Positions 1 through 64,000 of a stretch of DNA of 64,000 nucleotides are shown in pieces. The DNA lies in contig CP070701.1 in NCBI GenBank assembly GCA_020349885.1, positions 32,498-96,497 on the forward strand, given 5' to 3'. Under the pieces are notes generated by a model, which did no database searches, was not told where the DNA came from, and saw only the letters and a program-made list of their open reading frames with translations. Numbering within the stretch: the stretch's first letter is position 1; the number at the start of each line of letters is the position of its first letter. Source of the stretch: Acidobacteriota bacterium (GTDB lineage Bacteria; Acidobacteriota; G020349885). The translations under genes were made by a program, and so were the position numbers.

Positions 1-20
1 TTGTCCGCCTGCCTCCCTCG

Positions 21-3000
21 TTACGTGCAGCCGCTTCCGAAGTCCGCAATCAGGGCGTCGAGATCGGCGCCGTCCACGACGCCGCTTGCGTCCACGTCCG
101 AGTCGGCGTTGTAGTACGGGTCGCCGCAGAACTCGCCGAACGCCCGGCCGATGAATCCAAGGTCCATGCCGTCCACGCAGCCGTCGCAGTTAAGGTCGGT
201 GGGGTAGATGGAGCCTGCAGGGGTGCAGCCTGAGGGAGCGCTTGGAATCGCCGGGCAGGCGTCGCACACGTCGCCGATGCCGTCTGAGTCTGCATCCTCT
301 TGCAATGGATTGGGCACCAACGGGCAGTTGTCGCAGGCATCGCTCAATCCATCTCCATCCGTGTCGTCTATCGTCACCGTGTGCGGCGCTGACGTGCTCG
401 TGTCGCAGTCGTTCGACGCGGTAAGCGTCACCGTGTAGGAGCCCTCCGCGGTGTACGTATAACTTGGGTTTTGAAGCGTTGAACTTCCTACGCCGTCACC
501 GAAATCCCACTGCCACGCCGTAGGATTCCCCGTTGAGGTATCCGTAAACGTCACCGGCTGCCCGACGCAGGGACTTGCCGGAGAAAAAACGAGATCGGCT
601 ACTATACCCAGGTTCCCCGACGCAACAAGCGCGAAGTATTGCGTGGGGTTTGTCGTCAGGCCGCCCAGGCCGCACGCGTCTGGAACGGTGACGCTGTTAA
701 TGGCACCCGCTTTTACCTGAATGCTCCACTCTCCCGGAGTGGGGGTTTCAACAAAAACGTTTTCCACATTGTTTTTGCAATCGTTTTCCTTCGTACAATC
801 GAGAAAGAATCCAGTCGGGTTTTTAGTCGAAAACCTGCCATCAAGTAAGCCGACGTTGCCCAGATACTGGTCGCCGGTCGTAAGATCTGTTACAACCAGG
901 TCGAGGTCGTTGATCAGAGGCGTTTTTGCTGGAAGAGCAGCAGGCGGATCCGCCCACACGAGGGAGATCTTTAGCGATCTGAATGAGTCCATCACCCGAA
1001 TCGGATAAGAAATGTCCTCACTTGTGCCCAGGGCCGCTTCCTCGTCCACGATGAAATGGCAGTACCCGACCTCGAACGTTCGTTGAAGGTCCGGCGTTCC
1101 CCATCCCTGTTGATAACGGTTGCCCTGCGTGAAATCATACTGCCGGGCGTTTGCAATGAGAATGGCCTTCACCGTGGCCGCGTGGGGTACGGCCTTCGAT
1201 GAATTGTTGCCGAAGTGATCCTTGATATACATCTCATAGACGAGGCCGCCCGCTCCCGCGATGACGGGCGTGGCGGCACTGGTGCCCTTAAACTCGATAA
1301 AACACTCTTCTGAGATGGGCCCTGTATTCGTGTAATTCCCGTCGCAGAACCCTGCAGCGTTCACCATATCCGTTGTATGTACACGGTCAAAGGGGCCTAC
1401 GAGGTCCGGTTTGACCCTGCCCGCAAAGCCTGCGCATACGAGCTCACCACATGTGCAACCGACCTGACAGTCGCACAAAAAACAAGAGGTGAAACACCCT
1501 GGCGTTGATTTCATGTGACAGAGATAGCAATCAGCGGGGCCCTGGCCTGCCGCGGAAACCTTCGCAAGAACAGGCTGATAACATCCGGAGGTGGGGTTCC
1601 ACTCATCGTCCGTCGGATCGGCGGTATCCATGTGACACATTGCGCCTACCGAAATGCCGTTTTTGTTGGCCGCCTCTCGGGACATTATGCTAATGCCGCA
1701 ATGGCCCTTGTTTCCCATGGCCTGAAACTGCAAGCGATCGTACTCGATAACGAGCCGGTCGATTATCTGCGAATCAATGGAGTAAGCTCCGCTTAGGTCG
1801 GTCTGGTAGCCCCAGCTGTGGCTCTGGAAGAGCGCGCCGGCGCCGAAAGCGTTCACGGCCGCGCCGCAGCGTGCGTCGGCTAAAGTAGGAAACGTATAAA
1901 TAGAATCGAATGCGCCGATTGCTTCGGGCAGCATCCCGCGCGCACCGGGATTCCCCGACCCGTTCCCGAAAAGAATCCCGAAGACAGCCGTTCCGTGACC
2001 TGCAGGTGACGCAAGGTTGCTGAAAACAATTGCTCTGTTGTTGTTATCATCGCAGGGAGTCTGCAAGGGGTCACAAAAATCAGGGTGACTCTCATCAAGC
2101 CCGCCGTCAAGAACCGCCCCGGCAATCCCTTTTCCCGTAAAGCCGCTTGCGTCCAAAGCCACGGCCCCCATGTACTGCGTATCCCGAATGTTGCTCATAA
2201 AGGTGGTCGGCGGCCCGGTTTCTTCGATGAACTCCACCGAAGGAATGAAGGAGATGTCTTTTATGATGGAGGCGTCGACCTCCGCCCGTATGACGAGGTT
2301 CGCCGCTCCGGGCTCCCGTTCGCCCTCCCCTTCACAGGGGCCCAGGAAATCCCCGTGGGCCAAATGGCCGCCCGCATCGGCCTGCGAAATCCTTATGGTC
2401 TTTGCGTTCTTGGGATTCCTCGGCGGGAAGTGGCAAAGCGTGACCTTGTCGCCTGTCTTGACCGGCACGTCGCCCGGACCAAGGATCGTTCCCCCCAGCG
2501 CTTCGACGGCCTCCTTGACTTCCGTTACCGTGGCGTCGGCGTTGCCGAACACCTTTACCGCGATCGTTTGAACTCCCGTGCCTCCGTGAAGCATGCTCTT
2601 ATAGGCCGGATGATAGTGATCCACGAACCGTACAAATGGCAAGGTTTCCACCACAGCCCTTGTGTCCAAGGCCATCCTGACCAGATAGGCCCGCTTCGGA
2701 ACGTAGCCCACGAAATCCACGCCAGCGGCAAGCAAATCGTCGCGGGCCTGCACGGTGATGGTTTCGGTAAGCTGGACCAGGTAATAGCTCCGGTGCTCGG
2801 TGCACTTCAAATCTTCGGGGATGTCGGGCTCTTCCAAAGGCGGGGTGAAGGTTGTCGCCCGCAGAAGGATGGCGTCCTCGCCGACCTCCGCCTGAAAGCG
2901 CGCCGTCTCGTGCGAGAAGGCATTCCCTTTGGAGACAAACGGCCGCTCGCCGCGCGCTTCCGCCTGAAATCCTCGACGCGGGGATTCTTCAGGAAGGCCG

Positions 3001-3191
3001 CGGTTTTTCCGGGCGGTGCGGATGACTTCGTTCATGTCGAAGGGGACGTTGGCTGTCTCGACTTCCCCCCCGACCTTCGGTGGGTCGGGCAGTCTGGCAC
3101 ATGGAACCTCCTGGACGGCTGAGAGTTTACCTCCCCATACGATCGAGACAGCCGCCAGCGCAGAGCCGACCCACGTCACTGCTCCTTTCAT
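21..3191 (-). CDS. Secreted subtilisin-like (S8) serine peptidase with a Cys-rich insert, PKD domain, thrombospondin-type-3-like Ca-binding repeats and a C-terminal dockerin-like module
   Basis: The translation carries the S8 triad motifs [13 protein letters not shown] (Asp), [11 protein letters not shown] (His) and [11 protein letters not shown] (Ser). Downstream are a PKD-like segment ([21 protein letters not shown]...YTYT), [30 protein letters not shown] repeats and a [12 protein letters not shown]...[13 protein letters not shown] dockerin-like tail. A signal-peptide-like [20 protein letters not shown] sits at the internal Met, so I start the gene at 3191 rather than 3278. Confidence 0.8.
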
Positions 3192-3281
3192 TTCCGGTCT
3201 CCTTGCCAACGCTCCATTATAGGTTCTTCGCTCCCGCCCCGGCAAGTCGACCGCGACGGGGCGGCGGCCACGCGGCATGCT

Positions 3282-3307
3282 TTGCGGACGGGCCTTTGTG
3301 GTATACT
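3282..3307 (+). promoter_or_regulatory. Putative sigma70-type promoter with extended -10 (TGgTATACT) driving a ~170 nt leader and the FecR-like/GGDEF genes
   Basis: TTGCGG lies at 3282-3287 and TGgTATACT at 3299-3307. The 14-nt spacer is short but is compensated by the TGn-extended -10. This is pattern recognition only. Confidence 0.35.
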
Positions 3308-3477
3308 AGGACGTTTCGGGAATATTAGGAAATCACGGGCAGGGCTCGGGGCAAGCCCGCCAGGGTCGTTAGGGCGGGCAAACCGGCGCTTTTGCAGAGG
3401 CGGGGCTGGGCCGGTGCCTTTAGAACCTGCCGGGAATTTCAGCAGAAAACGCGGACGGCTGAGGAAACGACGCAGGA

Positions 3478-4913
3478 ATGCCAAGAAAAGCGATTCTCGA
3501 TCTTGAATGGTTTACCGTCTCATACCGCTCCATCTACGCGGTTGCGCTGGTGATTCTCGTAATCGTAGGCCTGGCGGGCTACCAGCACTTTTTCTCCAAA
3601 CCTGGAATCTCGGTGGAGGCTATGCTCAAGAGCCTCGACTTTAAACTCGAGGACCTGGGCGGGCGCGTCAGGCGAAACAAGAATCTGAGCGCCCTGCACG
3701 AGGATGCGGTGGAGATCACGAAGACGGCGTGGGAGGCGCTGGCGCGCAACGACTTTTCCGCGGCCGAGGCGAGGGCGGACGATGCCTCTCAAATAGTGGA
3801 AGCCATCGAAGAAGAACTCCGCCACATCCAGTCGCGCTACACGGCCCGCATCGTGAGCATGGAGGGCGAGGTCAAGGTCAAACCCGCCGGCGACTTCCGG
3901 TGGCTCGGCGCCAAGCGGGGGATGGAGCTGAAGGAGGGCGATAAGGTGAGCGCCGGAGTGCGTGGAAGCGCGGAGATTATTTTCCGAAACGGCGACAAGC
4001 AGCTTGTGAGTCCCGGAGGCCTTATCGAAATTTACGAGAGCCGGGTGGATCCTGAAACCTCCGCCGAACGCCTGAGCATCCGCATTTCGGGGGCGGTGAC
4101 CGAGGTTGCAACCACCGAAAAGCGAAAGGAAGGTTCCTACACCCGCCTGCTCACCGAGCACGCCCTGGTGGAAATCGGGCAGGACGAGGCCCGCCTGCGC
4201 GTCCATCCCAAGGAAGAAGAAACCGAGGTGCGCTCGCTCGAAGGCACGGCGCGCGTTCAACAAACCAGCACGGGAGTGGAGCGACAAGTCGGGCCGCGAA
4301 CGGCAGCCGTGGTGCGCGACCGGGGCAACATTGCCACGCGAGACCTGCCTTCGGCCCCGGCGCTCCTCAGGCCGCCCCATGGACAGCCGTTGATATTTTC
4401 CGACCTCGAACAAAGCAGCGTCACGCTGGTCTGGGAAATCGATCCCCGGGTCCACCGCTATCGTTTGATGGTGTCCCATTCCAAGAACTTCACGGCGGCG
4501 CTGGTGGACAACAAAGATCTGCGCCCCGACCGTAAAGGCGTCCAGCTCAAAAAGCTGGTGAAAGGGACCTATTACTGGCGGGTGTCGGCGATCGACCGGA
4601 CGGGGTTTGAAAGCTCGTTCAGCGAAACGCGGTCTTTCCGGATCCTCACCGAGGAGCAGGGAACTTCCGACGAGGCTCCGAAGCTGGAGATTGAACCCAA
4701 CCCCGTTCAGATGGGGCCGTTCGTTATCCTGAAGGGAAGAACCGACTCGGGCGCATACCTTACCATTAACGAGAGGCGCTTCGACGTTCTCGACGATGGA
4801 AGTTTTGAGGCCATTGTCAAACTTGACCGCCTGGGGAAAAACGAACTCAAGGTGATCGTCCAAAGTGCCACGGGAGGGCGCACCGAGCGCACCGCCGTCG
4901 TGTTCCTCGAACA

Positions 4914-4917
<4 letters not shown>
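3478..4917 (+). CDS. FecR-domain membrane-anchored protein with C-terminal beta-rich domains (hypothetical)
   Basis: An N-terminal TM segment (VALVILVIVGLAGY) is followed by a FecR-like segment (GEVKVKPAGDFRWLGAKRGMELKEGDKVSAGVRGSAEIIFRNGDKQLVSPGGLIEIYE). The C-terminal half looks Ig/FN3-like. The stop codon overlaps the next gene's start. Confidence 0.55.
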
Positions 4918-7398
<2,481 letters not shown>

Positions 7399-7434
7399 GG
7401 CCGCAAGGCCGCTTTTCGCGATCGTTGACGCGCC

Positions 7435-8265
7435 ATGTTCCGCGATTTCTCGACGTTCCGTTACCGCGACGAAGTGCTCCTCGGTGCGGTGCTCTTCGGG
7501 TTCCTGGTGCTTCTTTCGACCCAGGTAACCACCCCGGAAGGCACCTCCCTTTTTAAGCGGATCGCGTACCAAGCCGCGGCGCCGTTTCTGCGGGCAAGCG
7601 ACGCCGTCTACCACGGCGCCCGGCGGCTCGCGCACGACTACGCAGCGTTTCGGAGCGTCGTGCGCGAGAACGAGCGCCTCCACGAGCGCCTTCGGGAGTT
7701 CGAAGCGCAGCAGTTGAAGTGGGAATTCACCCTCCACGACAACGAAGCGCTTCGCGCCTTGGTGGGCTATAGAGAGGCGTCGCCCCTGGCCACGATGGCG
7801 GCGCGGGTGGTGGCGCGCGACGTGCGCGACCCGCACCAAATGCTCGTCCTGAACTGCGGGCGGCGCGACCGCCTCGAGAAGGACATGGCCGTTATCGCCC
7901 CCCAGGGCGTGGTGGGGCGCATTGCGGCGCTCTCCCTCTGGAGCGCGCAGGTGCAGCTTATTACGGACTCGCGGAGCGCCCTTGCGGGAATTCATCTTCC
8001 TTCGGGAGACCAGGTGCTCGTGACGGGACAGGGGGAGCTGCTTCTGCGCATGCAGTATTTTTCGGGCGAGGCCCGCGTGGCGCCGCAGGATGCAGTCGTC
8101 ACGTCGGGGCTGGAAGGGATCTACCCGGCGGGGCTTCACATCGGGCGCGTCGAGCGCGTGTTCGATGAGGACGGGAAACGGATTGCGCGGATTCGCCCGG
8201 CCGCGCCCCTTCAGAAAACCATGAACCTGCTGGTGGTTTTGGAGCGCCCGCAAGATGTCTTATAG
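7435..8265 (+). CDS. mreC: Rod shape-determining protein MreC
   Basis: An N-terminal TM segment and coiled-coil (ERLHERLREFEAQQLKWE) precede an MreC beta domain (VIAPQGVVGRIAALSLWSAQVQLITD). It lies between mreB and mreD. Confidence 0.85.
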   Translation: MFRDFSTFRYRDEVLLGAVLFGFLVLLSTQVTTPEGTSLFKRIAYQAAAPFLRASDAVYHGARRLAHDYAAFRSVVRENERLHERLREFEAQQLKWEFTLHDNEALRALVGYREASPLATMAARVVARDVRDPHQMLVLNCGRRDRLEKDMAVIAPQGVVGRIAALSLWSAQVQLITDSRSALAGIHLPSGDQVLVTGQGELLLRMQYFSGEARVAPQDAVVTSGLEGIYPAGLHIGRVERVFDEDGKRIARIRPAAPLQKTMNLLVVLERPQDVL

Positions 8266-8740
8266 GCTGCCGCTTTTCGCTGTGTTTCTTGCCTGCTCCG
8301 TGGTCCAGGTCGCGTTCTCGCGGCTGCGCTTCTATGAAGTCGATATGCTCATGATTTTTCTGGTCTACGCCGGCCTGACGCGCGGCGCCCCCAAGGCCAT
8401 CTTCTCCGCGGCGGCGGCGGGGCTCGTGGAGGACACGCTTTCGGGGGGATTCTTCGGATTCTACGGGTTTTCCAAGACGGTGGTAGGCTACCTCACCAAC
8501 ATCGCGGGACGCTACATGGTCGCCGACGCGCCGGCCGTGCAGGGAGCCGCGCTCACCCTGGGCGTGTGCGTCGAGGCGGTCGTGCTCCACGCGCTCGGGG
8601 CGCTTTTTGGCCGCGGTGAGCCTCCCGCCGTGCAGGAAACGCTTCTCCGTGCGGTTGGAACGCTTGTGGTGGGGCTCCTCGCTCTCCGGGGAATCCAGCG
8701 CGCGGAGCGCGCCCGGGAACGTCGGAGGTACGGCCGATGA
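8255..8740 (+). CDS. mreD: Rod shape-determining protein MreD
   Basis: A 161-aa polytopic membrane protein immediately after mreC. It overlaps both neighbours, consistent with translational coupling. Confidence 0.7.
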   Translation: MSYRLPLFAVFLACSVVQVAFSRLRFYEVDMLMIFLVYAGLTRGAPKAIFSAAAAGLVEDTLSGGFFGFYGFSKTVVGYLTNIAGRYMVADAPAVQGAALTLGVCVEAVVLHALGALFGRGEPPAVQETLLRAVGTLVVGLLALRGIQRAERARERRRYGR

Positions 8741-10593
8741 AGTGGCATGAGCAGCCCGCCGTGGAGCGCCGCCTGCTCTGGTTGCGCGTGACCACGGGAG
8801 GAGTTCTCTTCTTGCTCTTCCTGGGATTTTGGCATGCGCAGGTCATAAAGTTTCGGGAATTCTCCGAGATGGCGCTCACGAACAGCCTGCGCGCGCTCGA
8901 TCTGCCCGCGCCGCGCGGCCTCCTGCGGGACCGCCGAGGAGAGGTGCTTGCGGATACGGCGCCCATCTTTCATCTCCTCCTCGACCGCGAGCGCTCCGCC
9001 AGTCCCGCAACGACGCTTGAGCGGGTGTCGGCCATTCTGGACATTTCGGAAAGTGTGCTCCGGGAGCGCCTGCGGCGCTACGACGCCGTGCCGTCGTTCC
9101 GTCCCGTCCCCATCGCGGAGAACATCTCCTTTGCGCAGATGGCCCACTTCGCGGCGCGAGCGGCGGAATTTCCCGACCTCGCCATTCAGGCCGTGGACGC
9201 GCGCCGCTATCCCCGCGGGCCGCTCATGGCCCACACGCTGGGACACGTGGGCGAAATCACGCGCCGCCAGCTTGACGATCGCGGCGCCTTTCCCGACGCC
9301 CAGCAGGGCGACATCGTGGGACAGATGGGCGTCGAAGCCCTGTCCGACGCCTTGCTGCGCGGCCGTCGGGGAACGAGCCGCGTCATCGTGGACAGCGTGG
9401 GACGCGAGGTGCGCATGCTCGGCAAGACGTTGCCGGAGCCGGGGAACGAGCTGCAGCTCACGCTGGACGCGCACCTCGCTCAAGTGCTCCAGGAGGCGTT
9501 CGGCGAGCACCATGGGGCCGCCGTTGCCCTGAACCCCCAGACGGGCGCCGTGCTTGCCCTGTTGAGTTTCCCATCGTTCGACCCGAACGATTTCGCCCTT
9601 CGATTTTCCGAAGAGGCATGGCGCGCGCTTTCCGAAAATCCCCTGCGCCCCCTCCACAACCGCGCCATCGCCGGCCTTTATGCGCCCGGCTCCACCTTCA
9701 AGATTGTAAACGCGACCGCCGCGCTGGAGGCGGACGTCGTCTCGCCCAGGCGCACCTTTTCCTGCAGGGGCGGCGCCTATTTCTACCGCCAGCTGTTCGA
9801 GTGCTGGAAGCTTGAGGGGCACGGCGCCCTCGACATGCACCGCGCCATGGTGCATTCCTGCAACGTTTATTTTTACCACCTCGGCAAGAAGGTGGGAATC
9901 GAGGCGCTCGCGGAGTGTGCTTCCCGCCTGGGCCTTGCAGGCAAGGCGGGCCTCGCCCTTCCGGGGGAGAAGCCGGGAATTATTCCCTCTCCGGACTGGA
10001 AGCGGAAAAATCTCGGCGAGGACTGGTACGACGGGGAAACCATCTCCGTCGCCATCGGGCAGGGGCCCATCGCGGTTTCGCCCCTCGCGCAGGCGGTCAT
10101 GGTCTCCGCCGTCGCAAACGGCGGCTTCCTCGTGACCCCTTACCTTGTCGAGGAGGTGCGTTCACCCTCGGGGAAGCGGCTGGAAAAAAGTGCGCCGCCC
10201 CGGCGCCTACGGGCTCTCGACGAGGAGGTCGCGGAGCGCCTGCGCCGCATGCTCTGGGGCGTCGTGAACGAAGGCGGCACCGGCTGGCGGGCGCGCATCG
10301 AGGGCCTCGACGTGTGCGGCAAGACGGGTACCGCCCAGGTCGTGGCAAAGAGGCACCTTTCCGGAGAGGAAGAAGAGGAAGCGCTTAAAACGCATTCGTG
10401 GTTCCTCGGTTTCGCGCCGCTTGAACACCCGGAGGTCGCCCTCGCCGTCTTGGTCGAGCACGGCGGCTTCGGGGGAGAAACGGCCGCCCCCATCGCCAAG
10501 CGGTTTTTCGAAGCCTACCGCGCAGGACGCGGCCCCGGCTACGCTTCGACGGAACGAGACCGTCCTGACGAGGAGAGCCATGCCGGAGCGTAG
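8737..10593 (+). CDS. mrdA: Penicillin-binding protein 2 (peptidoglycan D,D-transpeptidase MrdA)
   Basis: The transpeptidase motifs STFK (APGSTFKIV), SxN (SCNVYF) and KTG (KTGTAQV) are all present. An N-terminal TM anchor and the position before rodA fit PBP2. Confidence 0.9.
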   Translation: MKWHEQPAVERRLLWLRVTTGGVLFLLFLGFWHAQVIKFREFSEMALTNSLRALDLPAPRGLLRDRRGEVLADTAPIFHLLLDRERSASPATTLERVSAILDISESVLRERLRRYDAVPSFRPVPIAENISFAQMAHFAARAAEFPDLAIQAVDARRYPRGPLMAHTLGHVGEITRRQLDDRGAFPDAQQGDIVGQMGVEALSDALLRGRRGTSRVIVDSVGREVRMLGKTLPEPGNELQLTLDAHLAQVLQEAFGEHHGAAVALNPQTGAVLALLSFPSFDPNDFALRFSEEAWRALSENPLRPLHNRAIAGLYAPGSTFKIVNATAALEADVVSPRRTFSCRGGAYFYRQLFECWKLEGHGALDMHRAMVHSCNVYFYHLGKKVGIEALAECASRLGLAGKAGLALPGEKPGIIPSPDWKRKNLGEDWYDGETISVAIGQGPIAVSPLAQAVMVSAVANGGFLVTPYLVEEVRSPSGKRLEKSAPPRRLRALDEEVAERLRRMLWGVVNEGGTGWRARIEGLDVCGKTGTAQVVAKRHLSGEEEEEALKTHSWFLGFAPLEHPEVALAVLVEHGGFGGETAAPIAKRFFEAYRAGRGPGYASTERDRPDEESHAGA

Positions 10594-11680
10594 CCTGGGC
10601 CGTCTGCTTGGGGAGTTCGACTTTGCGCTCGCTGGCGCCGCCTTCTGCTTGGTCGGCGCGGGCCTATTGACGCTGGCCCGCCTCTCGGAGGCCGCCGACA
10701 CGCCCTACTTCCTGCGCCAGATCGCGTGGACGGGAATCGGGCTCGGCATCCTGCTCGTCGCTGTATCGGTGGACTATCTTTTCCTGGCCCGCTTCGCACG
10801 GTTTTTTTACGCGGTGTCGCTTGGGAGCCTCGTGTACCTTCTCCTTTTCGGCAAGGTGCTCTCTGGGGCGAAGCGCTGGCTGGCGCTCGGGCCCCTGTCG
10901 TTGCAGCCCGCGGAGGCCGCAAAGCTCGCCGCGATTCTCATGGCCTCGGTCTACCTGACCGAGCGCGAGGAGGAGCGGCGATTCACGTGGAAGAAGTTCC
11001 TGACGTTGAGCGCCATCTTCGGCGTGCCTTCGGTGTTCACGGCGCTTCAGCCCGACCTGGGCTCCGCCCTGAGCTTCGTGCCCGTCTACGCCGCATTTCT
11101 CTTCGTCGCCGGCGCGGACTGGCGGTGGTTTCTGGGGCTGGCCCTCTCGCTCGCCCTGGTCACCCCGGTCGCCTGGCTCGTGGTGCTCAAGGACTACCAG
11201 AAGGCGCGCGTCGTCGCGTTCGTCAATCCCCAGCACGACCCCCAGGGCAGCGGTTACCAGCTCCTTCAGTCGAAGATCGCCGTGGGCTCCGGGGGGCTCG
11301 CGGGGCAGGAGCGCGGCAGGATGACGCTCAGCAGCCTGCGCTTCATCCCGGCCCAGCACACGGACTTCATCTTCGCCGCCTACGCGGAGGCGCGGGGCCT
11401 CCTCGGCGTGAGCGCCGTGCTTGCGGCGTACGGGTTCATCCTCTTCCGCATCCTGCGAATCTCCCAGATGGCCAAGGACTCTCTCGGGTTCTTCGTCTCG
11501 ACCGGCGTCTTCGCGCTGGTCGCGTTCCAGGCGGTGCTCAACATAGGAATGGTCATCGGATTCTTTCCCATCACGGGATTGCCGCTTCCGTGGTTCAGCT
11601 ACGGCGGCTCGGCGATGGCGATGTTCATGGCCGCGCTGGGGCTCGTGCTGAACGTCAGGATGCGCCGCTTCGTGAATTGA
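10580..11680 (+). CDS. rodA: Peptidoglycan glycosyltransferase RodA (SEDS family)
   Basis: A polytopic FtsW/RodA-type membrane protein (…GSGYQLLQSKIAVGSGGLAGQ…, PITGLPLPWFSYGGSAMA). The in-frame ATG at 10580 sits just before the mrdA stop. I treat the listed ORF start at 10421 as an upstream extension overlapping mrdA. Confidence 0.9.
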   Translation: MPERSLGRLLGEFDFALAGAAFCLVGAGLLTLARLSEAADTPYFLRQIAWTGIGLGILLVAVSVDYLFLARFARFFYAVSLGSLVYLLLFGKVLSGAKRWLALGPLSLQPAEAAKLAAILMASVYLTEREEERRFTWKKFLTLSAIFGVPSVFTALQPDLGSALSFVPVYAAFLFVAGADWRWFLGLALSLALVTPVAWLVVLKDYQKARVVAFVNPQHDPQGSGYQLLQSKIAVGSGGLAGQERGRMTLSSLRFIPAQHTDFIFAAYAEARGLLGVSAVLAAYGFILFRILRISQMAKDSLGFFVSTGVFALVAFQAVLNIGMVIGFFPITGLPLPWFSYGGSAMAMFMAALGLVLNVRMRRFVN

Positions 11681-11712
11681 ACCTTCTTTCATGCGCGCTT
11701 CCCGGCCCCGAT

Positions 11713-11742
11713 TTGACTCTCCCGCCTAAATGCCGCTAAAAT
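11713..11742 (+). promoter_or_regulatory. Putative sigma70 promoter for the mlaEFD operon (TTGACT-18-TAAAAT)
   Basis: TTGACT at 11713-11718, an 18-nt spacer, then TAAAAT at 11737-11742, about 50 nt upstream of mlaE. Confidence 0.45.
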
Positions 11743-11791
11743 AAGGAATTAATCCAATCCAGCACATCACCATGAGCCGAAGGAAATCCCC

Positions 11792-12562
11792 ATGCGGCGC
11801 GTAGCGTCGTTAGCGCTTCACTCGTTTGAGCACCTCGGAGGCTGGGGCGAGCTCATCGCCCAGTCGTTCCACCAGTTGTTTCGGCGCCCGTTTGAAAGCT
11901 CTCTCCTTATGCGCCAGATGGAGCACCTGGGGGTGGATTCCCTTTCGATCACCACCCTGACGGCGCTTTTTACGGGCATGGTGCTCGCGCTTCAGACGTC
12001 CGTCGCGCTCGACCGCTTCGGCGTGAAGGCCTATATCGGCGAGATTGTGGCCATCGCCCTCGTGCGCGAGCTCGGCCCCGTGCTCACGGCGCTCATGGTG
12101 GGGGGGCGCGTCGGGGCGGGCATCACGGCGGAGCTCGGCTCGATGGCCGTGACCGAGCAGATCGACGCGCTGCGGGCGATGGGGGCGAGCCCCTTCAAGA
12201 AGCTCGCCGTCCCCCGCATCCTGGCGCTCGTCTTGATGCTTCCCATACTGACGGTGCTCGCCGACACGATCGGAATTCTGGGCGGGCTCTTCATCGCCGT
12301 GTTCGAGCTGAACCTCACGGCGCACTTCTACATAACGCGCGTCCTCGAGTCCCTGTCCTTCGGGGACATCATGAGCGGCCTCGGGAAAACGTTCTTCTTC
12401 GGCCTCTTCATCGCCTCCATCGGCTGCTACAACGGCATCAACGCCTCGGGCGGCGCCGACGGCGTCGGGCGCGCCACGACGCACACCGTTGTTGCCGCCT
12501 CTATCACAATCCTCATCTCGGACTTCTTTCTGACGAAGCTCTTCTTAATCTTTTCGCCATGA
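11792..12562 (+). CDS. mlaE: Phospholipid ABC transporter permease MlaE
   Basis: The conserved MlaE/Ttg2B core is present (ELGPVLTALMVGGRVGAGITAELGSMAVTEQIDALRAMGASP). It is followed by an ABC ATPase and an MCE protein. Confidence 0.85.
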   Translation: MRRVASLALHSFEHLGGWGELIAQSFHQLFRRPFESSLLMRQMEHLGVDSLSITTLTALFTGMVLALQTSVALDRFGVKAYIGEIVAIALVRELGPVLTALMVGGRVGAGITAELGSMAVTEQIDALRAMGASPFKKLAVPRILALVLMLPILTVLADTIGILGGLFIAVFELNLTAHFYITRVLESLSFGDIMSGLGKTFFFGLFIASIGCYNGINASGGADGVGRATTHTVVAASITILISDFFLTKLFLIFSP

Positions 12563-13332
12563 CGCCGTTTCTCGAATACCGCGACCTGCACAAGTCGTTC
12601 GGCACGAACCGCGTGCTCGACGGCCTGAACCTGGAAATCCGCAAGGGCGAGACGATGGTCGTCCTGGGCGCAAGCGGCACGGGCAAAAGCGTCCTCCTCA
12701 AGCACACCATCGGCCTTCTGAAGCCCGACCGGGGCGAGGTGCGGGTCGAGGGCACTGACATCGTCCCCTTCTCGGAAAGCGAGCTCCAGGCGGTGCGCGA
12801 AAAAATCGCGATCGTGTTTCAGGCGGGCGCGCTCTTCGACTCGCTCACGGTCTACGAGAACGTAGCCTACCCGCTGCACGAGCATCGGGATCTGCCCGAG
12901 GAGGCGGTGCGCGCCCGCGTGCGCGACACGCTGGGGCTCGTCGGGCTCTACGGCGTCGAGGAAAAAATGCCCGTCGACCTTTCGGGCGGCATGCGGAAGC
13001 GCGTCGCCCTGGCGCGCGCCATCGTGCTCGAGCCCGAGGCCATCCTGTACGACGAGCCCACGACGGGCCTGGACCCTATCATCGCTAACAAGATCAACGA
13101 CCTCATCATGAGCATGCAGAAAGTGCTGCGGGTGACGAGCATCGTCGTAACGCACGACCTGGTGAGCGCCTTCAAGGTGGGCGACCGGATCGCGCTCATC
13201 CACGAGGGGCGCATCGCCTTCGTGGGAACGCGCGACGAGGTGCGGCGCGCGGCGGATCCGACGCTCCTCGAGTTCACAACGGGCGGCGAGCGAGGTGGAG
13301 GCTATGAGCGAATCATCCAGCACGCGGGTTAA
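12559..13332 (+). CDS. mlaF: Phospholipid ABC transporter ATP-binding protein MlaF
   Basis: Walker A (GASGTGKSVLLK), ABC signature (LSGGMRKRVALARA) and Walker B (ILYDEPTTGLD) are all present. Confidence 0.9.
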   Translation: MTPFLEYRDLHKSFGTNRVLDGLNLEIRKGETMVVLGASGTGKSVLLKHTIGLLKPDRGEVRVEGTDIVPFSESELQAVREKIAIVFQAGALFDSLTVYENVAYPLHEHRDLPEEAVRARVRDTLGLVGLYGVEEKMPVDLSGGMRKRVALARAIVLEPEAILYDEPTTGLDPIIANKINDLIMSMQKVLRVTSIVVTHDLVSAFKVGDRIALIHEGRIAFVGTRDEVRRAADPTLLEFTTGGERGGGYERIIQHAG

Positions 13333-14743
13333 GGTCGGCGCTCTCATCGCCGTGGCGCTGGCCATTTTCGCCTTCGCCGTCGTGTCGGTGGGAACGCGCC
13401 AGAAGCTCTTTACGCGCTCCGTGACGTACACCGTGCACTTCCGCACCGTGGCGGGCCTTCAGGACGGGTCGCCCGTGAAGCTCCACGGCGTGCGCATCGG
13501 AACGGTCAAGTCGGTGTCGCTGACGCCCGATCCCATCGAGCAGCGCATCGACGTCGTGCTCTCCATCGAGCGGCGCTACGCGCAGCACATCCGCACCGAC
13601 ACCGTCGCGCAGATTAAAACCATCGGCCTCCTCGGCGACAAGTACGTGTTCCTCTCCTCGGAGCGTGACCCCGGGGCGGAGCCCATCGAGCCGGGCGGTG
13701 CGATTCGCGTCGTAGAGCTCGTGGACTACGACGTGCTCGTCCGCCAGAGCGAGGATATTCTCACGAACGCCGCCATCATCACGTCCTCGCTCCGGCAGCT
13801 TCTTCTGGGACTCGAGCGCGGTGAGACGCTCGCAGGAAAACTCTTCAGCGACCCCGACTTCGGCCACGACCTGGTCGATTCGATGACCCGGACGGTCAAA
13901 CACTGGGAAGGAATTTCCTCCGGCGTGCACGAGGGGCGCGGCCTCGCCGGCCGCTTCCTGACCGACGAGGCCTACGCCGAGCGAATCACGGGCGAGCTCG
14001 AAACGTCCATCGCGCGCCTGGAGCGCATCCTCGCAACCACCGAGGAGGGCAAAAACCTTGCAGGGAAGTTGCTCGTCGAATCGCCCGAAAGCGAGGAGCT
14101 CTTCGACAACCTCGTGGTTTTCTCGAAAGGGCTTCGGGAAGTGGGCGAGGCCTTCGAGAAGCACGAGGGCTTCCTGCCTTCGCTCATCGAGGGCTCCACG
14201 GAGGGGCGCGAGATGGCCGCGAACTTCCACGCGACGCTCCACAGCCTTGCCTCCATCCTGGACAAGCTCGACCGCGGCGAAGGCAGCGCCGGCGCCTTCC
14301 TGAACGAGCCCGCACTCTATCAGGCCATGGAGGACATCGTGGGTGCGGTGTCAAAGAGCGGCCCGACGAAGTGGTTTATACGCAAGAAGCGCCGCAAGGG
14401 CGAGCGCCAGCGATTGAAGGAAGAGCGCATTGAAGCCGCGGCGGAGGAGGAATCTTCTTCCGAAGGGAAGAAACGCCCGTCCTCCGACTCGCCGGCGGAC
14501 TCACTGTCCAGCCCGACTGGGGAGACGTCGGACGAGCCCGACTTGCCGGACGAGCCCGACTTGCCGGACGAGACCCTCTCCGAAGAACAGGAGGCCGGGC
14601 TCCTCCACGGCGGGGAAAAACGTTCCGCGCTGGCGCCCCAAGGCCGGACGCTTCCCGCGCCGCACGACGAGGTCGTGGTGACCGCAAAGCGTCCGCGCGA
14701 CCCCTTCGCCGAGCCGCCGCCCCCCCTGAAGAATCCTTCCTAA
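13304..14743 (+). CDS. mlaD: MCE-domain protein MlaD with long C-terminal helical/acidic extension
   Basis: An N-terminal TM segment is followed by an MCE domain (VHFRTVAGLQDGSPVKLHGVRIGTVKSVSL). A C-terminal extension of about 300 aa ends in an acidic tail with a DEPDLPDEPDLPDE tandem repeat. The ATG at 13304 has a good SD (GGTGGAGG). Confidence 0.8.
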   Translation: MSESSSTRVKVGALIAVALAIFAFAVVSVGTRQKLFTRSVTYTVHFRTVAGLQDGSPVKLHGVRIGTVKSVSLTPDPIEQRIDVVLSIERRYAQHIRTDTVAQIKTIGLLGDKYVFLSSERDPGAEPIEPGGAIRVVELVDYDVLVRQSEDILTNAAIITSSLRQLLLGLERGETLAGKLFSDPDFGHDLVDSMTRTVKHWEGISSGVHEGRGLAGRFLTDEAYAERITGELETSIARLERILATTEEGKNLAGKLLVESPESEELFDNLVVFSKGLREVGEAFEKHEGFLPSLIEGSTEGREMAANFHATLHSLASILDKLDRGEGSAGAFLNEPALYQAMEDIVGAVSKSGPTKWFIRKKRRKGERQRLKEERIEAAAEEESSSEGKKRPSSDSPADSLSSPTGETSDEPDLPDEPDLPDETLSEEQEAGLLHGGEKRSALAPQGRTLPAPHDEVVVTAKRPRDPFAEPPPPLKNPS

Positions 14744-14753
14744 GCGCGGCGGC

Positions 14754-15380
14754 ATGGAATTTCCCCGCGCGCTTGCACGAGAGGCCAAGCGGCGCAGGCT
14801 GCGCCTCGGCGAGCGCGAACGCGAAGCGTTCGAGACCCTCTATCTTCTTCTCACGCGCTGGAACGCGCGCATCAACCTGACGGGCCTCAAAACGCCCGCC
14901 GCCATCGCGCGCGTCCTGTTTGTCGAGTCGCTCCTCGCGGAGCAGATGGGTTTCGCGCTGGCGGGCCCGCTCCTCGACGTAGGCTCCGGAGCGGGCTTTC
15001 CGGGGCTCCCGCTCGCCGTGCGCCACCCCGCGCTGCGGGTGACGCTCCTCGAAGCGCGCGCCAAGCGGGCCGCGTTTCTGCGGGAGGCCGTCGCGCGTCT
15101 TTCCCTGACGAACGCGAGCGTCGTTGAGGGCCGTCTCGAAGAAGCCGCGGTCCAGGACCGCTTCGGGTCGCGCTACCGTTTTTTCGCGCTCCGCGCCGTG
15201 GGCGAGCTCGCGCCTTTTCTTCCCCGGCTCAAGGCGCTTGCGGGGAAGGAGCCCGTCGTGCTCGCTTACCTGAAAGCGCAGCGGCTGGCGTCCTGCGTCC
15301 GCGAGGGCCGCGTCGCCGTGATAAAGAGGAAGGCGCTTTCGTCGCCCGCGTCCGTGCTTGCGGCGCTGCGTTTCCTCTGA
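14754..15380 (+). CDS. rsmG: 16S rRNA (guanine527-N7)-methyltransferase RsmG (GidB)
   Basis: The SAM-binding motif LLDVGSGAGFPGLPLAV and the overall RsmG layout are present. Length is 208 aa. Confidence 0.85.
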   Translation: MEFPRALAREAKRRRLRLGEREREAFETLYLLLTRWNARINLTGLKTPAAIARVLFVESLLAEQMGFALAGPLLDVGSGAGFPGLPLAVRHPALRVTLLEARAKRAAFLREAVARLSLTNASVVEGRLEEAAVQDRFGSRYRFFALRAVGELAPFLPRLKALAGKEPVVLAYLKAQRLASCVREGRVAVIKRKALSSPASVLAALRFL

Positions 15381-15456
15381 TTGCTGCGTCCCTTTCCGCT
15401 TCTCGCCGGGGGAAGAGAGGCGGCCGCGTTTGCGGGAGAATGAGTTAAAAGAAAAA

Positions 15457-15490
15457 GGCGCAGTGTTTACTGCGCCCTTTTCAGTTTTTT
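15457..15490. terminator. Bidirectional rho-independent terminator between the convergent rsmG and lysine-rich-protein genes
   Basis: A GGCGCAGT-gttt-ACTGCGCC hairpin is flanked by an A-rich stretch upstream (AAAAGAAAAA) and a T-rich stretch downstream (CTTTTCAGTTTTTT). Confidence 0.6.
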
Positions 15491-15502
15491 GCCAAAGGCA
15501 GC

Positions 15503-15670
15503 TTAGCGCCTTTTCCTTTTCTTAGTTGCCTTCTTCTTAGTTGCCTTTCTCTTTGTCGCCTTCTTCTTTGTCTTCTTCTTGGCGGCGCTTTTCTTGGTGC
15601 GCTTTCGTGTTGCGCGCCCTTTCGTTGCCTTCTTCTTTTTGCTCCCGCCCTTTTTCGCTCGCTTTTTCAT
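15503..15670 (-). CDS. Small lysine/alanine-rich basic protein (histone H1-like / Hc1-like nucleoid-associated protein candidate)
   Basis: On the minus strand, ATG at 15670 to TAA at 15503 translates to MKKRAKKGGSKKKKATKGRATRKRTKKSAAKKKTKKKATKRKATKKKATKKRKRR. This is below the 60-aa cutoff of the ORF track. Upstream are a strong SD (AAAGGGGG) and a TTGACT...TATTCT promoter in an AT-rich region. Confidence 0.6.
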   Translation of the reverse strand: MKKRAKKGGSKKKKATKGRATRKRTKKSAAKKKTKKKATKRKATKKKATKKRKRR

Positions 15671-15837
15671 TTGCATTCACCCCCTTTCGTTTTTTGTTAG
15701 GGCCTTTCAGAATAACACTCTTTTTGAAAAAGTCAAGTCTTTTTGTAAAAAATTAATTTTTTTCTTCCGGCACCGCGTCAAAAAACCATAGGAGTATATA
15801 ACCTATGTATAAACATCATATTTCCCTGGAAGAAGGT

Positions 15838-16224
15838 TCAGGTCTTTGTGGTTTTTACGACGCCCGCGGCCATCTTGGCCACCGTCACGATGCCGACGCG
15901 CTGCCAGTCCCGCTCTCCCGCGTAGACGATGTGCAGCGTGTAGCGCAGCTCGGGCGATGCGTCCTGAATCATTTTGATCCATTTGAGGAAAAGCAGAATG
16001 CCGGCGGAATTGAGATACTCGAGTTTCGTGAAATCCAGGCGCACCTCGGAAAAGCCATGCTCCATGGCCTGCTGGTGCACCTGAGTCATGTAGGAGAACA
16101 GGATGTCGGAAGGATCCGGCATGCTGATTTCGCCGACGAATTCGAGCTCGGCGCCTCCCTCGATTTCCTTGGCGTGAATCTGAATGTCTTCCTGGCTGAA
16201 GTTCGAAACGGAAAATTTGCTCAC
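15838..16224 (-). CDS. STAS-domain (anti-sigma-factor-antagonist-like) protein, hypothetical
   Basis: A 128-aa protein with an LDFTKLEYLNSAGILLFLKW segment resembling the SpoIIAA/STAS core. This is a weak family-level call. Confidence 0.4.
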   Translation of the reverse strand: MSKFSVSNFSQEDIQIHAKEIEGGAELEFVGEISMPDPSDILFSYMTQVHQQAMEHGFSEVRLDFTKLEYLNSAGILLFLKWIKMIQDASPELRYTLHIVYAGERDWQRVGIVTVAKMAAGVVKTTKT

Positions 16225-16485
16225 GGCTTTATCCTCCTATAGTTCAAAGCGGTGCATCATAGCACAACCCGCTGCGTCGGCGCTACCTCCCGAGTCGAGT
16301 CATCCGGGCTCTTGCCGTAGGGAGTACCGTCTTGAAGTCGGGAATGGAGCGTTCTCGGTTTCGTCGAAACGCGTCGCGGGCTTGCTCGCCAGCCTGCCCC
16401 TCCGGGGCCCGCGGAAAAGTTGCCTGCTTTTCGCGTTTCCTTTATCATGCATCGTCCCGACTGATGACGGGGGGCAATTCTTATT

Positions 16486-17280
16486 ATGCTTCGAGTCTCG
16501 GTTCTCGCCAGCGGAAGCAGAGGCAACGCCACGTGGGTGGAGGCGCCCGACGGGGCGGCGCTCCTTATTGACGCCGGCCTCGGCCCGCGGGTGCTCGAGC
16601 ATCGCATCAAGGCCATCGGCCGCCGTCCCGACTCGGTGGCGGGCATCCTCGTCACGCACGAGCATTCCGACCACATCGCCGGCCTGGAGCGGTTCGCCGC
16701 GAAACACCGCGTTCCCGTTTACGCCTCCAAGAAGCTTCTGCAGCGCAGCAGGACCCTTCAGTACGTCCAGGCGCGCGTGCCGCTTACGGCGGGGAAGGCG
16801 GTCGACGTCTGCGGAATCCGCGCGACGCCCATTCCCGTGCCGCACGACGCCATCGACCCCTTCGCGTTCCGCATCGAGGCGGCGGGCGTGCGCTTGGGCT
16901 ACGTGACGGACATCGGGATGCCCACGCCCACGGCCGTGGAGGAGCTTTCCCGCTGCCACGCCCTTGTCGTCGAGTTCAACCACGACCGCGACATGCTCGA
17001 GAACGGCCCCTACGACCCCTGGCTCAAGGAGCGCATACGCGGCCGCCGCGGTCACCTTTCCAACGACCAAGGGGCGCACCTTCTCTCGTCGATTCTCCAC
17101 AAGGGCTGCCGCGACGTGTTCCTCGCGCACCTGAGCGAGCAGAACAACGAGGCCTCGCGGGCACTTGAGGCGGCTGACTGGGCGTGCGAGAAGCGCGGCT
17201 TTGCGCCGACGGTCCGCGTCGCGAGGCAGGAAGAGCCTTCCGAGCTTGTGCCCGTCCGCGACGGAAGGAGAAGTAAGTGA
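16486..17280 (+). CDS. MBL-fold metallo-hydrolase (YycJ/WalJ-like)
   Basis: The metallo-beta-lactamase HxHxDH motif (THEHSDHIAGL) is present. The N-terminus MLRVSVLASGSRGNATWVE is typical of the YycJ family. Confidence 0.8.
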   Translation: MLRVSVLASGSRGNATWVEAPDGAALLIDAGLGPRVLEHRIKAIGRRPDSVAGILVTHEHSDHIAGLERFAAKHRVPVYASKKLLQRSRTLQYVQARVPLTAGKAVDVCGIRATPIPVPHDAIDPFAFRIEAAGVRLGYVTDIGMPTPTAVEELSRCHALVVEFNHDRDMLENGPYDPWLKERIRGRRGHLSNDQGAHLLSSILHKGCRDVFLAHLSEQNNEASRALEAADWACEKRGFAPTVRVARQEEPSELVPVRDGRRSK

Positions 17281-18377
17281 GCGCCGACTTTGCGGAGCTC
17301 TGGCGGTCTCCGTACCTTCAGGCGCTCGTCCTGGTTCTCTTCGCCTGGCCTGCGGCTCGCCTCTTCGACTTCGTCCTGATCCGCTGGGTCGCCCGGTTAG
17401 CTCGGAAAACCAAGAGCGAGCTCGACGACGCCATCCTGGCCGTCATGCACAGGCCCGTGATGCTCATCGTCGTCCTCCTGGTCGTGCGCGCGGCCGTGCT
17501 TCGCCTGGGCGACAGGATTCACCCCGTGGCCGTCCAGTACCTCGAGGGGGGCATCTACGTAATCGGCGTCGTCGTGGGCGTCATGCTCGCCCACGGCCTT
17601 CTCCGTGCGGTGCTCGACTGGTACGCGGCCGAGCTGGCCCGCCGCACGCAGTCGAAGGTGGACGACAAGTTCCTGCCGCTTCTCTACAAGATCGGGCGCA
17701 TCTTCGTGGCGCTCACCGGCGCGATGGTGGTTCTGCAGCATTTCCACTTCAACATCGCCTCCCTGGTCGTGTCGCTCGGCGTGGGCTCGCTCGCGGTGGG
17801 CCTGGCGGCGCAGGACACGATAGCGAACATCATCGCCGGCTTCCTGATAATGCTCGACAAGCCCTTCCGCATCGGCGACCGCATCGAGTTCTCCGACGGC
17901 ACCGTCGGGGACGTCGTGGACATCGGGCTCCGCTCGACCAAGATCAAGAATTTCGACCACAACGTCATCATCGTTCCCAACAAGGACCTCGTCAACGAGC
18001 GTCTCGTCAACTACGGCTACCCCGATTTCGTCCAGACCGTCCGCCTGCGGGTGGGCGTCGCCTACGGGAGCGACGTGGCCAAGGTGAAGCGGCTGCTCCT
18101 TGAGTGCGCGAGGCAGGTGGAAAGCATCGACAAGGAGGATGAGCCGGTGGTGCGCTTCATCGAGTTCGGCGACTCGTCGCTCAACTTCCTGCTTCTCGGC
18201 AAGGTGAGGAACTACCGGGACCGCTTCGCCGCCGTGGACGCCCTGCACACGCTCGTGGACAAGCGCTTCGCCGAGGAAGGCATCGAGATCCCGTTCCCGC
18301 ACCGCACGGTGTTGCACCGCGTCGAGGACGCGGAGCTGGAGAAGCTGCGGAAGTCGGATGTGAAGCTGCCTTCCTGA
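17277..18377 (+). CDS. Mechanosensitive ion channel, MscS family
   Basis: N-terminal TM helices are followed by a conserved MscS beta domain ([54 protein letters not shown]). Confidence 0.85.
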
Positions 18378-18393
18378 GGATTCCTCTCACGCC

Positions 18394-19071
18394 GTGACCC
18401 CCGCCGTCGTTCTCATCTCCGGTGGCATGGACTCGGCCGTGGCGGCCGCCGCGGCGAAACGCGAAGGTTTTTCCCTTTACGCCCTAACGCTCCGCTACGG
18501 TCAGCGCCATGCGGCGGAGCTGCGTGCGGCGCGCCGCGTTGCGAAGGCCCTCGGCGTCCGCGAGCACCTCGTGCTTCCCGTAAATTTGAGGGCCTTCGGC
18601 GGCTCTGCTCTGACTGGAAATATCGCCGTCCCCGGGCGGAGGAAAAGCACGCGCGGCATTCCCGCCACCTACGTTCCCGCGCGCAACACGGTCTTCCTGT
18701 CGCTCGCGCTCACCTACGCCGAGACGCGCAAGGCGTTCGACATCTTCATCGGCGCGAACGTCGTCGACTACAGCGGCTACCCCGACTGCCGCCCCGCGTA
18801 CCTTCGCTCCTTCGAGCGCACGGCGAACCTCGCCACCAAGGCGGGCGTCGAGGGCAGGGGAAAATTCCGCATCCGCGCGCCGCTTCTGAGGAAGAGCAAG
18901 GCGCAAATCGTGCGCCTGGGGCTCCGCCTGGGCGTGGATTTTTCGCTGACGCGCTCCTGCTACGACCCCGCGCCTCGCGGCGCCGCCTGCGGCGCGTGCG
19001 ACGCCTGCCGCCTTCGCTTGAAGGGGTTCCGCGAGGCGGGCGTCGAGGATCCCGTCCGCTACGCGAAGTAA
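18394..19071 (+). CDS. queC: 7-cyano-7-deazaguanine synthase QueC
   Basis: A PP-loop ([15 protein letters not shown]) and the C-terminal Zn-binding CxxC...[10 protein letters not shown] motif are present. Length is 225 aa. Confidence 0.9.
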
Positions 19072-19329
19072 CGCTCCTCCGCGCGTCTCGCCCCGTCCCG
19101 CTGGTGCGGTGTTTTATTCTGCCTTGACAAAACCCGACGCCTGCGTCGGGATCGGGCAAATTCAGAACGAACTTGCGAGAACGGGGGGGCACATCGGCAA
19201 TTCGCCCATTTGACTTTTTCTCTCCGGCCATGCTAACCTGTTTCCGCAAAGAGGGGGATCGTTCGTGGGACGACCCTCTGCGACAAGCGAAAAGAAAACA
19301 TCCATGGATGTAAGGAGCGTGGCAATACC

Positions 19330-19848
19330 GTGAATACGAGACGCCTAATTCGCCCCAATTTAACGCAGGCCAGGGAGGAGCCGCCGCCCCCGCCCCGCCC
19401 GCCGGCGCAGACACAAGGCGGCAGAGGAGGGAGCGCGTCCTTTTCCCGTTCCCAAGGCCATCAAGGGCAGCAGCAGCGGCACCACCAGAGCAGCCGCCCG
19501 CGGCGCCTGCCCTTTGACCTGACCTTCGCCGAGAGCTTTTACTACCTCAAGCAGATGAAGAGCCGCACCCTCATGGCGGTGCAGTTGCTTGACGGCGAGA
19601 CCCTCTACGGCGTCATCGAGTGGTACGACCGCGACGCCATCAAGCTGGTGCGCGACGGGCAGCCGAACCTGGTTGTGCCCAAGCGCAACATCAAGTACCT
19701 CTACAAAAGCGAGGACGGCGCCGGTGCGGAGGTGCAGGATGAGGCGGAGCACACCGGGGAGGCGGAGCACACCGACGAGGAGGCACCCGAGCCACCCAAG
19801 AAGCAGCGGCGCACGCGGCGTGCCAAACAACCCCGGGAGGCGCAGTAG
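19330..19848 (+). CDS. Sm-like (Hfq-like) RNA-binding protein with RGG/Pro-rich N-terminal and acidic repeat C-terminal extensions
   Basis: The core SFYYLKQMKSRTLMAVQLLDGETLYGVIEWYDRDAIKLVRDGQPNLVVPKRNIKYLY aligns by eye to Hfq's Sm1 ([25 protein letters not shown]) and Sm2 (YKHAI) motifs. The N-terminus is PPPPPRPP/RGG-rich. The C-terminus has an EAEHTGEAEHTDEEA repeat. Confidence 0.5.
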   Translation: MNTRRLIRPNLTQAREEPPPPPRPPAQTQGGRGGSASFSRSQGHQGQQQRHHQSSRPRRLPFDLTFAESFYYLKQMKSRTLMAVQLLDGETLYGVIEWYDRDAIKLVRDGQPNLVVPKRNIKYLYKSEDGAGAEVQDEAEHTGEAEHTDEEAPEPPKKQRRTRRAKQPREAQ

Positions 19849-19966
19849 GCCCGTCCTCCGCAGTAGCTCTGCTACGGAGGGTGGACCGGCCGCTCTCAAG
19901 CGCTTGCCCCGACAAAGTCGGGGCTTGCCCTCCCCCGACGGAAAAGCCGGGGGTCGGAGCCGGCCC

Positions 19967-20917
19967 GTGCTGGCGCTGAGCATGGGCGAGCCCGCGGGCA
20001 TCGGGCCCGAGCTTTTGTTGCGTGTGGCCGCCCGCTCCGACGTTTGCAGGCGCGCCAAGCTCATTTTGGTCGGCAACCGCGCGGTCTTTGCCCGGTACGC
20101 GCGAAGGCTCAAATTGCCGCTCCCCCGCACGCTCCATCCGACGGGCAAAAATTTCGCTTTTCGTCCGGGGGCGCCTTCCCTCGCAACGGGCCGCGAGGCG
20201 ATCCATGCCCTCAACGCCGCCGCAGCCCTCGTGCTCGGCGGGCAGGCCGACGCGCTGGTTACGGCTCCCATGGCGAAAGCCGCGTTCCGCCGCTCGAAGC
20301 ATCGCACCAGCGGCCATACGGACTATCTCACGCACCGGACGGGAACGCGGCGCACCATGATGATTTTCGTGAAGCGGCACGGCCCGGCGGTGGCGCTCCA
20401 TACGGTGCACCTGCCGCTTCGGGAAGCCCTTCGGCAGGTTACGAAGCGCCGCCTCGTGCAGAACCTTCTTTTTCTCGCCAGGGAATATCCGCGCCTTTTC
20501 GGGCGCGTGCCGCGCATCGCCGTGGCGGGCCTTAATCCCCACGCCGGCGAGGACGGGCTATTGGGGGCCGAGGAGGAGCGCACCGTTGCGCCGGCCGTCC
20601 GAGAAGCCTGCGCCCGCGGCGTCCGCGCGGAAGGGCCCTTTGCGCCCGACACGATTTTCCTTCAGGCGAAAGCCCGAAACTTCGACGTGGTTTTCGCCTT
20701 GTACCACGACCAGGGACTTATCGCCTCCAAGGCCCAGGGGCTTTTCCGTTATGTGAACCTCACGCTCGGTCTCCCCTTCGTGCGCACGTCGCCCGACCAC
20801 GGCGTTGCCTGCGAGCTGGCCGGCACGGGACGTGCGGACGACCGGGGCATGCGTGAGGCCGTGCTGCTTGCGGCCCGGATCGCCCAGAGGAGGGTATCTC
20901 GGCCCGAACGCAATTGA
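19967..20917 (+). CDS. pdxA: 4-hydroxythreonine-4-phosphate dehydrogenase PdxA
   Basis: PdxA motifs are present (LALSMGEPAGIGPEL, GHTDYL, AVAGLNPHAGE, YHDQGLI). The in-frame GTG at 19967 (or ATG at 19982) is the likely start. The ORF portion upstream of that overlaps the Hfq-like gene and is not coding. Confidence 0.85.
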   Translation: MLALSMGEPAGIGPELLLRVAARSDVCRRAKLILVGNRAVFARYARRLKLPLPRTLHPTGKNFAFRPGAPSLATGREAIHALNAAAALVLGGQADALVTAPMAKAAFRRSKHRTSGHTDYLTHRTGTRRTMMIFVKRHGPAVALHTVHLPLREALRQVTKRRLVQNLLFLAREYPRLFGRVPRIAVAGLNPHAGEDGLLGAEEERTVAPAVREACARGVRAEGPFAPDTIFLQAKARNFDVVFALYHDQGLIASKAQGLFRYVNLTLGLPFVRTSPDHGVACELAGTGRADDRGMREAVLLAARIAQRRVSRPERN

Positions 20918-20952
20918 CAACGTCGGCGGTGCGCGGATAGAGTGGTATATAG

Positions 20953-21023
20953 GCGGCGTAGCCAAGTGGTAAGGCAAGGGTCTGCAAAACCCTCATTCGC
21001 CGGTTCGAGTCCGGCCGCCGCCT
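20953..21023 (+). tRNA. tRNA-Cys (GCA)
   Basis: Cloverleaf by eye: acceptor GGCGGCG/CGCCGCC, D-arm GCCAAGTGGTAAGGC, anticodon stem-loop GGGTCTGCAAAACCC (anticodon GCA), T-arm GCCGGTTCGAGTCCGGC, discriminator T. No CCA is encoded. Confidence 0.85.
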
Positions 21024-21143
21024 CTCTCCTCCCCTAAACCGCCGAGGCCGTCAAGGGCTTTTGTTCCCCCTTTTTTTGCTTCCTTGCCGGAGCCCCATGG
21101 GTAACTTGCAAGCCGTGTCCTCATGTGTATCATGAGGCACGCT

Positions 21144-21572
21144 ATGGCGGAGAGAAAGCCATACCGAGTGTTGGACCACACCGCCGACATCGGTCTGGAA
21201 GCGCATGGCCAGACCCTGAGAAAGCTTTTCGAGAACGCGGCGGCGGGTTTCTACGCCCTTCTGGTCAAGGGCGGCGACGTGCGCACGCGCCAGACCGTCG
21301 AGCTCTCGATCCGCGCACACGACATCGAGGCGCTTTTTGTGCGCTTTCTCCAGGAGCTCAACTACCTTTACCAGACGCAGCGCCTTGTGGGAGGCCGCGT
21401 CGAGGTGCATAACATAGAGGAGCGGACGCTGCACGCCTCGGTGAGGGGGGAAACGCTCGACCCGCAACGCCACACCGTCCTGCGCGACATTAAGGCCGTG
21501 ACCTACCATGGGCTCACGCTCAAAAAGGTGAGAAAGAAGAGCTGGAAGGCCACCGTGCTCTTTGACGTGTAG
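21144..21572 (+). CDS. Archease family protein (activator of RtcB-type RNA ligase / tRNA-modifying enzymes)
   Basis: The N-terminal LDHTADIGLEAHG and C-terminal DIKAVTYHGLTL...ATVLFDV are hallmark archease motifs. Length is about 143 aa. Confidence 0.8.
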   Translation: MAERKPYRVLDHTADIGLEAHGQTLRKLFENAAAGFYALLVKGGDVRTRQTVELSIRAHDIEALFVRFLQELNYLYQTQRLVGGRVEVHNIEERTLHASVRGETLDPQRHTVLRDIKAVTYHGLTLKKVRKKSWKATVLFDV

Positions 21573-21665
21573 GGCCGGCCGTAGCCTTCTTCCACGTCTC
21601 ATGCTATAATCCCTTTTCTATCGGCAAAACTCGTATATGGACATGCTTCTGCGAAAGGAGCCCAC

Positions 21666-22760
21666 ATGACCACCCCCGCAGCCGAAAAGGCGAAAGCTTC
21701 GGAAAAGCGCGGCGCGCCGGCCGCGACGGGCGATAAACATAAGAAGGTTGTCGAGACGACCGTCTCCCAGATTGAGAAGCGCTTCGGCAAAGGCTCCATC
21801 ATGCGCCTCGGCGACGACGTGCGCGTGGAGGTTCCGAGCATCCCCTCGGGCTCGCTGATGCTTGATTATGCGCTGGGAGTCGGCGGCTACCCGCGGGGGA
21901 GGCTCGCGGAAATTTACGGCCCCGAGGGTTCCGGGAAAACCACGCTTGCCCTCCACGCCATCGCGGAGGCGTACAAGGCGGGCGGTGCCGCCGCGTTCGT
22001 GGACGCCGAGCATGCGCTCGACCCCGTGTACGCGCGCTCGCTGGGCGTCAACACGGACGAGCTCCTCGTCTCTCAGCCCGACCACGGCGAGCAGGCGCTC
22101 GAGATTGCAGAGATGCTCCTGCGGAGCGGCGCGATGGACATCGTCGTCGTGGATTCCGTGGCGGCCCTCGTGCCCCGCGCCGAACTCGAGGGAGAAATGG
22201 GAGACTCCTTCATGGGACTCCATGCGCGCCTAATGTCGCAGGCCATGCGCAAGCTGGTCGCCATCTTTTCGAAGTCCAAGACGTGCCTCATCTTCATCAA
22301 CCAGATACGGGAAAAGATCGGCGTCTTCTTCGGCAATCCGGAGACGACGACGGGCGGCCGCGCCCTCAAGTTCTATACCTCGGTTCGCGTAGAGGTGCGC
22401 CGCAAGGGCCTTATTCGTGAGGGCCAGGACACCGTCGGAAACCGCACCGCGGTCAAGGTGGTCAAGAACAAGCTGGCGCCGCCGTTTCGGCAGGCGGAGT
22501 TCGATATTCTTTACGGGAAGGGCATCTCGCGCGCGGGAGAAATCATTGACTTTGGAATGGATTTGGGCCTGGTGGAAAAGGCAGGCGTCTGGTTTTCCTA
22601 CGGCGAGACGCGGCTGGGACAGGGCCGGGGGAACGCCGTGCGCTTTCTGCAGGAGAATACCGACGTGGCGGACGACCTTACGTCCAAGATTCGTGAGCAG
22701 CTGAGCACGGCGAGGCCCCGCGTCGTGGGCGCCTCGGGTAGTCATGCGGACGATTTTTAA
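21666..22760 (+). CDS. recA: Recombinase RecA
   Basis: Canonical RecA sequence ([12 protein letters not shown]...[39 protein letters not shown]; [19 protein letters not shown]). Confidence 0.97.
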
Positions 22761-24753
22761 GCTCGTCCTCGCCTTTGCTGCGCTGGGGGTTTTTCCTCAG
22801 TGGGCGCTGGCCCAGGAGGAAGCGCCCGCCGAGTCCGAGCCGCCCGCCCCGGCCCCGTTGGTGCAAACGTGCCCTCCGCCCCGCATCGTGCTCCACAGCC
22901 CATCGCTCCTCCTGCGACGCGCCCCCACGACCATAACGCTCCATGCCCTCCGCCGCGACGGAATGCAGAAAGGGGCGTTCCAGGGAACGGTGGCGCTGGA
23001 GGGGTTCTATCGGCGCGATCCGGAAAACCCCGCGGTCAGGATTCCCATTGAGCAGGCCAAATTCGCAGAGGGCGAAGCCGTGCTCGAAAAGGCGATGGTC
23101 ACAAGGGTCCCACTCGCGGCGCAGGGCGAGCGGCTTGAGGCGCGGATTCTCCCCGGCTGGGTTTCGCTTCTTCCGCCGATTCTGGCGATCGCGCTCGCCA
23201 TCGCGTTCCGCCAGGTCATTATGGCCCTCGCGTTCGGAATTTACCTGGGCGCCTTCTTCGTGGAGGGGTTCGACCCGTTCCGGGCGCTTCTTCGTGTGGC
23301 GGACAAGTACGTGCTCGACACCGTTGCCCACGATCCCGGCCACGTCCACGTTATCTTTTTCACTCTCATGATCGGGGGCATGGTGGCGGTCGTAAGCCGC
23401 TCGGGCGGCACGCAGGGAATCGTGGACGCCGTGTCGCGGCACGTCCGCTCCGTGCGCACGGGACAGGTTTCGACGTGGGTGCTGGGACTTTTGATCTTCT
23501 TCGACGACTACGCGAACACCCTCATCGTGGGCAACACCATGCGCCCCTTCACCGACCGCCTGCGCGTCTCGCGCGAGAAGCTTTCCTACATCGTGGACAG
23601 CACGGCCGCCCCCGTCGCATGCGTGGCCATCATCTCCCTTTGGATCGGCATGGAGTTGGGCCTCATCGGGGACTACAAGGAATCCATTGACGGCGCCTTG
23701 GCCAGCGTGGGAATCAGGTCCCCGGACGTGTACGGTATCTTCATCGCCTCCATCCCGTACAGCTTCTACTGTCTTCTGACCCTTTTCTTCGTTTTTGTGG
23801 TCGCGGCCACGCTCCGCGATTTCGGCCCCATGCGCCGCGCCGAGGAGCGCGCCCATGCAACGGGCGAGGTGCTCCGCCCCGGCTCGGTGCCGCTTTCCGA
23901 CAAGGAGCTTTCCATGCTCGAGGCCCCCGAGGGCAAGCCGCGGCGCTGGGTGAACGCGGCCGTTCCTATAGGGGGGCTCATTTTATTTACCATCGTGGGG
24001 CTTTACGTCACCGGCAGCCAGGCGCTGGGAAGCGAGGCAAAGAATGTCGGATTTGTGGAGATTTTCGGGGCGGCCGATTCATTCAAAGTCCTCTTGTGGG
24101 CGGCGTTCGGCGGAGGCCTCCTCGCCGTGGTGCTGGCGGTATCCCAGCGAATTCTTTCCCTGGAAGAGGCGCTGCGGACGTGGGTGACGGGTATAAAATC
24201 CATGGTGCTCGCGGTCATCGTCCTGCTGCTGGCATGGTCGTTGGGGGCCTTGTGCAAGGGCGAGATGCTGACGGGAAGCTATCTGGTGGAAGTCTGCCGC
24301 GACGTCCTGCCGCCGAGCCTGCTGCCGCTGCTCGTCTTTCTTTTGGCCGCGGGCATCTCGTTCGCCACGGGCACCTCGTGGGGCACGATGGCCATTTTGT
24401 TCCCCGTGGCTATTCCCATGGCGTGCGTGTTCATCGGAGAGGGGGGCGTTTCGCCCGAGAGGGCCGCGCCGATCCTCTATGCCACCATCGCGGCCATTCT
24501 GTCGGGCGCCACGTTCGGCGACCACTGCTCCCCCATTTCCGACACGACCATCCTGTCCTCCATGGCCTCGAGCTGCGACCACATTGACCACGTGCGCACC
24601 CAGATCCCTTACGCGCTGACGGTCGCGGGCGTCGCCGCCTTTATCGGCTACCTTCCCGTTGGCTTAGGCGTCCCCGTCTACGTGAGCCTCGTGGTGGGCG
24701 CCGCCGTTCTCGCGGCGGTGGTCTATCTTGCGGGAAAGCCCGTGGCACGCTGA
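22744..24753 (+). CDS. NhaC-family Na+/H+ antiporter-like membrane transporter with N-terminal periplasmic domain
   Basis: A signal peptide and a roughly 150-aa soluble domain precede a polytopic NhaC-like core ([41 protein letters not shown]). Confidence 0.65.
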
Positions 24754-24880
24754 CGGGTTTAGGCGGCGCGGTTGGGGCTTTGCCCCGGACGGCTTGCAGG
24801 TGCCTTTTTCAGAAAAAACCGAGAACAAAGAGAAGATGCTCCTCGAGGCGGTCAAAAAGCGGTTGTGAAAAGGAAGGGGT

Positions 24881-26797
24881 ATGGTGTACTTCATTTTGTT
24901 CTTTTCTTCAATCTTTCTTGTTGGCTTCACGGCGGTCGTTTTAACATACCGTCCCGTTCACTCTAAAAATCTTCCTGTCCTTTACGGAAGCGTCGCCGTT
25001 GGAAACGCGCTATCCGTATTTTTGCTTAATGGATTGTGTTACGGGATAGGCGTGGAAGGCGGCATGTGGGCCGCACCTGCAATGGGATTCGCTGTCTTTG
25101 CTTTGGCCTGGATGGCTTCTGGAAAATTTCGTGAAGAAACCAGGGCCATTTGGCGCCGTCTACAGGAAAAGACGGGGGCAAAGAGGAATCAGCAATACGG
25201 GGTCCTGTTTGCGGGGATTCTCATCGTGGGGTTCCTTGCGGCGATTGCCTTCTTTACGACCAGGCATGATGCAGAGGCCCACCATGCGCAATTGGCGACC
25301 ATTAGCATGGGGAATTTTCCGGCGATGTTTCCCTTTCAACCAGACCTCTCTCTTTTCTACCATTATGGCTTCGCACTTTTCGCGGCCTTTCCCTTTCGCG
25401 CGACGTCTTGGGATATAAACATCGTGGAGGACCTGTGCTTAACGTGGATCATGTTGGGCGCGGTACTGTCGGCGGTCAATTTCGTGAAAGTTTATTTTTC
25501 CGCCCGGCGAAAGGCTCAAATTATGGGATTGCTTTTTTATTTTTTCGGATACGGCCCTCTTGGAATTTGCGGCTTATTGTATTTTACGGGATTTTTTTTG
25601 GAGTGGCTTCCCGAGGTCTTGGGGCCCATTTCCGTGCTTTCTTATTCCAATTCATTCCTGCGCCGGGCGCCTGCCATGGCCTATGCAGTGCTGCCGACGT
25701 TCTTGTGGATGTTGCATCGATTCTGGGACACCCGCAAGCCCTGGCCTGCAGGACAGGCCTTGCTCCTGGTGGGCATTATGGCTTCGTTTGGGCTGCTTGC
25801 TGAGGAGGTGCCCATAATCACAGGGGCGGCAATCGTTTTGGTAGGATTGAAGGATTGGCTTAAGGGGCATATGCCTCTTACGAAGGTTGTGGTTTTGGGG
25901 GCGTTCTTGCTGCTATCGCTGCTTCTATGTCTGGGGCAGGGAGGTATGCCCACTTACGCCGCCCGCGCGCTGATCCAAGGTTCGGGGGAATTGGTGCCTG
26001 AGATGCAATCGGTCAAGCACTTTAACATAATATGGCCGCCCGGGGTGCCCGCGTACACGGGATACGGCCATGCCTTTTCTCCCACGCTCTGGCGCGTTTT
26101 GTTGTTGGAATTCGGCCCTCTGTTTCTGTTGTTCCCATACTTCTTATGGCCGGGGCGAGATTCATTCCGACAGCTGATCTATACGATGTGCTGGATCGGG
26201 TTGCTTGTTCCGGCGTTTTTCACGTGGGGGCAAACCTCGTTCGATATGCAGCGGTTCTCGCAGATCTCCCTCTATCTGGCGTATCTGTTTGCCGGACGAT
26301 TTTTGGCGGATGTCTTGGAGGCAAGAGTTGCTTCTCGCCGCCTTCGGACTCTGGGATATGTCGCCTTAGCGGTGTTTGTGACGCTGACGCCTGTTCTCCA
26401 TGGTGCGCATCGCATCGCAAGAAAGCAGACCCATGTTTGGGTGGCCCATGAAGCCGAGGCCATCGTGCAAGACGCGAAAATGTATATTCCTCCTTTAAGT
26501 CGCGTCGTAACCTTGGCGCGCTTAAACTACCCCTTGCACCGTGAAGGCTATTTCGCGCTTTACGATACCCCTCCCGATCTATTTTATCTAACCGGTATGC
26601 TGAGAGGCCGACACGACGCTTCGCTTGAAAAACTCTCGCGTGAGAAATGCTTGGATTGGCGACCGGATTTCCTCCTGGTGCCTTTTCGGGTAGCGGAGCA
26701 TTTTCAGAAAACAGTGCCCGAATCCAGGGCCACGCCTCTTCGCACGTATATTTACAAAGGAGAACCCCTGCATTTGATAAAGATCGATTTCCCCTGA
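24881..26797 (+). CDS. Large polytopic membrane protein (possible GT-C-fold glycosyltransferase-like), hypothetical; in low-GC island
   Basis: A 638-aa ORF with 12 or more predicted TM helices and a C-terminal soluble domain. It has no catalytic motif I can name. Codon composition is markedly lower-GC than flanking genes. Confidence 0.5.
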   Translation: MVYFILFFSSIFLVGFTAVVLTYRPVHSKNLPVLYGSVAVGNALSVFLLNGLCYGIGVEGGMWAAPAMGFAVFALAWMASGKFREETRAIWRRLQEKTGAKRNQQYGVLFAGILIVGFLAAIAFFTTRHDAEAHHAQLATISMGNFPAMFPFQPDLSLFYHYGFALFAAFPFRATSWDINIVEDLCLTWIMLGAVLSAVNFVKVYFSARRKAQIMGLLFYFFGYGPLGICGLLYFTGFFLEWLPEVLGPISVLSYSNSFLRRAPAMAYAVLPTFLWMLHRFWDTRKPWPAGQALLLVGIMASFGLLAEEVPIITGAAIVLVGLKDWLKGHMPLTKVVVLGAFLLLSLLLCLGQGGMPTYAARALIQGSGELVPEMQSVKHFNIIWPPGVPAYTGYGHAFSPTLWRVLLLEFGPLFLLFPYFLWPGRDSFRQLIYTMCWIGLLVPAFFTWGQTSFDMQRFSQISLYLAYLFAGRFLADVLEARVASRRLRTLGYVALAVFVTLTPVLHGAHRIARKQTHVWVAHEAEAIVQDAKMYIPPLSRVVTLARLNYPLHREGYFALYDTPPDLFYLTGMLRGRHDASLEKLSREKCLDWRPDFLLVPFRVAEHFQKTVPESRATPLRTYIYKGEPLHLIKIDFP

Positions 26798-26909
26798 TGC
26801 ATTGCGGAGAGCGGAAAACATTTGACGGTTGCTCATAAGGTTGGCAACGTTTTTTGCCTATAAGGGCACGGCTCGCAAGCAAGCGCAGAATGTTTCGTGC
26901 TCCTCGTAG

Positions 26910-26915
26910 TATAAT
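26910..26915 (+). promoter_or_regulatory. Perfect TATAAT -10 element upstream of the M1-like peptidase gene (weak -35)
   Basis: GTAGTATAATGA lies about 165 nt upstream of the ATG at 27079. It is preceded by a GTTGC...GCAAC hairpin plus a T6 tract at 26826-26856, a possible terminator for the preceding gene. Confidence 0.3.
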
Positions 26916-27078
26916 GATTCCGGGAGCAAAAGAGTAAAGGCCTGGCAAACAAGCCCTGCGATGAAAATTTTCTTTCTAATGCTTTATCGCGGCAAGATGC
27001 GTTGAAAACGCCCGTCCCATCGGCTACCATAGTCGCGTGCCGTTCCTAGACATAGACACCATAAGCAAGGAGACAACG

Positions 27079-29790
27079 ATGATTCGCAAACGCATGCTTT
27101 GCCGAACCGGTATCCTTTTTGCCGCCGCCGTCGTTTTGGCGGCCTTTTCCACGCCCGCTCAGGAAGGGGCCAAGAGCGACCTGGAGCGCCTCTACGGCGA
27201 GTTCAACGAAATTTCTCTCGATACCTCCCAGGGCTTCGCCGTCAAGAATTTTCTGCTCGAGCACGACAGCTTCTCCGCGAAGCTCGAGGACGGAATCATT
27301 TTCTTTTCAAACAAGATCGGCGGCCAGTTCTACGCCGCCGTTTTCTTGGGCAAGGGGGAGATGACTCTACGCATCCCCGAGCCCGTCAAAGACATGCAAT
27401 TCAGAAATATCCTCTGGGGGCGGGAGAGTGAGGACCCCTCAAGGAAGGGAATCAAGGGCCAGCCTTTTACGGAAGCCTTCCTTGTGGTGCCGCCGGACAT
27501 TAAGGCGCCGGTCAATTACGAGCTTCTTTCCGGAAAGTTCAAGATACCCGGCTCGGAAGTGGCGGCGGTTACGGAAGGCGGGCTTCTCGAAAAGCACAGC
27601 GAGCGCGCGCAGGAGCTTTTTGCGCAGCAAGCGGGCCCTCCGGACTGGAGGGAGATTCCCGTGAGAACTATGGTATGGCGCCATTTGAACAATTTCACTA
27701 ACGAGTATTTCGAATTCCGGGCGAACACCAAGGATTTTCAATGGGTGCGGTTTCTATTTAATCCGGACTTCGAGCGCGAGTGCCGTGCGGGGCGCATCTC
27801 CTATGAAGCGGCCTATGGACGCCAGCAAGTGATTGAAAAAGGAGGCGTGTCATGGGATCGCCGGAAAGACTATCGACAAGCGGAGGGCGGCTGGACGGCG
27901 AACCTGCGCGAGCGCCTACACGAAGACAGGCGCACCGTCGAGATTTTTCATTACGATATGGGCATCACCGTTGAGAAGGCGGCTTTGCTTCTCAAGAATA
28001 AGATGACGATGCGTATCCGGCCGCGAAGAGAGGGAGCACGCTGCGCAAGGTTCGACTTCCTCTCACATTGGCAAGACGATAAGCGCAAGGCCTTTCTCAT
28101 AAAGAAATGCACGGGTGCCGAGGGAAACTCCCTTCCCTTTTTGCACGACAAGGACGAACTCTTAGTGGACATGGGAAAAACCATGGAGATAGAAAAAGAT
28201 TACAGCATTACTTTGGAATACGAAGCCAAATTTATCAAGCCACTCGACAATATCGTCAAACCGGATTCGATCGATCCCGTTGAGTGGCAAAGAATTCTTC
28301 AAGATTTCTTGCAATTCTTACCAGCCCAGCCCTCCACGCATACTCTTCTCAACACCTACCCGTGGTACCCCCAAGCAGGCGGCATGGAAAACGAAGCCAC
28401 CTACGATGTCAAAGTCAGAGTGCCTTTCGAATTTATTGCTGCGGCTTCCGGGCACACGGTAGAACGCTGGCAGGAGGAACCCGATTACGAGTGCCTGCAT
28501 ACGCGGCTCGATAAGCCGGTGAGCTTCTTCGCCATTATTTTCGGACGCTATCAGATGCTTTCGGGGAAGTTATACGGCGAGGAGAAAAGCCGGGCCGAGG
28601 CGTATGACGACGAGGAAGAGGAGGAAGGGGAAGAGGATGAAGAGATAAACGTAGAGGAATACGCAAAGAAATGGGGCGATCCCACTATTTACGTCTATGC
28701 GCTTGACCGTCAGCAACGAGCGCTTCCCGCCATGCTGGACAAGGCGCGCAACATGCTTCACTATTATAACGAATTTTTTCAAAGGCCCTTTCGCTACGAG
28801 GAATTGGACATTGTTCAAATGGGTTTCTTTATGGGGTTCGGACAAGCGCCTCCGGGACTGGTGCAGCTTACGGGAGAAGCTTTTCTGCGTCAAACAGAAC
28901 TTGCTGCCCACTTTGAATGGATAGATCCCGGATTTCTCGAAGGCTTCCTTGCCCATGAGCTGGGTCATGAATGGTGGCCGGATATCACGGGCATGCGCAA
29001 CTATGAACAGGACGCGTGGTTGAGCGAGGGATTTGCGGAGTATGCGTCGGGGCTTTACTTGGAGAACACCAATGGCTTTAAGGCCCTATGCGAGGACGCT
29101 GAGGCGCAGTGGCTCAAAGTAGGGGGCTACGGAGGAGGAGGAATCCTTGACGTAAAACCTTACGAACAAGGCTCCATCTACTCTCCCGGGGCGAGCTACG
29201 AAACCCAGGTGTATCAAAAAGGCCCCTACGTTCTCCACATGCTCCGTAGCATCCTCGGCCCAGAGCTTTTCCAGGCGCTTCTGCAGCGGTTTATGAAAGA
29301 TTTCGCGGGGAAACAGCCCGTGACGCCCGACTTCATTGACACCGTCAGGAAGGTCATCTTCGAATATGTGAAGGGCGATCCGTTTAAGACCTACCGTGAA
29401 AACGGAACACCGTTATCAGAGTGGTCGCCGGCGCACCGGGACGAGTTCCTCCGCATGGGCGATTTCTACAAGAATCTCGACGCCTGGTTCGAGGACTGGT
29501 ATATCGACCCGGGCCACGCGGAGATCCACTTCTCGTGGAGCGCGCAAAAGGACACCGAAAAGGGAGGTTACGTTTTTACGGGCCGCATCCGGCAGGACCC
29601 CAAGGAATTCAAGATGGTGCTCGCGCCCATCATTCTGCGCTTCAAGAAAGATTCGTCGCTCGTGCGGTTCTTTGTCGATAAACCGGATTACGAATTCCGG
29701 CGACGCGTTGACAAAGAGCCGACCGAAGTGGTCTTCGACGAATTCAAGATGCTCGCGGCCGAGGTGACGGTTGAAGCGGCTCAGCCGTAG
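27079..29790 (+). CDS. Secreted gluzincin (M1-like, MA-clan) zinc metallopeptidase, atypical
   Basis: The Zn-binding motif HELGHEWW...(19)...EGFAEYAS has the HEXXH-X18-19-E spacing of the M1/gluzincin family, but I found no recognisable GAMEN exopeptidase motif. An N-terminal signal peptide (ILFAAAVVLAAFSTPAQE) and an acidic DDEEEEEGEEDEE stretch are present. A strong SD (AAGGAG) lies before the ATG at 27079. Confidence 0.7.
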   Translation: MIRKRMLCRTGILFAAAVVLAAFSTPAQEGAKSDLERLYGEFNEISLDTSQGFAVKNFLLEHDSFSAKLEDGIIFFSNKIGGQFYAAVFLGKGEMTLRIPEPVKDMQFRNILWGRESEDPSRKGIKGQPFTEAFLVVPPDIKAPVNYELLSGKFKIPGSEVAAVTEGGLLEKHSERAQELFAQQAGPPDWREIPVRTMVWRHLNNFTNEYFEFRANTKDFQWVRFLFNPDFERECRAGRISYEAAYGRQQVIEKGGVSWDRRKDYRQAEGGWTANLRERLHEDRRTVEIFHYDMGITVEKAALLLKNKMTMRIRPRREGARCARFDFLSHWQDDKRKAFLIKKCTGAEGNSLPFLHDKDELLVDMGKTMEIEKDYSITLEYEAKFIKPLDNIVKPDSIDPVEWQRILQDFLQFLPAQPSTHTLLNTYPWYPQAGGMENEATYDVKVRVPFEFIAAASGHTVERWQEEPDYECLHTRLDKPVSFFAIIFGRYQMLSGKLYGEEKSRAEAYDDEEEEEGEEDEEINVEEYAKKWGDPTIYVYALDRQQRALPAMLDKARNMLHYYNEFFQRPFRYEELDIVQMGFFMGFGQAPPGLVQLTGEAFLRQTELAAHFEWIDPGFLEGFLAHELGHEWWPDITGMRNYEQDAWLSEGFAEYASGLYLENTNGFKALCEDAEAQWLKVGGYGGGGILDVKPYEQGSIYSPGASYETQVYQKGPYVLHMLRSILGPELFQALLQRFMKDFAGKQPVTPDFIDTVRKVIFEYVKGDPFKTYRENGTPLSEWSPAHRDEFLRMGDFYKNLDAWFEDWYIDPGHAEIHFSWSAQKDTEKGGYVFTGRIRQDPKEFKMVLAPIILRFKKDSSLVRFFVDKPDYEFRRRVDKEPTEVVFDEFKMLAAEVTVEAAQP

Positions 29791-29827
29791 TTCTGAAACC
29801 GTACGCACGGCATGCCGAAGAAAGAGA

Positions 29828-31417
29828 ATGGAAATCTTTAGAGTAATTTTCCCGCGGGTCTGCCGACTGGTCGGAGCGGCTGGGCCGAAGCATGGGCGGC
29901 CTTCCCGGCGGTTTTCCTTCATCCTGGCGCTCGTCCCCGCCCTTGTCTTCGTCCTCGCCGGCCCTGCCGCCGCCCGGGCGCCGGCTTCCTTTGTCCCTTC
30001 GGAGCTGCTGGAGGAGGACTGGTACGCGCTCTCGTGGAACGGCCAGCACGCGGGCTACATACATTCCGTGGCCGAGCAGGGGCGCGACTCAGGGAAGCGG
30101 GAGTGGATCCGCAGCCGGACGAGGGTGGAGATGGCGCTCTCGCGCATGGAGATGGAGATTCGCGTCACGATGGGAGGGGAGCTCTGGGAAGTTCCCGGCA
30201 AGGGCCTGCGTACCTTTTCGTTCGTGATGCAGATGGGCCCGCTCGGGGAGATGCGCTACGCGGGCGAGCGCAAGGGCGACGTGTTGCGCATCACGGGCAC
30301 GTCGGCAGGAAAGTCCTACGAGCGCGAGATTCCCTGGCAGGAGGGAACGCTTTCGCCCTTCGAGGAGATGCGGCGCTTCCGGGAACGCTTTCGAGAAGGC
30401 CGCAAGACGTTCTCCCACATGGTGTTCAATCCCGAGCAGCAGCGCGCCATGGTGACGACTTACACGCTGGAGGAAGAGGAAGAGGTTTCGCTTTTGGGCG
30501 CGCGCAAGCGTCTTCTGCGTGTGCGCGTGGAGCAGGACATTCTGCCCGGCGTCGTCTCCTACGCTTGGGTGGACAAGGAGGGTCGTATACACAAGATGCT
30601 CCTTCCGATGGGGGGGCTCGCTACGGTCGAGGCGGTACGGACCACGAAGGAGCGCGCGATGTCCCCCACGGGGCCCGCCGAGGTGCTCGCGCAGACGCTC
30701 CTTGTGCCCGACGTGCCCGTGAAGAACCCGCTCAACGCCACGCGCATCGTCTACCGCATCGGCTTTCGCGACCCGGAAAAGATTCCCTCCTTTCCCCCGG
30801 ACGGCCGGCAGACCGTGCGCGTCCGGAAGGGCTCGGTTCTCACGCTCGAGGTGAAGCGCCCCGAAGCGCCACCCCGGGCGCGTGGGGAAGAGTCGGCGCC
30901 GCCAGAGGAAAAATACCTATCTCCGAACCCTCACCTTCAGTCGGACGACGAGGCGCTGCGCAAAGTCGCGGCCGAGGTCACGCGCGACCAGAGGAGACCC
31001 TGGGAGAAGGCCTCGGCGCTCACGCACTGGGTCTACCGCCGTATCGAAAAGAAGGACCTGGGAGTGGGCTTCGCTTCCGCGAAGGACGTGTTCGAGAATC
31101 CGCGCGGCGACTGCACCGAGCATGCCGTGCTCCTTGCGGCCATGCTTCGCGCCGTGGACATTCCATCGCGCGTGGCCGCGGGGCTCGTCTACTCGCCCGT
31201 GCTCGGCGCGTTCGGCTACCACATGTGGACGGAGGCTTTCGTCGAAAACAAGTGGCATGCCCTCGATGCGATGTTCGACGAAACGCTCCTCGATCCCACG
31301 CATTTGAAGTTCACGGACTCTGCGCTCGACGAGGGTATCGACCCCGCGTTTATGAGCGAGTTTATTGCGTTCCTTCAAAACATGGAAATCAGGATCGTCA
31401 CGGTGAACCATGAATAA
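29828..31417 (+). CDS. Transglutaminase-like cysteine-protease-superfamily protein, secreted/membrane-anchored
   Basis: A C-terminal transglutaminase core Cys-His-Asp triad context is present (NPRGDCTEHAVLLAAMLRAVDIPSRVAAGLVY...GYHMWTEAFVENKWHALDA). The N-terminus has a hydrophobic signal/TM segment (FSFILALVPALVFVLAGPAAARA). The start is ambiguous between 29771 and 29828. Confidence 0.7.
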   Translation: MEIFRVIFPRVCRLVGAAGPKHGRPSRRFSFILALVPALVFVLAGPAAARAPASFVPSELLEEDWYALSWNGQHAGYIHSVAEQGRDSGKREWIRSRTRVEMALSRMEMEIRVTMGGELWEVPGKGLRTFSFVMQMGPLGEMRYAGERKGDVLRITGTSAGKSYEREIPWQEGTLSPFEEMRRFRERFREGRKTFSHMVFNPEQQRAMVTTYTLEEEEEVSLLGARKRLLRVRVEQDILPGVVSYAWVDKEGRIHKMLLPMGGLATVEAVRTTKERAMSPTGPAEVLAQTLLVPDVPVKNPLNATRIVYRIGFRDPEKIPSFPPDGRQTVRVRKGSVLTLEVKRPEAPPRARGEESAPPEEKYLSPNPHLQSDDEALRKVAAEVTRDQRRPWEKASALTHWVYRRIEKKDLGVGFASAKDVFENPRGDCTEHAVLLAAMLRAVDIPSRVAAGLVYSPVLGAFGYHMWTEAFVENKWHALDAMFDETLLDPTHLKFTDSALDEGIDPAFMSEFIAFLQNMEIRIVTVNHE

Positions 31418-32378
31418 TTATTGGAAGATTTCAAGTTTTCTCTGCAACGGGAGTGAATTTACGAATGACCGCGGAAGGCGGGCGGCGACGGCTGCCGCCG
31501 TCATCATGCTGCTGGCCGCGCTTGGGGCGGGCGCGGTTTGGGGAGAGGTTAGGTTCGGCAAGAAGGATAAGGGGGCGGAATCCGCTGCCTCGAACGAGGT
31601 GGTGTCCGCGTTCCAGGGACAGCATGTCGTGCCGCGCGTGGATTTGCCGCGCGGCAACCTTGTCATCAGGGGAGGCGTTGTGGATTTCGCCGAAATCGAG
31701 CGCCGAGCCGCCATAGTGGGTGAAGGCCCGCGCGCTGGAAGCGTTGTCCGCATGGACGAGGTGAGCGTCGGCTCTGAAAAAATTCGCTTCGTGCTCCGGG
31801 AGCCCGGCAAAAAACCCGACCCGCGCGCGCTGGGCCTCATCGTCCGCCCCGCGAAGGGAGAGACGCCCGGCGCGTATCGGAGCGTCGAGCGTTTGACGGG
31901 TTTGTTCGAGGAGTTGTTTGAGTTCGTCGAGCCGCCTGCTGAGCCCGCGCCCGCCTACGTCGTGAAGCGGCCCACCACACCCGCTCCTGCACCCCAAGAA
32001 GCACCGGAGCCTGCCGAGACGGAGCGCCGCCCCCCGCCGCCTTCTTTTGACGATGCCGCGCCTGCAACCCAGGAAGCTCCGGAGCCCGCCGAGACGGAGC
32101 GCCGCCCCCCGCCGCCGCCTTCTTCTGACGACGCGGCGCCTTCGGAAGCCGACGAGCAGCCGGCCGGCGACGAATCGGAAGGAATCGTGGACGGGCCGAC
32201 GCTTGCCACCGGGATGAGCAAGCAGGAGCTTGTCGAGCAGTTCGGGGAGCCGCTTGAGCGCGACGTCTCGTTCGAGGGCGACGTCGTCGTGGAAAAATGG
32301 TTCTACGAATTTTCCGACCACTCGTCCGTGCTCGTCTTCCTGCGCGACGGCGTGGTCGAGCGGATCAAGCGGTTCTAG
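31410..32378 (+). CDS. Hypothetical secreted protein with tandem Pro-rich repeats
   Basis: An N-terminal hydrophobic segment (VIMLLAALGAGAVWG) is followed by a central QEAPEPAETERRPPPP(P)S(F/S)DDAAP unit repeated twice. The conserved-looking C-terminal domain (VVEKWFYEFSDHSSVLVFLRDGVVERIKRF) has no homology I can name. Confidence 0.45.
   Translation: MNNYWKISSFLCNGSEFTNDRGRRAATAAAVIMLLAALGAGAVWGEVRFGKKDKGAESAASNEVVSAFQGQHVVPRVDLPRGNLVIRGGVVDFAEIERRAAIVGEGPRAGSVVRMDEVSVGSEKIRFVLREPGKKPDPRALGLIVRPAKGETPGAYRSVERLTGLFEELFEFVEPPAEPAPAYVVKRPTTPAPAPQEAPEPAETERRPPPPSFDDAAPATQEAPEPAETERRPPPPPSSDDAAPSEADEQPAGDESEGIVDGPTLATGMSKQELVEQFGEPLERDVSFEGDVVVEKWFYEFSDHSSVLVFLRDGVVERIKRF
31996..32146 (+). repeat. 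Direct tandem repeat (about 75 nt x 2, roughly 90 % identical) inside the Pro-rich protein gene
   Basis: CAAGAAGCACCGGAGCCTGCCGAGACGGAGCGCCGCCCCCCGCCGCC... recurs as CAGGAAGCTCCGGAGCCCGCCGAGACGGAGCGCCGCCCCCCGCCGCCGCC... Confidence 0.75.
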
Positions 32379-32452
32379 GGAGGGGTTTCAAGGGGTTCAG
32401 AGAGTTCAGTACGCTCAGGGGGGGGGCGGAAAGTATTGGAGTGTTTCAGCAG

Positions 32453-33535
32453 ATGAAGGCGATCGTCAAGGCCAAGCCCGTCGGGGGACGGGAAGGCACC
32501 GAGTTGCGCGACGTGCCCGCCCCGAAGCCCGGAAGGGGTGAGGTGGTCGTGAAGGTGCTTGCGAGCGGCCTCTGCGGCTCCGACCGCCACATCTACAACT
32601 GGACCGGCGGAATGGACGAGTACATCAAGCCGCCCCGTGTCTACGGCCATGAGTTCTGCGGTGAGGTGGCCGAGCTGGGCCCACACGTGAAGAAGCATCT
32701 CGCGGTCGGCGACTACGTGTCCGCCGAGATGCACGTCACCTGCGGCAGCTGCTATCTCTGCCGCACGGGGCAGGGACACGTCTGCCAGGAAACCAAGATA
32801 TTGGGCATTCACGACGACGGGTGCTTTGCCGAGTACGTCAAGGTGCCGGCGCGCAACGTCCTGAAGCTCGACCGGACTCTGATCCCGCCGCGCGTGGGAG
32901 CCTTTCTCGACGCCCTCGGAAACGCCGTACACGTGGCATTCGAGTTTCCCTTCACGGGGCGGAGCGTCGCCGTCACCGGCTACGGCCCCATCGGCGCGAT
33001 GGCGGCCTCCATCGCCCACATGGGCGGCGCGGGCGCCGTTCACATCACGGAAATTGCTCCGTTCGCCCTCGAGAGGGCGCGCGAGTGGAAGAAATCCACC
33101 GGCGCGGAGCACGTGTACATCTACGACACGTCGCAGGGGGGCGACGAGGCCGTGGCCGCGATCCGCGAGTCGACGGGCGGCGGCACGGACCTCCTGTGGG
33201 AGATGTCCGGCGACCCGCGGGCCATCAACGACGGCTTCCGCATGCTGCGCCCGGGGGGCGTCGCCGCGCTCCTGGGGCTTCCCAAGGACCCGCGCGTCAC
33301 GATCGGGCGCTATTACAGCGACGTCATCTGGCGGGGGCTCACGCTCAAGGGGATCGTGGGGCGCAGGATGTTCGAGACATGGCACCGGATGCTCGCGCTT
33401 TTCGAGGGCGGCCTGCGCGTCGAGCACGTCGTGACGGGCGAGTTCGAGGGGCTGGAGAAATTTCTCGAGGCCATGGAGACCTTCAACGACGGCCGCTCGC
33501 TCAAGGTCGTGGTCTATCCGGGAGGGAAGCCGTAG
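32453..33535 (+). CDS. tdh: L-threonine 3-dehydrogenase (Zn-dependent MDR family)
   Basis: The Zn-ADH motifs GLCGSDRH, the structural-Zn Cys cluster [15 protein letters not shown] and the GxGxxG segment ([12 protein letters not shown]) are present. It lies immediately upstream of kbl, the classic tdh-kbl pair. The ATG at 32453 starts MKAIVKAKP. Confidence 0.9.
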
Positions 33536-33579
33536 AGAGAGTTCAGGGAGTTCGGGGAATTCAGAAGGAAGGAAGAGCG

Positions 33580-34812
33580 ATGCTCGAGGAAAAAGTCGAA
33601 GACAGATTGCAGGAAACCCTGAGGGAAATCCGCTCCGGGGGCCTCTGGAAGGAGGAGCGCGTCCTTACCTCGCCGCAGGGGGCCGGAATTCGCGTCGAGA
33701 CACCCGAGGGCGAGCGCGAGGTTCTCAACTTCTGCGCGAACAATTACCTCGGGCTTGCCAACCACCCGCGCCTCCTCGCCGCCGCGGAGCGCGGCCTCGC
33801 GTCGCACGGACTCGGCCTCGCGTCGGTGCGCTTCATCTGCGGCACGCAGGATATGCACAAGACGCTCGAAGAGCGACTCTCGGAATTTTTGCGGACCGAC
33901 GACACGATTCTCTACACGTCCTGCTTCGACGCGAACGGCGGGCTCTTCGAGACGCTCCTGAGCGCCGAGGACGCCGTCATCTCGGACGCGCTGAACCATG
34001 CCTCCATCATCGACGGCATTCGCCTCTGCAAGGCCGAGCGCCGCCGCTTCAAGCACCTCGACATGGACGACCTCGAGCGCCACCTCAAGGAGACCCGCAA
34101 TAAGCGCACGCGCCTCGTGGCCACGGACGGCGTTTTCTCGATGGACGGCGACGTGGCGTTGCTGAAGGACGTGTGCGACCTGGCGGAAAAATACGGCGCG
34201 CTCGTCATGGTGGACGATTCGCACGCGACGGGCTTCATGGGTGAGCACGGGCGCGGCACGCCCGAGCTCTGCGGTGTCGAGGGGCGCGTCGACGTTCTCA
34301 CGAGCACGTTGGGGAAGGCCATGGGGGGCGCCTCGGGCGGCTTCACGACGGGGCGCAGGGAAATCATCTCGCTTCTCCGCCAGCGCTCGCGCCCCTACCT
34401 TTTCTCGAACACCCTGGCCCCGGCGCTCGTTGCCGCCTCCATCGAGGTCGTGGATTTGCTGCGGGAGTCGACCGCCCTTCGTGACAAGCTCGAGGAGAAC
34501 ACGAAAATATTTCGCCGGGCCATGACCGACGCGGGCTTTCCCGTCCGCGAGGGCGTGCACCCCATCGTGCCCGTCATGCTGGGGGAATTTCAAAATACCT
34601 ACGAGGGAGGGGACGCGAAGCTCGCGCAGGACATGGCGGCGGCGCTTCTCGAAGAGGGCATCTACGTCATCGGATTCTCCTACCCGGTGGTGCCGCGCGG
34701 CGCTGCGCGCATCCGGGTGCAGATATCCGCCGCGCATGAAAAGGAGCACCTCGACCGCGCCGTCGGGGCGTTCGTGAAGGTGGGGAAAAAATTCGGGGTG
34801 GTGAGTAGCTGA
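33580..34812 (+). CDS. kbl: Glycine C-acetyltransferase (2-amino-3-ketobutyrate CoA ligase)
   Basis: An AOS-family PLP enzyme ([14 protein letters not shown]; [15 protein letters not shown]; [15 protein letters not shown] with the PLP Lys). The ATG at 33580 follows a GGAAGGAAG SD. The longer listed ORF (32821-) is an out-of-frame overlap with tdh and is not coding. Confidence 0.9.
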
Positions 34813-34860
34813 CGATGGAAGAGGAAATCAGCTGCTTAATAGCAAACGCTGTCTTCTAAG

Positions 34861-35268
34861 CTACTTCCCTCCCCGCAGCGCCACCGCGTCAATCTCGACT
34901 CTCGCCCCCTTCGGAAGCGCCGCGACCTGCACCGTGGCGCGCACGGGCGGCTCCTCCTTGAAGTAGGAGCCGTAGACCTCGTTCACCGCGGCGAAATCGC
35001 CAATGTCGGTCACGTAGATCGTCGTCTTGACGACGTCGGCGAACGTGAGCCCCGCCGCGGCGAGCACCGCCTTCAGGTTCTCCATCACGCGGCGCGTCTC
35101 GTCTTTAATGCCTCCCGAGACGAGCTCTCCGGTCGCCGGGTCGAGCGGGATCTGGCCCGATAGGAACACGAAGCAGCCGACCTCGACCGCTTGAGAATAG
35201 GGGCCGATGGCGGCGGGCGCTTCCGGGGTGGAGATGACGCGTTTCTCGTGCTTCTTGTCGCGGCTCAT
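34861..35268 (-). CDS. ridA: RidA/YjgF-family reactive-intermediate (enamine/imine) deaminase
   Basis: The 135-aa translation shows typical RidA sequence (APAAIGPYSQAV...FLSGQIPLDP; TTIYVTDIGDFAAVNEVY; ARATVQVAALPKGARVEI). Confidence 0.85.
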   Translation of the reverse strand: MSRDKKHEKRVISTPEAPAAIGPYSQAVEVGCFVFLSGQIPLDPATGELVSGGIKDETRRVMENLKAVLAAAGLTFADVVKTTIYVTDIGDFAAVNEVYGSYFKEEPPVRATVQVAALPKGARVEIDAVALRGGK

Positions 35269-36941
35269 CTCACGTGACTCCAGGGATAGTCGGCGGCGTC
35301 CACCACGCGGCGCGCCACGTTGAGGCGGGACTCGTCGTCATGCTCGTCGAGGGCGGCGGCGTTTCGTAGAAACCGGTGCCGCGCCTCGCGCGCGAACGTC
35401 TTGGCGATGAGAATCTCATCGGCGGCCTCCTTTTCGCCCTTTTGCTCGACGGAGCGCGTCACGCGCGACAGCGTCGCTGAGAGGCAGTAGAGGTCGATGA
35501 GCATATCGGCGAAGCGTTCCTGAAGGATTTCACGCTCGCGGATCTCCTTTCCGAGGCGCTGAACCAGGGCTTCGCTCTTTTTCGCCAGCACCTCCGCGAA
35601 TTCCGCCACGACGCCGGCCTCGTCACGGAGCGCGGCGTGCGGCTTTGACAGGGCCGCGGTTTTCCCGCCCGCGCCGCTCGTTTCCGCGCCCTTCGAGGCC
35701 CTGCGGACGGCCCTGCGCACTTCCTGCAGCCCCAGGGTGGCGATCAGGAGCCGCTGGATCTCGTTCGTTCCCTCGAAAATCAGGTTGATCCGGGCGTCGC
35801 GGAGGAACCGCTCGTAGGGATATTCCGTCATGTAGCCGTTTCCGCCGACGGTCTGCACGGCGTCGTTGATGACGTCCCAGAGCGCCTCCGAGCCGTAGGT
35901 CTTGCACACGGCGGACTCCATCTGGAAATCCTCCGCTCCCCCGTCACAGAGCCCCGACGTGAGGTAGACGGCGCTTTCGAGCACGTACACGCCCATCGCC
36001 ATGCGCCAGAGTTTTTCCTGGATCATCTCGAACTCGGCGATGGGGCGTCCGAACTGCTTGCGCTGCGCGGCGTGCAGGGCCGCCTCCCGGATCATGCGCC
36101 GCGCCGCGCCGATGCAGCTTGCCCCGAGGCTCATGCGGCCGTAGGTGAGGACGTCGAGGGCGATCTTGAAGCCTTCGCCCACCCGGCCGACGAGGTTTTC
36201 CACGGGCACGCGGACGTCTTCGAACGTGAGAGAGGTCGTGCACGACCCCCTGAGGCCGAGCTTGTCCTCGTTCTTGCCGACGACGAGCCCTTCCATGTCT
36301 TTGGTGAGAATCAGGCAGCCGATGCGGCCGTCGGCACCCTCGCCCTCCACGCGCGCGAATATGGTGAACACGTCGGCCCATGCGCCGTTCGTAATCCATT
36401 GCTTGGAGCCGTTGAGCACGTAGTGGGTTTTGTCGTCCGAGAGACGGGCCGTCGTGCGCATGCTCATGGCGTCGCTTCCCGCCTCGGGCTCGGTGAGCGC
36501 GTAGCACGCGACCCATTCGCCGGTAGCCAGCTTGGGAAGAAATTTCTCCTTCTGTTCTTTCGTGCCGTAAAGGACGAGCGCCTTGGAGCCGATCGAGCTG
36601 TGCCCGCCCACGAAGATTCCCGTCGAGGCGCACGTCGTGGCGAGCTCCTCGCACACCCGGCAGAAGGCCGTCTGGGACATGCCGAAGCCGCCGAATTCCT
36701 CGGGAAACGTCATTCCGAGGATTCCGAGCTCGCCGAGGCCCCGGCGCACTTCCTCGGGGACGGTCTTTTCCCTGTCGATGCGGACGGCGTCCACCTTCTC
36801 GCCGAGAAATTTTCTCAGGGACTCGAGGAGCACGGGAAGGCTCTCGCGCTCGTCCTCGCGGAGCTCGGGGAAGGGAAAGATCTCGTCTTCGGGAACGCGT
36901 CCCAGAAAGAGGCTTTTGGCGAAGCTCAGGTTTTCTGTCAT
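35265..36941 (-). CDS. Acyl-CoA dehydrogenase (long form with C-terminal helical extension)
   Basis: ACAD N-terminal, middle and C-terminal domain signatures are present (GWVACYALTEPEAGSD; catalytic region YERFLRDARINLIFEGTNEIQRLLIA). A roughly 170-aa C-terminal extension follows. Confidence 0.85.
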   Translation of the reverse strand: MTENLSFAKSLFLGRVPEDEIFPFPELREDERESLPVLLESLRKFLGEKVDAVRIDREKTVPEEVRRGLGELGILGMTFPEEFGGFGMSQTAFCRVCEELATTCASTGIFVGGHSSIGSKALVLYGTKEQKEKFLPKLATGEWVACYALTEPEAGSDAMSMRTTARLSDDKTHYVLNGSKQWITNGAWADVFTIFARVEGEGADGRIGCLILTKDMEGLVVGKNEDKLGLRGSCTTSLTFEDVRVPVENLVGRVGEGFKIALDVLTYGRMSLGASCIGAARRMIREAALHAAQRKQFGRPIAEFEMIQEKLWRMAMGVYVLESAVYLTSGLCDGGAEDFQMESAVCKTYGSEALWDVINDAVQTVGGNGYMTEYPYERFLRDARINLIFEGTNEIQRLLIATLGLQEVRRAVRRASKGAETSGAGGKTAALSKPHAALRDEAGVVAEFAEVLAKKSEALVQRLGKEIREREILQERFADMLIDLYCLSATLSRVTRSVEQKGEKEAADEILIAKTFAREARHRFLRNAAALDEHDDESRLNVARRVVDAADYPWSHVR

Positions 36942-37025
36942 CGTGCGCAGGCTCCGTTAGCGGCAAGTATAAAAGAACGCTTATGGGAAGGCAACCCGGC
37001 GCGCGGGCCGGTCATGCGCGGCGTA

Positions 37026-37054
37026 TTGCCGCCCCATGCGGCTTTTGCTACAAT
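37026..37054 (+). promoter_or_regulatory. Putative sigma70 promoter (TTGCCG-17-TACAAT)
   Basis: -35 TTGCCG at 37026-31, a 17-nt spacer, then -10 TACAAT at 37049-54. It points toward the SDR remnant and the kinase gene. Confidence 0.45.
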
Positions 37055-37083
37055 ACGGCTGTACGCTTCCAGGCTTTACGCAC

Positions 37084-37242
37084 ATGATTGAAAACCACTC
37101 TGATAGGCGTGCTCCCCTGCGGCGCGGCATCACCCACGTAGAGGCGGCGCACGGGGCGCTCTTTTTGTCGAGCCCTCATGCCGGCGGCATCACGGGGCGG
37201 GTGCCTGCCGTGGACGCGGGTTATTTCATCATGGGAGCCTGA
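37084..37242 (+). pseudogene. Remnant of a short-chain dehydrogenase/reductase (SDR) C-terminus
   Basis: The 52-aa translation MIENHSDRRAPLRRGITHVEAAHGALFLSSPHAGGITGRVPAVDAGYFIMGA matches the characteristic SDR C-terminal tail (…ALFLASDxAxxITGQxLxVDGGxxM). There is no Rossmann or catalytic portion upstream. Confidence 0.4.
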
Positions 37243-37256
37243 GGCGGGGGACGGCG

Positions 37257-40208
37257 TTGGCGAAAAGCTGGGAGGCATTCCGCGCGCGTTTCTCCGGCAA
37301 CTACGGCCGGGCCGCCGACATTTACCTTCGCGCGGGCAAGTATAAAAAGGCGTTGAGCATGTACATTCGCGCGGGGCTCCTCGACCAGGCCGCGCGACTG
37401 GCCATGCAGATGGGCGACAACGCCTACGCCGTGCAGCTTTTTATCAAGGACAGAAACTACCGCGCCGCGGGTGACCTGTACGCGAAAATGGGCCGCTTCT
37501 CGCAGGCCGTGGAGTGCTTCATGCAGTCGAAGGAACTGGGGCACGCGGCGCGGCTTTTGGAAAAAAACGGCCAGTTCGAACGCGCCGCCGCCATCTGGGT
37601 CCAGGCGCGGCGCAAGGACCTGGCGGCGGCCGCCCTGGTCAAGGGGAATCTCCCCGACCAGGCGGTGCCCCTTCTCGAAGAACTCCTGGAGCAGATGACC
37701 CGCGACTCCGTCTCCCTCGACGACTACGGAGCGCAGATTCGGAAATACGCGGGCTATTGCGGCCGCTACTATAGGGACAAGGGGCGCCCCTTCCAGGCCG
37801 CGACGTGCTTTGAGCGCGCGGGCATGAAGGAGGAAGCCGCGCGGGCCCATGCGCAGGCGGGCAATCCCCAGCGCGCCGTCAGGATTTACTACGACCTGCG
37901 GGAATGGGAAAAAGCAGCCGAGCTCATCGGCACGTTTCCCGCTCCCCCCGCAGAGGCCGAAGCCTACGGCGACGCCCTGCTTCAGGCGGGCGAGTACGAG
38001 CGCGCCGGGCAGATGTTCGAGAAGGGCAGCCTTCCCTTCCGCGCGGCGGACTGCTACGAGGAGATCGGGGAATACGAGCGCGCCGCGGAGATTTACCTTC
38101 GGAAAAGCGACCCTCTGCGCGCGGCCGAACTCTTTGCGCAGGCCGACGACTTCGCGCAGGCAGCCGTCCTCTTTGCAAAGGGCGGAAACTTCGCCCATGC
38201 CGCGCAGTGCTTCGAGCGTCACGGCAACAAGGAAGAGGCCGCCAGCGCGTATCTAAAGGGGAAAAAGCCGCTTGAAGCCGCCAAGCTGTATCTGGCCCTT
38301 CAAAACGAGCGGAAGGCCATCGAGGCGCTCCAGTCGGTTCCGCCCGAGTCGCCCGGCTACCAGGACGCGGCCTTTTATCTGGCCCAGCTTTTCACGAAAA
38401 CGGGACGCTTCGAGCTCGCCCTCGAAAAGTTCAAGGAGGCCATCGGGCGTAGCCCGCTCGGGGTGGACACGGTGGACAAGTACTACCGCCTGGCCATCTG
38501 CCTCGAGGAGATGAAAAAATTCGCCAAGTCGCGCGAGATCTATAACCGCATCCTTTCCGTCCAGTACGGCTACGCCGACGTGGAGGCCCGTCTCGAGGCG
38601 CTCGGAAAAAGGGAGGCGGAGGTGCCGGTGCCCGAGGAGACGCTCTCCGTGAGCCGCAAGCAGGTCTCGCTGACCTTCTCCGGCCGCTACGAGATTACCG
38701 ACGCGCTGGATGAGACGACCTACAAGGGATGGGACTCGAGCCTGGGCCGGGTGGTGGCCATCCGCCGGTACGACATGGCCGAGGTGGTGCAGCAGTGGCC
38801 CGGCTACGAGGATCGCCTGCGCGAGGTGGCGGCGCTCTCGCATCCCAACATCGTCAGCCTCTACGATACCGCCACCCAGGATGAAAGTCTCTTTCTTTTT
38901 CACGAGTACCTGAGCGGCACGAGCCTGCGGCAGATTCTCGCCACGCGCAAGTCGATGCCGCCCGCGACCGGCATGGTGATCGGAACGCAGATCGGACGCG
39001 CCCTGGAATGCGCGCACTCGAAGGACGTCGTCCACGGCGCCCTTCGGCCGGAATGCATCATTATCTCGGGCGAGAACGAGGTGAAGGTTTCGGAGTTCGC
39101 GCTGGGCGCTGTACCGGCCGCCTACGAGCCTCCCGAGGCCGCGCAGGGGCGCGCCCCCTCGAAGGAAAGCGACCTCTATCAGTTTGCCCTCGTCCTGCAC
39201 GAGATGCTTGCGGGAAAACTTCCGGAAAAGGGAAAGCTGTCTCTGCCCGCGGGACTCTCTCCGTTGCTCTGCGAGCTCATCGGGAAGGCGCTTGCGCCCC
39301 GCCCCGAGGCGCGCCCCCGCACGGCGCAGGAGTTTTTGAGAGTGTTCTCGGAGGCGGGAATCATGCCGGGCGTCGTCATATCGTCCCGCTATGAAATTCT
39401 CGAGGAACTCGGCACCGGCGGCATGGGAAAGGTCTACAAGGCGCTCGATCGCGAGCTCGGCGAGGAGATTGCGCTGAAGTCCCTGCACAGCGATTTAATG
39501 CGCGACACCGAGGCGCGGGAGCGCTTCCTGCGGGAAATTAAGCTTCTGCGCAAAATCACGCATCCCAACGTGGTGCGGGTCCACGACATCGGGCGCTGGG
39601 AGGACCACGAGTTTCTCACGATGGAATACCTCGACGCCGAGAACCTGTTCGACCATGTCAAGCGGCGCGGGCCTTTCGCCGCGCCTGCCGGCGCTCAACT
39701 GGCCGTCCAGATTTGCGACGGCCTCGAGCAGGCGCATCGCCACAAAATCATCCACCGCGACCTCAAGCCCCAGAACATCGTCGTCACGGCCGACGGGACG
39801 CCGAAAATTTTGGACTTCGGCATCGCGCGGGCGGGCGGCGAGGGCAAGGAGCTCACGGCCACGGGCCAGCTCATCGGCTCGCCCAAGTACATGTCGCCGG
39901 AGCAGATTCTGGGCAAGGCGGTGGACGTTCGAAGCGACCTATATTCCCTCGGAATTGTTTTCTATTACATGTTCGGCGGCCGCGAACCTTTTGAGGGAGA
40001 AACGGTCGAGGCCGTCGTTATGAGGCAGATCGAAAAAATGCCCCCTCCGCTCGCGTCGTTCGTGCCCCAATTCCCCGCCTGGCTCGACGAGGTCATCGCC
40101 AAGGTGTTGCGCAAGAATCCCGCGGAGCGCTACGCTTCGGCCGCTTCCCTGCGCGCGGCATTCGAGGAAGGGCTGAAACGCCAGGAAGGGCAAGCCGGCG
40201 TACGGTGA
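37257..40208 (+). CDS. Multidomain protein: Ala-rich ~13-residue helical-repeat (TPR-like) array, a degenerate pseudokinase domain and a canonical Hanks-type Ser/Thr protein kinase domain
   Basis: The N-terminal roughly 430 aa are repeats of the form FAQADDFAQAAVL/FAKGGNFAHAAQC. The middle domain is kinase-like but lacks the G-loop and has VAIRR, HGALRPECI and SEFALG in place of VAIK, HRDLKPEN and DFG. The C-terminal domain has intact GTGGMGKVY, IALKSL, HRDLKPQNIV, DFGIA and SPEQ motifs. The start is a TTG at 37257, so it is uncertain. Confidence 0.8.
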   Translation: MAKSWEAFRARFSGNYGRAADIYLRAGKYKKALSMYIRAGLLDQAARLAMQMGDNAYAVQLFIKDRNYRAAGDLYAKMGRFSQAVECFMQSKELGHAARLLEKNGQFERAAAIWVQARRKDLAAAALVKGNLPDQAVPLLEELLEQMTRDSVSLDDYGAQIRKYAGYCGRYYRDKGRPFQAATCFERAGMKEEAARAHAQAGNPQRAVRIYYDLREWEKAAELIGTFPAPPAEAEAYGDALLQAGEYERAGQMFEKGSLPFRAADCYEEIGEYERAAEIYLRKSDPLRAAELFAQADDFAQAAVLFAKGGNFAHAAQCFERHGNKEEAASAYLKGKKPLEAAKLYLALQNERKAIEALQSVPPESPGYQDAAFYLAQLFTKTGRFELALEKFKEAIGRSPLGVDTVDKYYRLAICLEEMKKFAKSREIYNRILSVQYGYADVEARLEALGKREAEVPVPEETLSVSRKQVSLTFSGRYEITDALDETTYKGWDSSLGRVVAIRRYDMAEVVQQWPGYEDRLREVAALSHPNIVSLYDTATQDESLFLFHEYLSGTSLRQILATRKSMPPATGMVIGTQIGRALECAHSKDVVHGALRPECIIISGENEVKVSEFALGAVPAAYEPPEAAQGRAPSKESDLYQFALVLHEMLAGKLPEKGKLSLPAGLSPLLCELIGKALAPRPEARPRTAQEFLRVFSEAGIMPGVVISSRYEILEELGTGGMGKVYKALDRELGEEIALKSLHSDLMRDTEARERFLREIKLLRKITHPNVVRVHDIGRWEDHEFLTMEYLDAENLFDHVKRRGPFAAPAGAQLAVQICDGLEQAHRHKIIHRDLKPQNIVVTADGTPKILDFGIARAGGEGKELTATGQLIGSPKYMSPEQILGKAVDVRSDLYSLGIVFYYMFGGREPFEGETVEAVVMRQIEKMPPPLASFVPQFPAWLDEVIAKVLRKNPAERYASAASLRAAFEEGLKRQEGQAGVR

Positions 40209-40215
40209 CCCTGCC

Positions 40216-40941
40216 TTGCGCCTTTCGATCGTGGTGCCCGTTTACAACGAAGCCCGCGCCGTTGGGTCCGTCCTGGAAAAACTTCTTGCTTTGGAGACGG
40301 CCTGTCCGGAAAAGGAGATTCTCGTTGTGGACGACGGCTCGACCGACGAAACGCGCGCCGAGGTGGAGCGAGTGGCCGAGCGGCACGCCGGCGTGCGGCT
40401 GCTGAGTCATGACTCGAACCGCGGAAAGGGGACCGCGGTTCGGACCGCTATTGCGCAGGCCCGGGGCGGCATTGTGGTCATGATAGACGCCGACGGGGAG
40501 TTGGATCCCGACGACTTGCCCGCCGTCGTTGCCCCGCTTGTGGAGGGCCGAGCGGATGCGGTCAACGGTTCGCGCTTTTTGGCGGACGCAGGGTCGAGCG
40601 TGCCGTGGCTCAACTACGCGGCCAATCGCTTGCTTACCCTGACGTTGAATATCCTCTACGGCGCGCGCCTCACCGACGTCGAGTCGGGGCTTAAGGCCTT
40701 TCGCCGGGAGGCCATCCTGGGGCTGCGCCTTCGTGCCAGACGGTTTGAATTCGAAGCCGAAGTGACGGCGAAGCTCTTGCGGGCGGGGAGGCGCATCGAG
40801 GAAACGCCTGTGCGTTACCGCGCCCTGACCCAGGGTCATGAGAAAACCATCGGATGGCGCGACGGCGTCCAGGCGCTCTGGGTCTTGGCCAAGTGCCGCG
40901 TGCTGCCGCGTCGGTGCATTCTACGAGAGCACGCGCCATGA
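40216..40941 (+). CDS. Family-2 glycosyltransferase (polyprenyl-phosphate sugar synthase-like)
   Basis: GT2 motifs are present (LSIVVPVYNEA; ILVVDDGSTDET; DxD in MIDADGE). Length is 241 aa. The start is TTG. Confidence 0.8.
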   Translation: MRLSIVVPVYNEARAVGSVLEKLLALETACPEKEILVVDDGSTDETRAEVERVAERHAGVRLLSHDSNRGKGTAVRTAIAQARGGIVVMIDADGELDPDDLPAVVAPLVEGRADAVNGSRFLADAGSSVPWLNYAANRLLTLTLNILYGARLTDVESGLKAFRREAILGLRLRARRFEFEAEVTAKLLRAGRRIEETPVRYRALTQGHEKTIGWRDGVQALWVLAKCRVLPRRCILREHAP

Positions 40942-42035
40942 GCTTTCGCGTCGGAATCCTCGGCTACCCGAAGACCGGAAAGACTCTTTTGTTCAATCTC
41001 CTGACCGGCCAGACGGCGGAAGCGGGAAAATTCTCCACGGAGCGCCGCCACCACCTGGCCAGCGTCGCCATTCCCGACCCGCACCTGGAGCGCGTGGCGG
41101 GCATCGCGGGATCGAAGAAGGCGGTGCCCTTGGCGGTCGAGGTCGTGGACCTGGCCGGGAGCCGCGGCGGCGAAGCGATGCGAAAAGCGCTGGAGCTTGC
41201 CGAGCTCCGCGGCTCCGACGCCCTCCTCCATGTGGTCCGCGCCTTCGAGGACGCCGAGATTCCGCATGTCGAGGACTCGCTGGACGCGGCGCGCGACATT
41301 CGAAACGTGGAAGCCGAGCTTCTTCTCGGCGACCTATCCACGGTCGAAAGCTCGCTGAAGAGGCTCAACGCCCTTCTCAAGAAGGCCAAGAGCCCGGAGC
41401 AGGAAAAGGAGCGGCGAGTTCTTGAAAAGTGCCACCAGGCGCTTGAAGCCGAGACGCCGCTCCGTGCGGCGGCGCTCGACCGCAGCGAGGAGGATGTCCT
41501 GCGCGGCTACGCGTTTCTGAGCCAGAAGCCCGTCCTGCATCTTGTGAACGTCGACGAGTCGGAGGCCCCGCGCGCCGAGGAGGCGATGAACGAGCTTCAG
41601 GGAAAGCTTGGCGCGGCGCTCGGTGCGAACGCGGCGCTCGCCTGGGCGTCGTGCCAGATCGAGTTCGAGATGTCCCAATTGGGCGAGGAGGAGGCGCGTC
41701 CTTTCGCGGAAGAGCTGAAAATCCGCGAGCCGTGCCGCCCGCGCGTTACGGGGGCGCTTGCGGCGCTCCTTCGCCTCCTGGTCTTCTATACGGCGAACGA
41801 GAAGGAGGCTCGGGCTTGGTGGCTGCCTCGCGGGGCGACGGCGATCGAGGCGGCGGCCAAGGTTCATTCCGACTTCGCGAAGGGCTTCATCCGCGCCGAA
41901 ACCGTTTCCTGCGCATCCCTGTTTGAGACGGCCTCGTTCGCGGAAGCCCGAACCCGCGGCCTGCTGCACGCCGAAGGGCGCGATTACGTCGTCCAGGACG
42001 GCGACGTCATCCAATTCCGCTTTCACGTAAGCTGA
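40938..42035 (+). CDS. ychF: YchF/Obg-family ribosome-binding ATPase (divergent)
   Basis: A G1 P-loop (GYPKTGKT), a central coiled-coil insert and a C-terminal TGS domain matching YchF (ARAWWLPRGATAIEAAAKVHSDFAKGFIRAE...EGRDYVVQDGDVIQFRFHV). The G3 and G4 motifs are non-canonical (DLAGS, NVDE). Confidence 0.75.
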   Translation: MSFRVGILGYPKTGKTLLFNLLTGQTAEAGKFSTERRHHLASVAIPDPHLERVAGIAGSKKAVPLAVEVVDLAGSRGGEAMRKALELAELRGSDALLHVVRAFEDAEIPHVEDSLDAARDIRNVEAELLLGDLSTVESSLKRLNALLKKAKSPEQEKERRVLEKCHQALEAETPLRAAALDRSEEDVLRGYAFLSQKPVLHLVNVDESEAPRAEEAMNELQGKLGAALGANAALAWASCQIEFEMSQLGEEEARPFAEELKIREPCRPRVTGALAALLRLLVFYTANEKEARAWWLPRGATAIEAAAKVHSDFAKGFIRAETVSCASLFETASFAEARTRGLLHAEGRDYVVQDGDVIQFRFHVS

Positions 42036-42197
42036 AGGAACGAAAGTTTCGCGGCTTACTGATACCCGCCCTCCACTTCAGTCGGGGCACGCTGGCGACA
42101 GGCAGTCGCCAGAAGCCGGGAGCCAGAGGCTGAGGATTTCCCTCTCTTCTTCTGTCCCCGCTCCCATGAAAAAGAAACGGTATAATGGTGGGTTGCC

Positions 42198-44363
42198 ATG
42201 GAAAATTTCAGTGCGGTCGGCAGGCGCCTGACATCCCGCGTCGCGGCGGGGCTTGCCGTCAATGTCTGTTTGATGGGAGTTTCTTTCGCTGCGGCCGAGC
42301 CTGCTTCTCCGTCGGTCAAAAAAAGCCTCTCCACGGTGGAGGTCGTGACGAAAGCGGAAGAAGCCCTGCTTGCGGCCCCGGAAAACATGGTGCTCTATAT
42401 CGACTGGGTCGAGGCCATGGATACGTGGGCCCGGGCGGACGGCTTCGACGTGTGGCAGATTGGCGAGGCGTTCCTCAAGGAGCAGGTTCATCCCCTGTTT
42501 CCCCGCTCCCATCCCGATCTTGGGCTCGGGCTTATACTCCTCAAAATTGAGCGCTACGACGAGGCGATTGGCCTGCTGCGGCCCGTGTTCGAGAGTGCGC
42601 CGAACCGCGCGATAGCGGCCATGGTGTTCGCCCAGGTTTTTATCCTCGGGAAGCGGCCCGACCTGGGAATCCAGTATTTCGAGCGCAGAGTTGCCCACCG
42701 CCCGAGCGGCGGCGCATGGTACGGACTGGCGATTCTCCACGAGAAGAGACGCCCCCTCGAAGCCGTCGAGGCCTACCGGCAAGCGGCGGAAGCCTTCCGG
42801 GCCGCGGGCGAGCTCGATTCGCAGGCGCATGCCCTGAACGATGAGGGCATTGTCCACCTTCGGCTCGGTGATCTCTCGAAGGCCAAAGAGCGGTTTGAAG
42901 AAGCGCTCGCGATTCGAGAGGGCCTCGAAGAATCCAAGGGCATACTTCATGTACTGAACAACTTGGTCCGCATTGAGCATCAAAGGGGGCGTTACGTCGA
43001 GGCGATCCGCCTGAACGAGCGCACCCTTGCGCTCCAGGAAAAGCTCGGCGACCGAAAGGACGCCGCGTTGTCGTGCGCGAACGTCGGCGTCGCCTACACG
43101 AATCTGGGCGACCTCGAGCGCGCCCTGGCGTACCAGCGCCGCGCCGTTGAGAGCTTTCGCGCGCTGGGCGAGCTTCCCAACGCCGCTTCGACTCTCAACA
43201 TGATGGGCATGGCCTACAAAAGCCTCGGCGACTTCGAGCGTGCGCGCAGGGTGCACCGTGAGGCGCTGCGTCTGTACGAATCGTCCGGGGAGCCGTGGGG
43301 CGTGGCGCACACGCTTGCGAGCCTGGGCTCCTTCCACGCCGCGTGGGGCGGCACGGAGCGCGCGGAGGAGTACTACCTTAGCTCGCTCCGCGCCGCGGAG
43401 CGGCTCGGCGACCGGAGCAGCGAGGCGCTCGTGTACGGCCAACTGGGCCGGCTCGCGCTCAAGCGCGGCGACCCCGAGGAGGCGGAGCGGCGCTTCCGTG
43501 ACGCTCTGGACATTGCCGAGGCCCTCGGAAACAAGCGCGACGCCGAAGCATCACTTCGAGGCATCTTCTCCGCGCTCGCCGTACGCGGTGACGCGGATGC
43601 AGAGGAGATGTCGGCCCTCGCTGGTCGCGCCGAGGCAATGGCCCGGGAAACCAGAAATTCTCAGGCTCTTGTCTCCGCGTTGCAGAACCGTGCCTTCCTT
43701 GAGCGGAAACAGGGCGACCGCGACGCGGCTTTTCGCTCCTCGCAGGAAGCCCTGGCCCTCGCGCAGCGCATCCGGGCGTTGGATTCGGCCCGGATATCGC
43801 ACCATCTGCTCGGTGAGCTTGCCCTCGGCGAGTCGGGGCTTGCCCGTCCTACCGACCCCTGGCGTGTCCGCCAGGACAAGCTTGACGGGCTTGCCGCCTC
43901 GTCCGGGCCCGGGGGGGGCCGGAGCGGAAATTTTTCAGAAGCTGCCGCCCATTACCGCGCGGCCCTGAAAATTTCGGAAAGCACCGCCGGGCTTTTGGAA
44001 GGCGTCCAGGAGCGCGGCTACTTTCTTCCCTCGTGCCTTTCGTCGTACGAAGCGCTTGCGGAGACGCTCGTCGCCCTCTGCCCTGCGGCTCCGGCGGCCC
44101 GCGAAACACCTGTCCTCCATGGCGCTGCAGAGGGAGGAAAAGCCCTGCTCAAGGAAGCCTTCGAAGCTGTCGAGCGCCGAAAAGCGCGGGCGCTTCGAGA
44201 CGAGCTGGGTCCGTTTCTCTCGACGCCCCGGGCTCTCCCGGAAGCGCTTTTGGAAAAGCGCCTCCTGCTCGAGGCGCGCCTCCGGTGGCTTCGGCAGGCG
44301 CTACGTGACGAGGTTGCCGCTTCGAGCGTTGGGGCAGGCGAATCTCCGCCCCCGGAACCGTAA
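42198..44363 (+). CDS. Secreted TPR-repeat protein (hypothetical)
   Basis: A signal peptide (VNVCLMGVSFAAAEP) is followed by 10 or more 34-residue TPR-like units (…LGDLERALAYQRRAVESFRALGE…). I see no catalytic domain. Confidence 0.6.
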   Translation: MENFSAVGRRLTSRVAAGLAVNVCLMGVSFAAAEPASPSVKKSLSTVEVVTKAEEALLAAPENMVLYIDWVEAMDTWARADGFDVWQIGEAFLKEQVHPLFPRSHPDLGLGLILLKIERYDEAIGLLRPVFESAPNRAIAAMVFAQVFILGKRPDLGIQYFERRVAHRPSGGAWYGLAILHEKRRPLEAVEAYRQAAEAFRAAGELDSQAHALNDEGIVHLRLGDLSKAKERFEEALAIREGLEESKGILHVLNNLVRIEHQRGRYVEAIRLNERTLALQEKLGDRKDAALSCANVGVAYTNLGDLERALAYQRRAVESFRALGELPNAASTLNMMGMAYKSLGDFERARRVHREALRLYESSGEPWGVAHTLASLGSFHAAWGGTERAEEYYLSSLRAAERLGDRSSEALVYGQLGRLALKRGDPEEAERRFRDALDIAEALGNKRDAEASLRGIFSALAVRGDADAEEMSALAGRAEAMARETRNSQALVSALQNRAFLERKQGDRDAAFRSSQEALALAQRIRALDSARISHHLLGELALGESGLARPTDPWRVRQDKLDGLAASSGPGGGRSGNFSEAAAHYRAALKISESTAGLLEGVQERGYFLPSCLSSYEALAETLVALCPAAPAARETPVLHGAAEGGKALLKEAFEAVERRKARALRDELGPFLSTPRALPEALLEKRLLLEARLRWLRQALRDEVAASSVGAGESPPPEP

Positions 44364-44387
44364 GGAATATCCCCGCCCGCGTTCGTT

Positions 44388-44729
44388 TTAAACGACCTGC
44401 CGGAGCGCCGCGCCGAGCGCGTCGAGGGCCAGGTCGAGCGCGTGGTGCTTGACGGGCGGCAGGCCCCCCAGCGCGTCGTTCAGCCGCTCCTTCGTGAGGG
44501 CGCGCGCTTCCCGAAGCGTCCTGTGCTTCAGCATTTCGGTGAGCGCGCTCGAGGCGGCGATGGCCGCGGCGCAGCCGAGTGTCTTGAAGCACGCGGCCGC
44601 CACCACGCCGTCCTCGACGCGAAGGTAGAGCTTCATCACGTCACCGCACGAATCGTTGCGCGCCTCTGCGGACGCCGAAGGGTTTTCGAGCACGCCGATG
44701 TTGCGGGGATTCGTAAAGTGCTCCATCAT
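44388..44729 (-). CDS. Fe-S cluster assembly scaffold, NifU/IscU N-terminal-domain type
   Basis: The three scaffold cysteines lie in conserved contexts (NDSCGDVMKL; FKTLGCAAAIAS; the third Cys is expected in …SSALTEML… by alignment). The MMEHFTNPRNIG start is typical of IscU. Confidence 0.8.
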   Translation of the reverse strand: MMEHFTNPRNIGVLENPSASAEARNDSCGDVMKLYLRVEDGVVAAACFKTLGCAAAIAASSALTEMLKHRTLREARALTKERLNDALGGLPPVKHHALDLALDALGAALRQVV

Positions 44730-44768
44730 CCGGGGCGGATACTGGCCGAATCGGACCGTTGCCACGGC

Positions 44769-46889
44769 TTAGCTCGCAGGGGGCGAGTATTTGGCCAGGA
44801 AGTCTTTTGCTTCGCGAACCGCCGGCATGTCGGGAGGGGCGTTTTTGATAAATAGCGAGAAATGCTGGGCGGCGCTGTCTTGGTGGCCCATGCGGAGAGC
44901 CAGCTTGGCCATGTTGTAGTGAAGCTCATAGCGGTTGGGCTCGAGCTCCATGGCGCGCTCCATGTACTGGACGGCCTGGTCGGGATATCCAAGCTCGACG
45001 CAGGCCAGGGCCATGCCCTGCAGGGCTTCGGCGTTGGGGATAACCTCCATGGCGCGCTTGAAGTGGTGGCGCGCTTCCGCCGGCTTTCCTTCGTCCAGGG
45101 ATAGGTTGCCGAGGCGGTTCAACACGTCCACGTTGCTGGGCAGCTTCTCGAGGGCCAGCTCCCACTGCCTGCGCACGTCCGCGTAGTGGCCGACATGGAG
45201 GTAGAGCGTGCCCAGGTCCACGATGGAGGGGATGTGGTTCGGGTCGTCCTCAATTGCCTGGAGATAGAATTCCTCCGCCTGCGGCAAATCCCCGTCCACC
45301 GCCGCAATGCGCCCGAGGAGATGGTAGGTGTCCGCGGAGACGTAGCCGAGCTCGAGAATGCGGTTTGCCTCCCGGCGCGCATCTTCCATCCGGTTAAGGC
45401 GGACGTAGCAGAGGGCCAGGTTCAGACGGCCCGTGTAGTTGGCGTCATGCAGCGCGAGCACGCGTTTCCAGGTCTCGGCGGCTCTCTCGTACACGGAGTT
45501 GGCCATGTACCCCATGGCCTGCTGGTAGAGCACGATGGCATCGCGCACGTCTTTGGGGTCGGGCCCGCTTTCGGCCTCTGCCTCGCCGCCCACGATGCGG
45601 TGGCCGACGTAGCCCAGGCTTTCGAGTTTCGCGCGCACGTCCGGGTCGGGAAACGTAAGATCGAGGTCCCGCCTGGAAAACGACGCCTCCATGTTTTTGA
45701 GCTCGCTGGCCATGGCTTTCGCCTTCTGGGTGTCCTCGGCGGCCAGGTTGCGGGACTCGTCCGGGTCTTCCGCGATGTTATAAAGCTCGGGGGTGGGAAG
45801 CCGGATCCACTTCCACCCGTTTTTCCATATTCCAAAGGACGCCGCCCAGCGGTGCTCGTAATGGGCGTTCATGGCCTCGCCGTAGAAGACGCGCTCCGGC
45901 AGCGACGCCCCGCCCTGAACCGCCGCGGCAAGCGAGATGCCTTCGCCCATCGTGGCTTCCGGGCTCACGCCGGCCATCTCGAAGATTGTCGGCGCGACGT
46001 CGATCAGGCTTACGGTGCCCACGATGCTTCGCGCCTCGCCGACGGGTCCGCCCCAGAAGAGGAGCGGCACGTGCATCGTTGGCTCGTACAGGAAGACGCC
46101 GTGCGTCGGCTCTCCGTGCTGGCCGAGCCCCTCGCCGTGGTCGGCGGTGAACACCAGGAGCGTGTCGTCTCTCAGGTCGAGGGAGCGGAACACCTCGAGG
46201 AATTTTCCCAGCTCCTGGTCCACGTAGGCGACCTCGGCATCGTAGAAGGCGTGCTGGGCCTCGTAGCCTTCGCGGGAATCGATGCGGCGCCGCCACTTGG
46301 CGACCTGGAACTCCGGCGGCGTGTAGGGCGCGTGCGGGTCGAAAAGGTGTATCCACATGAAGAAGCGCTCGCCGGTGTTTTCCTGAAGCCACTTCACGGC
46401 CTCCTCGAACACCGGCGCCGCCGGCCTCTGGTTCGAAATCTGGCCCCGGTAGCCCGTGGCGAAGTCCTCGTTATAGACGTCGAATCCCTGCGCGAGCCCG
46501 AATGAGCTTGCCACGGGGATCGCCCCGACGAAGGCCGCCGTTTCGTAGCCGGCCCGCGCGAACGCCTCGGCCAGCGTGCCCTCGTCGTCGGCCAGAACGA
46601 AGATGCTGTTGTGGCGCACGCCGTGTGAGGGGGGGTATTTCCCCGTCATGAGCGAGGCGTGGGCGGGCAGGGTGATGGGGGTCGTCGTGATGGCGTGCTC
46701 GAACAGGACGCCCTCGCGCGCGAGCCGGTCCGCCGTCGGCGTCTCGGCGCGCTCGCGGCCGTAGCACCCCAGGTAGTCGGCGCGCAGCGTGTCCACGCTG
46801 ATCAGGACGACGTTGTACGTCGCGCGGCCGCACCCAGCGGCCAGAAGGGCCGCGCCCAGGAAAACCAGTAAACGTCCATGCAGCTTCAT
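44769..46889 (-). CDS. Sulfatase-like hydrolase/transferase (alkaline-phosphatase superfamily) fused to C-terminal TPR repeats; lipoprotein-type signal
   Basis: The N-terminus LLAAGCG looks like a lipobox. The sulfatase fold motifs are present (VVLISVDTLRADYLGCYG; HGVRHNS). At the FGly position the nucleophile context reads TPITLPAHASLMTG rather than C/S-x-P-x-R, suggesting a Thr nucleophile as in LtaS/EptA-type transferases. The last roughly 250 aa are TPR repeats. Confidence 0.75.
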   Translation of the reverse strand: MKLHGRLLVFLGAALLAAGCGRATYNVVLISVDTLRADYLGCYGRERAETPTADRLAREGVLFEHAITTTPITLPAHASLMTGKYPPSHGVRHNSIFVLADDEGTLAEAFARAGYETAAFVGAIPVASSFGLAQGFDVYNEDFATGYRGQISNQRPAAPVFEEAVKWLQENTGERFFMWIHLFDPHAPYTPPEFQVAKWRRRIDSREGYEAQHAFYDAEVAYVDQELGKFLEVFRSLDLRDDTLLVFTADHGEGLGQHGEPTHGVFLYEPTMHVPLLFWGGPVGEARSIVGTVSLIDVAPTIFEMAGVSPEATMGEGISLAAAVQGGASLPERVFYGEAMNAHYEHRWAASFGIWKNGWKWIRLPTPELYNIAEDPDESRNLAAEDTQKAKAMASELKNMEASFSRRDLDLTFPDPDVRAKLESLGYVGHRIVGGEAEAESGPDPKDVRDAIVLYQQAMGYMANSVYERAAETWKRVLALHDANYTGRLNLALCYVRLNRMEDARREANRILELGYVSADTYHLLGRIAAVDGDLPQAEEFYLQAIEDDPNHIPSIVDLGTLYLHVGHYADVRRQWELALEKLPSNVDVLNRLGNLSLDEGKPAEARHHFKRAMEVIPNAEALQGMALACVELGYPDQAVQYMERAMELEPNRYELHYNMAKLALRMGHQDSAAQHFSLFIKNAPPDMPAVREAKDFLAKYSPPAS

Positions 46890-47096
46890 GCCTCGATTAT
46901 ACTACAGGGAGTCCGGTTTTTCCCCTCTCCCTTCCCCGGTTCAACTGGCGGCGAGTTTTTCCTCTCTCCATTCACTGCCCAATTGGCGGCGACGGGGCGG
47001 GGGGCTTATAATAAGGAGCGGAATCGAAGCCATGGGCAAGAAATCTTTCGTCGTTTTCACCCCCTGAACGTCGCCTATGACTAGAAAAGGAGAATC

Positions 47097-47723
47097 ATGC
47101 CTCTAATCCACTGCGAAGAGTGCGGAACAGAGATATCGCAAAAAGCCCCGATATGTCCCCAGTGCGGCCACCCGCGCCGCTTCGAGCCGTTTCCGCTTCT
47201 CAAGATCCCGAGGAAGAAACGCAGGGGCTGCTGCGGCTGCCTGTTTTTCCTGCTGCTCGTTGCGTTGCTGGCGCTTGCGGCATGGCTCGCCCGGGACAGG
47301 CTGCCCGAGGGTGTGCGCGAAAAACTCGGCCTAGTGCGCCAGTACGCGGCGGGCGAGCCCCTGACGGTTTACGACAAGGAGGTGCAAATCCCCGGGGGCA
47401 ACTACTTTCACATCCAGCTTCCCCTGGCCAAGGTTTCCGAAATCACCCTGGAGTTCGAGGTAACGTCCGGCCCCGCGATCAACGTCTACGGCATGGACGA
47501 GGAGGGATTGCGGGCGTGGGAAACCGACGGAGCCTCCGGTGAGGCGTTTCAGCCTCTTCCCGGCTGGTCGTTTCCCGCGGCGACTGAGGGCCGCCACGAG
47601 GGAGCGCTGGACGCGGGCACGTACTACTTTGTCGCGGACAATTCCGGCTTTCAGAAAGGTGAAGACGTTGGCGGCGGCGACAACACGGCGAGCGTCCGCA
47701 TCAAGGTCTCGCAGAAGCTCTAG
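47097..47723 (+). CDS. Zinc-ribbon / single-TM protein with C-terminal beta-rich domain (hypothetical)
   Basis: A CxxC...CxxC ribbon (HCEECGTEIS...CPQCGH) and a TM helix (LFFLLLVALLALAAWLA) precede a C-terminal domain of unknown family. A strong SD (AAAAGGAGAA) and a TATAAT at 47007-12 lie upstream. Confidence 0.45.
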   Translation: MPLIHCEECGTEISQKAPICPQCGHPRRFEPFPLLKIPRKKRRGCCGCLFFLLLVALLALAAWLARDRLPEGVREKLGLVRQYAAGEPLTVYDKEVQIPGGNYFHIQLPLAKVSEITLEFEVTSGPAINVYGMDEEGLRAWETDGASGEAFQPLPGWSFPAATEGRHEGALDAGTYYFVADNSGFQKGEDVGGGDNTASVRIKVSQKL

Positions 47724-47729
47724 CGCCTC

Positions 47730-48329
47730 TTACAGCACGAACTTCAGGAGCACGAAGCCGCCGAGAAGCGCGAGCACGAAGAGGATGGAGAGGAGGTTGA
47801 AGTATTTTTCGAGGAAGGGCTTGATGGGCGGGCCGAAGAACCAGAGCGCCGCGGCGACGAGGAAGAACCGTCCGGCGCGCCCGAGGAGGGAGGCGATGAC
47901 GAACACCGGGACGTTGATCGAGCAGGCGCCCGCGGCGATGGTGAACACCTTGTAGGGAATGGGCGTGAAGCCCGCGGTGAAGACGATCCACGCGTCGTGG
48001 CGCCGGTAGAGCTCCCGGACGTGCTCGAAGCCTTCCATGGCCCCGTAGAACTCGAGGAGGGCGCGGCCCACGCTCTCGAACAGGAATACGCCGATGGCGT
48101 AGCCCGCGAGGCCGCCGGCCACGGAGCCCGCGGTGCAGACTGCGGCGAACCAGAACGAGCGGCGCGGTCTTCCGATGCCGAGGGTGATGAGAAGGACGTC
48201 GGGCGGCACGGGGAAGAAGGACGATTCCGCGAACGAGAGCCCGAAAAGCGACCACGTGCCCGAGGGCCGCTCCGCGAGCGACTCCGTCCAGCGGTAGAGC
48301 CGCCGCAGCGGATTGCGGTCTCGATCCAT
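47730..48329 (-). CDS. DedA/YqaA (VTT-domain) family membrane protein
   Basis: The YqaA-type pattern is present (FPVPPDVLLITLGI...; GFTPIPYKVFTIAAGA). The 199-aa protein has 4-5 TM segments. Confidence 0.7.
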   Translation of the reverse strand: MDRDRNPLRRLYRWTESLAERPSGTWSLFGLSFAESSFFPVPPDVLLITLGIGRPRRSFWFAAVCTAGSVAGGLAGYAIGVFLFESVGRALLEFYGAMEGFEHVRELYRRHDAWIVFTAGFTPIPYKVFTIAAGACSINVPVFVIASLLGRAGRFFLVAAALWFFGPPIKPFLEKYFNLLSILFVLALLGGFVLLKFVL

Positions 48330-48484
48330 GGCGCTATCCTACCATGGGGAAGGGTTCGGAAGGTGCGGCAGGTACGGAGGGTGCGTAAGCATGGGGTAAG
48401 CGCGGTTGCCTTTCCGCACCTTCTGCACTGTTATTACCATCAGCTCTTCGGCGACGACGAATATCCATAAACTTTATCGGCGGC

Positions 48485-49438
48485 TTATTCCGACATCCGG
48501 GACGTGGGGGCGGACGGGGGTTTCTCGCGCAGCGCCCGGCGGCGCGCCAGCGCGCGCGGCACGTAATCCTCGGCCCCTTCGAGCAGTCTCAGCAGATGCC
48601 ACGGGTGGGTCAGCAGGAAAAGGCGGACGGCGATTTCCCCGGCGATCACGTACGGCAGGTCGCGCAGGAGCGCGCCCCAGGAGTCGTTCTTGATGAGCGT
48701 CAGGTAGCGGTTCTTTAGGATGTGGTGCTGAAACTCCTCGCTGCGCCCCAGGATGGCGAAGGGGAGGCGCCCCGAAGCGAAGGCCCCGCCGCGGGCGTGC
48801 CGGATCCGCACCGCGGGGTTGTAGCGTACCCGCCAGCCGCGCCGCCGGGCGCGCCAGCCCGTGTCCAGGTCCTCCCAGTAAGAGAAGAAATCCTCGTCGA
48901 AGAACTCCCCCCCCACGCTCACGTCCTCGACGGCCTCCCGCCGCCAGAACGCGGCCGCCCCGCAGACGGAAAAGACGTCCTCGGCGCGGTCGAACTGGCC
49001 GCGGTCGGGCTCGCCGTAGCCGCGCTCCCGGACCTTCCTCGTGCGGCTCAGGAATTGGCCGGCGCTGTCCAGGGTCTCGCCGTCTAGGCGCAGCAGCTTG
49101 GGCGCCACCGCGCCGATCGCTTCGTCTTCCGCGAACGTTCCTATAGCGCGCTCGAGGGCGTCGTCGTCGAGAACCGTGTCGGCGTTGAGAAACAGGAGGA
49201 ACTCGCCCCGCGCCGCGGCCAGCCCCTGGTTGTTGGCCCGGGCGAACCCCTCGTTCCGCGCGTTTTCGACGAGGCGGACGTCCGGCCAGCTTTTTCGAAG
49301 AAGCGGCACCGTTCCGTCCCGCGAGCCGTTGTCCACGACGATGATTTCCACGTCGCGGCACGTCTGGCCGCGGAGGGACGCGAGACATGCCTCGAGGTAC
49401 GGGCGCGTGTTCCACGATGCGATGACGACGGAGAGCAT
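48485..49438 (-). CDS. Family-2 glycosyltransferase
   Basis: GT2 N-terminal motifs are present (LSVVIASWNTRPYL; IIVVDNGSRDGT; NEGFARANNQG; LFLNADT). Confidence 0.8.
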   Translation of the reverse strand: MLSVVIASWNTRPYLEACLASLRGQTCRDVEIIVVDNGSRDGTVPLLRKSWPDVRLVENARNEGFARANNQGLAAARGEFLLFLNADTVLDDDALERAIGTFAEDEAIGAVAPKLLRLDGETLDSAGQFLSRTRKVRERGYGEPDRGQFDRAEDVFSVCGAAAFWRREAVEDVSVGGEFFDEDFFSYWEDLDTGWRARRRGWRVRYNPAVRIRHARGGAFASGRLPFAILGRSEEFQHHILKNRYLTLIKNDSWGALLRDLPYVIAGEIAVRLFLLTHPWHLLRLLEGAEDYVPRALARRRALREKPPSAPTSRMSE

Positions 49439-49469
49439 CCCGAAACAGTATAAAGCAATGAACGACTAA

Positions 49470-49534
49470 ATGACCATATGACCGGATGACCGAATGACCA
49501 ATTTGGTCATCTGGGAATTGGGTCATCTGGTCAT
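49470..49534. repeat. Hexamer array: 4 direct ATGACC copies at 8-bp period followed by 3 inverted GGTCAT copies (operator/terminator-like element) spanning the pgsA stop codon
   Basis: AAATGACCATATGACCGGATGACCGAATGACCAATTTGGTCATCTGGGAATTGGGTCATCTGGTCAT. The centre, ATGACCAATTTGGTCAT, is a perfect 6-bp stem-loop. Confidence 0.6.
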
Positions 49535-50101
49535 TCTTCTTGCATTTTGCTCCTGCGTTGCGGCCAGGTTGCGGCTCGTGAGGAGGCTGTACTGCACGGC
49601 CGAAAGCGCGGTGGCCGAGAACGCGATCCACAAAAGGGTTGAGAGATGCGGCGATGGAACGCCGCGCCAATTGTAGAAGAGCGCGTCGGCGACGAGCAGT
49701 ATCTGGAAAAGAGTCGTCGCCTTTCCCAAAAGGGAGGGGCGGAACAAGCCCCGCCGCTCGGTGGTAAAGAACGTGGCTAGGATAACCACCAGGATGATGA
49801 CGTCGCGGGCGAGGAAGAAGATGGCGAAAGACACCGGGATGCGGTTCGGGAATTCGCTCAACGCGAGGCCCAGGATGGCAATGGCGAGGAGCATCTTGTC
49901 GGCCACTGGGTCGAGGTAGGCCCCCAGGGTGGTTTTCTGCCTCCACAGGCGGGCGATGAAGCCGTCCAATGCATCCGTAAACGCGGCCAGCATGAACACG
50001 AGCAGCGTCCATCCATACTGCCGGGAAAGGAGGAGAATCAAGAAAAGCGGCGTAAGCCCCATTCGCAGCAGCGTAAGCTGGTTGGGCAGGGTCAGAGGCA
50101 T
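49523..50101 (-). CDS. pgsA: CDP-diacylglycerol--glycerol-3-phosphate 3-phosphatidyltransferase (CDP-alcohol phosphatidyltransferase family)
   Basis: The CDP-OH P-transferase motif DALDGFIARLWRQKTTLGAYLDPVADK is present. The 192-aa protein is polytopic. Confidence 0.8.
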   Translation of the reverse strand: MPLTLPNQLTLLRMGLTPLFLILLLSRQYGWTLLVFMLAAFTDALDGFIARLWRQKTTLGAYLDPVADKMLLAIAILGLALSEFPNRIPVSFAIFFLARDVIILVVILATFFTTERRGLFRPSLLGKATTLFQILLVADALFYNWRGVPSPHLSTLLWIAFSATALSAVQYSLLTSRNLAATQEQNARRMTR

Positions 50102-50122
50102 GGGCGTGCTTCTCGCATTAAG

Positions 50123-51208
50123 TCATGGCTCCCAGGTGTAGGAGGATGTTGAGGGGAAATTGACCAGGCGAACGATGTCGCCTTTTTTAAAATCGGTGCC
50201 CCTTTTTGCCGAGGTGATGGACACCTTGTCCTTCACCTCGGTGACAACGAGCGTTCCGACCTTGATGATTTCGACGTCCAGAAGTTCGCCCGTGTCGGGG
50301 TTGCGGATTTCGTTTCCGATCCTATGGACCTCGAACCGGTCGCCCACCTTGACGCCGCTTCCGGCGCCCAGGGTGATGTAGATTTTCCCTCCCGACGTGA
50401 TGCCCGAGCCGGGGCCTTCGTTGACGAACACCTTGCTTTCGGAAACGAAAGCGATCTTCCCCTCCACGACGGGCTCGTCCTCCACGGGGGGCTCGGGAGC
50501 GCCGGCGGACGGCGTGATGCGGTCCGCGTTCTCCACGATGGTGCGGGCCAGGTTTTCCACGGCCTTCGCGAGAACCCTCGATGCGAGGCCGGAGTCGAAG
50601 CGCTTGCCGAAGTCGGCCCCGGCGAACTCCGCGGCAGCGAATTTTCGGCTTCCCGACCCTTCGTAGGTGTCGAGCGCTTCGGCCGTGGTCGTGTTGACGA
50701 AGCGCGCCGTCAGGGTGGCCGTACCAAGCAGCGTCGTGGCACCTGCGCCCGTGCCCCACTTACCTTTGCCCGCCTGCGGCGCCTCGCCGCCCCCTTCGGA
50801 GACGCCGAACTCCGCCACCGAGCCTGTCACGATGAATTGAACGCCCAGGATCTTTCCCAGCTCGACGACGGTCTCGGGAGCGACGGCGCCCCGGGACGAA
50901 AGCTGCTGTTCCTGGAGGACAAGGCGCAGCTTCTCGCGCTCGAGCACGGAAAACTCGCCGCTTTCGTGAAGCTCCGCGGCCAGACCGTCGGCGGCGGCGG
51001 TTTCAAGATGGCTCCACGGCCACCCGTAGCCCCAGGAGCCGCTGAGCGCCTGCGCGTCGAAGTCGAGCACGGCGATTCGAATTTTTTCTTCCGCAGCTCC
51101 GGGCAGGGCCGCCCAGCACAGCCAGAAGAGGGAAAGGAAGATTTTTAATGAAGCTTGTCCCATCGCACCGGCCTTTTTATCACGAAAAAGAGAGATGTTC
51201 TGCAGCAA
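50123..51208 (-). CDS. CsgG-family (curli-secretion-channel-like) periplasmic lipoprotein homologue with C-terminal beta-rich extension
   Basis: The N-terminal half has the CsgG-like signature (IRIAVLDFDA...LAAELHESGEFSVLEREKLRLVLQEQQLSSRG). The C-terminal roughly 110 aa (KIAFVSESKVFVNEGPGSGITSGGKIYITLGAGSGVKVGDRFEV...) lie outside the CsgG fold. This is a family-level call only. Confidence 0.45.
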   Translation of the reverse strand: MLQNISLFRDKKAGAMGQASLKIFLSLFWLCWAALPGAAEEKIRIAVLDFDAQALSGSWGYGWPWSHLETAAADGLAAELHESGEFSVLEREKLRLVLQEQQLSSRGAVAPETVVELGKILGVQFIVTGSVAEFGVSEGGGEAPQAGKGKWGTGAGATTLLGTATLTARFVNTTTAEALDTYEGSGSRKFAAAEFAGADFGKRFDSGLASRVLAKAVENLARTIVENADRITPSAGAPEPPVEDEPVVEGKIAFVSESKVFVNEGPGSGITSGGKIYITLGAGSGVKVGDRFEVHRIGNEIRNPDTGELLDVEIIKVGTLVVTEVKDKVSITSAKRGTDFKKGDIVRLVNFPSTSSYTWEP

Positions 51209-51315
51209 CGCTTTCTTTTTAACACAGGCGGCGCGGGGGAGTCAATAGACTGTACAGGTTCACAGCTTAACGCCTGTTTCCATGTCGGGATCGGGGAGGG
51301 GGTCGGCACCCGATA

Positions 51316-52227
51316 TTAAATCGGGGAAATTCTTTCTTCGGAAATTTTCTGCACATGCGTTTCAACAAACCGCTTGACGGCGGCCAGGTATGCCTTCGTC
51401 GCGGCGTAGAAGGCGTCGTTGTGACCGGCGCCGGGAATCCAGAAAAGCTCCTTGGGCGGGGCGGCGGCCTCGAAGACCCGCTCGGCATGGTGGACGGGAA
51501 TCACCTCGTCGTAAGCGGCGTGCATGAAGAGCTTGGGGACGTGGAGCCCGGAGACGCGGGAGAGCGAGTCGAAGCGCTTCTTGATGAAAAGCCGCACCGG
51601 AATAAACGGCAGGATATCCCGCCCGACGCGGTGCGTGTCCGTGAAGAGCCCTTCCGTAACGAGCGCCGCCGCCGGGTGGCGGTGCGCGACGTACACCGCG
51701 ACGGCCCCTCCCAGGGAGCGCCCGTAGATGACGATGCGCTCCGGAGGGACGCCCCGCGCGCGCACGTGGGCATAGGCCGCGTCGCCGTCACGGTAGAGTC
51801 CCTCTTCCGAGGGCTCGCCTTCCGAGCGCCCGTAGCCCCGGTAGTCCACGACGAGCTGATTCCAGCCGAGGCCGTGGAACGCCACATGCTGGTCCATGCC
51901 GTAGGAGATGTTCTCGGCGTTTCCGTGGAATTCCAGGATGGTGGGAGGCGCGGCCCGCTCCTCGGAATCATCGGCATCAATTGCGGGGGCGGGGATCCAC
52001 CAGCCGTGGGCGGCGAGGCCGTCCTCGGTTTCCATGAAAACGTCCTCGAAGGCCACGCCGCGGCCGGAAGGCGTTTCGATGAGGTGCCGCGGCGGATGGT
52101 ACGTGATTTTTCCTTCAAACCACTGGAACATCAGGAAAAGAGCGAGCCAGACGACGGCGACATGCGCGAGGATTCTGAGAAACCATTTTGCCGTGCTGCG
52201 GCGGGCGCGTATGTTTGGCACGGTCAA
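51316..52227 (-). CDS. Alpha/beta-fold hydrolase (membrane-anchored)
   Basis: An N-terminal TM segment, HG oxyanion motif (ILEFHGNAENIS), nucleophile elbow (GRSLGG) and C-terminal Asp/His are present. Confidence 0.75.
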   Translation of the reverse strand: MTVPNIRARRSTAKWFLRILAHVAVVWLALFLMFQWFEGKITYHPPRHLIETPSGRGVAFEDVFMETEDGLAAHGWWIPAPAIDADDSEERAAPPTILEFHGNAENISYGMDQHVAFHGLGWNQLVVDYRGYGRSEGEPSEEGLYRDGDAAYAHVRARGVPPERIVIYGRSLGGAVAVYVAHRHPAAALVTEGLFTDTHRVGRDILPFIPVRLFIKKRFDSLSRVSGLHVPKLFMHAAYDEVIPVHHAERVFEAAAPPKELFWIPGAGHNDAFYAATKAYLAAVKRFVETHVQKISEERISPI

Positions 52228-52298
52228 AAAAAGTCGGCTGACTCGGAGCGGCGGGCCATGGCCAAGCGTGTCTCATGCAGCTGTCGCATGGCGCCGGT

Positions 52299-53552
52299 CT
52301 ACGCGCCGGGGTCAAGCTGCGTGTTCTGGATATAGGCCATAATGCGGCGCTCGTCGTCGTCCCCCTCGACGACGAAACAGCAGCCGATCTCGTATTGCGG
52401 CGCCTCGTCGTCGTTGGCCGCCTCCTCAAGGCGGACGATTCGCGCCTTGAGGCGCAGGCCCCCTTCTTCCGGCGCCCGGGGCTTGCCTTCCGCTTCATCA
52501 TCGGCGTCGGCGCGGCCGCCGCCGGATCGGGAGAGAAACTGAATCTCGACAAGGCTTCCCAGCGGAAACCGCCGCTCGGAGCGAAAGAGGACGCCGCCGC
52601 GGCTCACGTTGACGGTTCGCGCCGACGCGAGTCCGTCGGCGGGCTCGAGCTGGCGCACAATGACCGTGTCGCTCAGCGTGATGCGGATAAAATTGCGGCG
52701 CTCGGCGTGGTGCGCGCAGATTTGGTTCTTGCCCGCGCCCTTCGCCTGGTAGAGGGCGGCGTCCGCCCGCGCGATGAGCTCCTCGACGGCGACGGCGTCG
52801 TCGGGGTAGCAGGCGACGCCGCCGCTCAGGGTGAGCGAATAGCGGGCGCCTTCCTTCTCGCGCGCCTGGAAATGCTCCTCGATGGAGCGGCGGATGCGCT
52901 CGCCGACCACGTAGGCGCCGTAGCGGTCGGTCTCCGGGAGAAGCACGGCGAACTCCTCCCCGCCGTAGCGCGCCGCGATATCGATCGTGCGTATGCAGCG
53001 CTTCAAGATTTCCGAAACCTCGACGAGCACCATGTCGCCGTGCAGGTGCCCCAACGAGTCGTTCACTTCCTTGAAATTGTCGAGGTCGAGAAAAAGAAGG
53101 CTCCGCGTCTGGTGGAAGCGCCCGGCGCGCTGGATCTCCTTTTGAAGAGTTTCCCGGAAGTGGCGGTGGTGGTAGAGGCCCGTAAGGCTGTCCGTGACGG
53201 CGCTGCGCTCAATCTGCTCGTACATGGTGAGCTCGATGAGCTTGGGATTGGAGAGCTTCTTGTTGAGGTTGACGAAGTAGTCCATGAGCGCCACGCGCAC
53301 GCCGACGTCGCGTCCCAGGTTTTTGCTCATCGTCTCGCAGTGGTGCATGATGGCGCGCCAATGTTCTTCGGCCTCGGCCTCCCCGAACCGCAAATGCGTC
53401 AACAAGAGCAGGAGCAGCGAATAGGCTTCGATGGATTGTTTCTCCTTGAGCGATTCGATTTCGCGCATGAGGCGACCGCCGTCGACGGCTCCGTCCTCGA
53501 GGAGCGGCAGAATCGTTTCCTTTACGCGGGCGAGGCCTTCGGTAAGTTCCAT
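52299..53552 (-). CDS. Diguanylate cyclase (GGDEF) with C-terminal PilZ domain
   Basis: The GGDEF domain has an intact RYGGEEF site and RxxD-like context. The C-terminus carries the PilZ signatures RRNFIR (RxxxR) and NVSRGG (D/NxSxGG). Confidence 0.75.
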   Translation of the reverse strand: MELTEGLARVKETILPLLEDGAVDGGRLMREIESLKEKQSIEAYSLLLLLLTHLRFGEAEAEEHWRAIMHHCETMSKNLGRDVGVRVALMDYFVNLNKKLSNPKLIELTMYEQIERSAVTDSLTGLYHHRHFRETLQKEIQRAGRFHQTRSLLFLDLDNFKEVNDSLGHLHGDMVLVEVSEILKRCIRTIDIAARYGGEEFAVLLPETDRYGAYVVGERIRRSIEEHFQAREKEGARYSLTLSGGVACYPDDAVAVEELIARADAALYQAKGAGKNQICAHHAERRNFIRITLSDTVIVRQLEPADGLASARTVNVSRGGVLFRSERRFPLGSLVEIQFLSRSGGGRADADDEAEGKPRAPEEGGLRLKARIVRLEEAANDDEAPQYEIGCCFVVEGDDDERRIMAYIQNTQLDPGA

Positions 53553-54310
53553 GATTGTCCTGTTTCTTCCTGAATGAGGGAGTCAAGGCGAGAGAGCGCT
53601 TCCGAGGCCGGGGCGCGCAGAGCGGCGTCGGACGCGCCCAGAAACGTTTTTTCGGGATTGATCTCGATGACGGCCCCGCCGCCGGGGCGGGCCGGACGAG
53701 GCGCCCTAACAGCCCCGGGAATGTGCGAAGCGGGGACCACGGCCGCCGAGGTGCCGATGACGAGGAGGCAGTCGCACGCCTCGCTCAGGCGCTGCGCCTC
53801 TTCGAGCGCCCGGGCTGGGATGGCCTCTTCGAAGAGCACGGCGGCGGGCTTCATGACGGCGCCGCAGGAGCAACGCGGCGCTTCGCGCGTCTCGCCCGCC
53901 GCTGGAGCTTCGGCCCCGGCGCCGCACGCAAGGCACTCGAGGCGGCGGTGCGAGCCGTGGAACTCCACCACGCGCCGCGACCCCACCCTCTGGTGAAGGC
54001 CGTCCACGTTCTGCGTGATCACGGCCTTCAAGAGGCCGCGCGCCTCCCAGGCGGCAAGAATCCGATGCGCCCGATTGGGCTCGGCGCGCTCGATGAGCCG
54101 CCCGAGCTCGAGAAAAAATTCCCAGCAGCGCTCCGGATTCCTTCGAAACGCCGAAAGCGTAGCGTACCGCTCGGGCGGGAATTTTTTCCAGAGGCCGCCC
54201 CCGCCGCGGAAGGTGTCGAGGCCGCTCTCGGAAGAAATGCCCGCCCCGGTGAGCGCTACTGCAAACCGCGCGCTTCGCAAAAGTGAGGCGGCCTGGTTCC
54301 AGTCGTCCAT
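53522..54310 (-). CDS. cobB: NAD-dependent protein deacylase, Sir2 family (CobB)
   Basis: The sirtuin motifs are present (GAGISSESGLDTFRG; TQNVDGLHQ; Zn ribbon CLACGA...CSCGA; GTSAAVVPA). Confidence 0.85.
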   Translation of the reverse strand: MDDWNQAASLLRSARFAVALTGAGISSESGLDTFRGGGGLWKKFPPERYATLSAFRRNPERCWEFFLELGRLIERAEPNRAHRILAAWEARGLLKAVITQNVDGLHQRVGSRRVVEFHGSHRRLECLACGAGAEAPAAGETREAPRCSCGAVMKPAAVLFEEAIPARALEEAQRLSEACDCLLVIGTSAAVVPASHIPGAVRAPRPARPGGGAVIEINPEKTFLGASDAALRAPASEALSRLDSLIQEETGQSWNLPKASPA

Positions 54311-54533
54311 TGGGAAATTTTTCTTGAAACGAAACGCCCAAGCATAACAAAACTCGCTTGCACGAACAAGAACGCGGGGTAAGCCGAGCGGCAGCCGTCA
54401 GGCCAGGGGGCAGCCATAGGAAGGCCGCATTTTAACCGAGCACCGGCCCCCGGCTGCTCTACAGAGCGCCCGCCCGGTCGGGGCTGGGACTCTTCAATCC
54501 GGAGGTTTTGGTTTCGAGCTTGCCGGATGCTTT

Positions 54534-55754
54534 CTATTCATTATCAAATACCCATCCGGCACTCACAGTGGCCACGGAATAGTCGAGTTGACTTTCTTTG
54601 CCGCTATCGAAGTCCAAGTCGACGCCGTCTACGTGGAGATAACGAACGTCGGGGCGGAGATAAAAATTCTCCCACAGAAAAATCTTGGCTGCAGCGCCAA
54701 GATGTAGCGTCAGAGAACTCCCGAGATCTACTGGTTCTTTGTCGGGACCGGGGATGCCCAGCTCGAAGTCGACGCCCTCTATTTCCGACTCGGTGCTGCC
54801 TATGACGCCGATGCCGCCTAGCAAAAGGAAGTTAAATTTTCCGGACGGATTGAGACGGAAAACGGTACTCGCATCGAGGCCCATAACATTCACGTCATCG
54901 CTGCTTGAAATGCTGCTTGAACCCAGATCTATAGTGGCGGCGAAATCCGCGGTAGAGCCCCAAAGCTGGCCTTCCAGCCCCCAGTGTTTCGTGAAAAACC
55001 CACCTAAGCGAAGATTGGCGGCAAGGCCGCTTTCGATTTCTTCTTCTACGGGTATTCCTAGGAAGATGCCGTTGTCGCCGTCCCCGGTGAAATAACCACC
55101 ACCGATTTCAAAGTACTTTTCGTCAAAAAAAGACGATGGATTCCTCAGCCGCGCTCCCGCCGTTAGGGTAACGCCCAGGTCCTCGAGTCTTTTATCAATC
55201 ACCCAGTGCATCTGGGCGTCGAAAGGAAAGGTCCAATTTTCGCCTACCCGGAGCGACGCGCCAAACCCGGCATGGGGGCCGAAGTGGAAAACCTGAGCAT
55301 CTTCCGGGTCGTCGCCGGGGGCCAAGACCGGGTCTATCTTGTACGCCCCCAGCCCTACGAGGACGTGGGGGTTGAACCGCTTGCGCTGGCCGCGAGCAAC
55401 CAGGCTCATGGTTACGTACCATTTGATGTTGAAATCAATGTCCTTCCACAAGTCCTCCATTTCATTGATGGAGCCGTCACCATCGTTGTCAAACGCATCG
55501 GTACAATCGGACTCACCGCAGATAATCTCCTCCACGAAGTCGGTTTCGATGGTTCCCAGTGTGAAGCGGAACGCCAATTTCGAGCCGGTGTGGACCTCCC
55601 AGTTGAAGTTCGTCACCCATCCGTCATCGACGTTGGCGTCGCTCGCCGCAAAGTAACCGCTGCTCACACCCACGTCGTGCTGAAGATCCACTCCGCGCGC
55701 TTGAAGCGCCAGAAAGATGGCAAGCGCCATGAAAACGGCCGTGTTGCGTCTCAT
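54534..55754 (-). CDS. Outer-membrane beta-barrel (porin-like) protein, hypothetical
   Basis: A signal peptide (VFMALAIFLALQA), alternating amphipathic beta-strand patterning throughout and a C-terminal aromatic-rich end are present. A DNDGDGSINEMED EF-hand-like loop is also there. Confidence 0.4.
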   Translation of the reverse strand: MRRNTAVFMALAIFLALQARGVDLQHDVGVSSGYFAASDANVDDGWVTNFNWEVHTGSKLAFRFTLGTIETDFVEEIICGESDCTDAFDNDGDGSINEMEDLWKDIDFNIKWYVTMSLVARGQRKRFNPHVLVGLGAYKIDPVLAPGDDPEDAQVFHFGPHAGFGASLRVGENWTFPFDAQMHWVIDKRLEDLGVTLTAGARLRNPSSFFDEKYFEIGGGYFTGDGDNGIFLGIPVEEEIESGLAANLRLGGFFTKHWGLEGQLWGSTADFAATIDLGSSSISSSDDVNVMGLDASTVFRLNPSGKFNFLLLGGIGVIGSTESEIEGVDFELGIPGPDKEPVDLGSSLTLHLGAAAKIFLWENFYLRPDVRYLHVDGVDLDFDSGKESQLDYSVATVSAGWVFDNE

Positions 55755-55884
55755 AAACCGATTCTCCGAAGCAAGGGCCGCCGGGGGCGCCTTCCTTTGG
55801 AAGCATCCAGTCTACTCAAACGCAACGGACAAAGCAACCCCGCCGCCTTGAGGCCCTGCTGGCGCCCGGCGGCCTCGCCCCCCT

Positions 55885-57165
55885 TTACACCATATCCAGG
55901 AACAGAAGCTCGGGGTTTTCGAGATACCTCTTCACCTCGCCGATGAAGCGCGCCCCGACGGCGCCGTCCACGACGCGGTGGTCGAGCGAGATGCTCAGGT
56001 ACATCATCGAGCGTATGGTCACGACGCCGCCGCGCACGACGGGACGCTCCTCGATGGTGTTCACGCCCAGGATGGCCACCTCGGGATGGTTGATGATGGG
56101 GGTGCCGAACACGCCGCCCAGGTTTCCGACGCTTGAGATCGTGAACGTCCCTCCCTGCACGTCGTCGAGGGCGAGTTTCCTGGCGCGCGCCTTTTCGGAA
56201 AGCTCGACGATTTCACCTGCTACCTGAAGAACGCTTTTCGCCTCCACGTTCTTTACGACGGTCACCACGAGGCCGTCGTCCGTGTCCACGGCTATGCCAA
56301 GGTTGTAGTAGTGTTTGAGGACGATTTCCTGGGCCTCCGAGTCGAGGGTGGAATTGAGGAGCGGGTATTTTCGGAACGCCGGCACGAGCGCCTTGGCAAT
56401 GAACGCGAGATACGTGAGCTTGACGCCGCGCTCCCGGGCCAGCGGCTTGGCCTTCTCGCGCAGGGCGACGAGCTCCGTCATGTCCACCTCGTCCACGAAC
56501 GTGAAGTGGGGAATGGCGGACTTCGAGAGGGACATCTTTTCGGCGATCTTTCGCCGCAGGCCGCGGAAAGGGATGCGCTCCTCGGCCGCCGGGGGCGGGG
56601 CGGCGGGAGTCGCCTGGCGGAGGGTCGACGCGACCCGCGCTTCCCCCTGCGCGAAGCGCTGGACGTCCTCCTTCGTGACGCGCCCCTGGGAGCCCGTGGG
56701 GGGCACCTGGGAGATATCGACGCCGAGCTCGCGGGCCAGCTTCCGAGTGGCGGGCGTCGCGAGAGCCTGGCGGTCTTTCTCGTCGGCGCGCGCCACCGGC
56801 GCCGAAGGGGGCGCCGCCCGGTCGGCGAGGGCCGTCGGGGGAGGGGCGGGCGGCGGCTCCGCCCGCTGCGGTTCGGGCTCCTGCGCCACGGCGGCGGGCG
56901 GCTTTGGAGGAATTTCCGCGCTGCCGTCCTCCGCGTCGATCACCACCATGACGGCGCCGACCTTGATCACCGCGCCTTCCTTGCCGAAGCGCTTGAGCAC
57001 CTTGCCGGACTTGGGCGAGGGAATGACGATGGTCGCCTTGTCCGTCATGATTTCCACGATGGGCTGGTCTTCCTCTAAGACGTCGCCCTCCTTGACGTGC
57101 CAGGCGATGATCTCGCCCTCGACTATGCCTTCGCCGATGTCCGGAAGCCGGAATTCAAATGGCAT
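55885..57165 (-). CDS. 2-oxoacid dehydrogenase E2 component (dihydrolipoamide acyltransferase), branched-chain type
   Basis: A lipoyl domain (EIMTDKATIVIPSP, with the lipoyl Lys), a peripheral-subunit-binding domain (ATPATRKLARELGVDI) and a catalytic domain (ISLDHRVVDGA) are present. Confidence 0.9.
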   Translation of the reverse strand: MPFEFRLPDIGEGIVEGEIIAWHVKEGDVLEEDQPIVEIMTDKATIVIPSPKSGKVLKRFGKEGAVIKVGAVMVVIDAEDGSAEIPPKPPAAVAQEPEPQRAEPPPAPPPTALADRAAPPSAPVARADEKDRQALATPATRKLARELGVDISQVPPTGSQGRVTKEDVQRFAQGEARVASTLRQATPAAPPPAAEERIPFRGLRRKIAEKMSLSKSAIPHFTFVDEVDMTELVALREKAKPLARERGVKLTYLAFIAKALVPAFRKYPLLNSTLDSEAQEIVLKHYYNLGIAVDTDDGLVVTVVKNVEAKSVLQVAGEIVELSEKARARKLALDDVQGGTFTISSVGNLGGVFGTPIINHPEVAILGVNTIEERPVVRGGVVTIRSMMYLSISLDHRVVDGAVGARFIGEVKRYLENPELLFLDMV

Positions 57166-57180
57166 TGCTGGTGTCTCCGT

Positions 57181-58155
57181 TTAATATTCCAATGTCTTGC
57201 GTACGCCGAGCAGGATTCGCCCGGCGTCGGGCATGTAGGTGTACTCGTGGACGTAGGGAAACGGGGTGTCGAATCCCGTGACGCGCTGCACGGGGGCCTC
57301 GAGGCAGAGCAGGAGGCGCTCGTGGATGAGCGCCGAGAGCTCCGCGCCGTAGCCGCAGGTGCGCGGCGCCTCGTGCGCCACGACGGCGCGTCCCGTTTTC
57401 CTGACCGAGGCTTCCACGGTCTCGATGTCGAGGGGCATCAGCGTCTGCAAATCCACGACCTCCAGATCCAGGTCTTCTTCTTGGGCTTTTTCCGCCGCCT
57501 CGAGCGCCGTCTGAAGCATCGCCCCGTAGGCGAAGACGCTCACGTCTTTGCCTTCCTTCGCGACGCGGGCCTTGCCGAGGGGAATCGTGTAGTCGTCCTC
57601 CGGCACCTCGGCCCGAACGGCGCGGTAGATTCGCTTGGGCTCGAGGAACAAGACGGGGTCATCGTCGCGGATGGACGCAAGCAGAAGCCCCTTGGCCTCG
57701 TAGGGGCTGGAGGGAATGACCACTTTGAGACCGGCCGTGTGGACGAAATGGGCCTCGGGGCTCTGCGAGTGGCAGTGCCCGCCTTTGATGCCTCCACCGC
57801 AGGGCGAGCGAATGACGAGCGGGCAGGCGAATTGTCCGCCAGAGCGGTGGCGGTACATCGCGAGCTCGTTGACAATCTGGTCGAAGGCCGGATAGATGAA
57901 GTCGGCAAACTGAATCTCCGGCACGGGCCGCATTCCATAGAGCGCCATGCCGATGGCCGTACCCATTATGCCGTCTTCGGAAAGCGGCGTGTCTATGGCG
58001 CGGTCGGGGCCGAATTTTTCGTAGAGGCCCGCCGTGGTGCGGAAGACGCCGCCCGCTTTCCCGACGTCTTCCCCGAGGACGACGACGCGCTTGTCGCGCT
58101 CCATCTCGAGATGGAGCGCGTGGTTGATGGCCTGGATGAGGGTCATGACGGGCAT
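57181..58155 (-). CDS. 2-oxoisovalerate/pyruvate dehydrogenase E1 beta subunit
   Basis: Transketolase-like pyrimidine and C-terminal domains are present (VVVLGEDVGKAGGVFRTTAGLYEKFGPDRAIDTPLSE; SPEAHF). I take the start at the internal Met (MPVMTLIQAIN). The listed ORF's 5' extension is GC-rich read-through. Confidence 0.88.
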   Translation of the reverse strand: MPVMTLIQAINHALHLEMERDKRVVVLGEDVGKAGGVFRTTAGLYEKFGPDRAIDTPLSEDGIMGTAIGMALYGMRPVPEIQFADFIYPAFDQIVNELAMYRHRSGGQFACPLVIRSPCGGGIKGGHCHSQSPEAHFVHTAGLKVVIPSSPYEAKGLLLASIRDDDPVLFLEPKRIYRAVRAEVPEDDYTIPLGKARVAKEGKDVSVFAYGAMLQTALEAAEKAQEEDLDLEVVDLQTLMPLDIETVEASVRKTGRAVVAHEAPRTCGYGAELSALIHERLLLCLEAPVQRVTGFDTPFPYVHEYTYMPDAGRILLGVRKTLEY

Positions 58156-58187
58156 GGTGGGCGATCTCCGAACGTTGGGGCCGGGGG

Positions 58188-59318
58188 CTATCCGTGTCCT
58201 TCCGCCGCGGCTTTCTTGTCGGTGCTTTCGAGGTAACGCTGCAGCTCTTCCATCTGCTCTCGAAGGTGCCACGGCATCTCGGCGTAAACCTCCTCGAACA
58301 TGGTTTCGATAGGGGGCGGCGGCAGTTTTTCCACTTCCTTGAACGTGGAAACAATCTCCCGGTCCGTGGCCGCGTGGAGTTCCTGGTCTTCTTCCCTGCT
58401 CCACCAGCCTTTGCGCTCGAGGTACTTGCGCAGGCGCGGAAGACCGTCGTACCGGGCCCACTTCTTGACCTCCTGGTCCGAGCGATAGGTGCGCGGGTCG
58501 TCCGAGCTCGTGTGCGGGCCGTAGCGGTACATATGGGCCTCGAGGAGAGTGGGGCCTTTTCCGGCGCGGGCCCGCTTTGCGGCCTGCTTCGTGGCATGGT
58601 AGACGGCGAGGAAATCGTTTCCGTCCACGCGGATGCCCTCGATTCCATAGGCCAGGGCCTTGACGGCGATGGTTTCCGAGGCCGTCTGCTTTTCCAGCGG
58701 AACCGAGATCGCGTACTGGTTGTTTCGGCAGAAGAAGATGACGGGGGCTTTGAAAACGCCCGCGAAGTTAGCGGCCGCGTGAAACGACCCTTCCGACGAT
58801 GCCCCCTCTCCGAAGAAGACGATCGCCACGCGCTCCTTCTGGTCGATGTGCTTCAAGGCCCACGCGAGGCCCGTGGCCTGCGGGATCTGAGTTCCCACGG
58901 GGCTCGAGACGGAAAGGTAGTTCCCGGGAGCGTAGGCGATGTGGCATGGCATCTGGCGGCCCTTGATGAGGTCTTCGGAATTACCCATAAGCTGCGCCAT
59001 GAATTGCCGCAACGTCAGGCCGCGCATGAACGCGGCGCCCATCTCGCGGTAGCTCGGGATGATGAAATCGTCGTCGCGGAGCGCGGCCGCCGCGGCGACG
59101 TGCGCCGTCTCTTCTCCCTCGCCGCCGACGTAAAACCCGATGCGCCCCTGGCGCTGGGCCATGTACATGCGGTCGTCGAGGATGCGCACGAGCACTATCA
59201 TCTTGTAGTGACGCAGAAGCTCGTCCTTGGAGAACTTCGGCTCGAGCGCCTTGTTCGCCAGGGTTCCGTCCGGCTTGAGAATCTGAAATGTGTCCCGCAG
59301 GGGATCAGGTTTCGGCAT
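58188..59318 (-). CDS. 2-oxoisovalerate/pyruvate dehydrogenase E1 alpha subunit (TPP-binding)
   Basis: The TPP motif [36 protein letters not shown] and E1-alpha N-terminal helices are present. Confidence 0.9.
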
Positions 59319-60231
59319 GGGACGTCCTTTCGGGTTCGGCGGTCGGGAGAAGGGGTTCGCCCGCGCGGTAGGAGCTGCGCACGAGCGGGCCGGCCGCGGC
59401 GTAGAGAAACCCTTCCGCTAGGGCCGCGCGCCGCAAGGCTTCGAATTGCCCGGGCGCGACGTATTCGGCGACCGGCAGATGGCGCCGGGTCGGCCTCAGG
59501 TACTGCCCAAGCGTGAGAATGTCAACGCCGACGGCGCGCAGGTCGCGCATCGCCTGCAGCACCTCCTCACGCGTCTCGCCCAGGCCGAGCATCAGGGAGG
59601 ATTTCGTGAGGGAGGCGGGCTCAGCCGAAGAGGAATTTTTGAGGTGTTCGAGCACGGCGAGCGACCGGCGGTAGGATGCGCGGCGGTCGCGCACCCGGGG
59701 CGTCAGCCGCTCGACGGTTTCGAGATTGTGGCCCGCCACGTCGGGCGCGGCGTTGAGAACGAGGTCGAGGGAGCGGCGGTCGCCCTGGAAATCTGGAATG
59801 AGGACTTCGACGAGGGTTTTCGGGTTGCGCGCCCGTACCGCGCGTATGGTCTCGGCGAAATGGGCGCCGCCGCCGTCGGGCAGGTCGTCGCGGTTGACGG
59901 AGGTGATGACCGCGTAGCGCAGCTCCATTTCGGCGACGGCCTCGGCAACGCGGTCCGGCTCCTTCGGGTCGAGCACTGCGGTGCGGCCGCTCGTGACGGC
60001 GCAGAAGCGGCATCCCCGCGTGCAGGTGTCGCCCATCAGCATGAACGTCGCCGTGCCGCCGCCCCAGCATTCCGAAGCGTTCGGGCAGTGCGCTTCCTCG
60101 CACACTGTGGCCAGGCGCAGGCCGCGCAAGCGCCGCTTGAGCTCGAAATAACGCTCCCCGGACGGCGGGCGCACCTTCAGCCACGCGGGCTTGGAAGAAA
60201 CAGGAGTGCTTGGAGATTCCGTGAAGCGCAT
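59305..60231 (-). CDS. lipA: Lipoyl synthase LipA (radical SAM)
   Basis: Both Cys clusters are present ([12 protein letters not shown] and CTRGCRFC), with LipA-typical spacing and length. Confidence 0.92.
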
Positions 60232-60402
60232 CGTATAAGGTTCTCTGGGCCGGTGATTGCAGCCCAGAATTATTATGGTTTAACTTATCCAAAGGGAAGG
60301 TTGCAATTCAAGGAAACGATGGCTTTCCCCGGTGCTCTTTGCCGGATAAATTGCGCGTAAGTGTTGTGGATAAAGAGGAAAACATATTTTTTCGAAATGG
60401 GG

Positions 60403-60438
60403 TTGACAAACGGATTTGAGTGTGTTAATGTATTAACA
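60403..60438 (+). promoter_or_regulatory. Strong sigma70-like promoter (TTGACA-17-TAATGT) with an overlapping perfect 16-bp palindrome TGTTAATGTATTAACA; predicted leaderless or near-leaderless yerC-his transcript
   Basis: TTGACA at 60403-08, a 17-nt spacer, TAATGT at 60426-31. The palindrome at 60423-60438 ends on the yerC ATG at 60438. Confidence 0.55.
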
Positions 60439-60752
60439 TGGTAAAACGAAGCAGGGAAGCCCCGGATGCTGCAAAGGAGCGGGAGCGGCTCTACCGCGCC
60501 GTTCTTTCGCTTCGCACGGTGGAAGAGTGCGAGCAGTTCTTCCGCGACCTCTGCACGCTTTACGAGATTGACGCCTTGACCGAGCGGTGGCACGTGGCGC
60601 GCGAGCTGCACCGCGGCCGCAGCTACCGCGCCGTAAGCCGGACGACGGGCGCCAGCACGACCACCGTCACAAGGGTCGCGCACTGGCTACGAAACGGCAC
60701 CGGCGGCTACCGCGTCGTTTTGGACCGCCTTATGGGAAAGCCGTCGCTATGA
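60438..60752 (+). CDS. YerC/YecD (TrpR-like) family DNA-binding protein
   Basis: The 104-aa protein has the conserved YerC C-terminal HTH (SYRAVSRTTGASTTTVTRVAHWL). It lies immediately upstream of hisG, as in other his operons. Confidence 0.7.
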   Translation: MVKRSREAPDAAKERERLYRAVLSLRTVEECEQFFRDLCTLYEIDALTERWHVARELHRGRSYRAVSRTTGASTTTVTRVAHWLRNGTGGYRVVLDRLMGKPSL

Positions 60753-60810
60753 AGTTTTTGAGAGAACTGCGGAAGCAATTTGAAATTTTTTCGGAGGCCT
60801 TGAACATTTT

Positions 60811-61683
60811 ATGAAGCGAAACAAGAACAACCTGACCATCGCGCTCCAGAAAGACGGCCGCCTCACCGAGCCCAGCCTGAACCTCCTGCGGGGCATGGGG
60901 CTGGAGTTCGAGGTGGACGCGCGGCGGCTTCTCGCCCCGTGCCGCAATTTCGACCTCGACATTCTCTTCCTGCGCTCGGGCGATATTCCTGAGCACATCG
61001 CCGCGGGCGCCGTGGACCTGGGCGTCGTGGGCGAAAACGTCCTCTTCGAGCACGGGGCGCGCCTTCGCGTCTTGGAGCGCCTGGGGTTCGGCCAATGCCA
61101 GCTCATGATCGCCGTGCCCAAGGCGAGCGGCCTTCGCAGGCTCCGGGACCTTCGCGGGCTTCGAGTCGCGACGACGTATCCGCGCTCCCTGAAGAAATTC
61201 CTCGCGCGTAAGAAGGTCGCGGCGAGCATCGTGGAGATTTCCGGCTCCGTGGAGGCCGCGCCGGCGCTCGGCATCGCCGACGCCGTCTGCGACTTGGTCG
61301 CGACGGGAAGCACGCTTCGCATCAACGAGCTCGTGCCGCTCGAGACGGTGTTTTCTTCGGAGGCGGTGCTGGCCGCGAACGGCGTCGCCCCGCGCGGGCG
61401 CAAGGGCGCCCAGATCGAGCGCCTGCGCATGCGCGCGCGGAGCGTCCGCACGGCCCGCCGCGCCAAGTACATCATGCTCAACGCCCCCGAGTCGGCGCTC
61501 CCCCGCATCAAGCGCGTCATTCCGAGCCTCAAGAGCCCGACGGTCATCCCACTCGCCGAGCCAGGCATGATCGCCGTCCACTCCGTGGTCGACGAAGAGG
61601 TGCTCTGGGACGTGATCGAAAAAATCAAGCGCCTCGGAGGCTCCGAGATTCTCGTGATGTCCATCGAGAAGGAGATTCCATGA
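60811..61683 (+). CDS. hisG: ATP phosphoribosyltransferase, long form (HisG with C-terminal regulatory domain)
   Basis: The HisG core is present (LTIALQKDGRLTE...DLGVVGENVL...CDLVATGSTLR). A roughly 80-aa C-terminal regulatory domain follows. Confidence 0.9.
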   Translation: MKRNKNNLTIALQKDGRLTEPSLNLLRGMGLEFEVDARRLLAPCRNFDLDILFLRSGDIPEHIAAGAVDLGVVGENVLFEHGARLRVLERLGFGQCQLMIAVPKASGLRRLRDLRGLRVATTYPRSLKKFLARKKVAASIVEISGSVEAAPALGIADAVCDLVATGSTLRINELVPLETVFSSEAVLAANGVAPRGRKGAQIERLRMRARSVRTARRAKYIMLNAPESALPRIKRVIPSLKSPTVIPLAEPGMIAVHSVVDEEVLWDVIEKIKRLGGSEILVMSIEKEIP

Positions 61684-62963
61684 ATTTTTCCTGGAAGCGT
61701 TTTAAGGAACTGAGCGGGCCGGAGCGCCGGGAGCTTCTCGACCGCACGCCTTCGGATGAAGAGGCCGAGGCGGCCGTCCGCCCCATCCTCGACGCGGTGG
61801 CGCGCGAGGGGGACGGTGCGGTGCGTGCGTGGAGCGAAAAGCTCGACGGGGTGCGCCTCGAATCGCTCCGGGTGCCTGAAGAGGAGATTTCCCGCGCTGC
61901 GGACGCCATGCCGAAGGCGTTTTTCGACGCGCTCGAAACCGCGCGCCGCAATATAGAAACTTTTCACACCGCGGTAAAGCCCCCCTCCGAGGTGGCGGCC
62001 GCGCCGCGGGACGGGGTGGAGCTGCGCCGCTTGTGGCGGCCCTTCGAGCGCGTGGGCTTCTACGTCCCCGGAGGCGGCGCGTCGTATCCCTCGACCGTGC
62101 TGATGCTCGCGGTGCCGGCGCGCGTCGCCGGGTGCCGCGACGTGGCGCTCGCCTCGCCGCCGGACAGGGAGGGGCGCGTCGCGCGGGCGACGCTTGCGGC
62201 CGCCCGCTTCGCGGGTGTTGAAGAAATGTACCGCATCGGCGGGGCGATGGCCGTCGGCGCTTTCGCCTACGGAACGCCGAGCGTGCCCGCCGTAGAGAAG
62301 GTATTCGGCCCCGGCAGCCGGTACGTGGACGCCGCCAAGCGCTTGGTGGCCGACCGCACGGCCGTGGACCTGCCTGCCGGCCCGTCGGAGGTTCTCGTGC
62401 TCGCCGACGAGTCGGCCGAGCCCCGCTTCTGCGCCGCCGACCTCCTCTCGCAGGCCGAGCACGGCCCCGACTCGGTCGCCGTCCTCGTGACCACGAGCGA
62501 GCGCGTCGCGCGCGAGACCGCCTCCGAGGTCGCACGGCAGCTTGAGAGGAGTCCCAGGCGGGAAATTCTGGAAGCCGCGCTGCGGCGCATGAGACTGCTC
62601 GTCGTCGACTCGGTCGACGAGGCCGTCGCTCTCGCAAACGATTTCGCCCCCGAGCACCTGGTCCTCACGGTCGAGGCCGGGGACGAGGTCCTCGGCAAGG
62701 TGCGGTGCGCGGGCTCGGTGCTCCTGGGCCCCTACTCGCCCGTCGCGGCGGGGGACTACGCCGCCGGAATCAACCACGTGCTTCCGACGGGCGGGGCCGC
62801 GCGCACCCGGAGCGCGCTCTCCGTCCTGGACTTCGGACGCATGATGCAGGTTACTCGCATCTCGCGGAGCGGCCTCGAGTCCCTGCGCGGCGCCATTGTG
62901 GCCCTGGCCGAGACCGAGACGCTCGCCGCCCACGCCGAAGCCGTAAAGGAGCGCTTCCGATGA
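61680..62963 (+). CDS. hisD: Histidinol dehydrogenase
   Basis: HisD signatures are present (FYVPGGGASYPSTVLM; SQAEHGPDS; the GDY...INHVLPTGGAAR Zn-site region). Confidence 0.92.
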   Translation: MNFSWKRFKELSGPERRELLDRTPSDEEAEAAVRPILDAVAREGDGAVRAWSEKLDGVRLESLRVPEEEISRAADAMPKAFFDALETARRNIETFHTAVKPPSEVAAAPRDGVELRRLWRPFERVGFYVPGGGASYPSTVLMLAVPARVAGCRDVALASPPDREGRVARATLAAARFAGVEEMYRIGGAMAVGAFAYGTPSVPAVEKVFGPGSRYVDAAKRLVADRTAVDLPAGPSEVLVLADESAEPRFCAADLLSQAEHGPDSVAVLVTTSERVARETASEVARQLERSPRREILEAALRRMRLLVVDSVDEAVALANDFAPEHLVLTVEAGDEVLGKVRCAGSVLLGPYSPVAAGDYAAGINHVLPTGGAARTRSALSVLDFGRMMQVTRISRSGLESLRGAIVALAETETLAAHAEAVKERFR

Positions 62964-64000
62964 AAGCCGATCCCTCGACAAGGCTCGGGACAAGCTCGCT
63001 CGTGCGGACGCACCTCCGCGATGCAGAGGCTTACTCGAGCGCGCGGCACCTCGCGCAGGAAGGAATTTTCTTCGACGCGAACGAGAACGCCTACGGCTCC
63101 GTGCTGGCGGAAGCGGACGCCGGGGCTTTGCGGCTCGGCGAGAAGCTGAATCGCTATCCCGACCCGCTCCAGCGCGAGCTGCGCTCCGCCCTGGCCGCCT
63201 ACGCAGGCGTCGGAGTAGAGCAGGTGTTCGCGGGCTCGGGCTCGGACGAGGCCATCGACTGCCTTCTCAAGGCGTTCGTTGAGCCGGGGGAGTCCGTGGT
63301 CGTCTGCACGCCGACCTACGGCATGTACCCCGTCGCGGCGACGCTCCACGGGGCCGAGGTGCGCGAGGCGCCGCTCGACGGGGCGTTCGACCTGGACGTG
63401 GACGCCGTGCTGGGCCGAGGGCGGGACGCCAAGCTCGCGTTCTGCTGCTCGCCCAACAACCCCACGGGAAACCTCCTATCGCGCGACCGCGTCTTCGCGC
63501 TGTGCGAGGGATTCCGGGGGCTCGTCGTTCTGGACGAGGCCTACGTTGAGTTCTCGCAATGCGTTTCTTTAGTCTCGGAGCTTGAACTGTGCTCCAACCT
63601 CGTGGTTCTGCGCACGATGTCCAAGGCGTGGGGCCTCGCGGCCGCACGCGTCGGCTACGCCTTGGCGGCGGACGACGTCGTGTCCTATTTGCTGAAGGTC
63701 AAGATGCCTTACAACATGAACAAGCTCTCGGAAGGGACGGCCTTGGCCGCCCTCGCGCGCACGGAGCGGCTCGCCGAGCTCAAGAAGAAAATCCTGGCCG
63801 AGCGCGGCCGCCTGGCGGAGCGCCTCGAAAAACTCGGCGCGCGCGTGTATCCCTCGGAGGCGAATTTTCTCCTCGTGCGCTTTCCCGGTGCGGCCGAGGC
63901 GGCGAAGGCGCTCGCCGGGCGCGGCCTCATCGTGCGCACGTGGAGCCGGGAGCCGAGACTCGAAGACTGCATGCGCATCACCGTGGGGCGTCCCGAGGAG
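62960..64000 (+). CDS. hisC: Histidinol-phosphate aminotransferase (5' portion; runs off window end)
   Basis: Class-II aminotransferase features are present (YPDP; CSPNNPTGN; the PLP-Lys context RTMSKAWGLAAARVGY). No stop appears before position 64000. Confidence 0.85.
   Translation, partial: MKADPSTRLGTSSLVRTHLRDAEAYSSARHLAQEGIFFDANENAYGSVLAEADAGALRLGEKLNRYPDPLQRELRSALAAYAGVGVEQVFAGSGSDEAIDCLLKAFVEPGESVVVCTPTYGMYPVAATLHGAEVREAPLDGAFDLDVDAVLGRGRDAKLAFCCSPNNPTGNLLSRDRVFALCEGFRGLVVLDEAYVEFSQCVSLVSELELCSNLVVLRTMSKAWGLAAARVGYALAADDVVSYLLKVKMPYNMNKLSEGTALAALARTERLAELKKKILAERGRLAERLEKLGARVYPSEANFLLVRFPGAAEAAKALAGRGLIVRTWSREPRLEDCMRITVGRPEE

Follow-up and report, generated by a model that had tools for sequence, protein, structure and literature searches.

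Lysine-rich gene and its expression signals

The window, i.e. the whole stretch of 64,000 nucleotides analysed in this study, contains a short minus-strand open reading frame coding for a polycation of 55 amino acids (Table 1). Position, strand and translation of this ORF were found exactly as proposed by the sequence-only reading, and its estimate of about 45% lysine agrees with the count of 26 Lys in 55 residues (47%). With 8 Arg and neither Asp nor Glu, the polycation carries a net charge of +34. Lys and Arg account for 62% of the residues, the mass is 6.4 kDa, proline is absent and there is no hydrophobic core. The window contains 645 ORFs of 25 aa or more, and among these the polycation is an extreme outlier in Lys fraction, the runner-up reaching 23%. 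An AlphaFold2 (AF2) model consisted of one helix spanning residues 19-54, and no globular fold was obtained. Long helices are a common output of single-sequence predictions for Lys/Ala-rich peptides, and therefore this helix was not taken as evidence of a stable fold.

The coding sequence consists of 80% purines and only 2.4% T and contains AAG/AAA-rich repeats of 15 nt. It departs from the codon usage of the genome (GC3 of 0.64 vs 0.77-0.92; GCA for Ala, ACA or ACT for Thr), and such a pattern is not typical of highly expressed genes in GC-rich genomes. Avoidance of slippery poly-A stretches at the Lys codons was not significant (P about 0.27-0.50). An AT-rich pocket had been claimed around the gene, and with a 300-nt GC minimum of 0.413 vs a window mean of 0.633 (sd 0.055) this is indeed the region of lowest GC content in the entire window. 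Since the AAR codons for Lys and the A/T-rich promoter region account for it, the AT-richness needs no special explanation.

Table 1. Features at the locus of the lysine-repeat gene, in window coordinates
Feature	Position	Strand	Remarks
128-aa STAS-fold (anti-sigma-antagonist/SiaC-like) gene	15838-16224	-	upstream; adjacent in 4/4 loci
A/T-rich tract GAAGAAAAAAATTAATTTTTTACAAAAAGAC, UP-element-like	15737-15775	-	read from sequence; abuts the -35 hexamer
Sigma-70-type promoter	15709-15736	-	-35 TTGACT at 15736-15731, 16-nt spacer, extended -10 TGtTATTCT
-10 hexamer	15714-15709	-	-10 and -35 hexamers invariant in 4/4 loci
Predicted 5'-UTR, ~32 nt	15671-15702	-	putative start site ~7 nt after the -10 hexamer
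Shine-Dalgarno sequence AAGGGGGTGA	15686-15677	-	6 nt before the ATG
CDS of the 55-aa polycation	15503-15670	-	stop TAA at 15505-15503; based on sequence and composition
C-terminal 15-nt tandem array encoding KKKAT-type pentamers	15515-15580	-	within the CDS
Intrinsic terminator	15441-15482	-	14-bp stem and 4-nt loop (15482-15451), followed by a T-rich tail

A consensus scan recovered the claimed promoter TTGACT-N16-TATTCT, with a TG preceding the -10 hexamer. The adjoining A/T-rich tract may act as an UP element and is largely kept in the three related contigs described below (L002-L004). The Shine-Dalgarno sequence had been placed 9 nt upstream of the start codon, which agrees with our assignment if the distance is counted from the end of the G run. 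Promoter and Shine-Dalgarno sequence taken together form a pattern that occurs once in the window vs 0.00 occurrences expected from shuffles. An alternative ATG at 15676 would give rise to a 57-aa form, the one chosen by the gene caller. We assigned the start to 15670 because the ATG at 15676 is not conserved in relatives.

A terminator had been claimed at 15457-15490. It is present, slightly offset from that position, and its stem-loop folds with -26.5 kcal/mol (z = -5.7). Its description as bidirectional is plausible but holds less cleanly, as the T run on the plus strand is weaker; on that strand the hairpin lies about 75 nt past the stop codon of rsmG. Apart from the terminator, only a small extra hairpin was predicted in the 3'-UTR. 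Promoter and terminator together predict an mRNA that would be about 255 nt long with 80% purines.

Genomic context

Downstream of the terminator lies the 3'-end of the convergent gene rsmG, encoding a 16S rRNA methyltransferase, and the locus is flanked by housekeeping genes (mreBC, PBP2, rodA, mlaEFD, rsmG, queC and pdxA). The upstream neighbor matched profiles of STAS, SiaC and the slr1659 superfamily weakly, in all cases below the cut-off. Its AF2 model had a pLDDT of 87 with 4qtp, 8ih8, 1tid, 6m36 and 7e6g as top PDB matches. A homolog of this neighbor with 47% identity (L005) is not followed by a lysine-rich ORF in the 260 nt present downstream on its contig, and a scan of the genome collection with the neighbor alignment resulted in only 2 distant matches, both in a Desulfobacteraceae MAG, without K-rich ORFs nearby.

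Two other origins of the reading frame were considered and rejected. A mobile element is disfavored by the housekeeping flanks and by searches of plasmid and phage DNA, which gave no match to the locus. A fusion to or tail of the STAS-fold gene is contradicted in the window by an in-frame stop codon shortly before the start; a longer upstream extension found in L004 is not conserved.

Conservation of the gene

Our comparison set comprised the window and three related metagenome contigs (L002, L003 and L004), i.e. four loci from one narrow clade. All three contigs carry a lysine-repeat gene with its promoter, Shine-Dalgarno sequence, start and terminator downstream of the 128-aa STAS-fold gene, as in the window, and CGAAAGGGGGTGAA in the 5'-UTR is invariant across the four loci. 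Compared to L004, the block from the -35 hexamer to the start codon is 92% identical vs 72% for the intergenic DNA further upstream. In the terminator ortholog of L004 (-29.2 kcal/mol) 2 stem positions are changed on both sides with pairing kept. The codon differences between window and L004 comprise 17 synonymous and 10 nonsynonymous changes. By codon position the differences are distributed 6/10/21, and this third-position excess is also compatible with an antisense poly-Phe frame. Besides indels of whole repeat units, the orthologs show in-frame indels of 3 and 6 nt outside the register of the repeat unit. The other sense frames of the coding sequence are interrupted by stops in L004. Over 5,978 nt, an independent assembly showed 1 mismatch to the locus.

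Hence, based on synteny, conserved promoter, Shine-Dalgarno sequence and start, third-position differences, in-frame indels and a compensated terminator stem, the sequence evidence indicates that the 55-aa lysine-repeat gene is genuine and monocistronic. The earlier description of a free-standing tiny gene with strong expression signals was thus borne out by the conserved signals and the coding-type changes. That it is unannotated applies only under the 60-aa ORF cut-off; gene callers called the gene and its orthologs in 3 assemblies.

Repeat structure and length variation

The AKK and TKK repeats noted previously are loose and do not represent the actual unit, which is 15 nt or five residues long and encodes KKKAT. 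The array comprises about 4.5 copies in the window gene and 14.6 copies in L004, where the ortholog is 88 aa long vs 55 aa in the window. This length change occurs between relatives whose neighboring genes are 90-95% identical in DNA sequence. The KKKAT and KKKVT pentamers contain 3 basic residues each, and basic residues show their highest autocorrelation at lag 5 (0.31 in the window, 0.60 in L004). The N-terminal part of the 55-aa protein is degenerate and basic, and a distinct C-terminal region is absent. We infer that a change from 55 to 88 aa fits a non-stoichiometric binder of low specificity better than a structurally integrated subunit.

Homology searches

No homology to any characterised DNA-binding protein was detectable. 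The phmmer search via a word index yielded 88 candidates, none of them at E <= 0.01, an exhaustive HMMER scan of 1.84 billion representatives resulted in 0 matches, and a profile of the three orthologs recovered unrelated K-rich proteins with a best E of 0.77. In a search of 5.8 billion proteins even the self-match remained below significance. The large-library searches detected the lysine-repeat protein only in the narrow clade; they returned no BpH1 protein, which is uninformative under low-complexity scoring. Neither the 55-aa protein nor the 88-aa ortholog was assigned to a Pfam-A family by hmmscan at E up to 10, the NCBIfam search gave nothing usable, and the sole match in PDB was a low-complexity stretch of uL11c (E = 0.75). 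An exact-sequence cluster look-up showed the sequences to be absent from that collection, and a literature search for the peptide strings retrieved no paper. When the combined pattern of promoter and Shine-Dalgarno sequence was searched in a metagenome collection, in which even L002 is absent, all 18 matches belonged to an unrelated low-GC membrane-protein family.

Comparison with known lysine-rich proteins

The sequence-only reading had drawn an analogy to histone H1-like proteins. Among these, the pentamer-repeat proteins Hc2 and BpH1 fit best; Hc1 and AlgP fit less well. Condensation of the nucleoid in E. coli is reported for Hc1 and Hc2. Hc2 (HctB) binds DNA and RNA non-specifically, and its lysine-rich pentamers lack acidic residues and vary in number, which changes its length (PMC2848022). 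The protein described here likewise shows lysine-rich pentamers with Ala, Thr and Val, acid-free repeats and length polymorphism by copy number. In contrast, Hc2 has 165-237 aa and a higher-order repeat of 36 aa, compared to 55 or 88 aa in our case, and its pentamers contain 2 basic residues each (PMC2848022) instead of 3. Hc2 also has conserved parts outside the repeats, 24 aa at the N-terminus and 69 aa at the C-terminus; both are absent here, and the Pfam HC2 profile (PF07382) was not matched. Unlike Chlamydia, the host of Hc2, the organism carrying the present gene is a free-living-type Acidobacteriota MAG with no known developmental cycle, and the promoter is housekeeping-looking.

In BpH1, consecutive lysine-rich pentamers cause size variation, and the protein is made during exponential growth without being essential (PMC2848022). 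Exponential-phase expression would fit the sigma-70-type promoter found in this study. Compared by description, tandem lysine-rich pentamers are shared with BpH1 and with the Hc2-like proteins of Burkholderia, Ralstonia and Herminiimonas; these proteins have 149-231 aa, three to four times the size of the present protein, and a lower charge density.

The C-terminal domains of AlgP and PhaF are disordered lysine-rich repeats that bind DNA and associate with polyanionic granules, and the repeat region is mutable (PMC9239181). The present protein resembles these Pseudomonas tails as a lysine-rich tandem-repeat polycation. AlgP (352 aa) and PhaF differ from it in their proline-rich KPAA tetrapeptides and structured N-terminal domain; the period here is 5, without proline and without a second domain. 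For Hc1/HctA (PF07432) there was no Pfam match and no counterpart of its non-repeat N-terminal dimerisation domain. The C-terminal domain of linker histone H1 is likewise rich in Lys, Ala and Thr and devoid of acidic residues; it is disordered alone and thought to turn helical on DNA. The linker histone H1/H5 family (PF00538) was not matched in Pfam, and neither a winged-helix domain nor S/TPKK motifs are found in our protein. With 62% basic residues it exceeds H1 tails in basic density and comes nearer to protamines. As judged by these searches, the protein belongs by sequence to none of Hc1, Hc2, H1 and AlgP.

The peptide KKKATKKKATKKK is encoded identically in 30 viral contigs (IMG/VR). Viral (KKKAT)n stretches are mostly N- or C-terminal tails attached to unrelated domains, the genomes having 27-62% GC, and a few cases are small K-rich ORFs such as L035 (55 aa, 42% Lys). 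These loci have no promoter, neighbor or flank similarity in common with the present locus, and the likeness is convergent low complexity, not homology. Occurrence on many unrelated viral proteins is as expected of a generic polyanion-binding module.

Proposed function and alternative explanations

The structural claims of the earlier interpretation stand, but no profile or homology match lies behind an H1-like or an RNA- or ribosome-related role; both were derived from composition and repeats. By analogy we consider it an even chance that the gene product is abundant on the nucleoid and binds nucleic acids non-specifically, its mode of action making it a minimal repeat-only counterpart of Hc2 and BpH1. 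Such a polycation would be unable to fold alone and would bind DNA, and probably RNA, electrostatically at the phosphate backbone without sequence specificity. It may turn helical upon charge neutralisation and would then act as an abundant charge-neutralising and condensing protein of the nucleoid. Slippage of the repeat would change its length between 55 and 88 aa and hence its valency. The consensus expression signals, and only these, suggest that it is abundant. By composition alone, DNA, RNA, the ribosome or polyphosphate could each be the main ligand.

A small basic protein associated with RNA or ribosomes, residing on rRNA as very small and highly basic ribosomal proteins do, or with a general role in chaperoning RNA or repressing translation instead of organising DNA, appears rather unlikely. 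The strong promoter, Shine-Dalgarno sequence and terminator would fit an abundant translation-related product, and the gene adjoins rsmG, though in convergent orientation and not co-transcribed. Precedents exist, as high-affinity RNA binding and repression of translation have been described for Hc2 itself (PMC2848022), and in E. coli, ribosome-biogenesis factors have disordered lysine-rich regions that bind polyanions (PMC12345225). However, except for the stretch of uL11c no ribosomal family or chain was matched in Pfam, NCBIfam or PDB, a component built into the ribosome would not usually vary between 55 and 88 aa, and the gene is located outside any ribosomal operon and is confined to a narrow clade as far as detectable.

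The binding of polyphosphate by lysine-rich regions in E. coli (PMC12345225) would also suit a polycation of polyphosphate granules or other polyanion inclusions, which might tether or space granules relative to the nucleoid like the repeat domain of AlgP or PhaF. The charge density of the present protein, +34 in 55 aa, is higher still. Nevertheless, we regard this role as improbable, as there is no proline and hence no KPAA-type repeat, the structured N-terminal domain of AlgP and PhaF is lacking, and neither ppk nor a granule gene is found among the annotated flanking genes. It also partly overlaps with the nucleoid-associated role, because AlgP binds DNA as well.

Very unlikely is a locus that is not meaningfully coding, i.e. 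a purine-rich RNA (e.g. a sponge for proteins binding A-R-N repeats), a by-product of an AAG-rich microsatellite or an antisense Phe/Leu-rich gene. The purine bias, the AAG/AAA-rich repeats and the atypical codon usage are in line with it, and repeat-unit indels would be multiples of three even if untranslated. Yet the near-consensus Shine-Dalgarno sequence at optimal spacing and the ATG are conserved in 4/4 loci, the indels of 3 and 6 nt outside the repeat register keep the frame, and the ORF is open over 55-88 codons, with the other sense frames broken in L004. Rfam contained no family beyond a sub-threshold, terminator-like match. The antisense poly-Phe frame is open in the window and in L004 with the same third-position pattern; it was rejected as it has no conserved start, would cross the conserved promoter and changes frame in L004 owing to a 1-nt indel in the 5'-UTR. 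A lysine-sensing leader peptide, in which stalling at the 26 Lys codons controls the terminator and a downstream gene, resembles an attenuator superficially by its single-residue codon run and strong terminator, but is effectively refuted by gene order and has a negligible probability: only the convergent 3'-end of rsmG and no co-directional gene follows the terminator, the 3'-UTR fold offers no alternative antiterminator pairing, and 55-88 codons are far beyond known leader peptide lengths.

Evolutionary and biological implications

Returning to the nucleoid-associated binder, a more specific version of its history is conceivable and in our view unlikely. An AAG-rich 15-nt microsatellite may have expanded beside a strong promoter and given rise to a young lineage-restricted gene, whose product would be the smallest bacterial chromatin protein known to be free-standing and to consist of repeats only, and in which slippage would tune compaction or polyanion buffering. 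A suitable label for such a protein with its 62% basic residues is 'bacterial protamine'.

If abundant, the protein would be a main constituent of the nucleoid, or of RNA or polyphosphate chemistry, that has so far gone unlisted in an uncultured lineage of Acidobacteriota. It would then also be a minimal natural model of a pure lysine-repeat polycation organising nucleic acids. Lysine-repeat genes of this kind escape homology searches, trypsin-based proteomics and ORF-length cut-offs, and surveys of nucleoid-associated proteins in environmental bacteria may under-count them.

A conserved small gene for a lysine-rich protein

The sequence-only reading had proposed an unlisted lysine-rich gene with strong expression signals, and its quoted translation matched the minus-strand ORF exactly. 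Our comparisons likewise pointed to a real and well-signalled gene, with orthologs on three related metagenome contigs (L002, L003 and L004). On each of these the arrangement was located downstream of the STAS gene, which shared 90-95% DNA identity with that of the window. Downstream of the invariant promoter hexamers and SD block, an ATG opened a lysine-rich ORF. An independent assembly of the locus (L001) was identical to window positions 12819-18796 but for one mismatch; here a gene caller reported the ORF as a 57-aa form starting at 15676. This upstream ATG is missing from the relatives (L004 has ATG TAA there), and the start was therefore placed at 15670, as in the first reading.

Identity between the window and L004 was 92% from the -35 to the start, 82% in the coding sequence, and 72% in the intergenic DNA further upstream. 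The aligned codons were identical in 28 cases and showed synonymous differences in 17 and nonsynonymous differences in 10, with differences distributed 6/10/21 over the three codon positions. All indels among the orthologs were in frame (15 and 75 nt, representing repeat units, plus 3 and 6 nt), and stops break both other sense frames in L004. In the L004 terminator two stem positions were changed on both sides with pairing still perfect (-29.2 kcal/mol).

A non-coding or antisense nature of the locus is very unlikely. The window and L004 both contain an open antisense poly-Phe frame, and the third-position pattern would be common to both strands. The start of this frame is not conserved, and the frame extends across the promoter, which is conserved. 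In L004 it continues into another downstream frame owing to a 1-nt indel in the 5'-UTR. Thus, the complementary strand, earlier named as a possible sole cause of the conservation, is unlikely to account for it, and the lysine-rich gene is very probably real.

Features of the lysine-rich locus and its surroundings (window positions)
Feature	Position	Strand	Remark
Promoter TTGACT-N16-TATTCT, TG preceding -10	15736-15709	-	consensus scan
SD AAGGGGGTGA	15686-15677	-	6 nt between SD end and ATG at 15670
Lysine-rich ORF	15503-15670	-	translation MKKRAKKGGSKKKKATKGRATRKRTKKSAAKKKTKKKATKRKATKKKATKKRKRR
Terminator hairpin, then T-rich tail	15482-15451	-	consensus scan
STAS gene	15838-16224	-	128 aa
queC	18394-19071		~2 kb from STAS gene, opposite strand, MBL and MscS between
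tRNA-Cys	20952-21024
Three ORFs	21051-22745	-	after tRNA-Cys; no Pfam matches
Low-GC segment (~5 kb)	24500-29500		GC 0.50-0.56 vs 0.63
638-aa ORF	24881-26797	+	low-GC segment; no Pfam match
917-aa M1-peptidase-like ORF	27037-29790	+	low-GC segment
Upstream-side flank			mreB, mreC, PBP2, rodA, mlaE, ABC ATPase, mlaD, rsmG
Downstream-side flank			MBL-fold hydrolase, MscS, queC, pdxA, tRNA-Cys

Expression signals

The combined promoter and SD pattern occurred once in the window against 0.00 expected occurrences. The SD deviates in one position from the canonical AAGGAGGTGA. Read from the sequence, an A/T-rich tract lying just 5' of the -35 looks like an UP element and may act as one. The terminator hairpin has a stem of 14 bp (-26.5 kcal/mol, z = -5.7 relative to shuffles). 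An Rfam search of the locus returned no family and only one sub-threshold terminator-like match. A leader peptide can practically be dismissed, since a co-directional gene downstream is absent.

Composition, repeats and predicted structure

Of the 55 residues, 26 are Lys and 8 are Arg; Asp and Glu are absent, and the only hydrophobic residue is the initiator Met. The net charge is +34 and the mass 6.35 kDa. With 46-47% Lys versus 23% in the next-highest case, the ORF is an extreme outlier among the 645 window ORFs of at least 25 aa. The AT-rich pocket described earlier was borne out, as the surrounding 300 nt form the GC minimum of the window (0.413; mean 0.633, sd 0.055). This is explained by the AAR lysine codons and the A/T-rich promoter region. 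The gene departs from the usual codon choice of the genome, with a GC3 of 0.64 versus 0.77-0.92 in neighbours and mostly A- or T-ending codons for Ala and Thr. The coding strand contains 80% purine and 2.4% T. The mRNA, with U at 4 of 168 nt, largely consists of AAG/AAA/GCA/ACN triplets in an (A-R-N)n-like pattern; (A-R-N)n-type tracts are known to be bound by Hfq at its distal face.

Tandem Repeats Finder identified a 15-nt period with the consensus AAGAAGAAGGCAACG (K-K-K-A-T). The window has ~4.5 copies of it, compared with 14.6 in L004, whose ortholog has 88 aa and a net charge of +53. Autocorrelation of basic versus non-basic residues peaked at lags 5 and 10. The first ~45 residues are a conserved yet degenerate form of the repeat theme, and the number of C-terminal pentamers varies among orthologs. 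AF2 without alignment modelled a single long helix (residues 19-54; pLDDT 86, pTM 0.44), which we read only as lack of a predicted globular fold and compatibility with a helix after charge neutralisation.

Homology and distribution

No family was found for the protein in Pfam up to E = 10, nor a match in NCBIfam, and the sole match among PDB sequences was a low-complexity stretch of uL11c (E = 0.75). A word-indexed search of 5.8 billion proteins gave nothing at E <= 0.01, the self-match included, a three-ortholog profile reached E = 0.77 at best, and HMMER, run exhaustively over 1.84 billion representatives, gave 0 matches. As compositional corrections depress the scores of such sequences, little weight attaches to these negatives. 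Still, nothing in them supports placing the protein in Hc1, Hc2, linker histone or any ribosomal protein family.

A genome-collection scan with the STAS protein resulted in two distant matches only, with the lysine-rich ORF absent. It was also absent from the 260 nt present downstream of a 47%-identical STAS homolog (L005). So far, the gene has been found in a narrow clade only. In metagenomes, the promoter/SD pattern matched an unrelated family only, namely multi-pass membrane proteins of ~136-138 aa (MDQKKAVSFLTFWVVNTVV...) from low-GC organisms (L009-L011, L013, L016-L022, L025), of which L013, L016-L022 and L025 have a near-identical upstream region (TTGACTTAAAAACACTATTGATCTATTCT...AAGGGGGTGA).

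Genomic context

The flanking genes are housekeeping genes, and plasmid and phage records showed no similarity to the locus. The 128-aa neighbour is predicted to have a STAS/anti-sigma-antagonist (SiaC-like) fold (AF2 pLDDT 87; top PDB matches 4qtp, 8ih8, 1tid, 6m36 and 7e6g). It is lineage-restricted, with 5 proteins including itself among 5.8 billion. Its Asn72-Ser73-x-Gly75 is invariant and may match the serine that is phosphorylated in SpoIIAA-type proteins. Neither a kinase nor a phosphatase partner is encoded next to it. The gene has a GC content of ~0.55, below its flanks, and its differences from close relatives lie mostly at first codon positions (12/3/6 for L002), an excess unusual under purifying selection.

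The next gene upstream of the STAS gene is MBL in the window, a same-strand queC-like gene in L002 (3-674) and L003 (1-162), and an AIRS-domain gene in L004, where a PF1765-like gene is also found upstream. Hence, this boundary was repeatedly rearranged among close relatives. The STAS and lysine-rich genes stay together, and in L004 a putative convergent rsmG 3'-end (judged by eye) is also kept beside the latter. Any functional link of the STAS protein to the polycation is putative. Elsewhere in the window, the low-GC segment and/or the ORFs after tRNA-Cys may have been acquired.

Proposed function

The first interpretation is supported in part: the gene is real and well signalled, and the proposed function is plausible. 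The closest analogy can be narrowed to the pentamer-repeat proteins Hc2 of Chlamydia and BpH1 of Bordetella. The likeness comprises consecutive lysine-rich pentamers with Ala, Thr and Val, the absence of acidic residues, and a repeat copy number that alters protein length (PMC2848022). Hc2 binds DNA and RNA and represses transcription and translation, and BpH1 is non-essential and expressed during exponential growth (PMC2848022). By this analogy, it is plausible that the product acts as a non-specific electrostatic nucleic-acid binder, most probably nucleoid-associated, the repeat number setting its valency. We infer both abundance from sequence and ligand from composition.

A loose association with RNA or ribosomes is a less likely alternative; an integral ribosomal subunit would hardly change from 55 to 88 aa among closely related genomes. 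With a low probability, the gene arose recently from a microsatellite and encodes a "bacterial protamine" that tunes compaction through its copy number. Association with polyphosphate is a somewhat less likely alternative than that with RNA; it is favoured by the repeat polycations AlgP and PhaF, which act at polyphosphate or PHA granules and also bind DNA (PMC9239181), and by polyphosphate binding of lysine-rich regions in E. coli (PMC12345225).

DNA encoding KKKATKKKATKKK was found in 30 viral contigs, as the tail of many unrelated proteins and occasionally as a small ORF. Thus, (KKKAT)n appears to be a recurrent, convergent polyanion-binding module. Two near-identical 101-aa viral proteins (L028, L032) with an N-terminal (KKKAT)4 tail and a Cys-rich zinc-ribbon-like domain (CPRCGC...CLGC) illustrate the repeat as an add-on nucleic-acid-binding tail. 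The 618-kb "viral" contig IMGVR_UViG_3300022719_000283 (L026, L029; GC ~0.56-0.59) encodes a 216-aa ORF (from the first ATG; 47% Lys) with TATKKKKK-type repeats in its C-terminal half and a 170-aa protein with a lysine-rich centre and a C-terminal region; both are further lysine-repeat proteins of a sort that would escape homology searches. The protein described here adds a minimal example, made of repeats only, to the compositionally defined bacterial histone H1-like lysine-repeat proteins, although no homology to the known proteins of this kind could be demonstrated.

Follow-up and report, generated by a model that had tools for sequence, protein, structure and literature searches.

The low-GC interval at positions 24754-29800 of the window, as we call the whole stretch of 64,000 nucleotides that was analysed, is probably a stable and non-mobile chromosomal segment made of two adjacent genes, each of them atypical in its own way: a rare predicted GT-C glycosyltransferase that was most likely acquired horizontally a long time ago, and a lineage-restricted peptidase of the M1 type, both kept by purifying selection. 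The locus lies in an Acidobacteriota chromosome represented by a 2.4-Mb contig of a metagenome-assembled genome (MAG), in a neighbourhood of housekeeping genes that comprises mreBCD/PBP2, mlaEFD, queC, pdxA, recA and tdh-kbl. As stated in the first-pass annotation, the interval contains exactly two large genes. The first one (24881..26797; JSV08_00315, UCF80905.1, annotated as a hypothetical protein) encodes a polytopic membrane protein of 638 aa with a predicted GT-C glycosyltransferase fold, whereas the second (27079..29790; JSV08_00320, UCF80906.1) encodes a secreted M1-type zinc metallopeptidase of 903 aa devoid of the GAMEN motif. They are preceded by the gene of an NhaC-family Na+/H+ antiporter (22744..24753; Pfam PF03553, 5.6e-59; GC 0.646, GC3 0.82) and followed, after a gap of 37 bp, by the gene of a transglutaminase-like protein (29828..31417; Pfam PF01841, 3e-19; GC 0.643, GC3 0.82), both of them host-typical in composition. 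These four genes, and the intergenic regions and motifs described below for the interval, are on the forward strand.

The compositional change that drew attention to the locus is large. The GC content of the interval is 53.4 %, compared with 64.1 % in the remaining window, and the other 5-kb windows have a mean of 0.642 with an sd of 0.013, which places the interval about 8 sd below them and makes it the minimum of the window. The profile falls steeply at ~24750 and returns at ~29800, with both edges coinciding with gene boundaries. The sharp drop over ~5 kb initially described was borne out, as were the stretches of ~43 % GC, which are present as 200-bp minima of 0.435-0.45. On the other hand, the flanks are less GC-rich than the ~68 % originally given, since the flanking genes showed values of 63.6-64.6 %. 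The third codon positions follow the same trend, with GC3 values of 0.60 in the membrane protein gene and 0.67 in the peptidase gene in comparison with ~0.80-0.85 in recA, nhaC and the transglutaminase gene (about 0.82). The GC contents expected from the amino-acid compositions of both genes (0.618 and 0.597, respectively) are higher than those observed (0.527 and 0.544), and amino-acid composition therefore accounts for only part of the drop. Oligonucleotide usage deviates as well, with a dinucleotide delta* of 88 versus 39 +/- 14 and a tetranucleotide correlation with the remaining window of 0.45 versus 0.79 +/- 0.05. GC content, codon usage and oligonucleotide usage thus all depart from the host in the manner expected of a mobile or recent island. 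A replication origin was considered as the cause of the change and rejected: the minimum of the cumulative GC skew falls at ~21-24 kb, but no cluster of DnaA boxes was found there. Three further envelope or secreted genes of the window are also compositionally atypical, among them an S8 subtilase with PKD domains and an outer-membrane beta-barrel protein.

A closer view of codon usage reveals that the block is not homogeneous. The GT-C gene is the most codon-atypical gene of the window, with an RSCU correlation with the host of only r 0.49 and a usage that is rich in T3 (0.25 vs 0.09 in the host) and poor in C3. Its best RSCU match (0.63) is its own 36 %-identical homolog, which is located on a contig of 53 % GC. 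Membrane localisation cannot account for this deviation, since the neighbouring nhaC, a polytopic protein gene too, is fully host-typical (r 0.98). The peptidase gene, with r 0.88, shows a diluted form of the host preferences. The two genes are therefore unlike each other in codon signature, and the single island assumed at first is not supported; a paralog of the peptidase located elsewhere in the genome is equally low in GC, and the three other atypical genes of the window likewise speak against the single-island view.

The history of the segment can be followed in L002, a contig from an independent metagenome (JGI 3300041077) with about 93 % nucleotide identity to the window, which shows the same gene order (pdxA-archease-recA-nhaC-GT-C-peptidase-transglutaminase-orf) and the same GC dip. 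The start of the transglutaminase-like gene at ATG 29828, yielding 529 aa, agrees with its ortholog in this contig. Nucleotide identities were 93.2 % for recA, 94.2 % for nhaC, 93.7 % for the GT-C gene, 86.5 % for the peptidase gene and 90.8 % for the transglutaminase gene, with dS values of 0.22, 0.12, 0.18, 0.33 and 0.20, respectively. With omega at 0.19 in the GT-C gene and at 0.22 in that of the peptidase, both are under purifying selection. Since L002 carries both of them at the same site with flank-like dS, they were in place before the window and L002, relatives at the species level (dS about 0.2), went separate ways; L002 is the only close relative found, and the age of the segment is bounded by that one split. 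A scan of GTDB species representatives with nhaC gave sequences of <= 52 % identity from other phyla and no synteny information, and a metagenome scan with the transglutaminase protein gave one 1.2-kb fragment at 73 % and others at <= 54 %, mostly ~30 %, with the two interval genes at none of them.

The same comparison clarifies the non-coding parts. Intergenic region 1 (24754..24880; 127 bp), which forms the left edge of the dip, is 65 bp long in L002, and the part kept is the ~50 bp by the start codon of the GT-C gene, including the AAGGAAG ribosome-binding site. Intergenic region 2 (26798..27078; 281 bp, GC 0.49) keeps ~90 bp by the peptidase start, where a promoter-like TTGAAA-17-TACCAT is found (27002-27030); promoter-like matches in the interval are no more frequent than by chance (3 found, 2.8 expected). 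The perfect TATAAT previously put forward as a promoter element is indeed present (26910-26915), but it has no -35 partner and belongs to a segment deleted in L002. Similarly, the weak hairpin after the GT-C gene (~26828-26853), once regarded as terminator-like, folds no better than shuffled sequences (z -0.62) and lies in an indel with respect to L002. Both elements were rejected as functional signals on these grounds.

The assignment of the 638-aa protein comes from fold searches with a predicted model, which point to a glycosyltransferase of the GT-C fold, a type defined by a multi-TM core with long extracytoplasmic loops and often a soluble C-terminal domain; this is consistent with the early guess of a role in glycosylation. 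The model was based on an alignment of 11 sequences (pLDDT 77.6) and superseded a single-sequence AF2 model with a pLDDT of 41. Sequence searches were silent in this regard: no Pfam match was found even at E <= 1, no NCBIfam match was obtained, and a profile of the family alignment (A1) gave no match to PDB sequences even at E <= 10. The nearest curated sequence family is Pfam DUF2298 (PF10060), for which the window protein stays below threshold and a distant homolog (P0015) alone passes, with 31.0 bits vs 27.8. Several columns of A1 are invariant or nearly so, namely D130 (nearly invariant), H134/H135, G144-N145-x-P147 and Y160-H-Y-G, and they all map to one loop (25259..25369) that comes after the fourth predicted TM helix. 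The topology read from the K/R-rich loops 24-30, 80-105 and 206-212 predicts a periplasmic location for this loop, where D130 stands out as the candidate catalytic acid. By analogy with the fold family, the protein may take a sugar off a polyprenyl-phosphate-linked donor and, at the periplasmic face, attach it to an acceptor, and the loop with D130, the HH pair, GNFP and YHYG would carry this chemistry.

Among known enzymes, the closest parallels are those of the GT-C superfamily that use lipid-linked sugars, such as mycobacterial AftA, ArnT, PglB/STT3, PMT and the ALG mannosyltransferases, to which the window protein is similar in being polytopic and in ending with a soluble alpha/beta domain. 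Its long loop, predicted to be periplasmic, contains an acidic residue that is conserved, and distant homologs are found in glycan-synthesis clusters with GT2 and GtrA genes. Sequence identity to the solved GT-C enzymes, however, is only 7-13 %. Characterised GT-C enzymes carry their long loop after the first TM helix, whereas that of the window protein follows the fourth; moreover, the family has about a dozen detectable members, and no GT2 or GtrA gene for donor synthesis occurs near the window gene. Indeed, the family is rare, with 12 matches among 1.84e9 protein representatives. Its distant homologs are Chloroflexota proteins, some with GT2, GtrA, GT4, epimerase, DegT and ABC-2 genes as neighbours and others behind lspA. 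A further search with profile A1 (word-indexed) gave nothing beyond close relatives, and a metagenome scan with a reduced alignment found no relative.

The most likely start of the second gene is ATG 27079, preceded by AAGGAGA, which yields the 903 aa of UCF80906.1. The 917 aa initially attributed to this gluzincin correspond to the maximal ORF from GTG 27037; the peptidase type was correct and the length most likely too great. The N-terminus, MIRKRMLCRTGILFAAAVVLAAFSTPA, resembles a signal peptide on reading of the sequence. The catalytic domain is of the M1 type, with a PF01433 score of 77.1 bits (cut-off 27.7) covering positions 3-206 of the 218 of the profile, and with the catalytic domains of ERAP1 and IRAP as best PDB sequence matches (1e-9). 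The zinc site is HELGH followed by 19 residues and E (in WLSEGFAEY; 28954..29043), as had been noticed from the start; it counts as a member of the HEXXH-X18-E type with a spacer one residue longer, and X18 is found in the distant family member P0007. A putative catalytic Tyr occurs in VYQKGPY (29209..29229), aligned to the catalytic Tyr in YDKG of ERAP1, and all catalytic residues are kept in both the window peptidase and its L002 copy. The GXMEN exopeptidase motif of M1 aminopeptidases is missing, again in agreement with the first description: GFGQA, within GFGQAPPG (28834..28857), aligns to GAMEN of ERAP1 with Gln in place of Glu, and the wider family has GQ[AS]xP at that position. The Glu of GAMEN binds the free N-terminus of the substrate (PMC13039773). 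Since this residue is missing, the enzyme is probably not a classical aminopeptidase, and its exopeptidase activity has probably been lost, as judged from the motif.

The remaining architecture is also unusual. M1 aminopeptidases such as aminopeptidase N/PepN, ERAP1, IRAP and LTA4 hydrolase share with the window protein a thermolysin-like catalytic domain with HEXXH, a distal Glu and a transition-state Tyr. The window peptidase differs from them in GFGQA for GAMEN and X19 for X18, and also in its signal peptide and an acidic low-complexity insert, DDEEEEEGEEDEE (28606..28644), which precedes the catalytic domain and is missing in the paralogs. Neither residues 1-534 nor the final 136 residues contain a Pfam domain, which leaves some 530 N-terminal residues with no recognisable domain and no detectable C-terminal domain of the ERAP1_C type. 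NCBIfam PepN/LTA4H scores are 24-44 bits versus equivalog cut-offs of 591-762, and the canonical M1 arrangement of N-terminal beta, catalytic and helical C-terminal domains is not observed. Two-domain or otherwise atypical bacterial M1 proteins, such as PDB 6a8z ('zinc metalloprotease, putative', 474 aa), likewise have an M1 core in a non-canonical architecture. Bifunctional endo/aminopeptidases such as AplP and NosP, which keep GAMEN, provide examples of M1 enzymes with internal cleavage (PMC13039773). Unlike AplP and NosP, the window peptidase lacks GAMEN; it has no RiPP cluster nearby, and its N-terminus is much longer. As for its relatives, a paralog elsewhere in the genome (L001) and a related copy in L003 are low in GC within flanks of 64-70 % GC, and a distant homolog (L004) in a genome of 70-76 % GC lies ~8 points below its own flanks. 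In the paralogs the catalytic Glu is gone, and their divergence far outpaces that of the neighbouring genes. Altogether, the peptidase family is lineage-restricted, fast-evolving and low in GC wherever it is located in these genomes.

How these two genes became atypical is the point at which explanations diverge. For the GT-C gene, the most likely origin is an ancient horizontal transfer out of a lineage with lower GC. The nearest homologs outside the genus, 36 % identical for the GT-C protein and 25 % for the peptidase, point to no donor lineage for either gene, and horizontal origin is what we infer. A rather unlikely alternative is that no transfer took place: the two would be envelope or secreted genes native to this lineage and specific to it, and their low GC3 would result from a low level of expression, from relaxed selection on codons or from rapid evolution. 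Such causes could indeed lower GC3 with no foreign origin, especially in the peptidase family. For the peptidase, its codon usage stays close to that of the host, its paralogs at another locus are equally low in GC, its L004 homolog shows a comparable deficit in a much more GC-rich genome, and its family diverges faster than its neighbours. The S8 subtilase and the outer-membrane beta-barrel gene, atypical as well, fit the same explanation. The GT-C gene fits it poorly: it is far off host usage in both RSCU and T3 next to a fully typical nhaC, and its family is nearly missing from the protein representatives searched, with distant homologs in Chloroflexota. Moreover, its rate of evolution is normal and its selection purifying, which makes relaxed selection an unlikely cause of its composition.

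The pairing of a membrane protein with a secreted peptidase might also point to a functional module, for instance with the secreted peptidase or its substrate as the glycosylation target of the transferase, or with the pair, possibly joined by the transglutaminase-like protein encoded downstream, acting to remodel a polymer of the cell surface. We consider this joint reading improbable. The genes are adjacent on the same strand, this adjacency is kept in both relatives, both products are predicted to work outside the cytoplasm, and the peptidase is separated by just 37 bp from the transglutaminase gene. Nevertheless, the window and L002 are too closely related for the kept adjacency to be informative, and the 281 bp between the two genes contain indels as well as a conserved promoter-like site in front of the peptidase. 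Their codon signatures differ too. At the other loci with peptidase homologs (L001/L003, L004, L170 and L171), a GT-C neighbour was found in none of the five examined, and the GT-C homologs outside the lineage, located in polysaccharide clusters or behind lspA, have no visible peptidase neighbour. Among the loci examined, the pairing is seen only in the lineage of the window and L002. A more ambitious version seems to us equally improbable. In it, the GT-C protein would found an undescribed and extremely rare GT-C family whose catalytic loop follows TM helix four and whose acceptor in Acidobacteriota is a protein or an envelope component, and it would form with the GAMEN-less peptidase, and perhaps the transglutaminase-like protein, a new system of cell-surface protein modification and processing.

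That the 5 kb are one block of recently acquired DNA, a young genomic island with no time to ameliorate, was the original proposal, and it now appears very doubtful. In its favour are the strongly atypical GC, GC3 and oligonucleotide usage with sharp edges, as well as the very narrow distribution of both proteins. Classical genomic islands, which are tRNA-associated, integrase-bearing and flanked by repeats, share with the interval this atypical composition, the sharp borders and the accessory-type envelope or secreted genes. In contrast to them, the interval is internally heterogeneous, with two distinct codon signatures, and it is syntenic in the sole available relative, where the same genes occupy the same context with the same dip, flank-like dS and a GC3 of the GT-C gene that is practically the same (0.60 in the window, 0.62 in L002); such a shared context in relatives had been named in the original proposal itself as evidence against recency. 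The absence of an integrase, a tRNA junction and flanking direct repeats, already remarked on at the outset, was corroborated: Pfam and NCBIfam searches found no integrase, transposase or other mobility gene in the interval or its neighbouring genes; the only tRNA is a tRNA-Cys (20952-21024), 3.7 kb upstream with archease, recA and nhaC in between; and the repeats present are short, imperfect and at chance level. In plasmid and viral searches the peptidase had only generic matches to the M1 catalytic domain and the GT-C protein had none, so that no plasmid or viral relative emerged, and Rfam gave no match on 24000-30500. What survives of the acquired accessory DNA first proposed is thus a foreign-looking composition with no mobility signature, and not its recency. 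Finally, a foreign fragment joined into the contig by an assembly or binning error, conceivable for a metagenome-assembled genome, can practically be dismissed, as the independent L002 contig crosses both junctions with the same gene order and these junctions are located within short intergenic regions that are conserved in the parts next to the genes.

For the stable two-gene segment that we favour, the consequences are modest. Both proteins belong to known kinds, high-GC bacteria often have envelope genes of atypical composition, and neither assignment touches an open question. Two hypothetical proteins of a closed Acidobacteriota MAG gain working assignments, as a GT-C-fold glycosyltransferase with about a dozen detectable members and as a secreted M1-type metallopeptidase lacking the aminopeptidase motif. 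More generally, a GC content that drops sharply between housekeeping genes does not have to mark a recent or single insertion; in this case, the causes of the atypical composition apparently differ between two neighbours that are both stably inherited.

The low-GC block lies in the core chromosome of an Acidobacteriota MAG (2.4-Mb contig), preceded by mreB, mreD, PBP2, mlaEFD, gidB, mscS, queC, pdxA, tRNA-Cys, archease, recA and an NhaC-family antiporter gene, and followed by genes for a transglutaminase-like protein and a 322-aa ORF, tdh and kbl. Its membrane-protein gene (24881-26797, + strand) and peptidase gene (27079-29790, + strand), JSV08_00315 (UCF80905.1) and JSV08_00320 (UCF80906.1), were both deposited as "hypothetical protein". 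The GC dip claimed by the first-pass annotation is real, with a GC of 0.534 in 24754-29800 vs 0.641 for the window remainder, the lowest among all 5-kb windows and ~8 sd low (others: mean 0.642, sd 0.013). In 1-kb windows GC is 0.51-0.58 between 25 and 30 kb, compared with 0.61-0.68 on either side, and in 200-bp windows it falls at ~24750 and climbs back at ~29800, with local minima of 43.5-45 % that agree with the stretches of ~43 % described initially; the flanking recA, nhaC and transglutaminase genes, then put at ~68 % GC, measure 63.6, 64.6 and 64.3 %, respectively. GC3 is 0.60 in the membrane gene and 0.67 in the peptidase gene, vs ~0.80-0.85 in neighbouring genes. When the GC expected for each gene was recomputed from its amino-acid sequence and host codon preferences, the observed values lay far under expectation (0.527 vs 0.618 for the membrane gene, 0.544 vs 0.597 for the peptidase gene), and therefore most of the GC deficit is synonymous. 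Moreover, less GC-dependent measures are likewise aberrant in the interval: its dinucleotide delta* is 88 vs 39 +/- 14, and its tetranucleotide z-scores correlate with those of the remaining window at 0.45 vs 0.79 +/- 0.05. The compositional observation is sound.

The data do not support a recent acquisition of this block. The single close relative retrieved, a 12.7-kb contig from a different metagenome (L002), keeps the gene order of the window from pdxA to tdh, both low-GC genes included, and has a matching dip (GC 0.51-0.58 inside, 0.62-0.69 outside), which rules out an assembly chimera as its source. The same genes in the same context, found in the sole relative available, go against the recent acquisition first proposed. 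Nucleotide identity to L002 is 93.2 % for recA, 94.2 % for nhaC, 93.7 % for the membrane gene, 86.5 % for the peptidase, 90.8 % for the transglutaminase and 86.8 % for the 322-aa ORF, and Nei-Gojobori dS and omega for the same pair are 0.22 and 0.12 for recA, 0.12 and 0.17 for nhaC, 0.18 and 0.19 for the membrane gene, 0.33 and 0.22 for the N-terminal part of the peptidase, and 0.20 and 0.34 for the transglutaminase. GC3 of the membrane gene is also alike (0.60 in the window, 0.62 in L002). Both genes therefore predate the separation of the two lineages; since then, purifying selection has acted on them, their divergence has kept pace with that of the adjoining genes, and their GC has stayed low on both sides. 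A scan with nhaC found nothing closer than 52 % among species-representative genomes, and one with the transglutaminase yielded, from metagenomes, a single 1.2-kb fragment at 73 %, the remaining hits being distant homologs without the island genes. Three of the eight L002 genes (pdxA, nhaC and peptidase) are frameshift-split relative to the window, more likely by sequencing or assembly errors than as pseudogenes.

The search for mobility signs agreed with the initial reading, with no integrase in the interval, no tRNA at a junction (the sole one lies 3.7 kb upstream, three genes off) and no flanking repeats beyond short imperfect matches. An Rfam search gave no element in the interval, and no plasmid or viral relatives of either gene were found except for generic M1 catalytic-domain similarity. 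In the left flank, the maximal NhaC-family ORF has a 17-nt overlap with the recA stop codon (22744-22760), and the N-terminal ~185 residues of this 669-aa antiporter show 88 % amino-acid identity to L002 vs 96 % for the remainder; its real start codon may be located further downstream. Cumulative GC skew is lowest at ~21000-24500, just left of the interval, and rises steadily to the window end; no DnaA-box cluster occurs at this minimum, and the window showed no dnaA gene. Two DnaA-box-like 9-mers, one of them perfect (TTATCCACA), are found at 60285-60373 on opposite strands, 80 bp apart, where GC is locally low (0.585 at 60-61 kb), and matches with <=1 mismatch number 10 window-wide vs 3.1 expected.

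RSCU of the peptidase gene correlates with that of pooled typical genes at r 0.88, a value shared by its paralogs, and its codon usage is the host preference, diluted. The genome carries a 61 %-identical paralog of the peptidase elsewhere (L001), which has a GC of 0.48-0.60 within flanks of 0.64-0.70, as does the related copy in L003. For the membrane gene, r is no higher than 0.49 against the host and 0.51 against the peptidase gene, and its third positions (A.15, C.26, G.34, T.25; host.07,.47,.38,.09) are T-rich and C-poor. The RSCU it matches best (0.63) is that of its own homolog of 36 % identity, which lies on a contig of 53 % GC and has a nearly equal third-position profile. Membrane localisation was rejected as the cause of this odd usage, the adjoining polytopic nhaC having an r of 0.98 with the host. 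Three further window genes are codon-atypical (GC3 0.54-0.68), encoding an S8 subtilase with PKD and TSP3 domains (21-3278, - strand), a 145-aa ORF with no family match (15805-16242, + strand) and an outer-membrane beta-barrel protein (54534-55754, - strand), and low GC3 seems to mark envelope and secreted genes generally in this genome. The peptidase gene could plausibly be fully native, its low GC3 coming from weak codon selection; for the membrane gene such an origin is less plausible. Altogether, the differing codon signatures, the low-GC paralogs and the other atypical genes mean that the "island" is two adjacent atypical genes in a genome that has a class of such envelope and secreted genes.

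The membrane protein has no Pfam or NCBIfam match, and HMMER, run exhaustively over 1.84 billion representatives, yielded 12 proteins at E <= 1e-3, the closest being 37 % and 34 % identical once P0002, an 83 %-identical partial sequence of the same lineage, is set aside. The alignment conserves D130, H134/H135, G144-N-x-P147, Y160-H-Y-G, Q353-G-G, E410-x-G-P, R426 and R458. A single-sequence AF2 model was useless (pLDDT 41); the model from an 11-sequence alignment reached pLDDT 77.6 and pTM 0.82, and its top 19 Foldseek matches in the PDB were all GT-C glycosyltransferases (AftA, STT3/OST, PglB, DPY19, ArnT and AftD). Anaerolineales and Dehalococcoidia MAGs have distant homologs, at 20-27 % identity, within glycan-synthesis clusters holding GT2, GtrA-domain, GT4, epimerase, DegT aminotransferase, methyltransferase and ABC-2 transporter genes, and one homolog exceeds the Pfam DUF2298 threshold across the region containing the conserved loop. 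The positions of the K/R-rich loops (residues 24-30, 80-105 and 206-212) would place the D130...YHYG and QGG loops on the opposite, presumably periplasmic, side. The protein is predicted to be a lipid-linked-sugar-dependent glycosyltransferase of the outer face of the inner membrane, in which D130 may be the counterpart of the catalytic Asp of characterised GT-C enzymes. At another locus (L086, 1219-3803), the 34 %-identical homolog P0012 directly follows lspA (signal peptidase II, Peptidase_A8), whose stop codon overlaps the P0012 start codon, an adjacency that might reflect a connection with lipoprotein maturation.

The peptidase most plausibly starts at ATG 27079, behind AAGGAGA, giving the 903 aa of the NCBI-deposited product instead of the 917 aa initially proposed, with an N-terminus that, as read from the sequence, resembles a signal peptide. 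It scores 77 bits with Pfam Peptidase_M1 (cut-off 27.7), and all NCBIfam aminopeptidase N and LTA4H equivalogs stay far under their cut-offs. Against PDB sequences the catalytic domain alone aligns, with ERAP1, IRAP and ERAP2 at ~1e-9. The HELGH motif, the distal Glu and the catalytic Tyr (YQKG vs YDKG) are shared with ERAP1-type M1 enzymes, but GFGQA stands where these have GAMEN and the zinc-site spacing is X19 instead of the canonical X18, bearing out the GAMEN-less HEXXH-X19-E site of the first-pass annotation. Both binding of the free substrate N-terminus and exopeptidase activity are ascribed to the GAMEN Glu (PMC13039773). Family members at 21-27 % identity have GQ[AS]xP in this position, and no recognisable domains were found in the first ~530 and last ~136 residues. 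These features suggest an active secreted zinc peptidase that is probably no classical aminopeptidase.

In the paralogs of L001 (135-2657, JSV08_10015) and L003 (1388-3979), HELGH is replaced by HQLAH and HHLAH, so that the catalytic Glu is gone and the zinc ligands are kept, and a deletion spans the GAMEN-equivalent region. Both represent apparently the same locus in two relatives, with a downstream CitMHS transporter gene 95.5 % identical in nucleotides; the paralog itself is only 73-80 % identical in nucleotides and 63 % in amino acids, about as distant as either is from the window copy, suggesting either very rapid evolution or allelic replacement. At L170 (3-5395; genome ~71 % GC), the distant GAMEN-less M1 member P0009 is preceded by another M1-like gene in tandem and followed by a radical-SAM gene. 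At four nhaC-homolog loci of Salinibacter, Bacteroidota and Ignavibacterium MAGs (L021, L033, L061 and L068), an M1 peptidase gene lies at a constant ~4.5-5 kb downstream of the nhaC homolog, probably an ordinary aminopeptidase N in conserved synteny, unrelated to the window arrangement.

No positive evidence was found for the functional module of membrane protein and peptidase suggested initially. Their adjacency is conserved solely between the window and L002, which are very close relatives, and there is no GT-C neighbour at the peptidase-homolog loci (L001/L003, L004, L170 and L171) and no visible peptidase neighbour at GT-C homologs outside this lineage. The 281-bp spacer has indels relative to L002, which lacks the segments holding the initially noted TATAAT at 26910 and the hairpin/T-run; this hairpin is no more stable than shuffles (z -0.62). 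The ~90 bp adjoining the peptidase start are conserved and contain the sole promoter-like match in the spacer, TTGAAA-17-TACCAT (27002-27030).

Most likely, the GT-C gene was acquired long ago from a lower-GC lineage and adjoins a gene whose peptidase family is lineage-restricted, evolves fast and is low in GC; both genes would be fixed and functional. Rather than a surprising biological system, the pair is of use for annotation and as a caution when islands are called from GC, each protein being a new member, or a divergent variant, of a superfamily already well known.

What the first reader, a model, noticed from the sequence alone, without database searches (positions are those of the whole stretch)
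37257..40208. Helical-repeat scaffold fused to a tandem pseudokinase-kinase pair
A single 983-aa ORF combines an unusual Ala-rich repeat array, a degenerate kinase-like domain and an apparently active Hanks-type Ser/Thr kinase. The repeat array has units of about 13 residues, for example FAQADDFAQAAVL / FAKGGNFAHAAQC / FERHGNKEEAASAY. These are shorter than 34-residue TPRs. The degenerate domain has no Gly loop and has lost VAIK (to VAIRR), HRD (to HGALRPECI) and DFG (to SEFALG). The active domain keeps GTGGMGKVY, IALK, HRDLKPQN, DFG and SPE. Tandem pseudokinase-kinase arrangements are known from eukaryotic JAKs, where the pseudokinase autoregulates. An equivalent intramolecular regulatory logic in a bacterial protein, plus a large protein-interaction scaffold and no TM segment, would be a noteworthy signalling architecture.
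Basis: seen in the sequence. Interest (0 to 1): 0.6.

Follow-up and report, generated by a model that had tools for sequence, protein, structure and literature searches.

The report
Helical-repeat, dead-kinase, live-kinase signalling protein
A real 983-residue gene of an uncultured Acidobacteriota bacterium encodes a long rod of 13-residue helical repeats, then a catalytically dead kinase copy joined directly to a live PknB-type Ser/Thr kinase; dozens of uncultured relatives share this layout, but I found no description of it in the literature I could search.

Summary
ORF 37257..40208 (+) has three parts. First is an array of 26 ten-residue helices with a 13-residue period, capped by ordinary TPRs. 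Second is a kinase-fold domain (K1) that has lost the Gly loop, the beta3 Lys, the HRD Asp, the catalytic Asn and the DFG Asp. Third is a canonical PknB-like RD kinase (K2).

It is not a fusion artefact. Residues 35-983 are identical to GenBank UCF80914.1 ("protein kinase", Acidobacteriota MAG). An exhaustive search found 34 clusters (50% identity) with the same layout. K1 lacks the catalytic triad in 45 of 45 family members, and K2 is canonical in 45 of 45. K1 is under purifying selection (dN/dS 0.21-0.41).

The K1-K2 junction has a fixed length, and AlphaFold predicts a defined K1:K2 packing (pTM 0.83). That packing does not superpose on TYK2 JH2-JH1 or EGFR-KDD. The repeat array travelled with a kinase or pseudokinase in every hit inspected.

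Best reading: a cytoplasmic sensor kinase in which the family's original kinase domain became a non-catalytic module coupling a protein-binding rod to a newly acquired kinase. JAK-like regulation is plausible but unproven.

Verdict: new variant of a known kind, moderately interesting.

The parts
37257..40208 (+). Whole gene: 983 aa from a TTG start, including the stop codon. No TM segment.
   Evidence: Residues 35-983 are 100% identical to GenBank UCF80914.1.
37359..37361 (+). Alternative ATG start (Met35), used in the GenBank annotation (949 aa).
   Evidence: Orthologue N-termini conserve aa 1-34, which favours the TTG at 37257.
37260..38333 (+). Array of 26 short helices (aa 2-359). The unit is about 10 helical residues plus a 3-residue turn, 13 residues in all. 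Exact 13-residue spacing occurs in three blocks (helix starts 16-133, 178-217, 260-351), broken by irregular junctions at aa 133-177 and 227-259.
   Evidence: Autocorrelation. AF2 secondary structure with pLDDT about 95. An Ala every 13 residues is invariant in orthologues. Family consensus is AAELYEKAGDFER, with Ala 91% at position 1 and Gly 61% at position 9. Pfam TPR_GEMI5, Clathrin, TPR_IF140-IFT172 and SNAP match. The profile hits IFT172, IFT144 and IFT140.
38352..38621 (+).
   Evidence: Pfam TPR_2 at aa 370-396 and TPR_6 at aa 409-433. OGT TPRs match at E = 1e-7. AF2 helices 368-455.
38625..38669 (+). Flexible linker between the repeat array and K1 (aa 457-471).
   Evidence: pLDDT below 50. 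Spacing varies from 13 to 39 residues among orthologues.
38682..39356 (+). K1, the pseudokinase domain (aa 476-700). Kinase fold with Arg503 in place of the beta3 Lys (nt 38763-38765), HGA593-595 in place of HRD (nt 39033-39041), Cys600 in place of Asn, EFA613-615 in place of DFG (nt 39093-39101), the Gly loop deleted and a short activation segment.
   Evidence: The catalytic triad is absent in 0/45 family members... that is, present in none of 45. dN/dS is 0.21-0.41.
39357..39389 (+). K1-K2 junction (aa 701-711), a fixed-length connector containing Pro704-Gly705.
   Evidence: There are 23-24 residues between Arg686 and Arg711 in 44 of 45 members, and Gly705 is present in 45/45. pLDDT is about 89-91. 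The x-Gly motif also occurs in front of related stand-alone kinases, so it belongs to K2's own N-terminal extension.
39390..40202 (+). K2, the canonical RD Hanks-type Ser/Thr kinase (aa 712-982). Lys741 (nt 39477-39479), HRD833-835 (nt 39753-39761), DFG853-855 (nt 39813-39821).
39855..39863 (+). Activation-loop Thr867-Ala-Thr869, the likely autophosphorylation sites.
   Evidence: They align with the T-x-T of the PknB activation loop. Thr867 is conserved in 43/45 members. This segment is the only low-pLDDT stretch of K2. The role of the PknB threonines is from my own knowledge.

Best explanation
The gene encodes a soluble, cytoplasmic, multidomain Hanks-type Ser/Thr kinase of an Acidobacteriota bacterium. 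It belongs to a conserved family not described in the literature I could search, with the layout [13-residue helix-turn solenoid + TPR cap]-[pseudokinase]-[PknB-like kinase].

Shown:
- K1 has the kinase fold but cannot catalyse by the canonical mechanism.
- This loss is a family-wide, selected state.
- K2 has every catalytic residue and a conserved activation-loop Thr.
- K1 and K2 are joined by a connector of fixed length and are predicted to pack in one defined geometry.
- The repeat array is tethered by a variable, disordered linker.

Inferred:
- The long solenoid is the input module. It binds a protein partner or self-associates.
- K1 occupies the position of the single kinase of the broader repeat-kinase family, and in a weakly supported tree it groups with those domains. 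I take it to be that family's original kinase, now a non-catalytic adaptor.
- K1 holds K2 in a particular state, either restraining or allosterically activating it, and transmits what happens at the solenoid.
- K2 then autophosphorylates on Thr867/Thr869 and phosphorylates unlinked substrates.

The logic is that of JAKs and plant tandem kinases, reached independently and with a different docking geometry.
For: Architecture: Pfam and PknB alignments. AF2 full-length model has pLDDT 91.5.

Conservation: 34 REP-pseudokinase-kinase clusters and 5 pseudokinase-kinase fragments among the best 150 representatives of a 1.84-billion-protein library. There were no REP-kinase-kinase proteins.

Catalytic state: K1 has the K/D/D triad in 0/45 members. 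K2 has K, E, D, N, D in 45/45 and Thr867 in 43/45.

Selection: dN/dS for K1 is 0.41 and 0.21. REP gives 0.28 and 0.22, and K2 gives 0.18 and 0.12. K1 keeps the structural residues: alphaF Asp 45/45, APE Glu 41, HRD His 40, Arg686 42.

Rigid pair: the K1-K2-only model has pTM 0.83. Junction length is fixed at 23-24 residues in 44/45 members, while REP-K1 spacing varies from 13 to 39.

Origin: K1 and K2 never form an exclusive clade (0/100 bootstraps), so this is not a recent internal duplication. K1 groups with the degenerate domains of the REP family (55%) and K2 with P0033 (63%).

REP is a kinase-specific module: all 120 best REP-profile hits carry Pkinase, and 118 of them are REP plus a lone pseudokinase. 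In 2 of 3 sampled, mutually syntenic loci, an active-looking kinase gene lies divergently beside it.

Possible interface: K1 keeps the equivalents of PknB Arg10 (28/31) and Asp76 (D31 + E9 of 45). In MviN and other bacterial kinases these positions serve back-to-back N-lobe dimerisation (PMC12599244).
Against: - No experiment exists. No coordinates or PAE could be read, so the K1:K2 interface is unknown.
- The MSA behind the pTM has only 45 sequences.
- Gene neighbourhood is not conserved among orthologues, so neither substrate nor input can be guessed.
- Tree support is weak (K1 monophyly 32%), and the grouping of degenerate domains may be long-branch attraction.
- The invariant Pro-Gly of the junction is a feature of K2-type kinases in general.
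- K1's dN/dS is higher than K2's, so constraint is relaxed.
- The kinase next to REP-pseudokinase genes is not specifically related to K2.
Confidence: 0.55

Rival explanations
1. K1 is a decoy or bait, as proposed for plant tandem kinase proteins. It mimics a kinase targeted by an invader such as a phage protein or a competitor's effector. Binding or modification of K1 releases K2, so the protein would be an immune sensor.
For: - The layout is the same as cytoplasmic, TM-less plant TKPs, for which a decoy role was proposed (PMC6170490).
- K1's active-site residues vary widely among members, with 28 different triads in 45 sequences.
- K2 matches PADLOC PD-T4-6 and mad6 kinase models and NCBIfam MADS6 (243 bits, below the 460 cut-off).
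Against: - The PADLOC matches cover only the generic kinase domain.
- The neighbours here and in orthologues are housekeeping genes, not defence islands.
- There is one copy per locus, and purifying rather than diversifying selection.
Confidence: 0.12
2. K1 is an evolutionary relic. It was the old catalytic domain, made redundant when K2 was added, and it persists only as a spacer without a specific function.
For: - Catalytic positions are highly variable.
- K1 has the highest dN/dS of the three parts against the closest relative (0.41).
- K1 monophyly is poorly supported.
Against: - It is retained at full length in 34 clusters that have diverged to about 30% identity.
- The structural core residues are nearly invariant.
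- dN/dS is well below 1.
- Junction length is fixed, and the fold and packing are predicted with confidence.
- A REP-plus-lone-pseudokinase family exists without any fused kinase.
Confidence: 0.12
3. K1 is not dead. It binds nucleotide or another ligand, or catalyses by a non-canonical route, as proposed for the beta3-Arg bacterial families ActPs2 and DYD or for WNK-type kinases.
For: The beta3 Lys is replaced by Arg here and in 15/45 members. It is Arg in essentially all REP-plus-lone-pseudokinase proteins, which also keep the Asn and the DFG Asp. Beta3-Arg pseudokinases are predicted to bind ATP in PMC12599244.
Against: In this protein the Gly loop is deleted, and the HRD Asp, the Asn and the DFG Asp are all replaced. 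No alternative conserved polar residue emerges across the 45 members.
Confidence: 0.08
4. The ORF is an assembly or frameshift artefact that joins two or three separate genes.
For: None found. One relative (P0002) does carry a frameshifted C-terminal tail, which shows that such errors occur in these metagenomes.
Against: - The identical protein is in an independent GenBank record on a 2.4-Mb contig.
- There are 34 clusters with the same continuous three-part layout from NCBI, JGI, ENA and Logan.
- Junction lengths are conserved.
Confidence: 0.01

Closest known systems
PknB/PknA/Stk1-type bacterial Hanks Ser/Thr kinases
   Different: No TM helix and no PASTA domains. The NCBIfam PknB_PASTA_kin score of 432 is below the 450 cut-off. 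It is preceded by a pseudokinase and a 455-residue solenoid.
JAK family JH2-JH1 (e.g. TYK2, PDB 4oli)
   Same: A pseudokinase lies immediately N-terminal to an active kinase in one chain, and a large N-terminal interaction module is present.
   Different: - These are Ser/Thr PknB-like domains, not Tyr kinase domains.
- There is no FERM-SH2 module.
- Only one domain superposes on 4oli (244 of 539 residues).
- Origin is independent.
Plant tandem kinase proteins (WTK1/Yr15, RPG1)
   Same: Cytoplasmic, without a TM segment, with one kinase and one pseudokinase. The two domains sit on separate tree branches, which fits the 'fusion' class of PMC6170490.
   Different: The order is reversed (WTK1 is kinase then pseudokinase). 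TKPs have no repeat array. The kinase lineages are unrelated. An immune role is not indicated here.
Described bacterial pseudokinase families (ActPs1-3 incl. MviN, GLW, CP1, DYD, DLHK)
   Same: A degenerate Hanks-fold domain conserved as a family. It has the beta3 Lys->Arg change seen in ActPs2 and DYD, and keeps the Arg10/Asp76-type N-lobe residues used by MviN for back-to-back dimers (PMC12599244).
   Different: - None of the seven is described as fused to an active kinase. The word 'tandem' is absent from both papers.
- Those families are actinobacterial, proteobacterial, firmicute or cyanobacterial, and most are membrane-anchored.
- TPRs are reported there only C-terminal to kinases.
- The ActPs2 insertions are absent here.
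TPR repeats and the TPR-like solenoids of IFT172/IFT144/IFT140 and the clathrin heavy-chain repeat
   Same: A stack of antiparallel helices. The unit consensus AAELYEKAGDFER resembles TPR helix A plus the GDY turn. The REP profile hits IFT172 (E = 4e-18), IFT144 (1e-15) and IFT140 (7e-12). Pfam Clathrin, TPR_IF140-IFT172 and TPR_GEMI5 score above their cut-offs.
   Different: - The period is 13 (one helix), not 34 (two different helices), and lag 13 is stronger than lag 26.
- There is no beta-propeller.
- In the hits inspected it is found only with kinase or pseudokinase domains.
- The Ala-rich repeat composition may inflate the scores.
EGFR kinase-domain duplication (PDB 9p9u)
   Same: Two kinase folds in one chain. 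It is the top Foldseek hit covering both domains.

Membership tests
Hanks-type (eukaryotic-like) protein kinase, active: K2 | Pkinase profile above threshold, plus Gly loop, beta3 Lys, alphaC Glu, HRD Asp, catalytic Asn and DFG Asp. | tested here: met
   260 bits against a 31.7 cut-off. All motifs are present and invariant in 45/45 members.
Hanks-type kinase fold: K1 | Scores as a protein kinase domain and folds as one. | tested here: met
   74.3 bits on its own. PknB matches at E = 1.6e-18. AF2 pLDDT is above 90 with the expected strand and helix order.
Pseudokinase (sequence definition) | Lacks at least one of VAIK-Lys, HRD-Asp and DFG-Asp. | tested here: met
   K1 has Arg503, Ala595 and Glu613. 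It also lacks the Gly loop and the Asn.
Pseudokinase (functional definition) | No phosphotransfer and, for some classes, no nucleotide binding. | not testable with these tools
   Needs purified protein.
Stk1/PknB PASTA kinases (NF033483) | Curated score cut-off, a TM helix and extracellular PASTA repeats. | tested here: not met
   432 bits is below the 450 cut-off, and only profile positions 3-273 are matched. There is no TM segment.
JAK-type pseudokinase-kinase unit | Pseudokinase N-terminal to kinase in one chain. | tested here: met
   K1 is aa 476-700 and K2 is aa 712-982.
JAK-type pseudokinase-kinase unit | JH2-JH1 docking geometry as in TYK2 (4oli), with a FERM-SH2 N-terminus. | tested here: not met
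JAK-type pseudokinase-kinase unit | The pseudokinase regulates the kinase intramolecularly. | not testable with these tools
   Only indirect evidence: pTM 0.83 for the pair and the fixed junction length.
Canonical TPR | A 34-residue unit of two distinct helices. | tested here: not met
   For aa 2-359 the period is 13, lag 13 is stronger than lag 26, and the helices are 10 residues long. The feature is met only for the cap at aa 366-455.
Clathrin / IFT-type TPR-like solenoid (Pfam PF00637, PF24762, PF23774) | Profile score above the gathering cut-off. | tested here: inconclusive
   Clathrin 42.5 against 29.6, TPR_IF140-IFT172 34.2 against 26.8, and TPR_GEMI5 51.8 against 33, all on the isolated N-terminus. 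IFT172 matches at E = 4e-18 with the family profile. The repeat composition may inflate scores, and a fold search restricted to this domain could not be run.
ActPs2 bacterial pseudokinases | beta3 Arg, HRD Asp->Asn, DFG deletion, a 32-residue and a roughly 250-residue insertion, a C-terminal TM segment, Actinobacteria. | tested here: not met
   Only the beta3 Arg is shared. K1 has deletions rather than insertions, has no TM segment, and comes from Acidobacteriota.
PD-T4-6 / MADS anti-phage kinases | Family-specific match beyond the kinase domain, plus a defence-gene context. | tested here: inconclusive
   The PADLOC hits (413 bits) cover only the kinase domain. NCBIfam MADS6 scores 243 against a 460 cut-off. 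No defence neighbours were found.

The most novel reading that the evidence does not exclude
This family is an independent bacterial version of the JAK and plant-TKP principle. The ancestral catalytic domain of a repeat-kinase protein was converted into a rigidly docked, non-catalytic regulator of a newly fused kinase. The abundant stand-alone 'repeat + pseudokinase' proteins would be the unfused form of the same two-component logic, working in trans with separate kinases. In addition, the 13-residue single-helix unit would be a distinct, kinase-dedicated class of alpha-solenoid, related at profile level to the IFT172/IFT140-type solenoids of eukaryotic transport coats.
Probability: 0.3. Interest if true: 0.65.

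Novelty: new variant of a known kind. Interest (0 to 1): 0.5.

Why it matters
Bacterial pseudokinases are almost unstudied. The 2025 atlas and review list seven families, and neither paper mentions a tandem arrangement with an active kinase.

This family is a natural, compact and soluble system in which a dead kinase is hard-wired to a live one. The related repeat-plus-pseudokinase proteins provide the unfused comparison. It would allow a direct test, in a tractable bacterial protein, of whether pseudokinase-mediated allostery evolved independently of eukaryotes.

It also adds an Acidobacteriota-centred family missed by surveys based on cultured genomes. The profile similarity of the repeat array to IFT-type solenoids is a lead for people tracing the prokaryotic roots of coat-protein solenoids.

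Tried and rejected
1. A word-indexed search with a profile of K1 alone returned only short generic kinases and none of the tandem family. It was uninformative.
Only one full-length relative emerged (L001, Candidatus Polarisedimenticolia).
3. Exact look-ups of the window protein and of P0376 found no contig. The TTG-start version is not in the gene index.
4. A conserved operon was sought in four orthologue loci and two close relatives. None was found. The GT2 gene 8 nt downstream is not conserved.
5. No FHA, PP2C or other signalling partners turned up in the ORFs scanned. Not every ORF in the window was scanned.
6. The afdb50 fold library was unavailable.
8. I first read the invariant Pro-Gly of the junction as a junction-specific signature, then rejected that. 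The motif also precedes related stand-alone kinases.
9. The kinase gene beside repeat-pseudokinase genes is not specifically K2-like, so the Rosetta-stone argument stays weak.
10. The paper on pseudokinases across the tree of life could not be retrieved.
11. Rfam found only one tRNA in the window.
Full report
**What is there.** The window carries one uninterrupted ORF at 37257..40208 on the + strand: 983 codons from a TTG start. Residues 35-983 are 100% identical to GenBank protein UCF80914.1, "MAG: protein kinase [Acidobacteriota bacterium]". That protein is encoded on a 2.4-Mb contig. So the window comes from an uncultured Acidobacteriota genome, and the gene is already deposited under a generic name.

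GenBank starts the protein at Met35 (nt 37359). However, orthologues of 31-34% identity conserve the preceding 34 residues. Two close relatives (90% and 81% identity) were called with the same TTG start. The longer form is therefore more likely. The protein has no hydrophobic segment: the highest 19-residue Kyte-Doolittle mean is 1.27.

**The repeat array.**
- Residue-identity autocorrelation over aa 1-365 peaks at lag 13, at 0.21. In 2000 shuffles the maximum over all lags averaged 0.117 +/- 0.007 and never exceeded 0.154.
- Lag 13 is stronger than lag 26, so the unit is a single helix, not a two-helix hairpin.
- The AlphaFold2 model was built with a 66-sequence alignment and has a mean pLDDT of 91.5. 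It shows 26 helices of about ten residues separated by three-residue turns (aa 2-359).
- Helix starts are exactly 13 apart in three blocks. Two irregular junctions break the array, and five longer helices (aa 368-455) follow.
- Across orthologues an Ala recurs invariantly every 13 residues.
- Pooled over 19 units and 66 proteins, the unit consensus is A-A-E-L-Y-E-K-A-G-D-F-E-R, with Ala 91% at position 1 and Gly 61% at position 9. Read by eye, and from my own knowledge of the consensus TPR, this resembles TPR helix A plus its "GDY" turn, used for every helix.
- The isolated N-terminus exceeds the Pfam cut-offs of TPR_GEMI5, Clathrin, TPR_IF140-IFT172 and SNAP. The cap matches ordinary TPR models and the OGT TPRs.
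- A family profile of the array hits the C-terminal solenoids of IFT172 (E = 4e-18), IFT144 (1e-15) and IFT140 (7e-12), besides engineered consensus TPRs.
- The Ala-rich repeat composition may inflate these numbers. A fold search restricted to this domain could not be run.

**The two kinase-like domains.** K1 (aa 476-700) scores 74.3 bits against Pfam Pkinase on its own (cut-off 31.7). It aligns with PknB at E = 1.6e-18. Relative to PknB it shows the following changes:
- a four-residue deletion that removes the Gly loop;
- Arg for the beta3 Lys, and Arg at the alphaC Glu position;
- HGA for HRD, Cys for the catalytic Asn, and EFA for DFG;
- an activation segment about 16 residues shorter.

**Not an artefact; a family.** A profile of nine full-length relatives was run exhaustively against 1.84 billion representatives. 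My domain and motif parsing of the best 150 hits gave:

| Layout | Clusters |
|---|---|
| repeat-pseudokinase-kinase (841-1195 aa) | 34 |
| pseudokinase-kinase fragments | 5 |
| repeat-kinase | 37 |
| kinase-repeat-kinase | 11 |
| repeat-kinase-pseudokinase | 3 |
| repeat-kinase-kinase | 0 |

In a 45-member alignment of the tandem family:
- K1 has the Lys/Asp/Asp triad in 0 of 45 members, with 28 different residue combinations.
- K2 has Lys, Glu, Asp, Asn and Asp in 45 of 45, and Thr867 in 43 of 45.
- K1 nevertheless keeps the structural residues of the fold: alphaF Asp 45/45, APE Glu 41, HRD His 40, and the alphaH-alphaI Arg 42.

Nei-Gojobori dN/dS against the 90%- and 81%-identical relatives was:

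| Part | vs 90% relative | vs 81% relative |
|---|---|---|
| K1 | 0.41 | 0.21 |
| Repeat array | 0.28 | 0.22 |
| K2 | 0.18 | 0.12 |

. K1 is therefore maintained by selection, under somewhat relaxed constraint. All named members are Acidobacteriota, including one Candidatus Polarisedimenticolia MAG.

**How the parts are connected.** The repeat-to-K1 linker (aa 457-471) has pLDDT below 50. Its length varies from 13 to 39 residues among orthologues.

The K1-to-K2 junction is different. There are 23 or 24 residues between the K1 alphaH-alphaI Arg and the first Arg of K2 in 44 of 45 members. The junction also has pLDDT of about 90. A model of aa 465-983 alone has pTM 0.83. Two independent 260-residue domains would be expected to give roughly 0.5, so AlphaFold predicts one defined K1:K2 packing.

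I could not read coordinates or PAE, so the interface is unknown. The invariant Gly705 and frequent Pro704 also precede related stand-alone kinases. They therefore belong to K2's own N-terminal extension.

**Origin.** In a neighbour-joining analysis with 100 bootstraps:
- K1 and K2 never form an exclusive clade, so the pair is not a recent internal duplication.
- K2 groups with the kinase of a single-kinase relative (63%).
- K1 groups with other degenerate domains of the repeat family (55%). This support is weak, and long-branch attraction is possible.

K1 occupies the position of the single kinase of the broader repeat-kinase family. The simplest reading is that the original kinase degenerated after a second kinase was added at the C-terminus.

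**The repeat array is a kinase-specific module.** A search with a profile of the array alone returned 120 best hits. All of them carry Pkinase. Of these, 118 are proteins of about 800 residues with a single pseudokinase. In that pseudokinase the beta3 residue is Arg, the alphaC Glu is replaced by Asp in all but 3 of the 118, and the HRD Asp is replaced by Ser, Cys, Thr or Gly. The Asn and the DFG Asp are kept.

In two of three sampled, mutually syntenic loci, an active-looking kinase gene lies divergently beside it. That kinase is not specifically K2-like.

**Context.** Neighbours here are housekeeping genes: acyl-CoA dehydrogenase, RidA, an aminotransferase, a GT2 glycosyltransferase, YchF, PBP2, PdxA and a 2-oxoacid dehydrogenase complex. 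The neighbourhoods of orthologues differ. No FHA, PP2C or defence genes were seen among the ORFs scanned. PADLOC PD-T4-6 and mad6 hits cover only the generic kinase domain.

**Comparison with what is known.** The bacterial kinase atlas (bioRxiv 10.1101/2025.01.12.632604) and the 2025 review (PMC12599244) define seven bacterial pseudokinase families.
- Neither text contains the word "tandem".
- TPRs are reported there only C-terminal to kinases.
- None of the family descriptions fits this protein.
- No curated NCBIfam model reaches its cut-off.

The review notes that the MviN pseudokinase forms a back-to-back N-lobe dimer through residues analogous to those of canonical bacterial kinases. K1 retains the equivalents of PknB Arg10 (28/31) and Asp76 (acidic in 40/45). 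This makes an N-lobe-mediated allosteric contact a reasonable guess, but an untested one.

Plant tandem kinase proteins and JAKs (PMC6170490) share the logic but not the ancestry, the order (for WTK1) or the geometry.

**Verdict.** The finding is a new variant of a known kind. It is a conserved, mostly Acidobacteriota family of soluble kinases, and I found no description of it in the literature I could search. In these proteins a selected pseudokinase is hard-wired between a distinctive 13-residue-repeat solenoid and a PknB-like kinase.

Noticed in passing
window 24000-30000: GC content drops to 0.54-0.57 against about 0.64 elsewhere. The segment holds ORF 24881..26797 (+, 638 aa, no Pfam hit) and ORF 27037..29790 (+, 917 aa, Peptidase_M1). 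It may be an acquired segment.
   Followed up: no
window 40216-40941 (+): A family-2 glycosyltransferase gene starts 8 nt after the kinase stop codon and is probably co-transcribed. It is not found next to orthologues.
   Followed up: partly
window 42198-44363 (+) and 44769-46889 (-): Two more TPR-rich proteins lie just downstream. One is a 721-aa TPR_12/TPR_10/MalT-like protein. The other is a 706-aa sulfatase with C-terminal TPRs.
   Followed up: no
proteins P0381-P0490, P0095-P0117 (not in the window); loci L087, L088: A large family of roughly 800-aa proteins consists of the same 13-residue-repeat array plus a single pseudokinase (beta3 Arg, HGS, DLG). They make up 118 of the 120 best array hits, and the named ones are Vicinamibacteria. 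In 2 of 3 syntenic loci a canonical kinase gene lies divergently adjacent.
   Followed up: partly
proteins P0232-P0371 (not in the window): The metagenomic protein library holds many multi-kinase proteins without the repeat array. P0265 (2911 aa) has nine degenerate kinase-like domains plus one canonical one. P0233, P0239 and P0243 have four degenerate plus two canonical domains. There are also 30 kinase-kinase proteins and 11 kinase-repeat-kinase proteins. Their organisms are unknown.
   Followed up: no
P0016, P0261, P0276, P0297 (not in the window): A minority of relatives have the opposite order: repeat array, active kinase, then pseudokinase.
   Followed up: partly
locus L086 5001-8564 (protein P0002): The 81%-identical relative has a roughly 230-residue low-complexity C-terminal tail that replaces the end of K2. 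It looks like a frameshift in that metagenome contig.
   Followed up: no
window 48474-50012 (-) and 60747-62993 (-): Both are long ORFs without any Pfam hit. The second overlaps the histidinol dehydrogenase gene on the other strand (61680..62963) and is probably not a gene.
   Followed up: no
window 20952-21023 (+): A single tRNA gene is the only Rfam match in the window.
   Followed up: no
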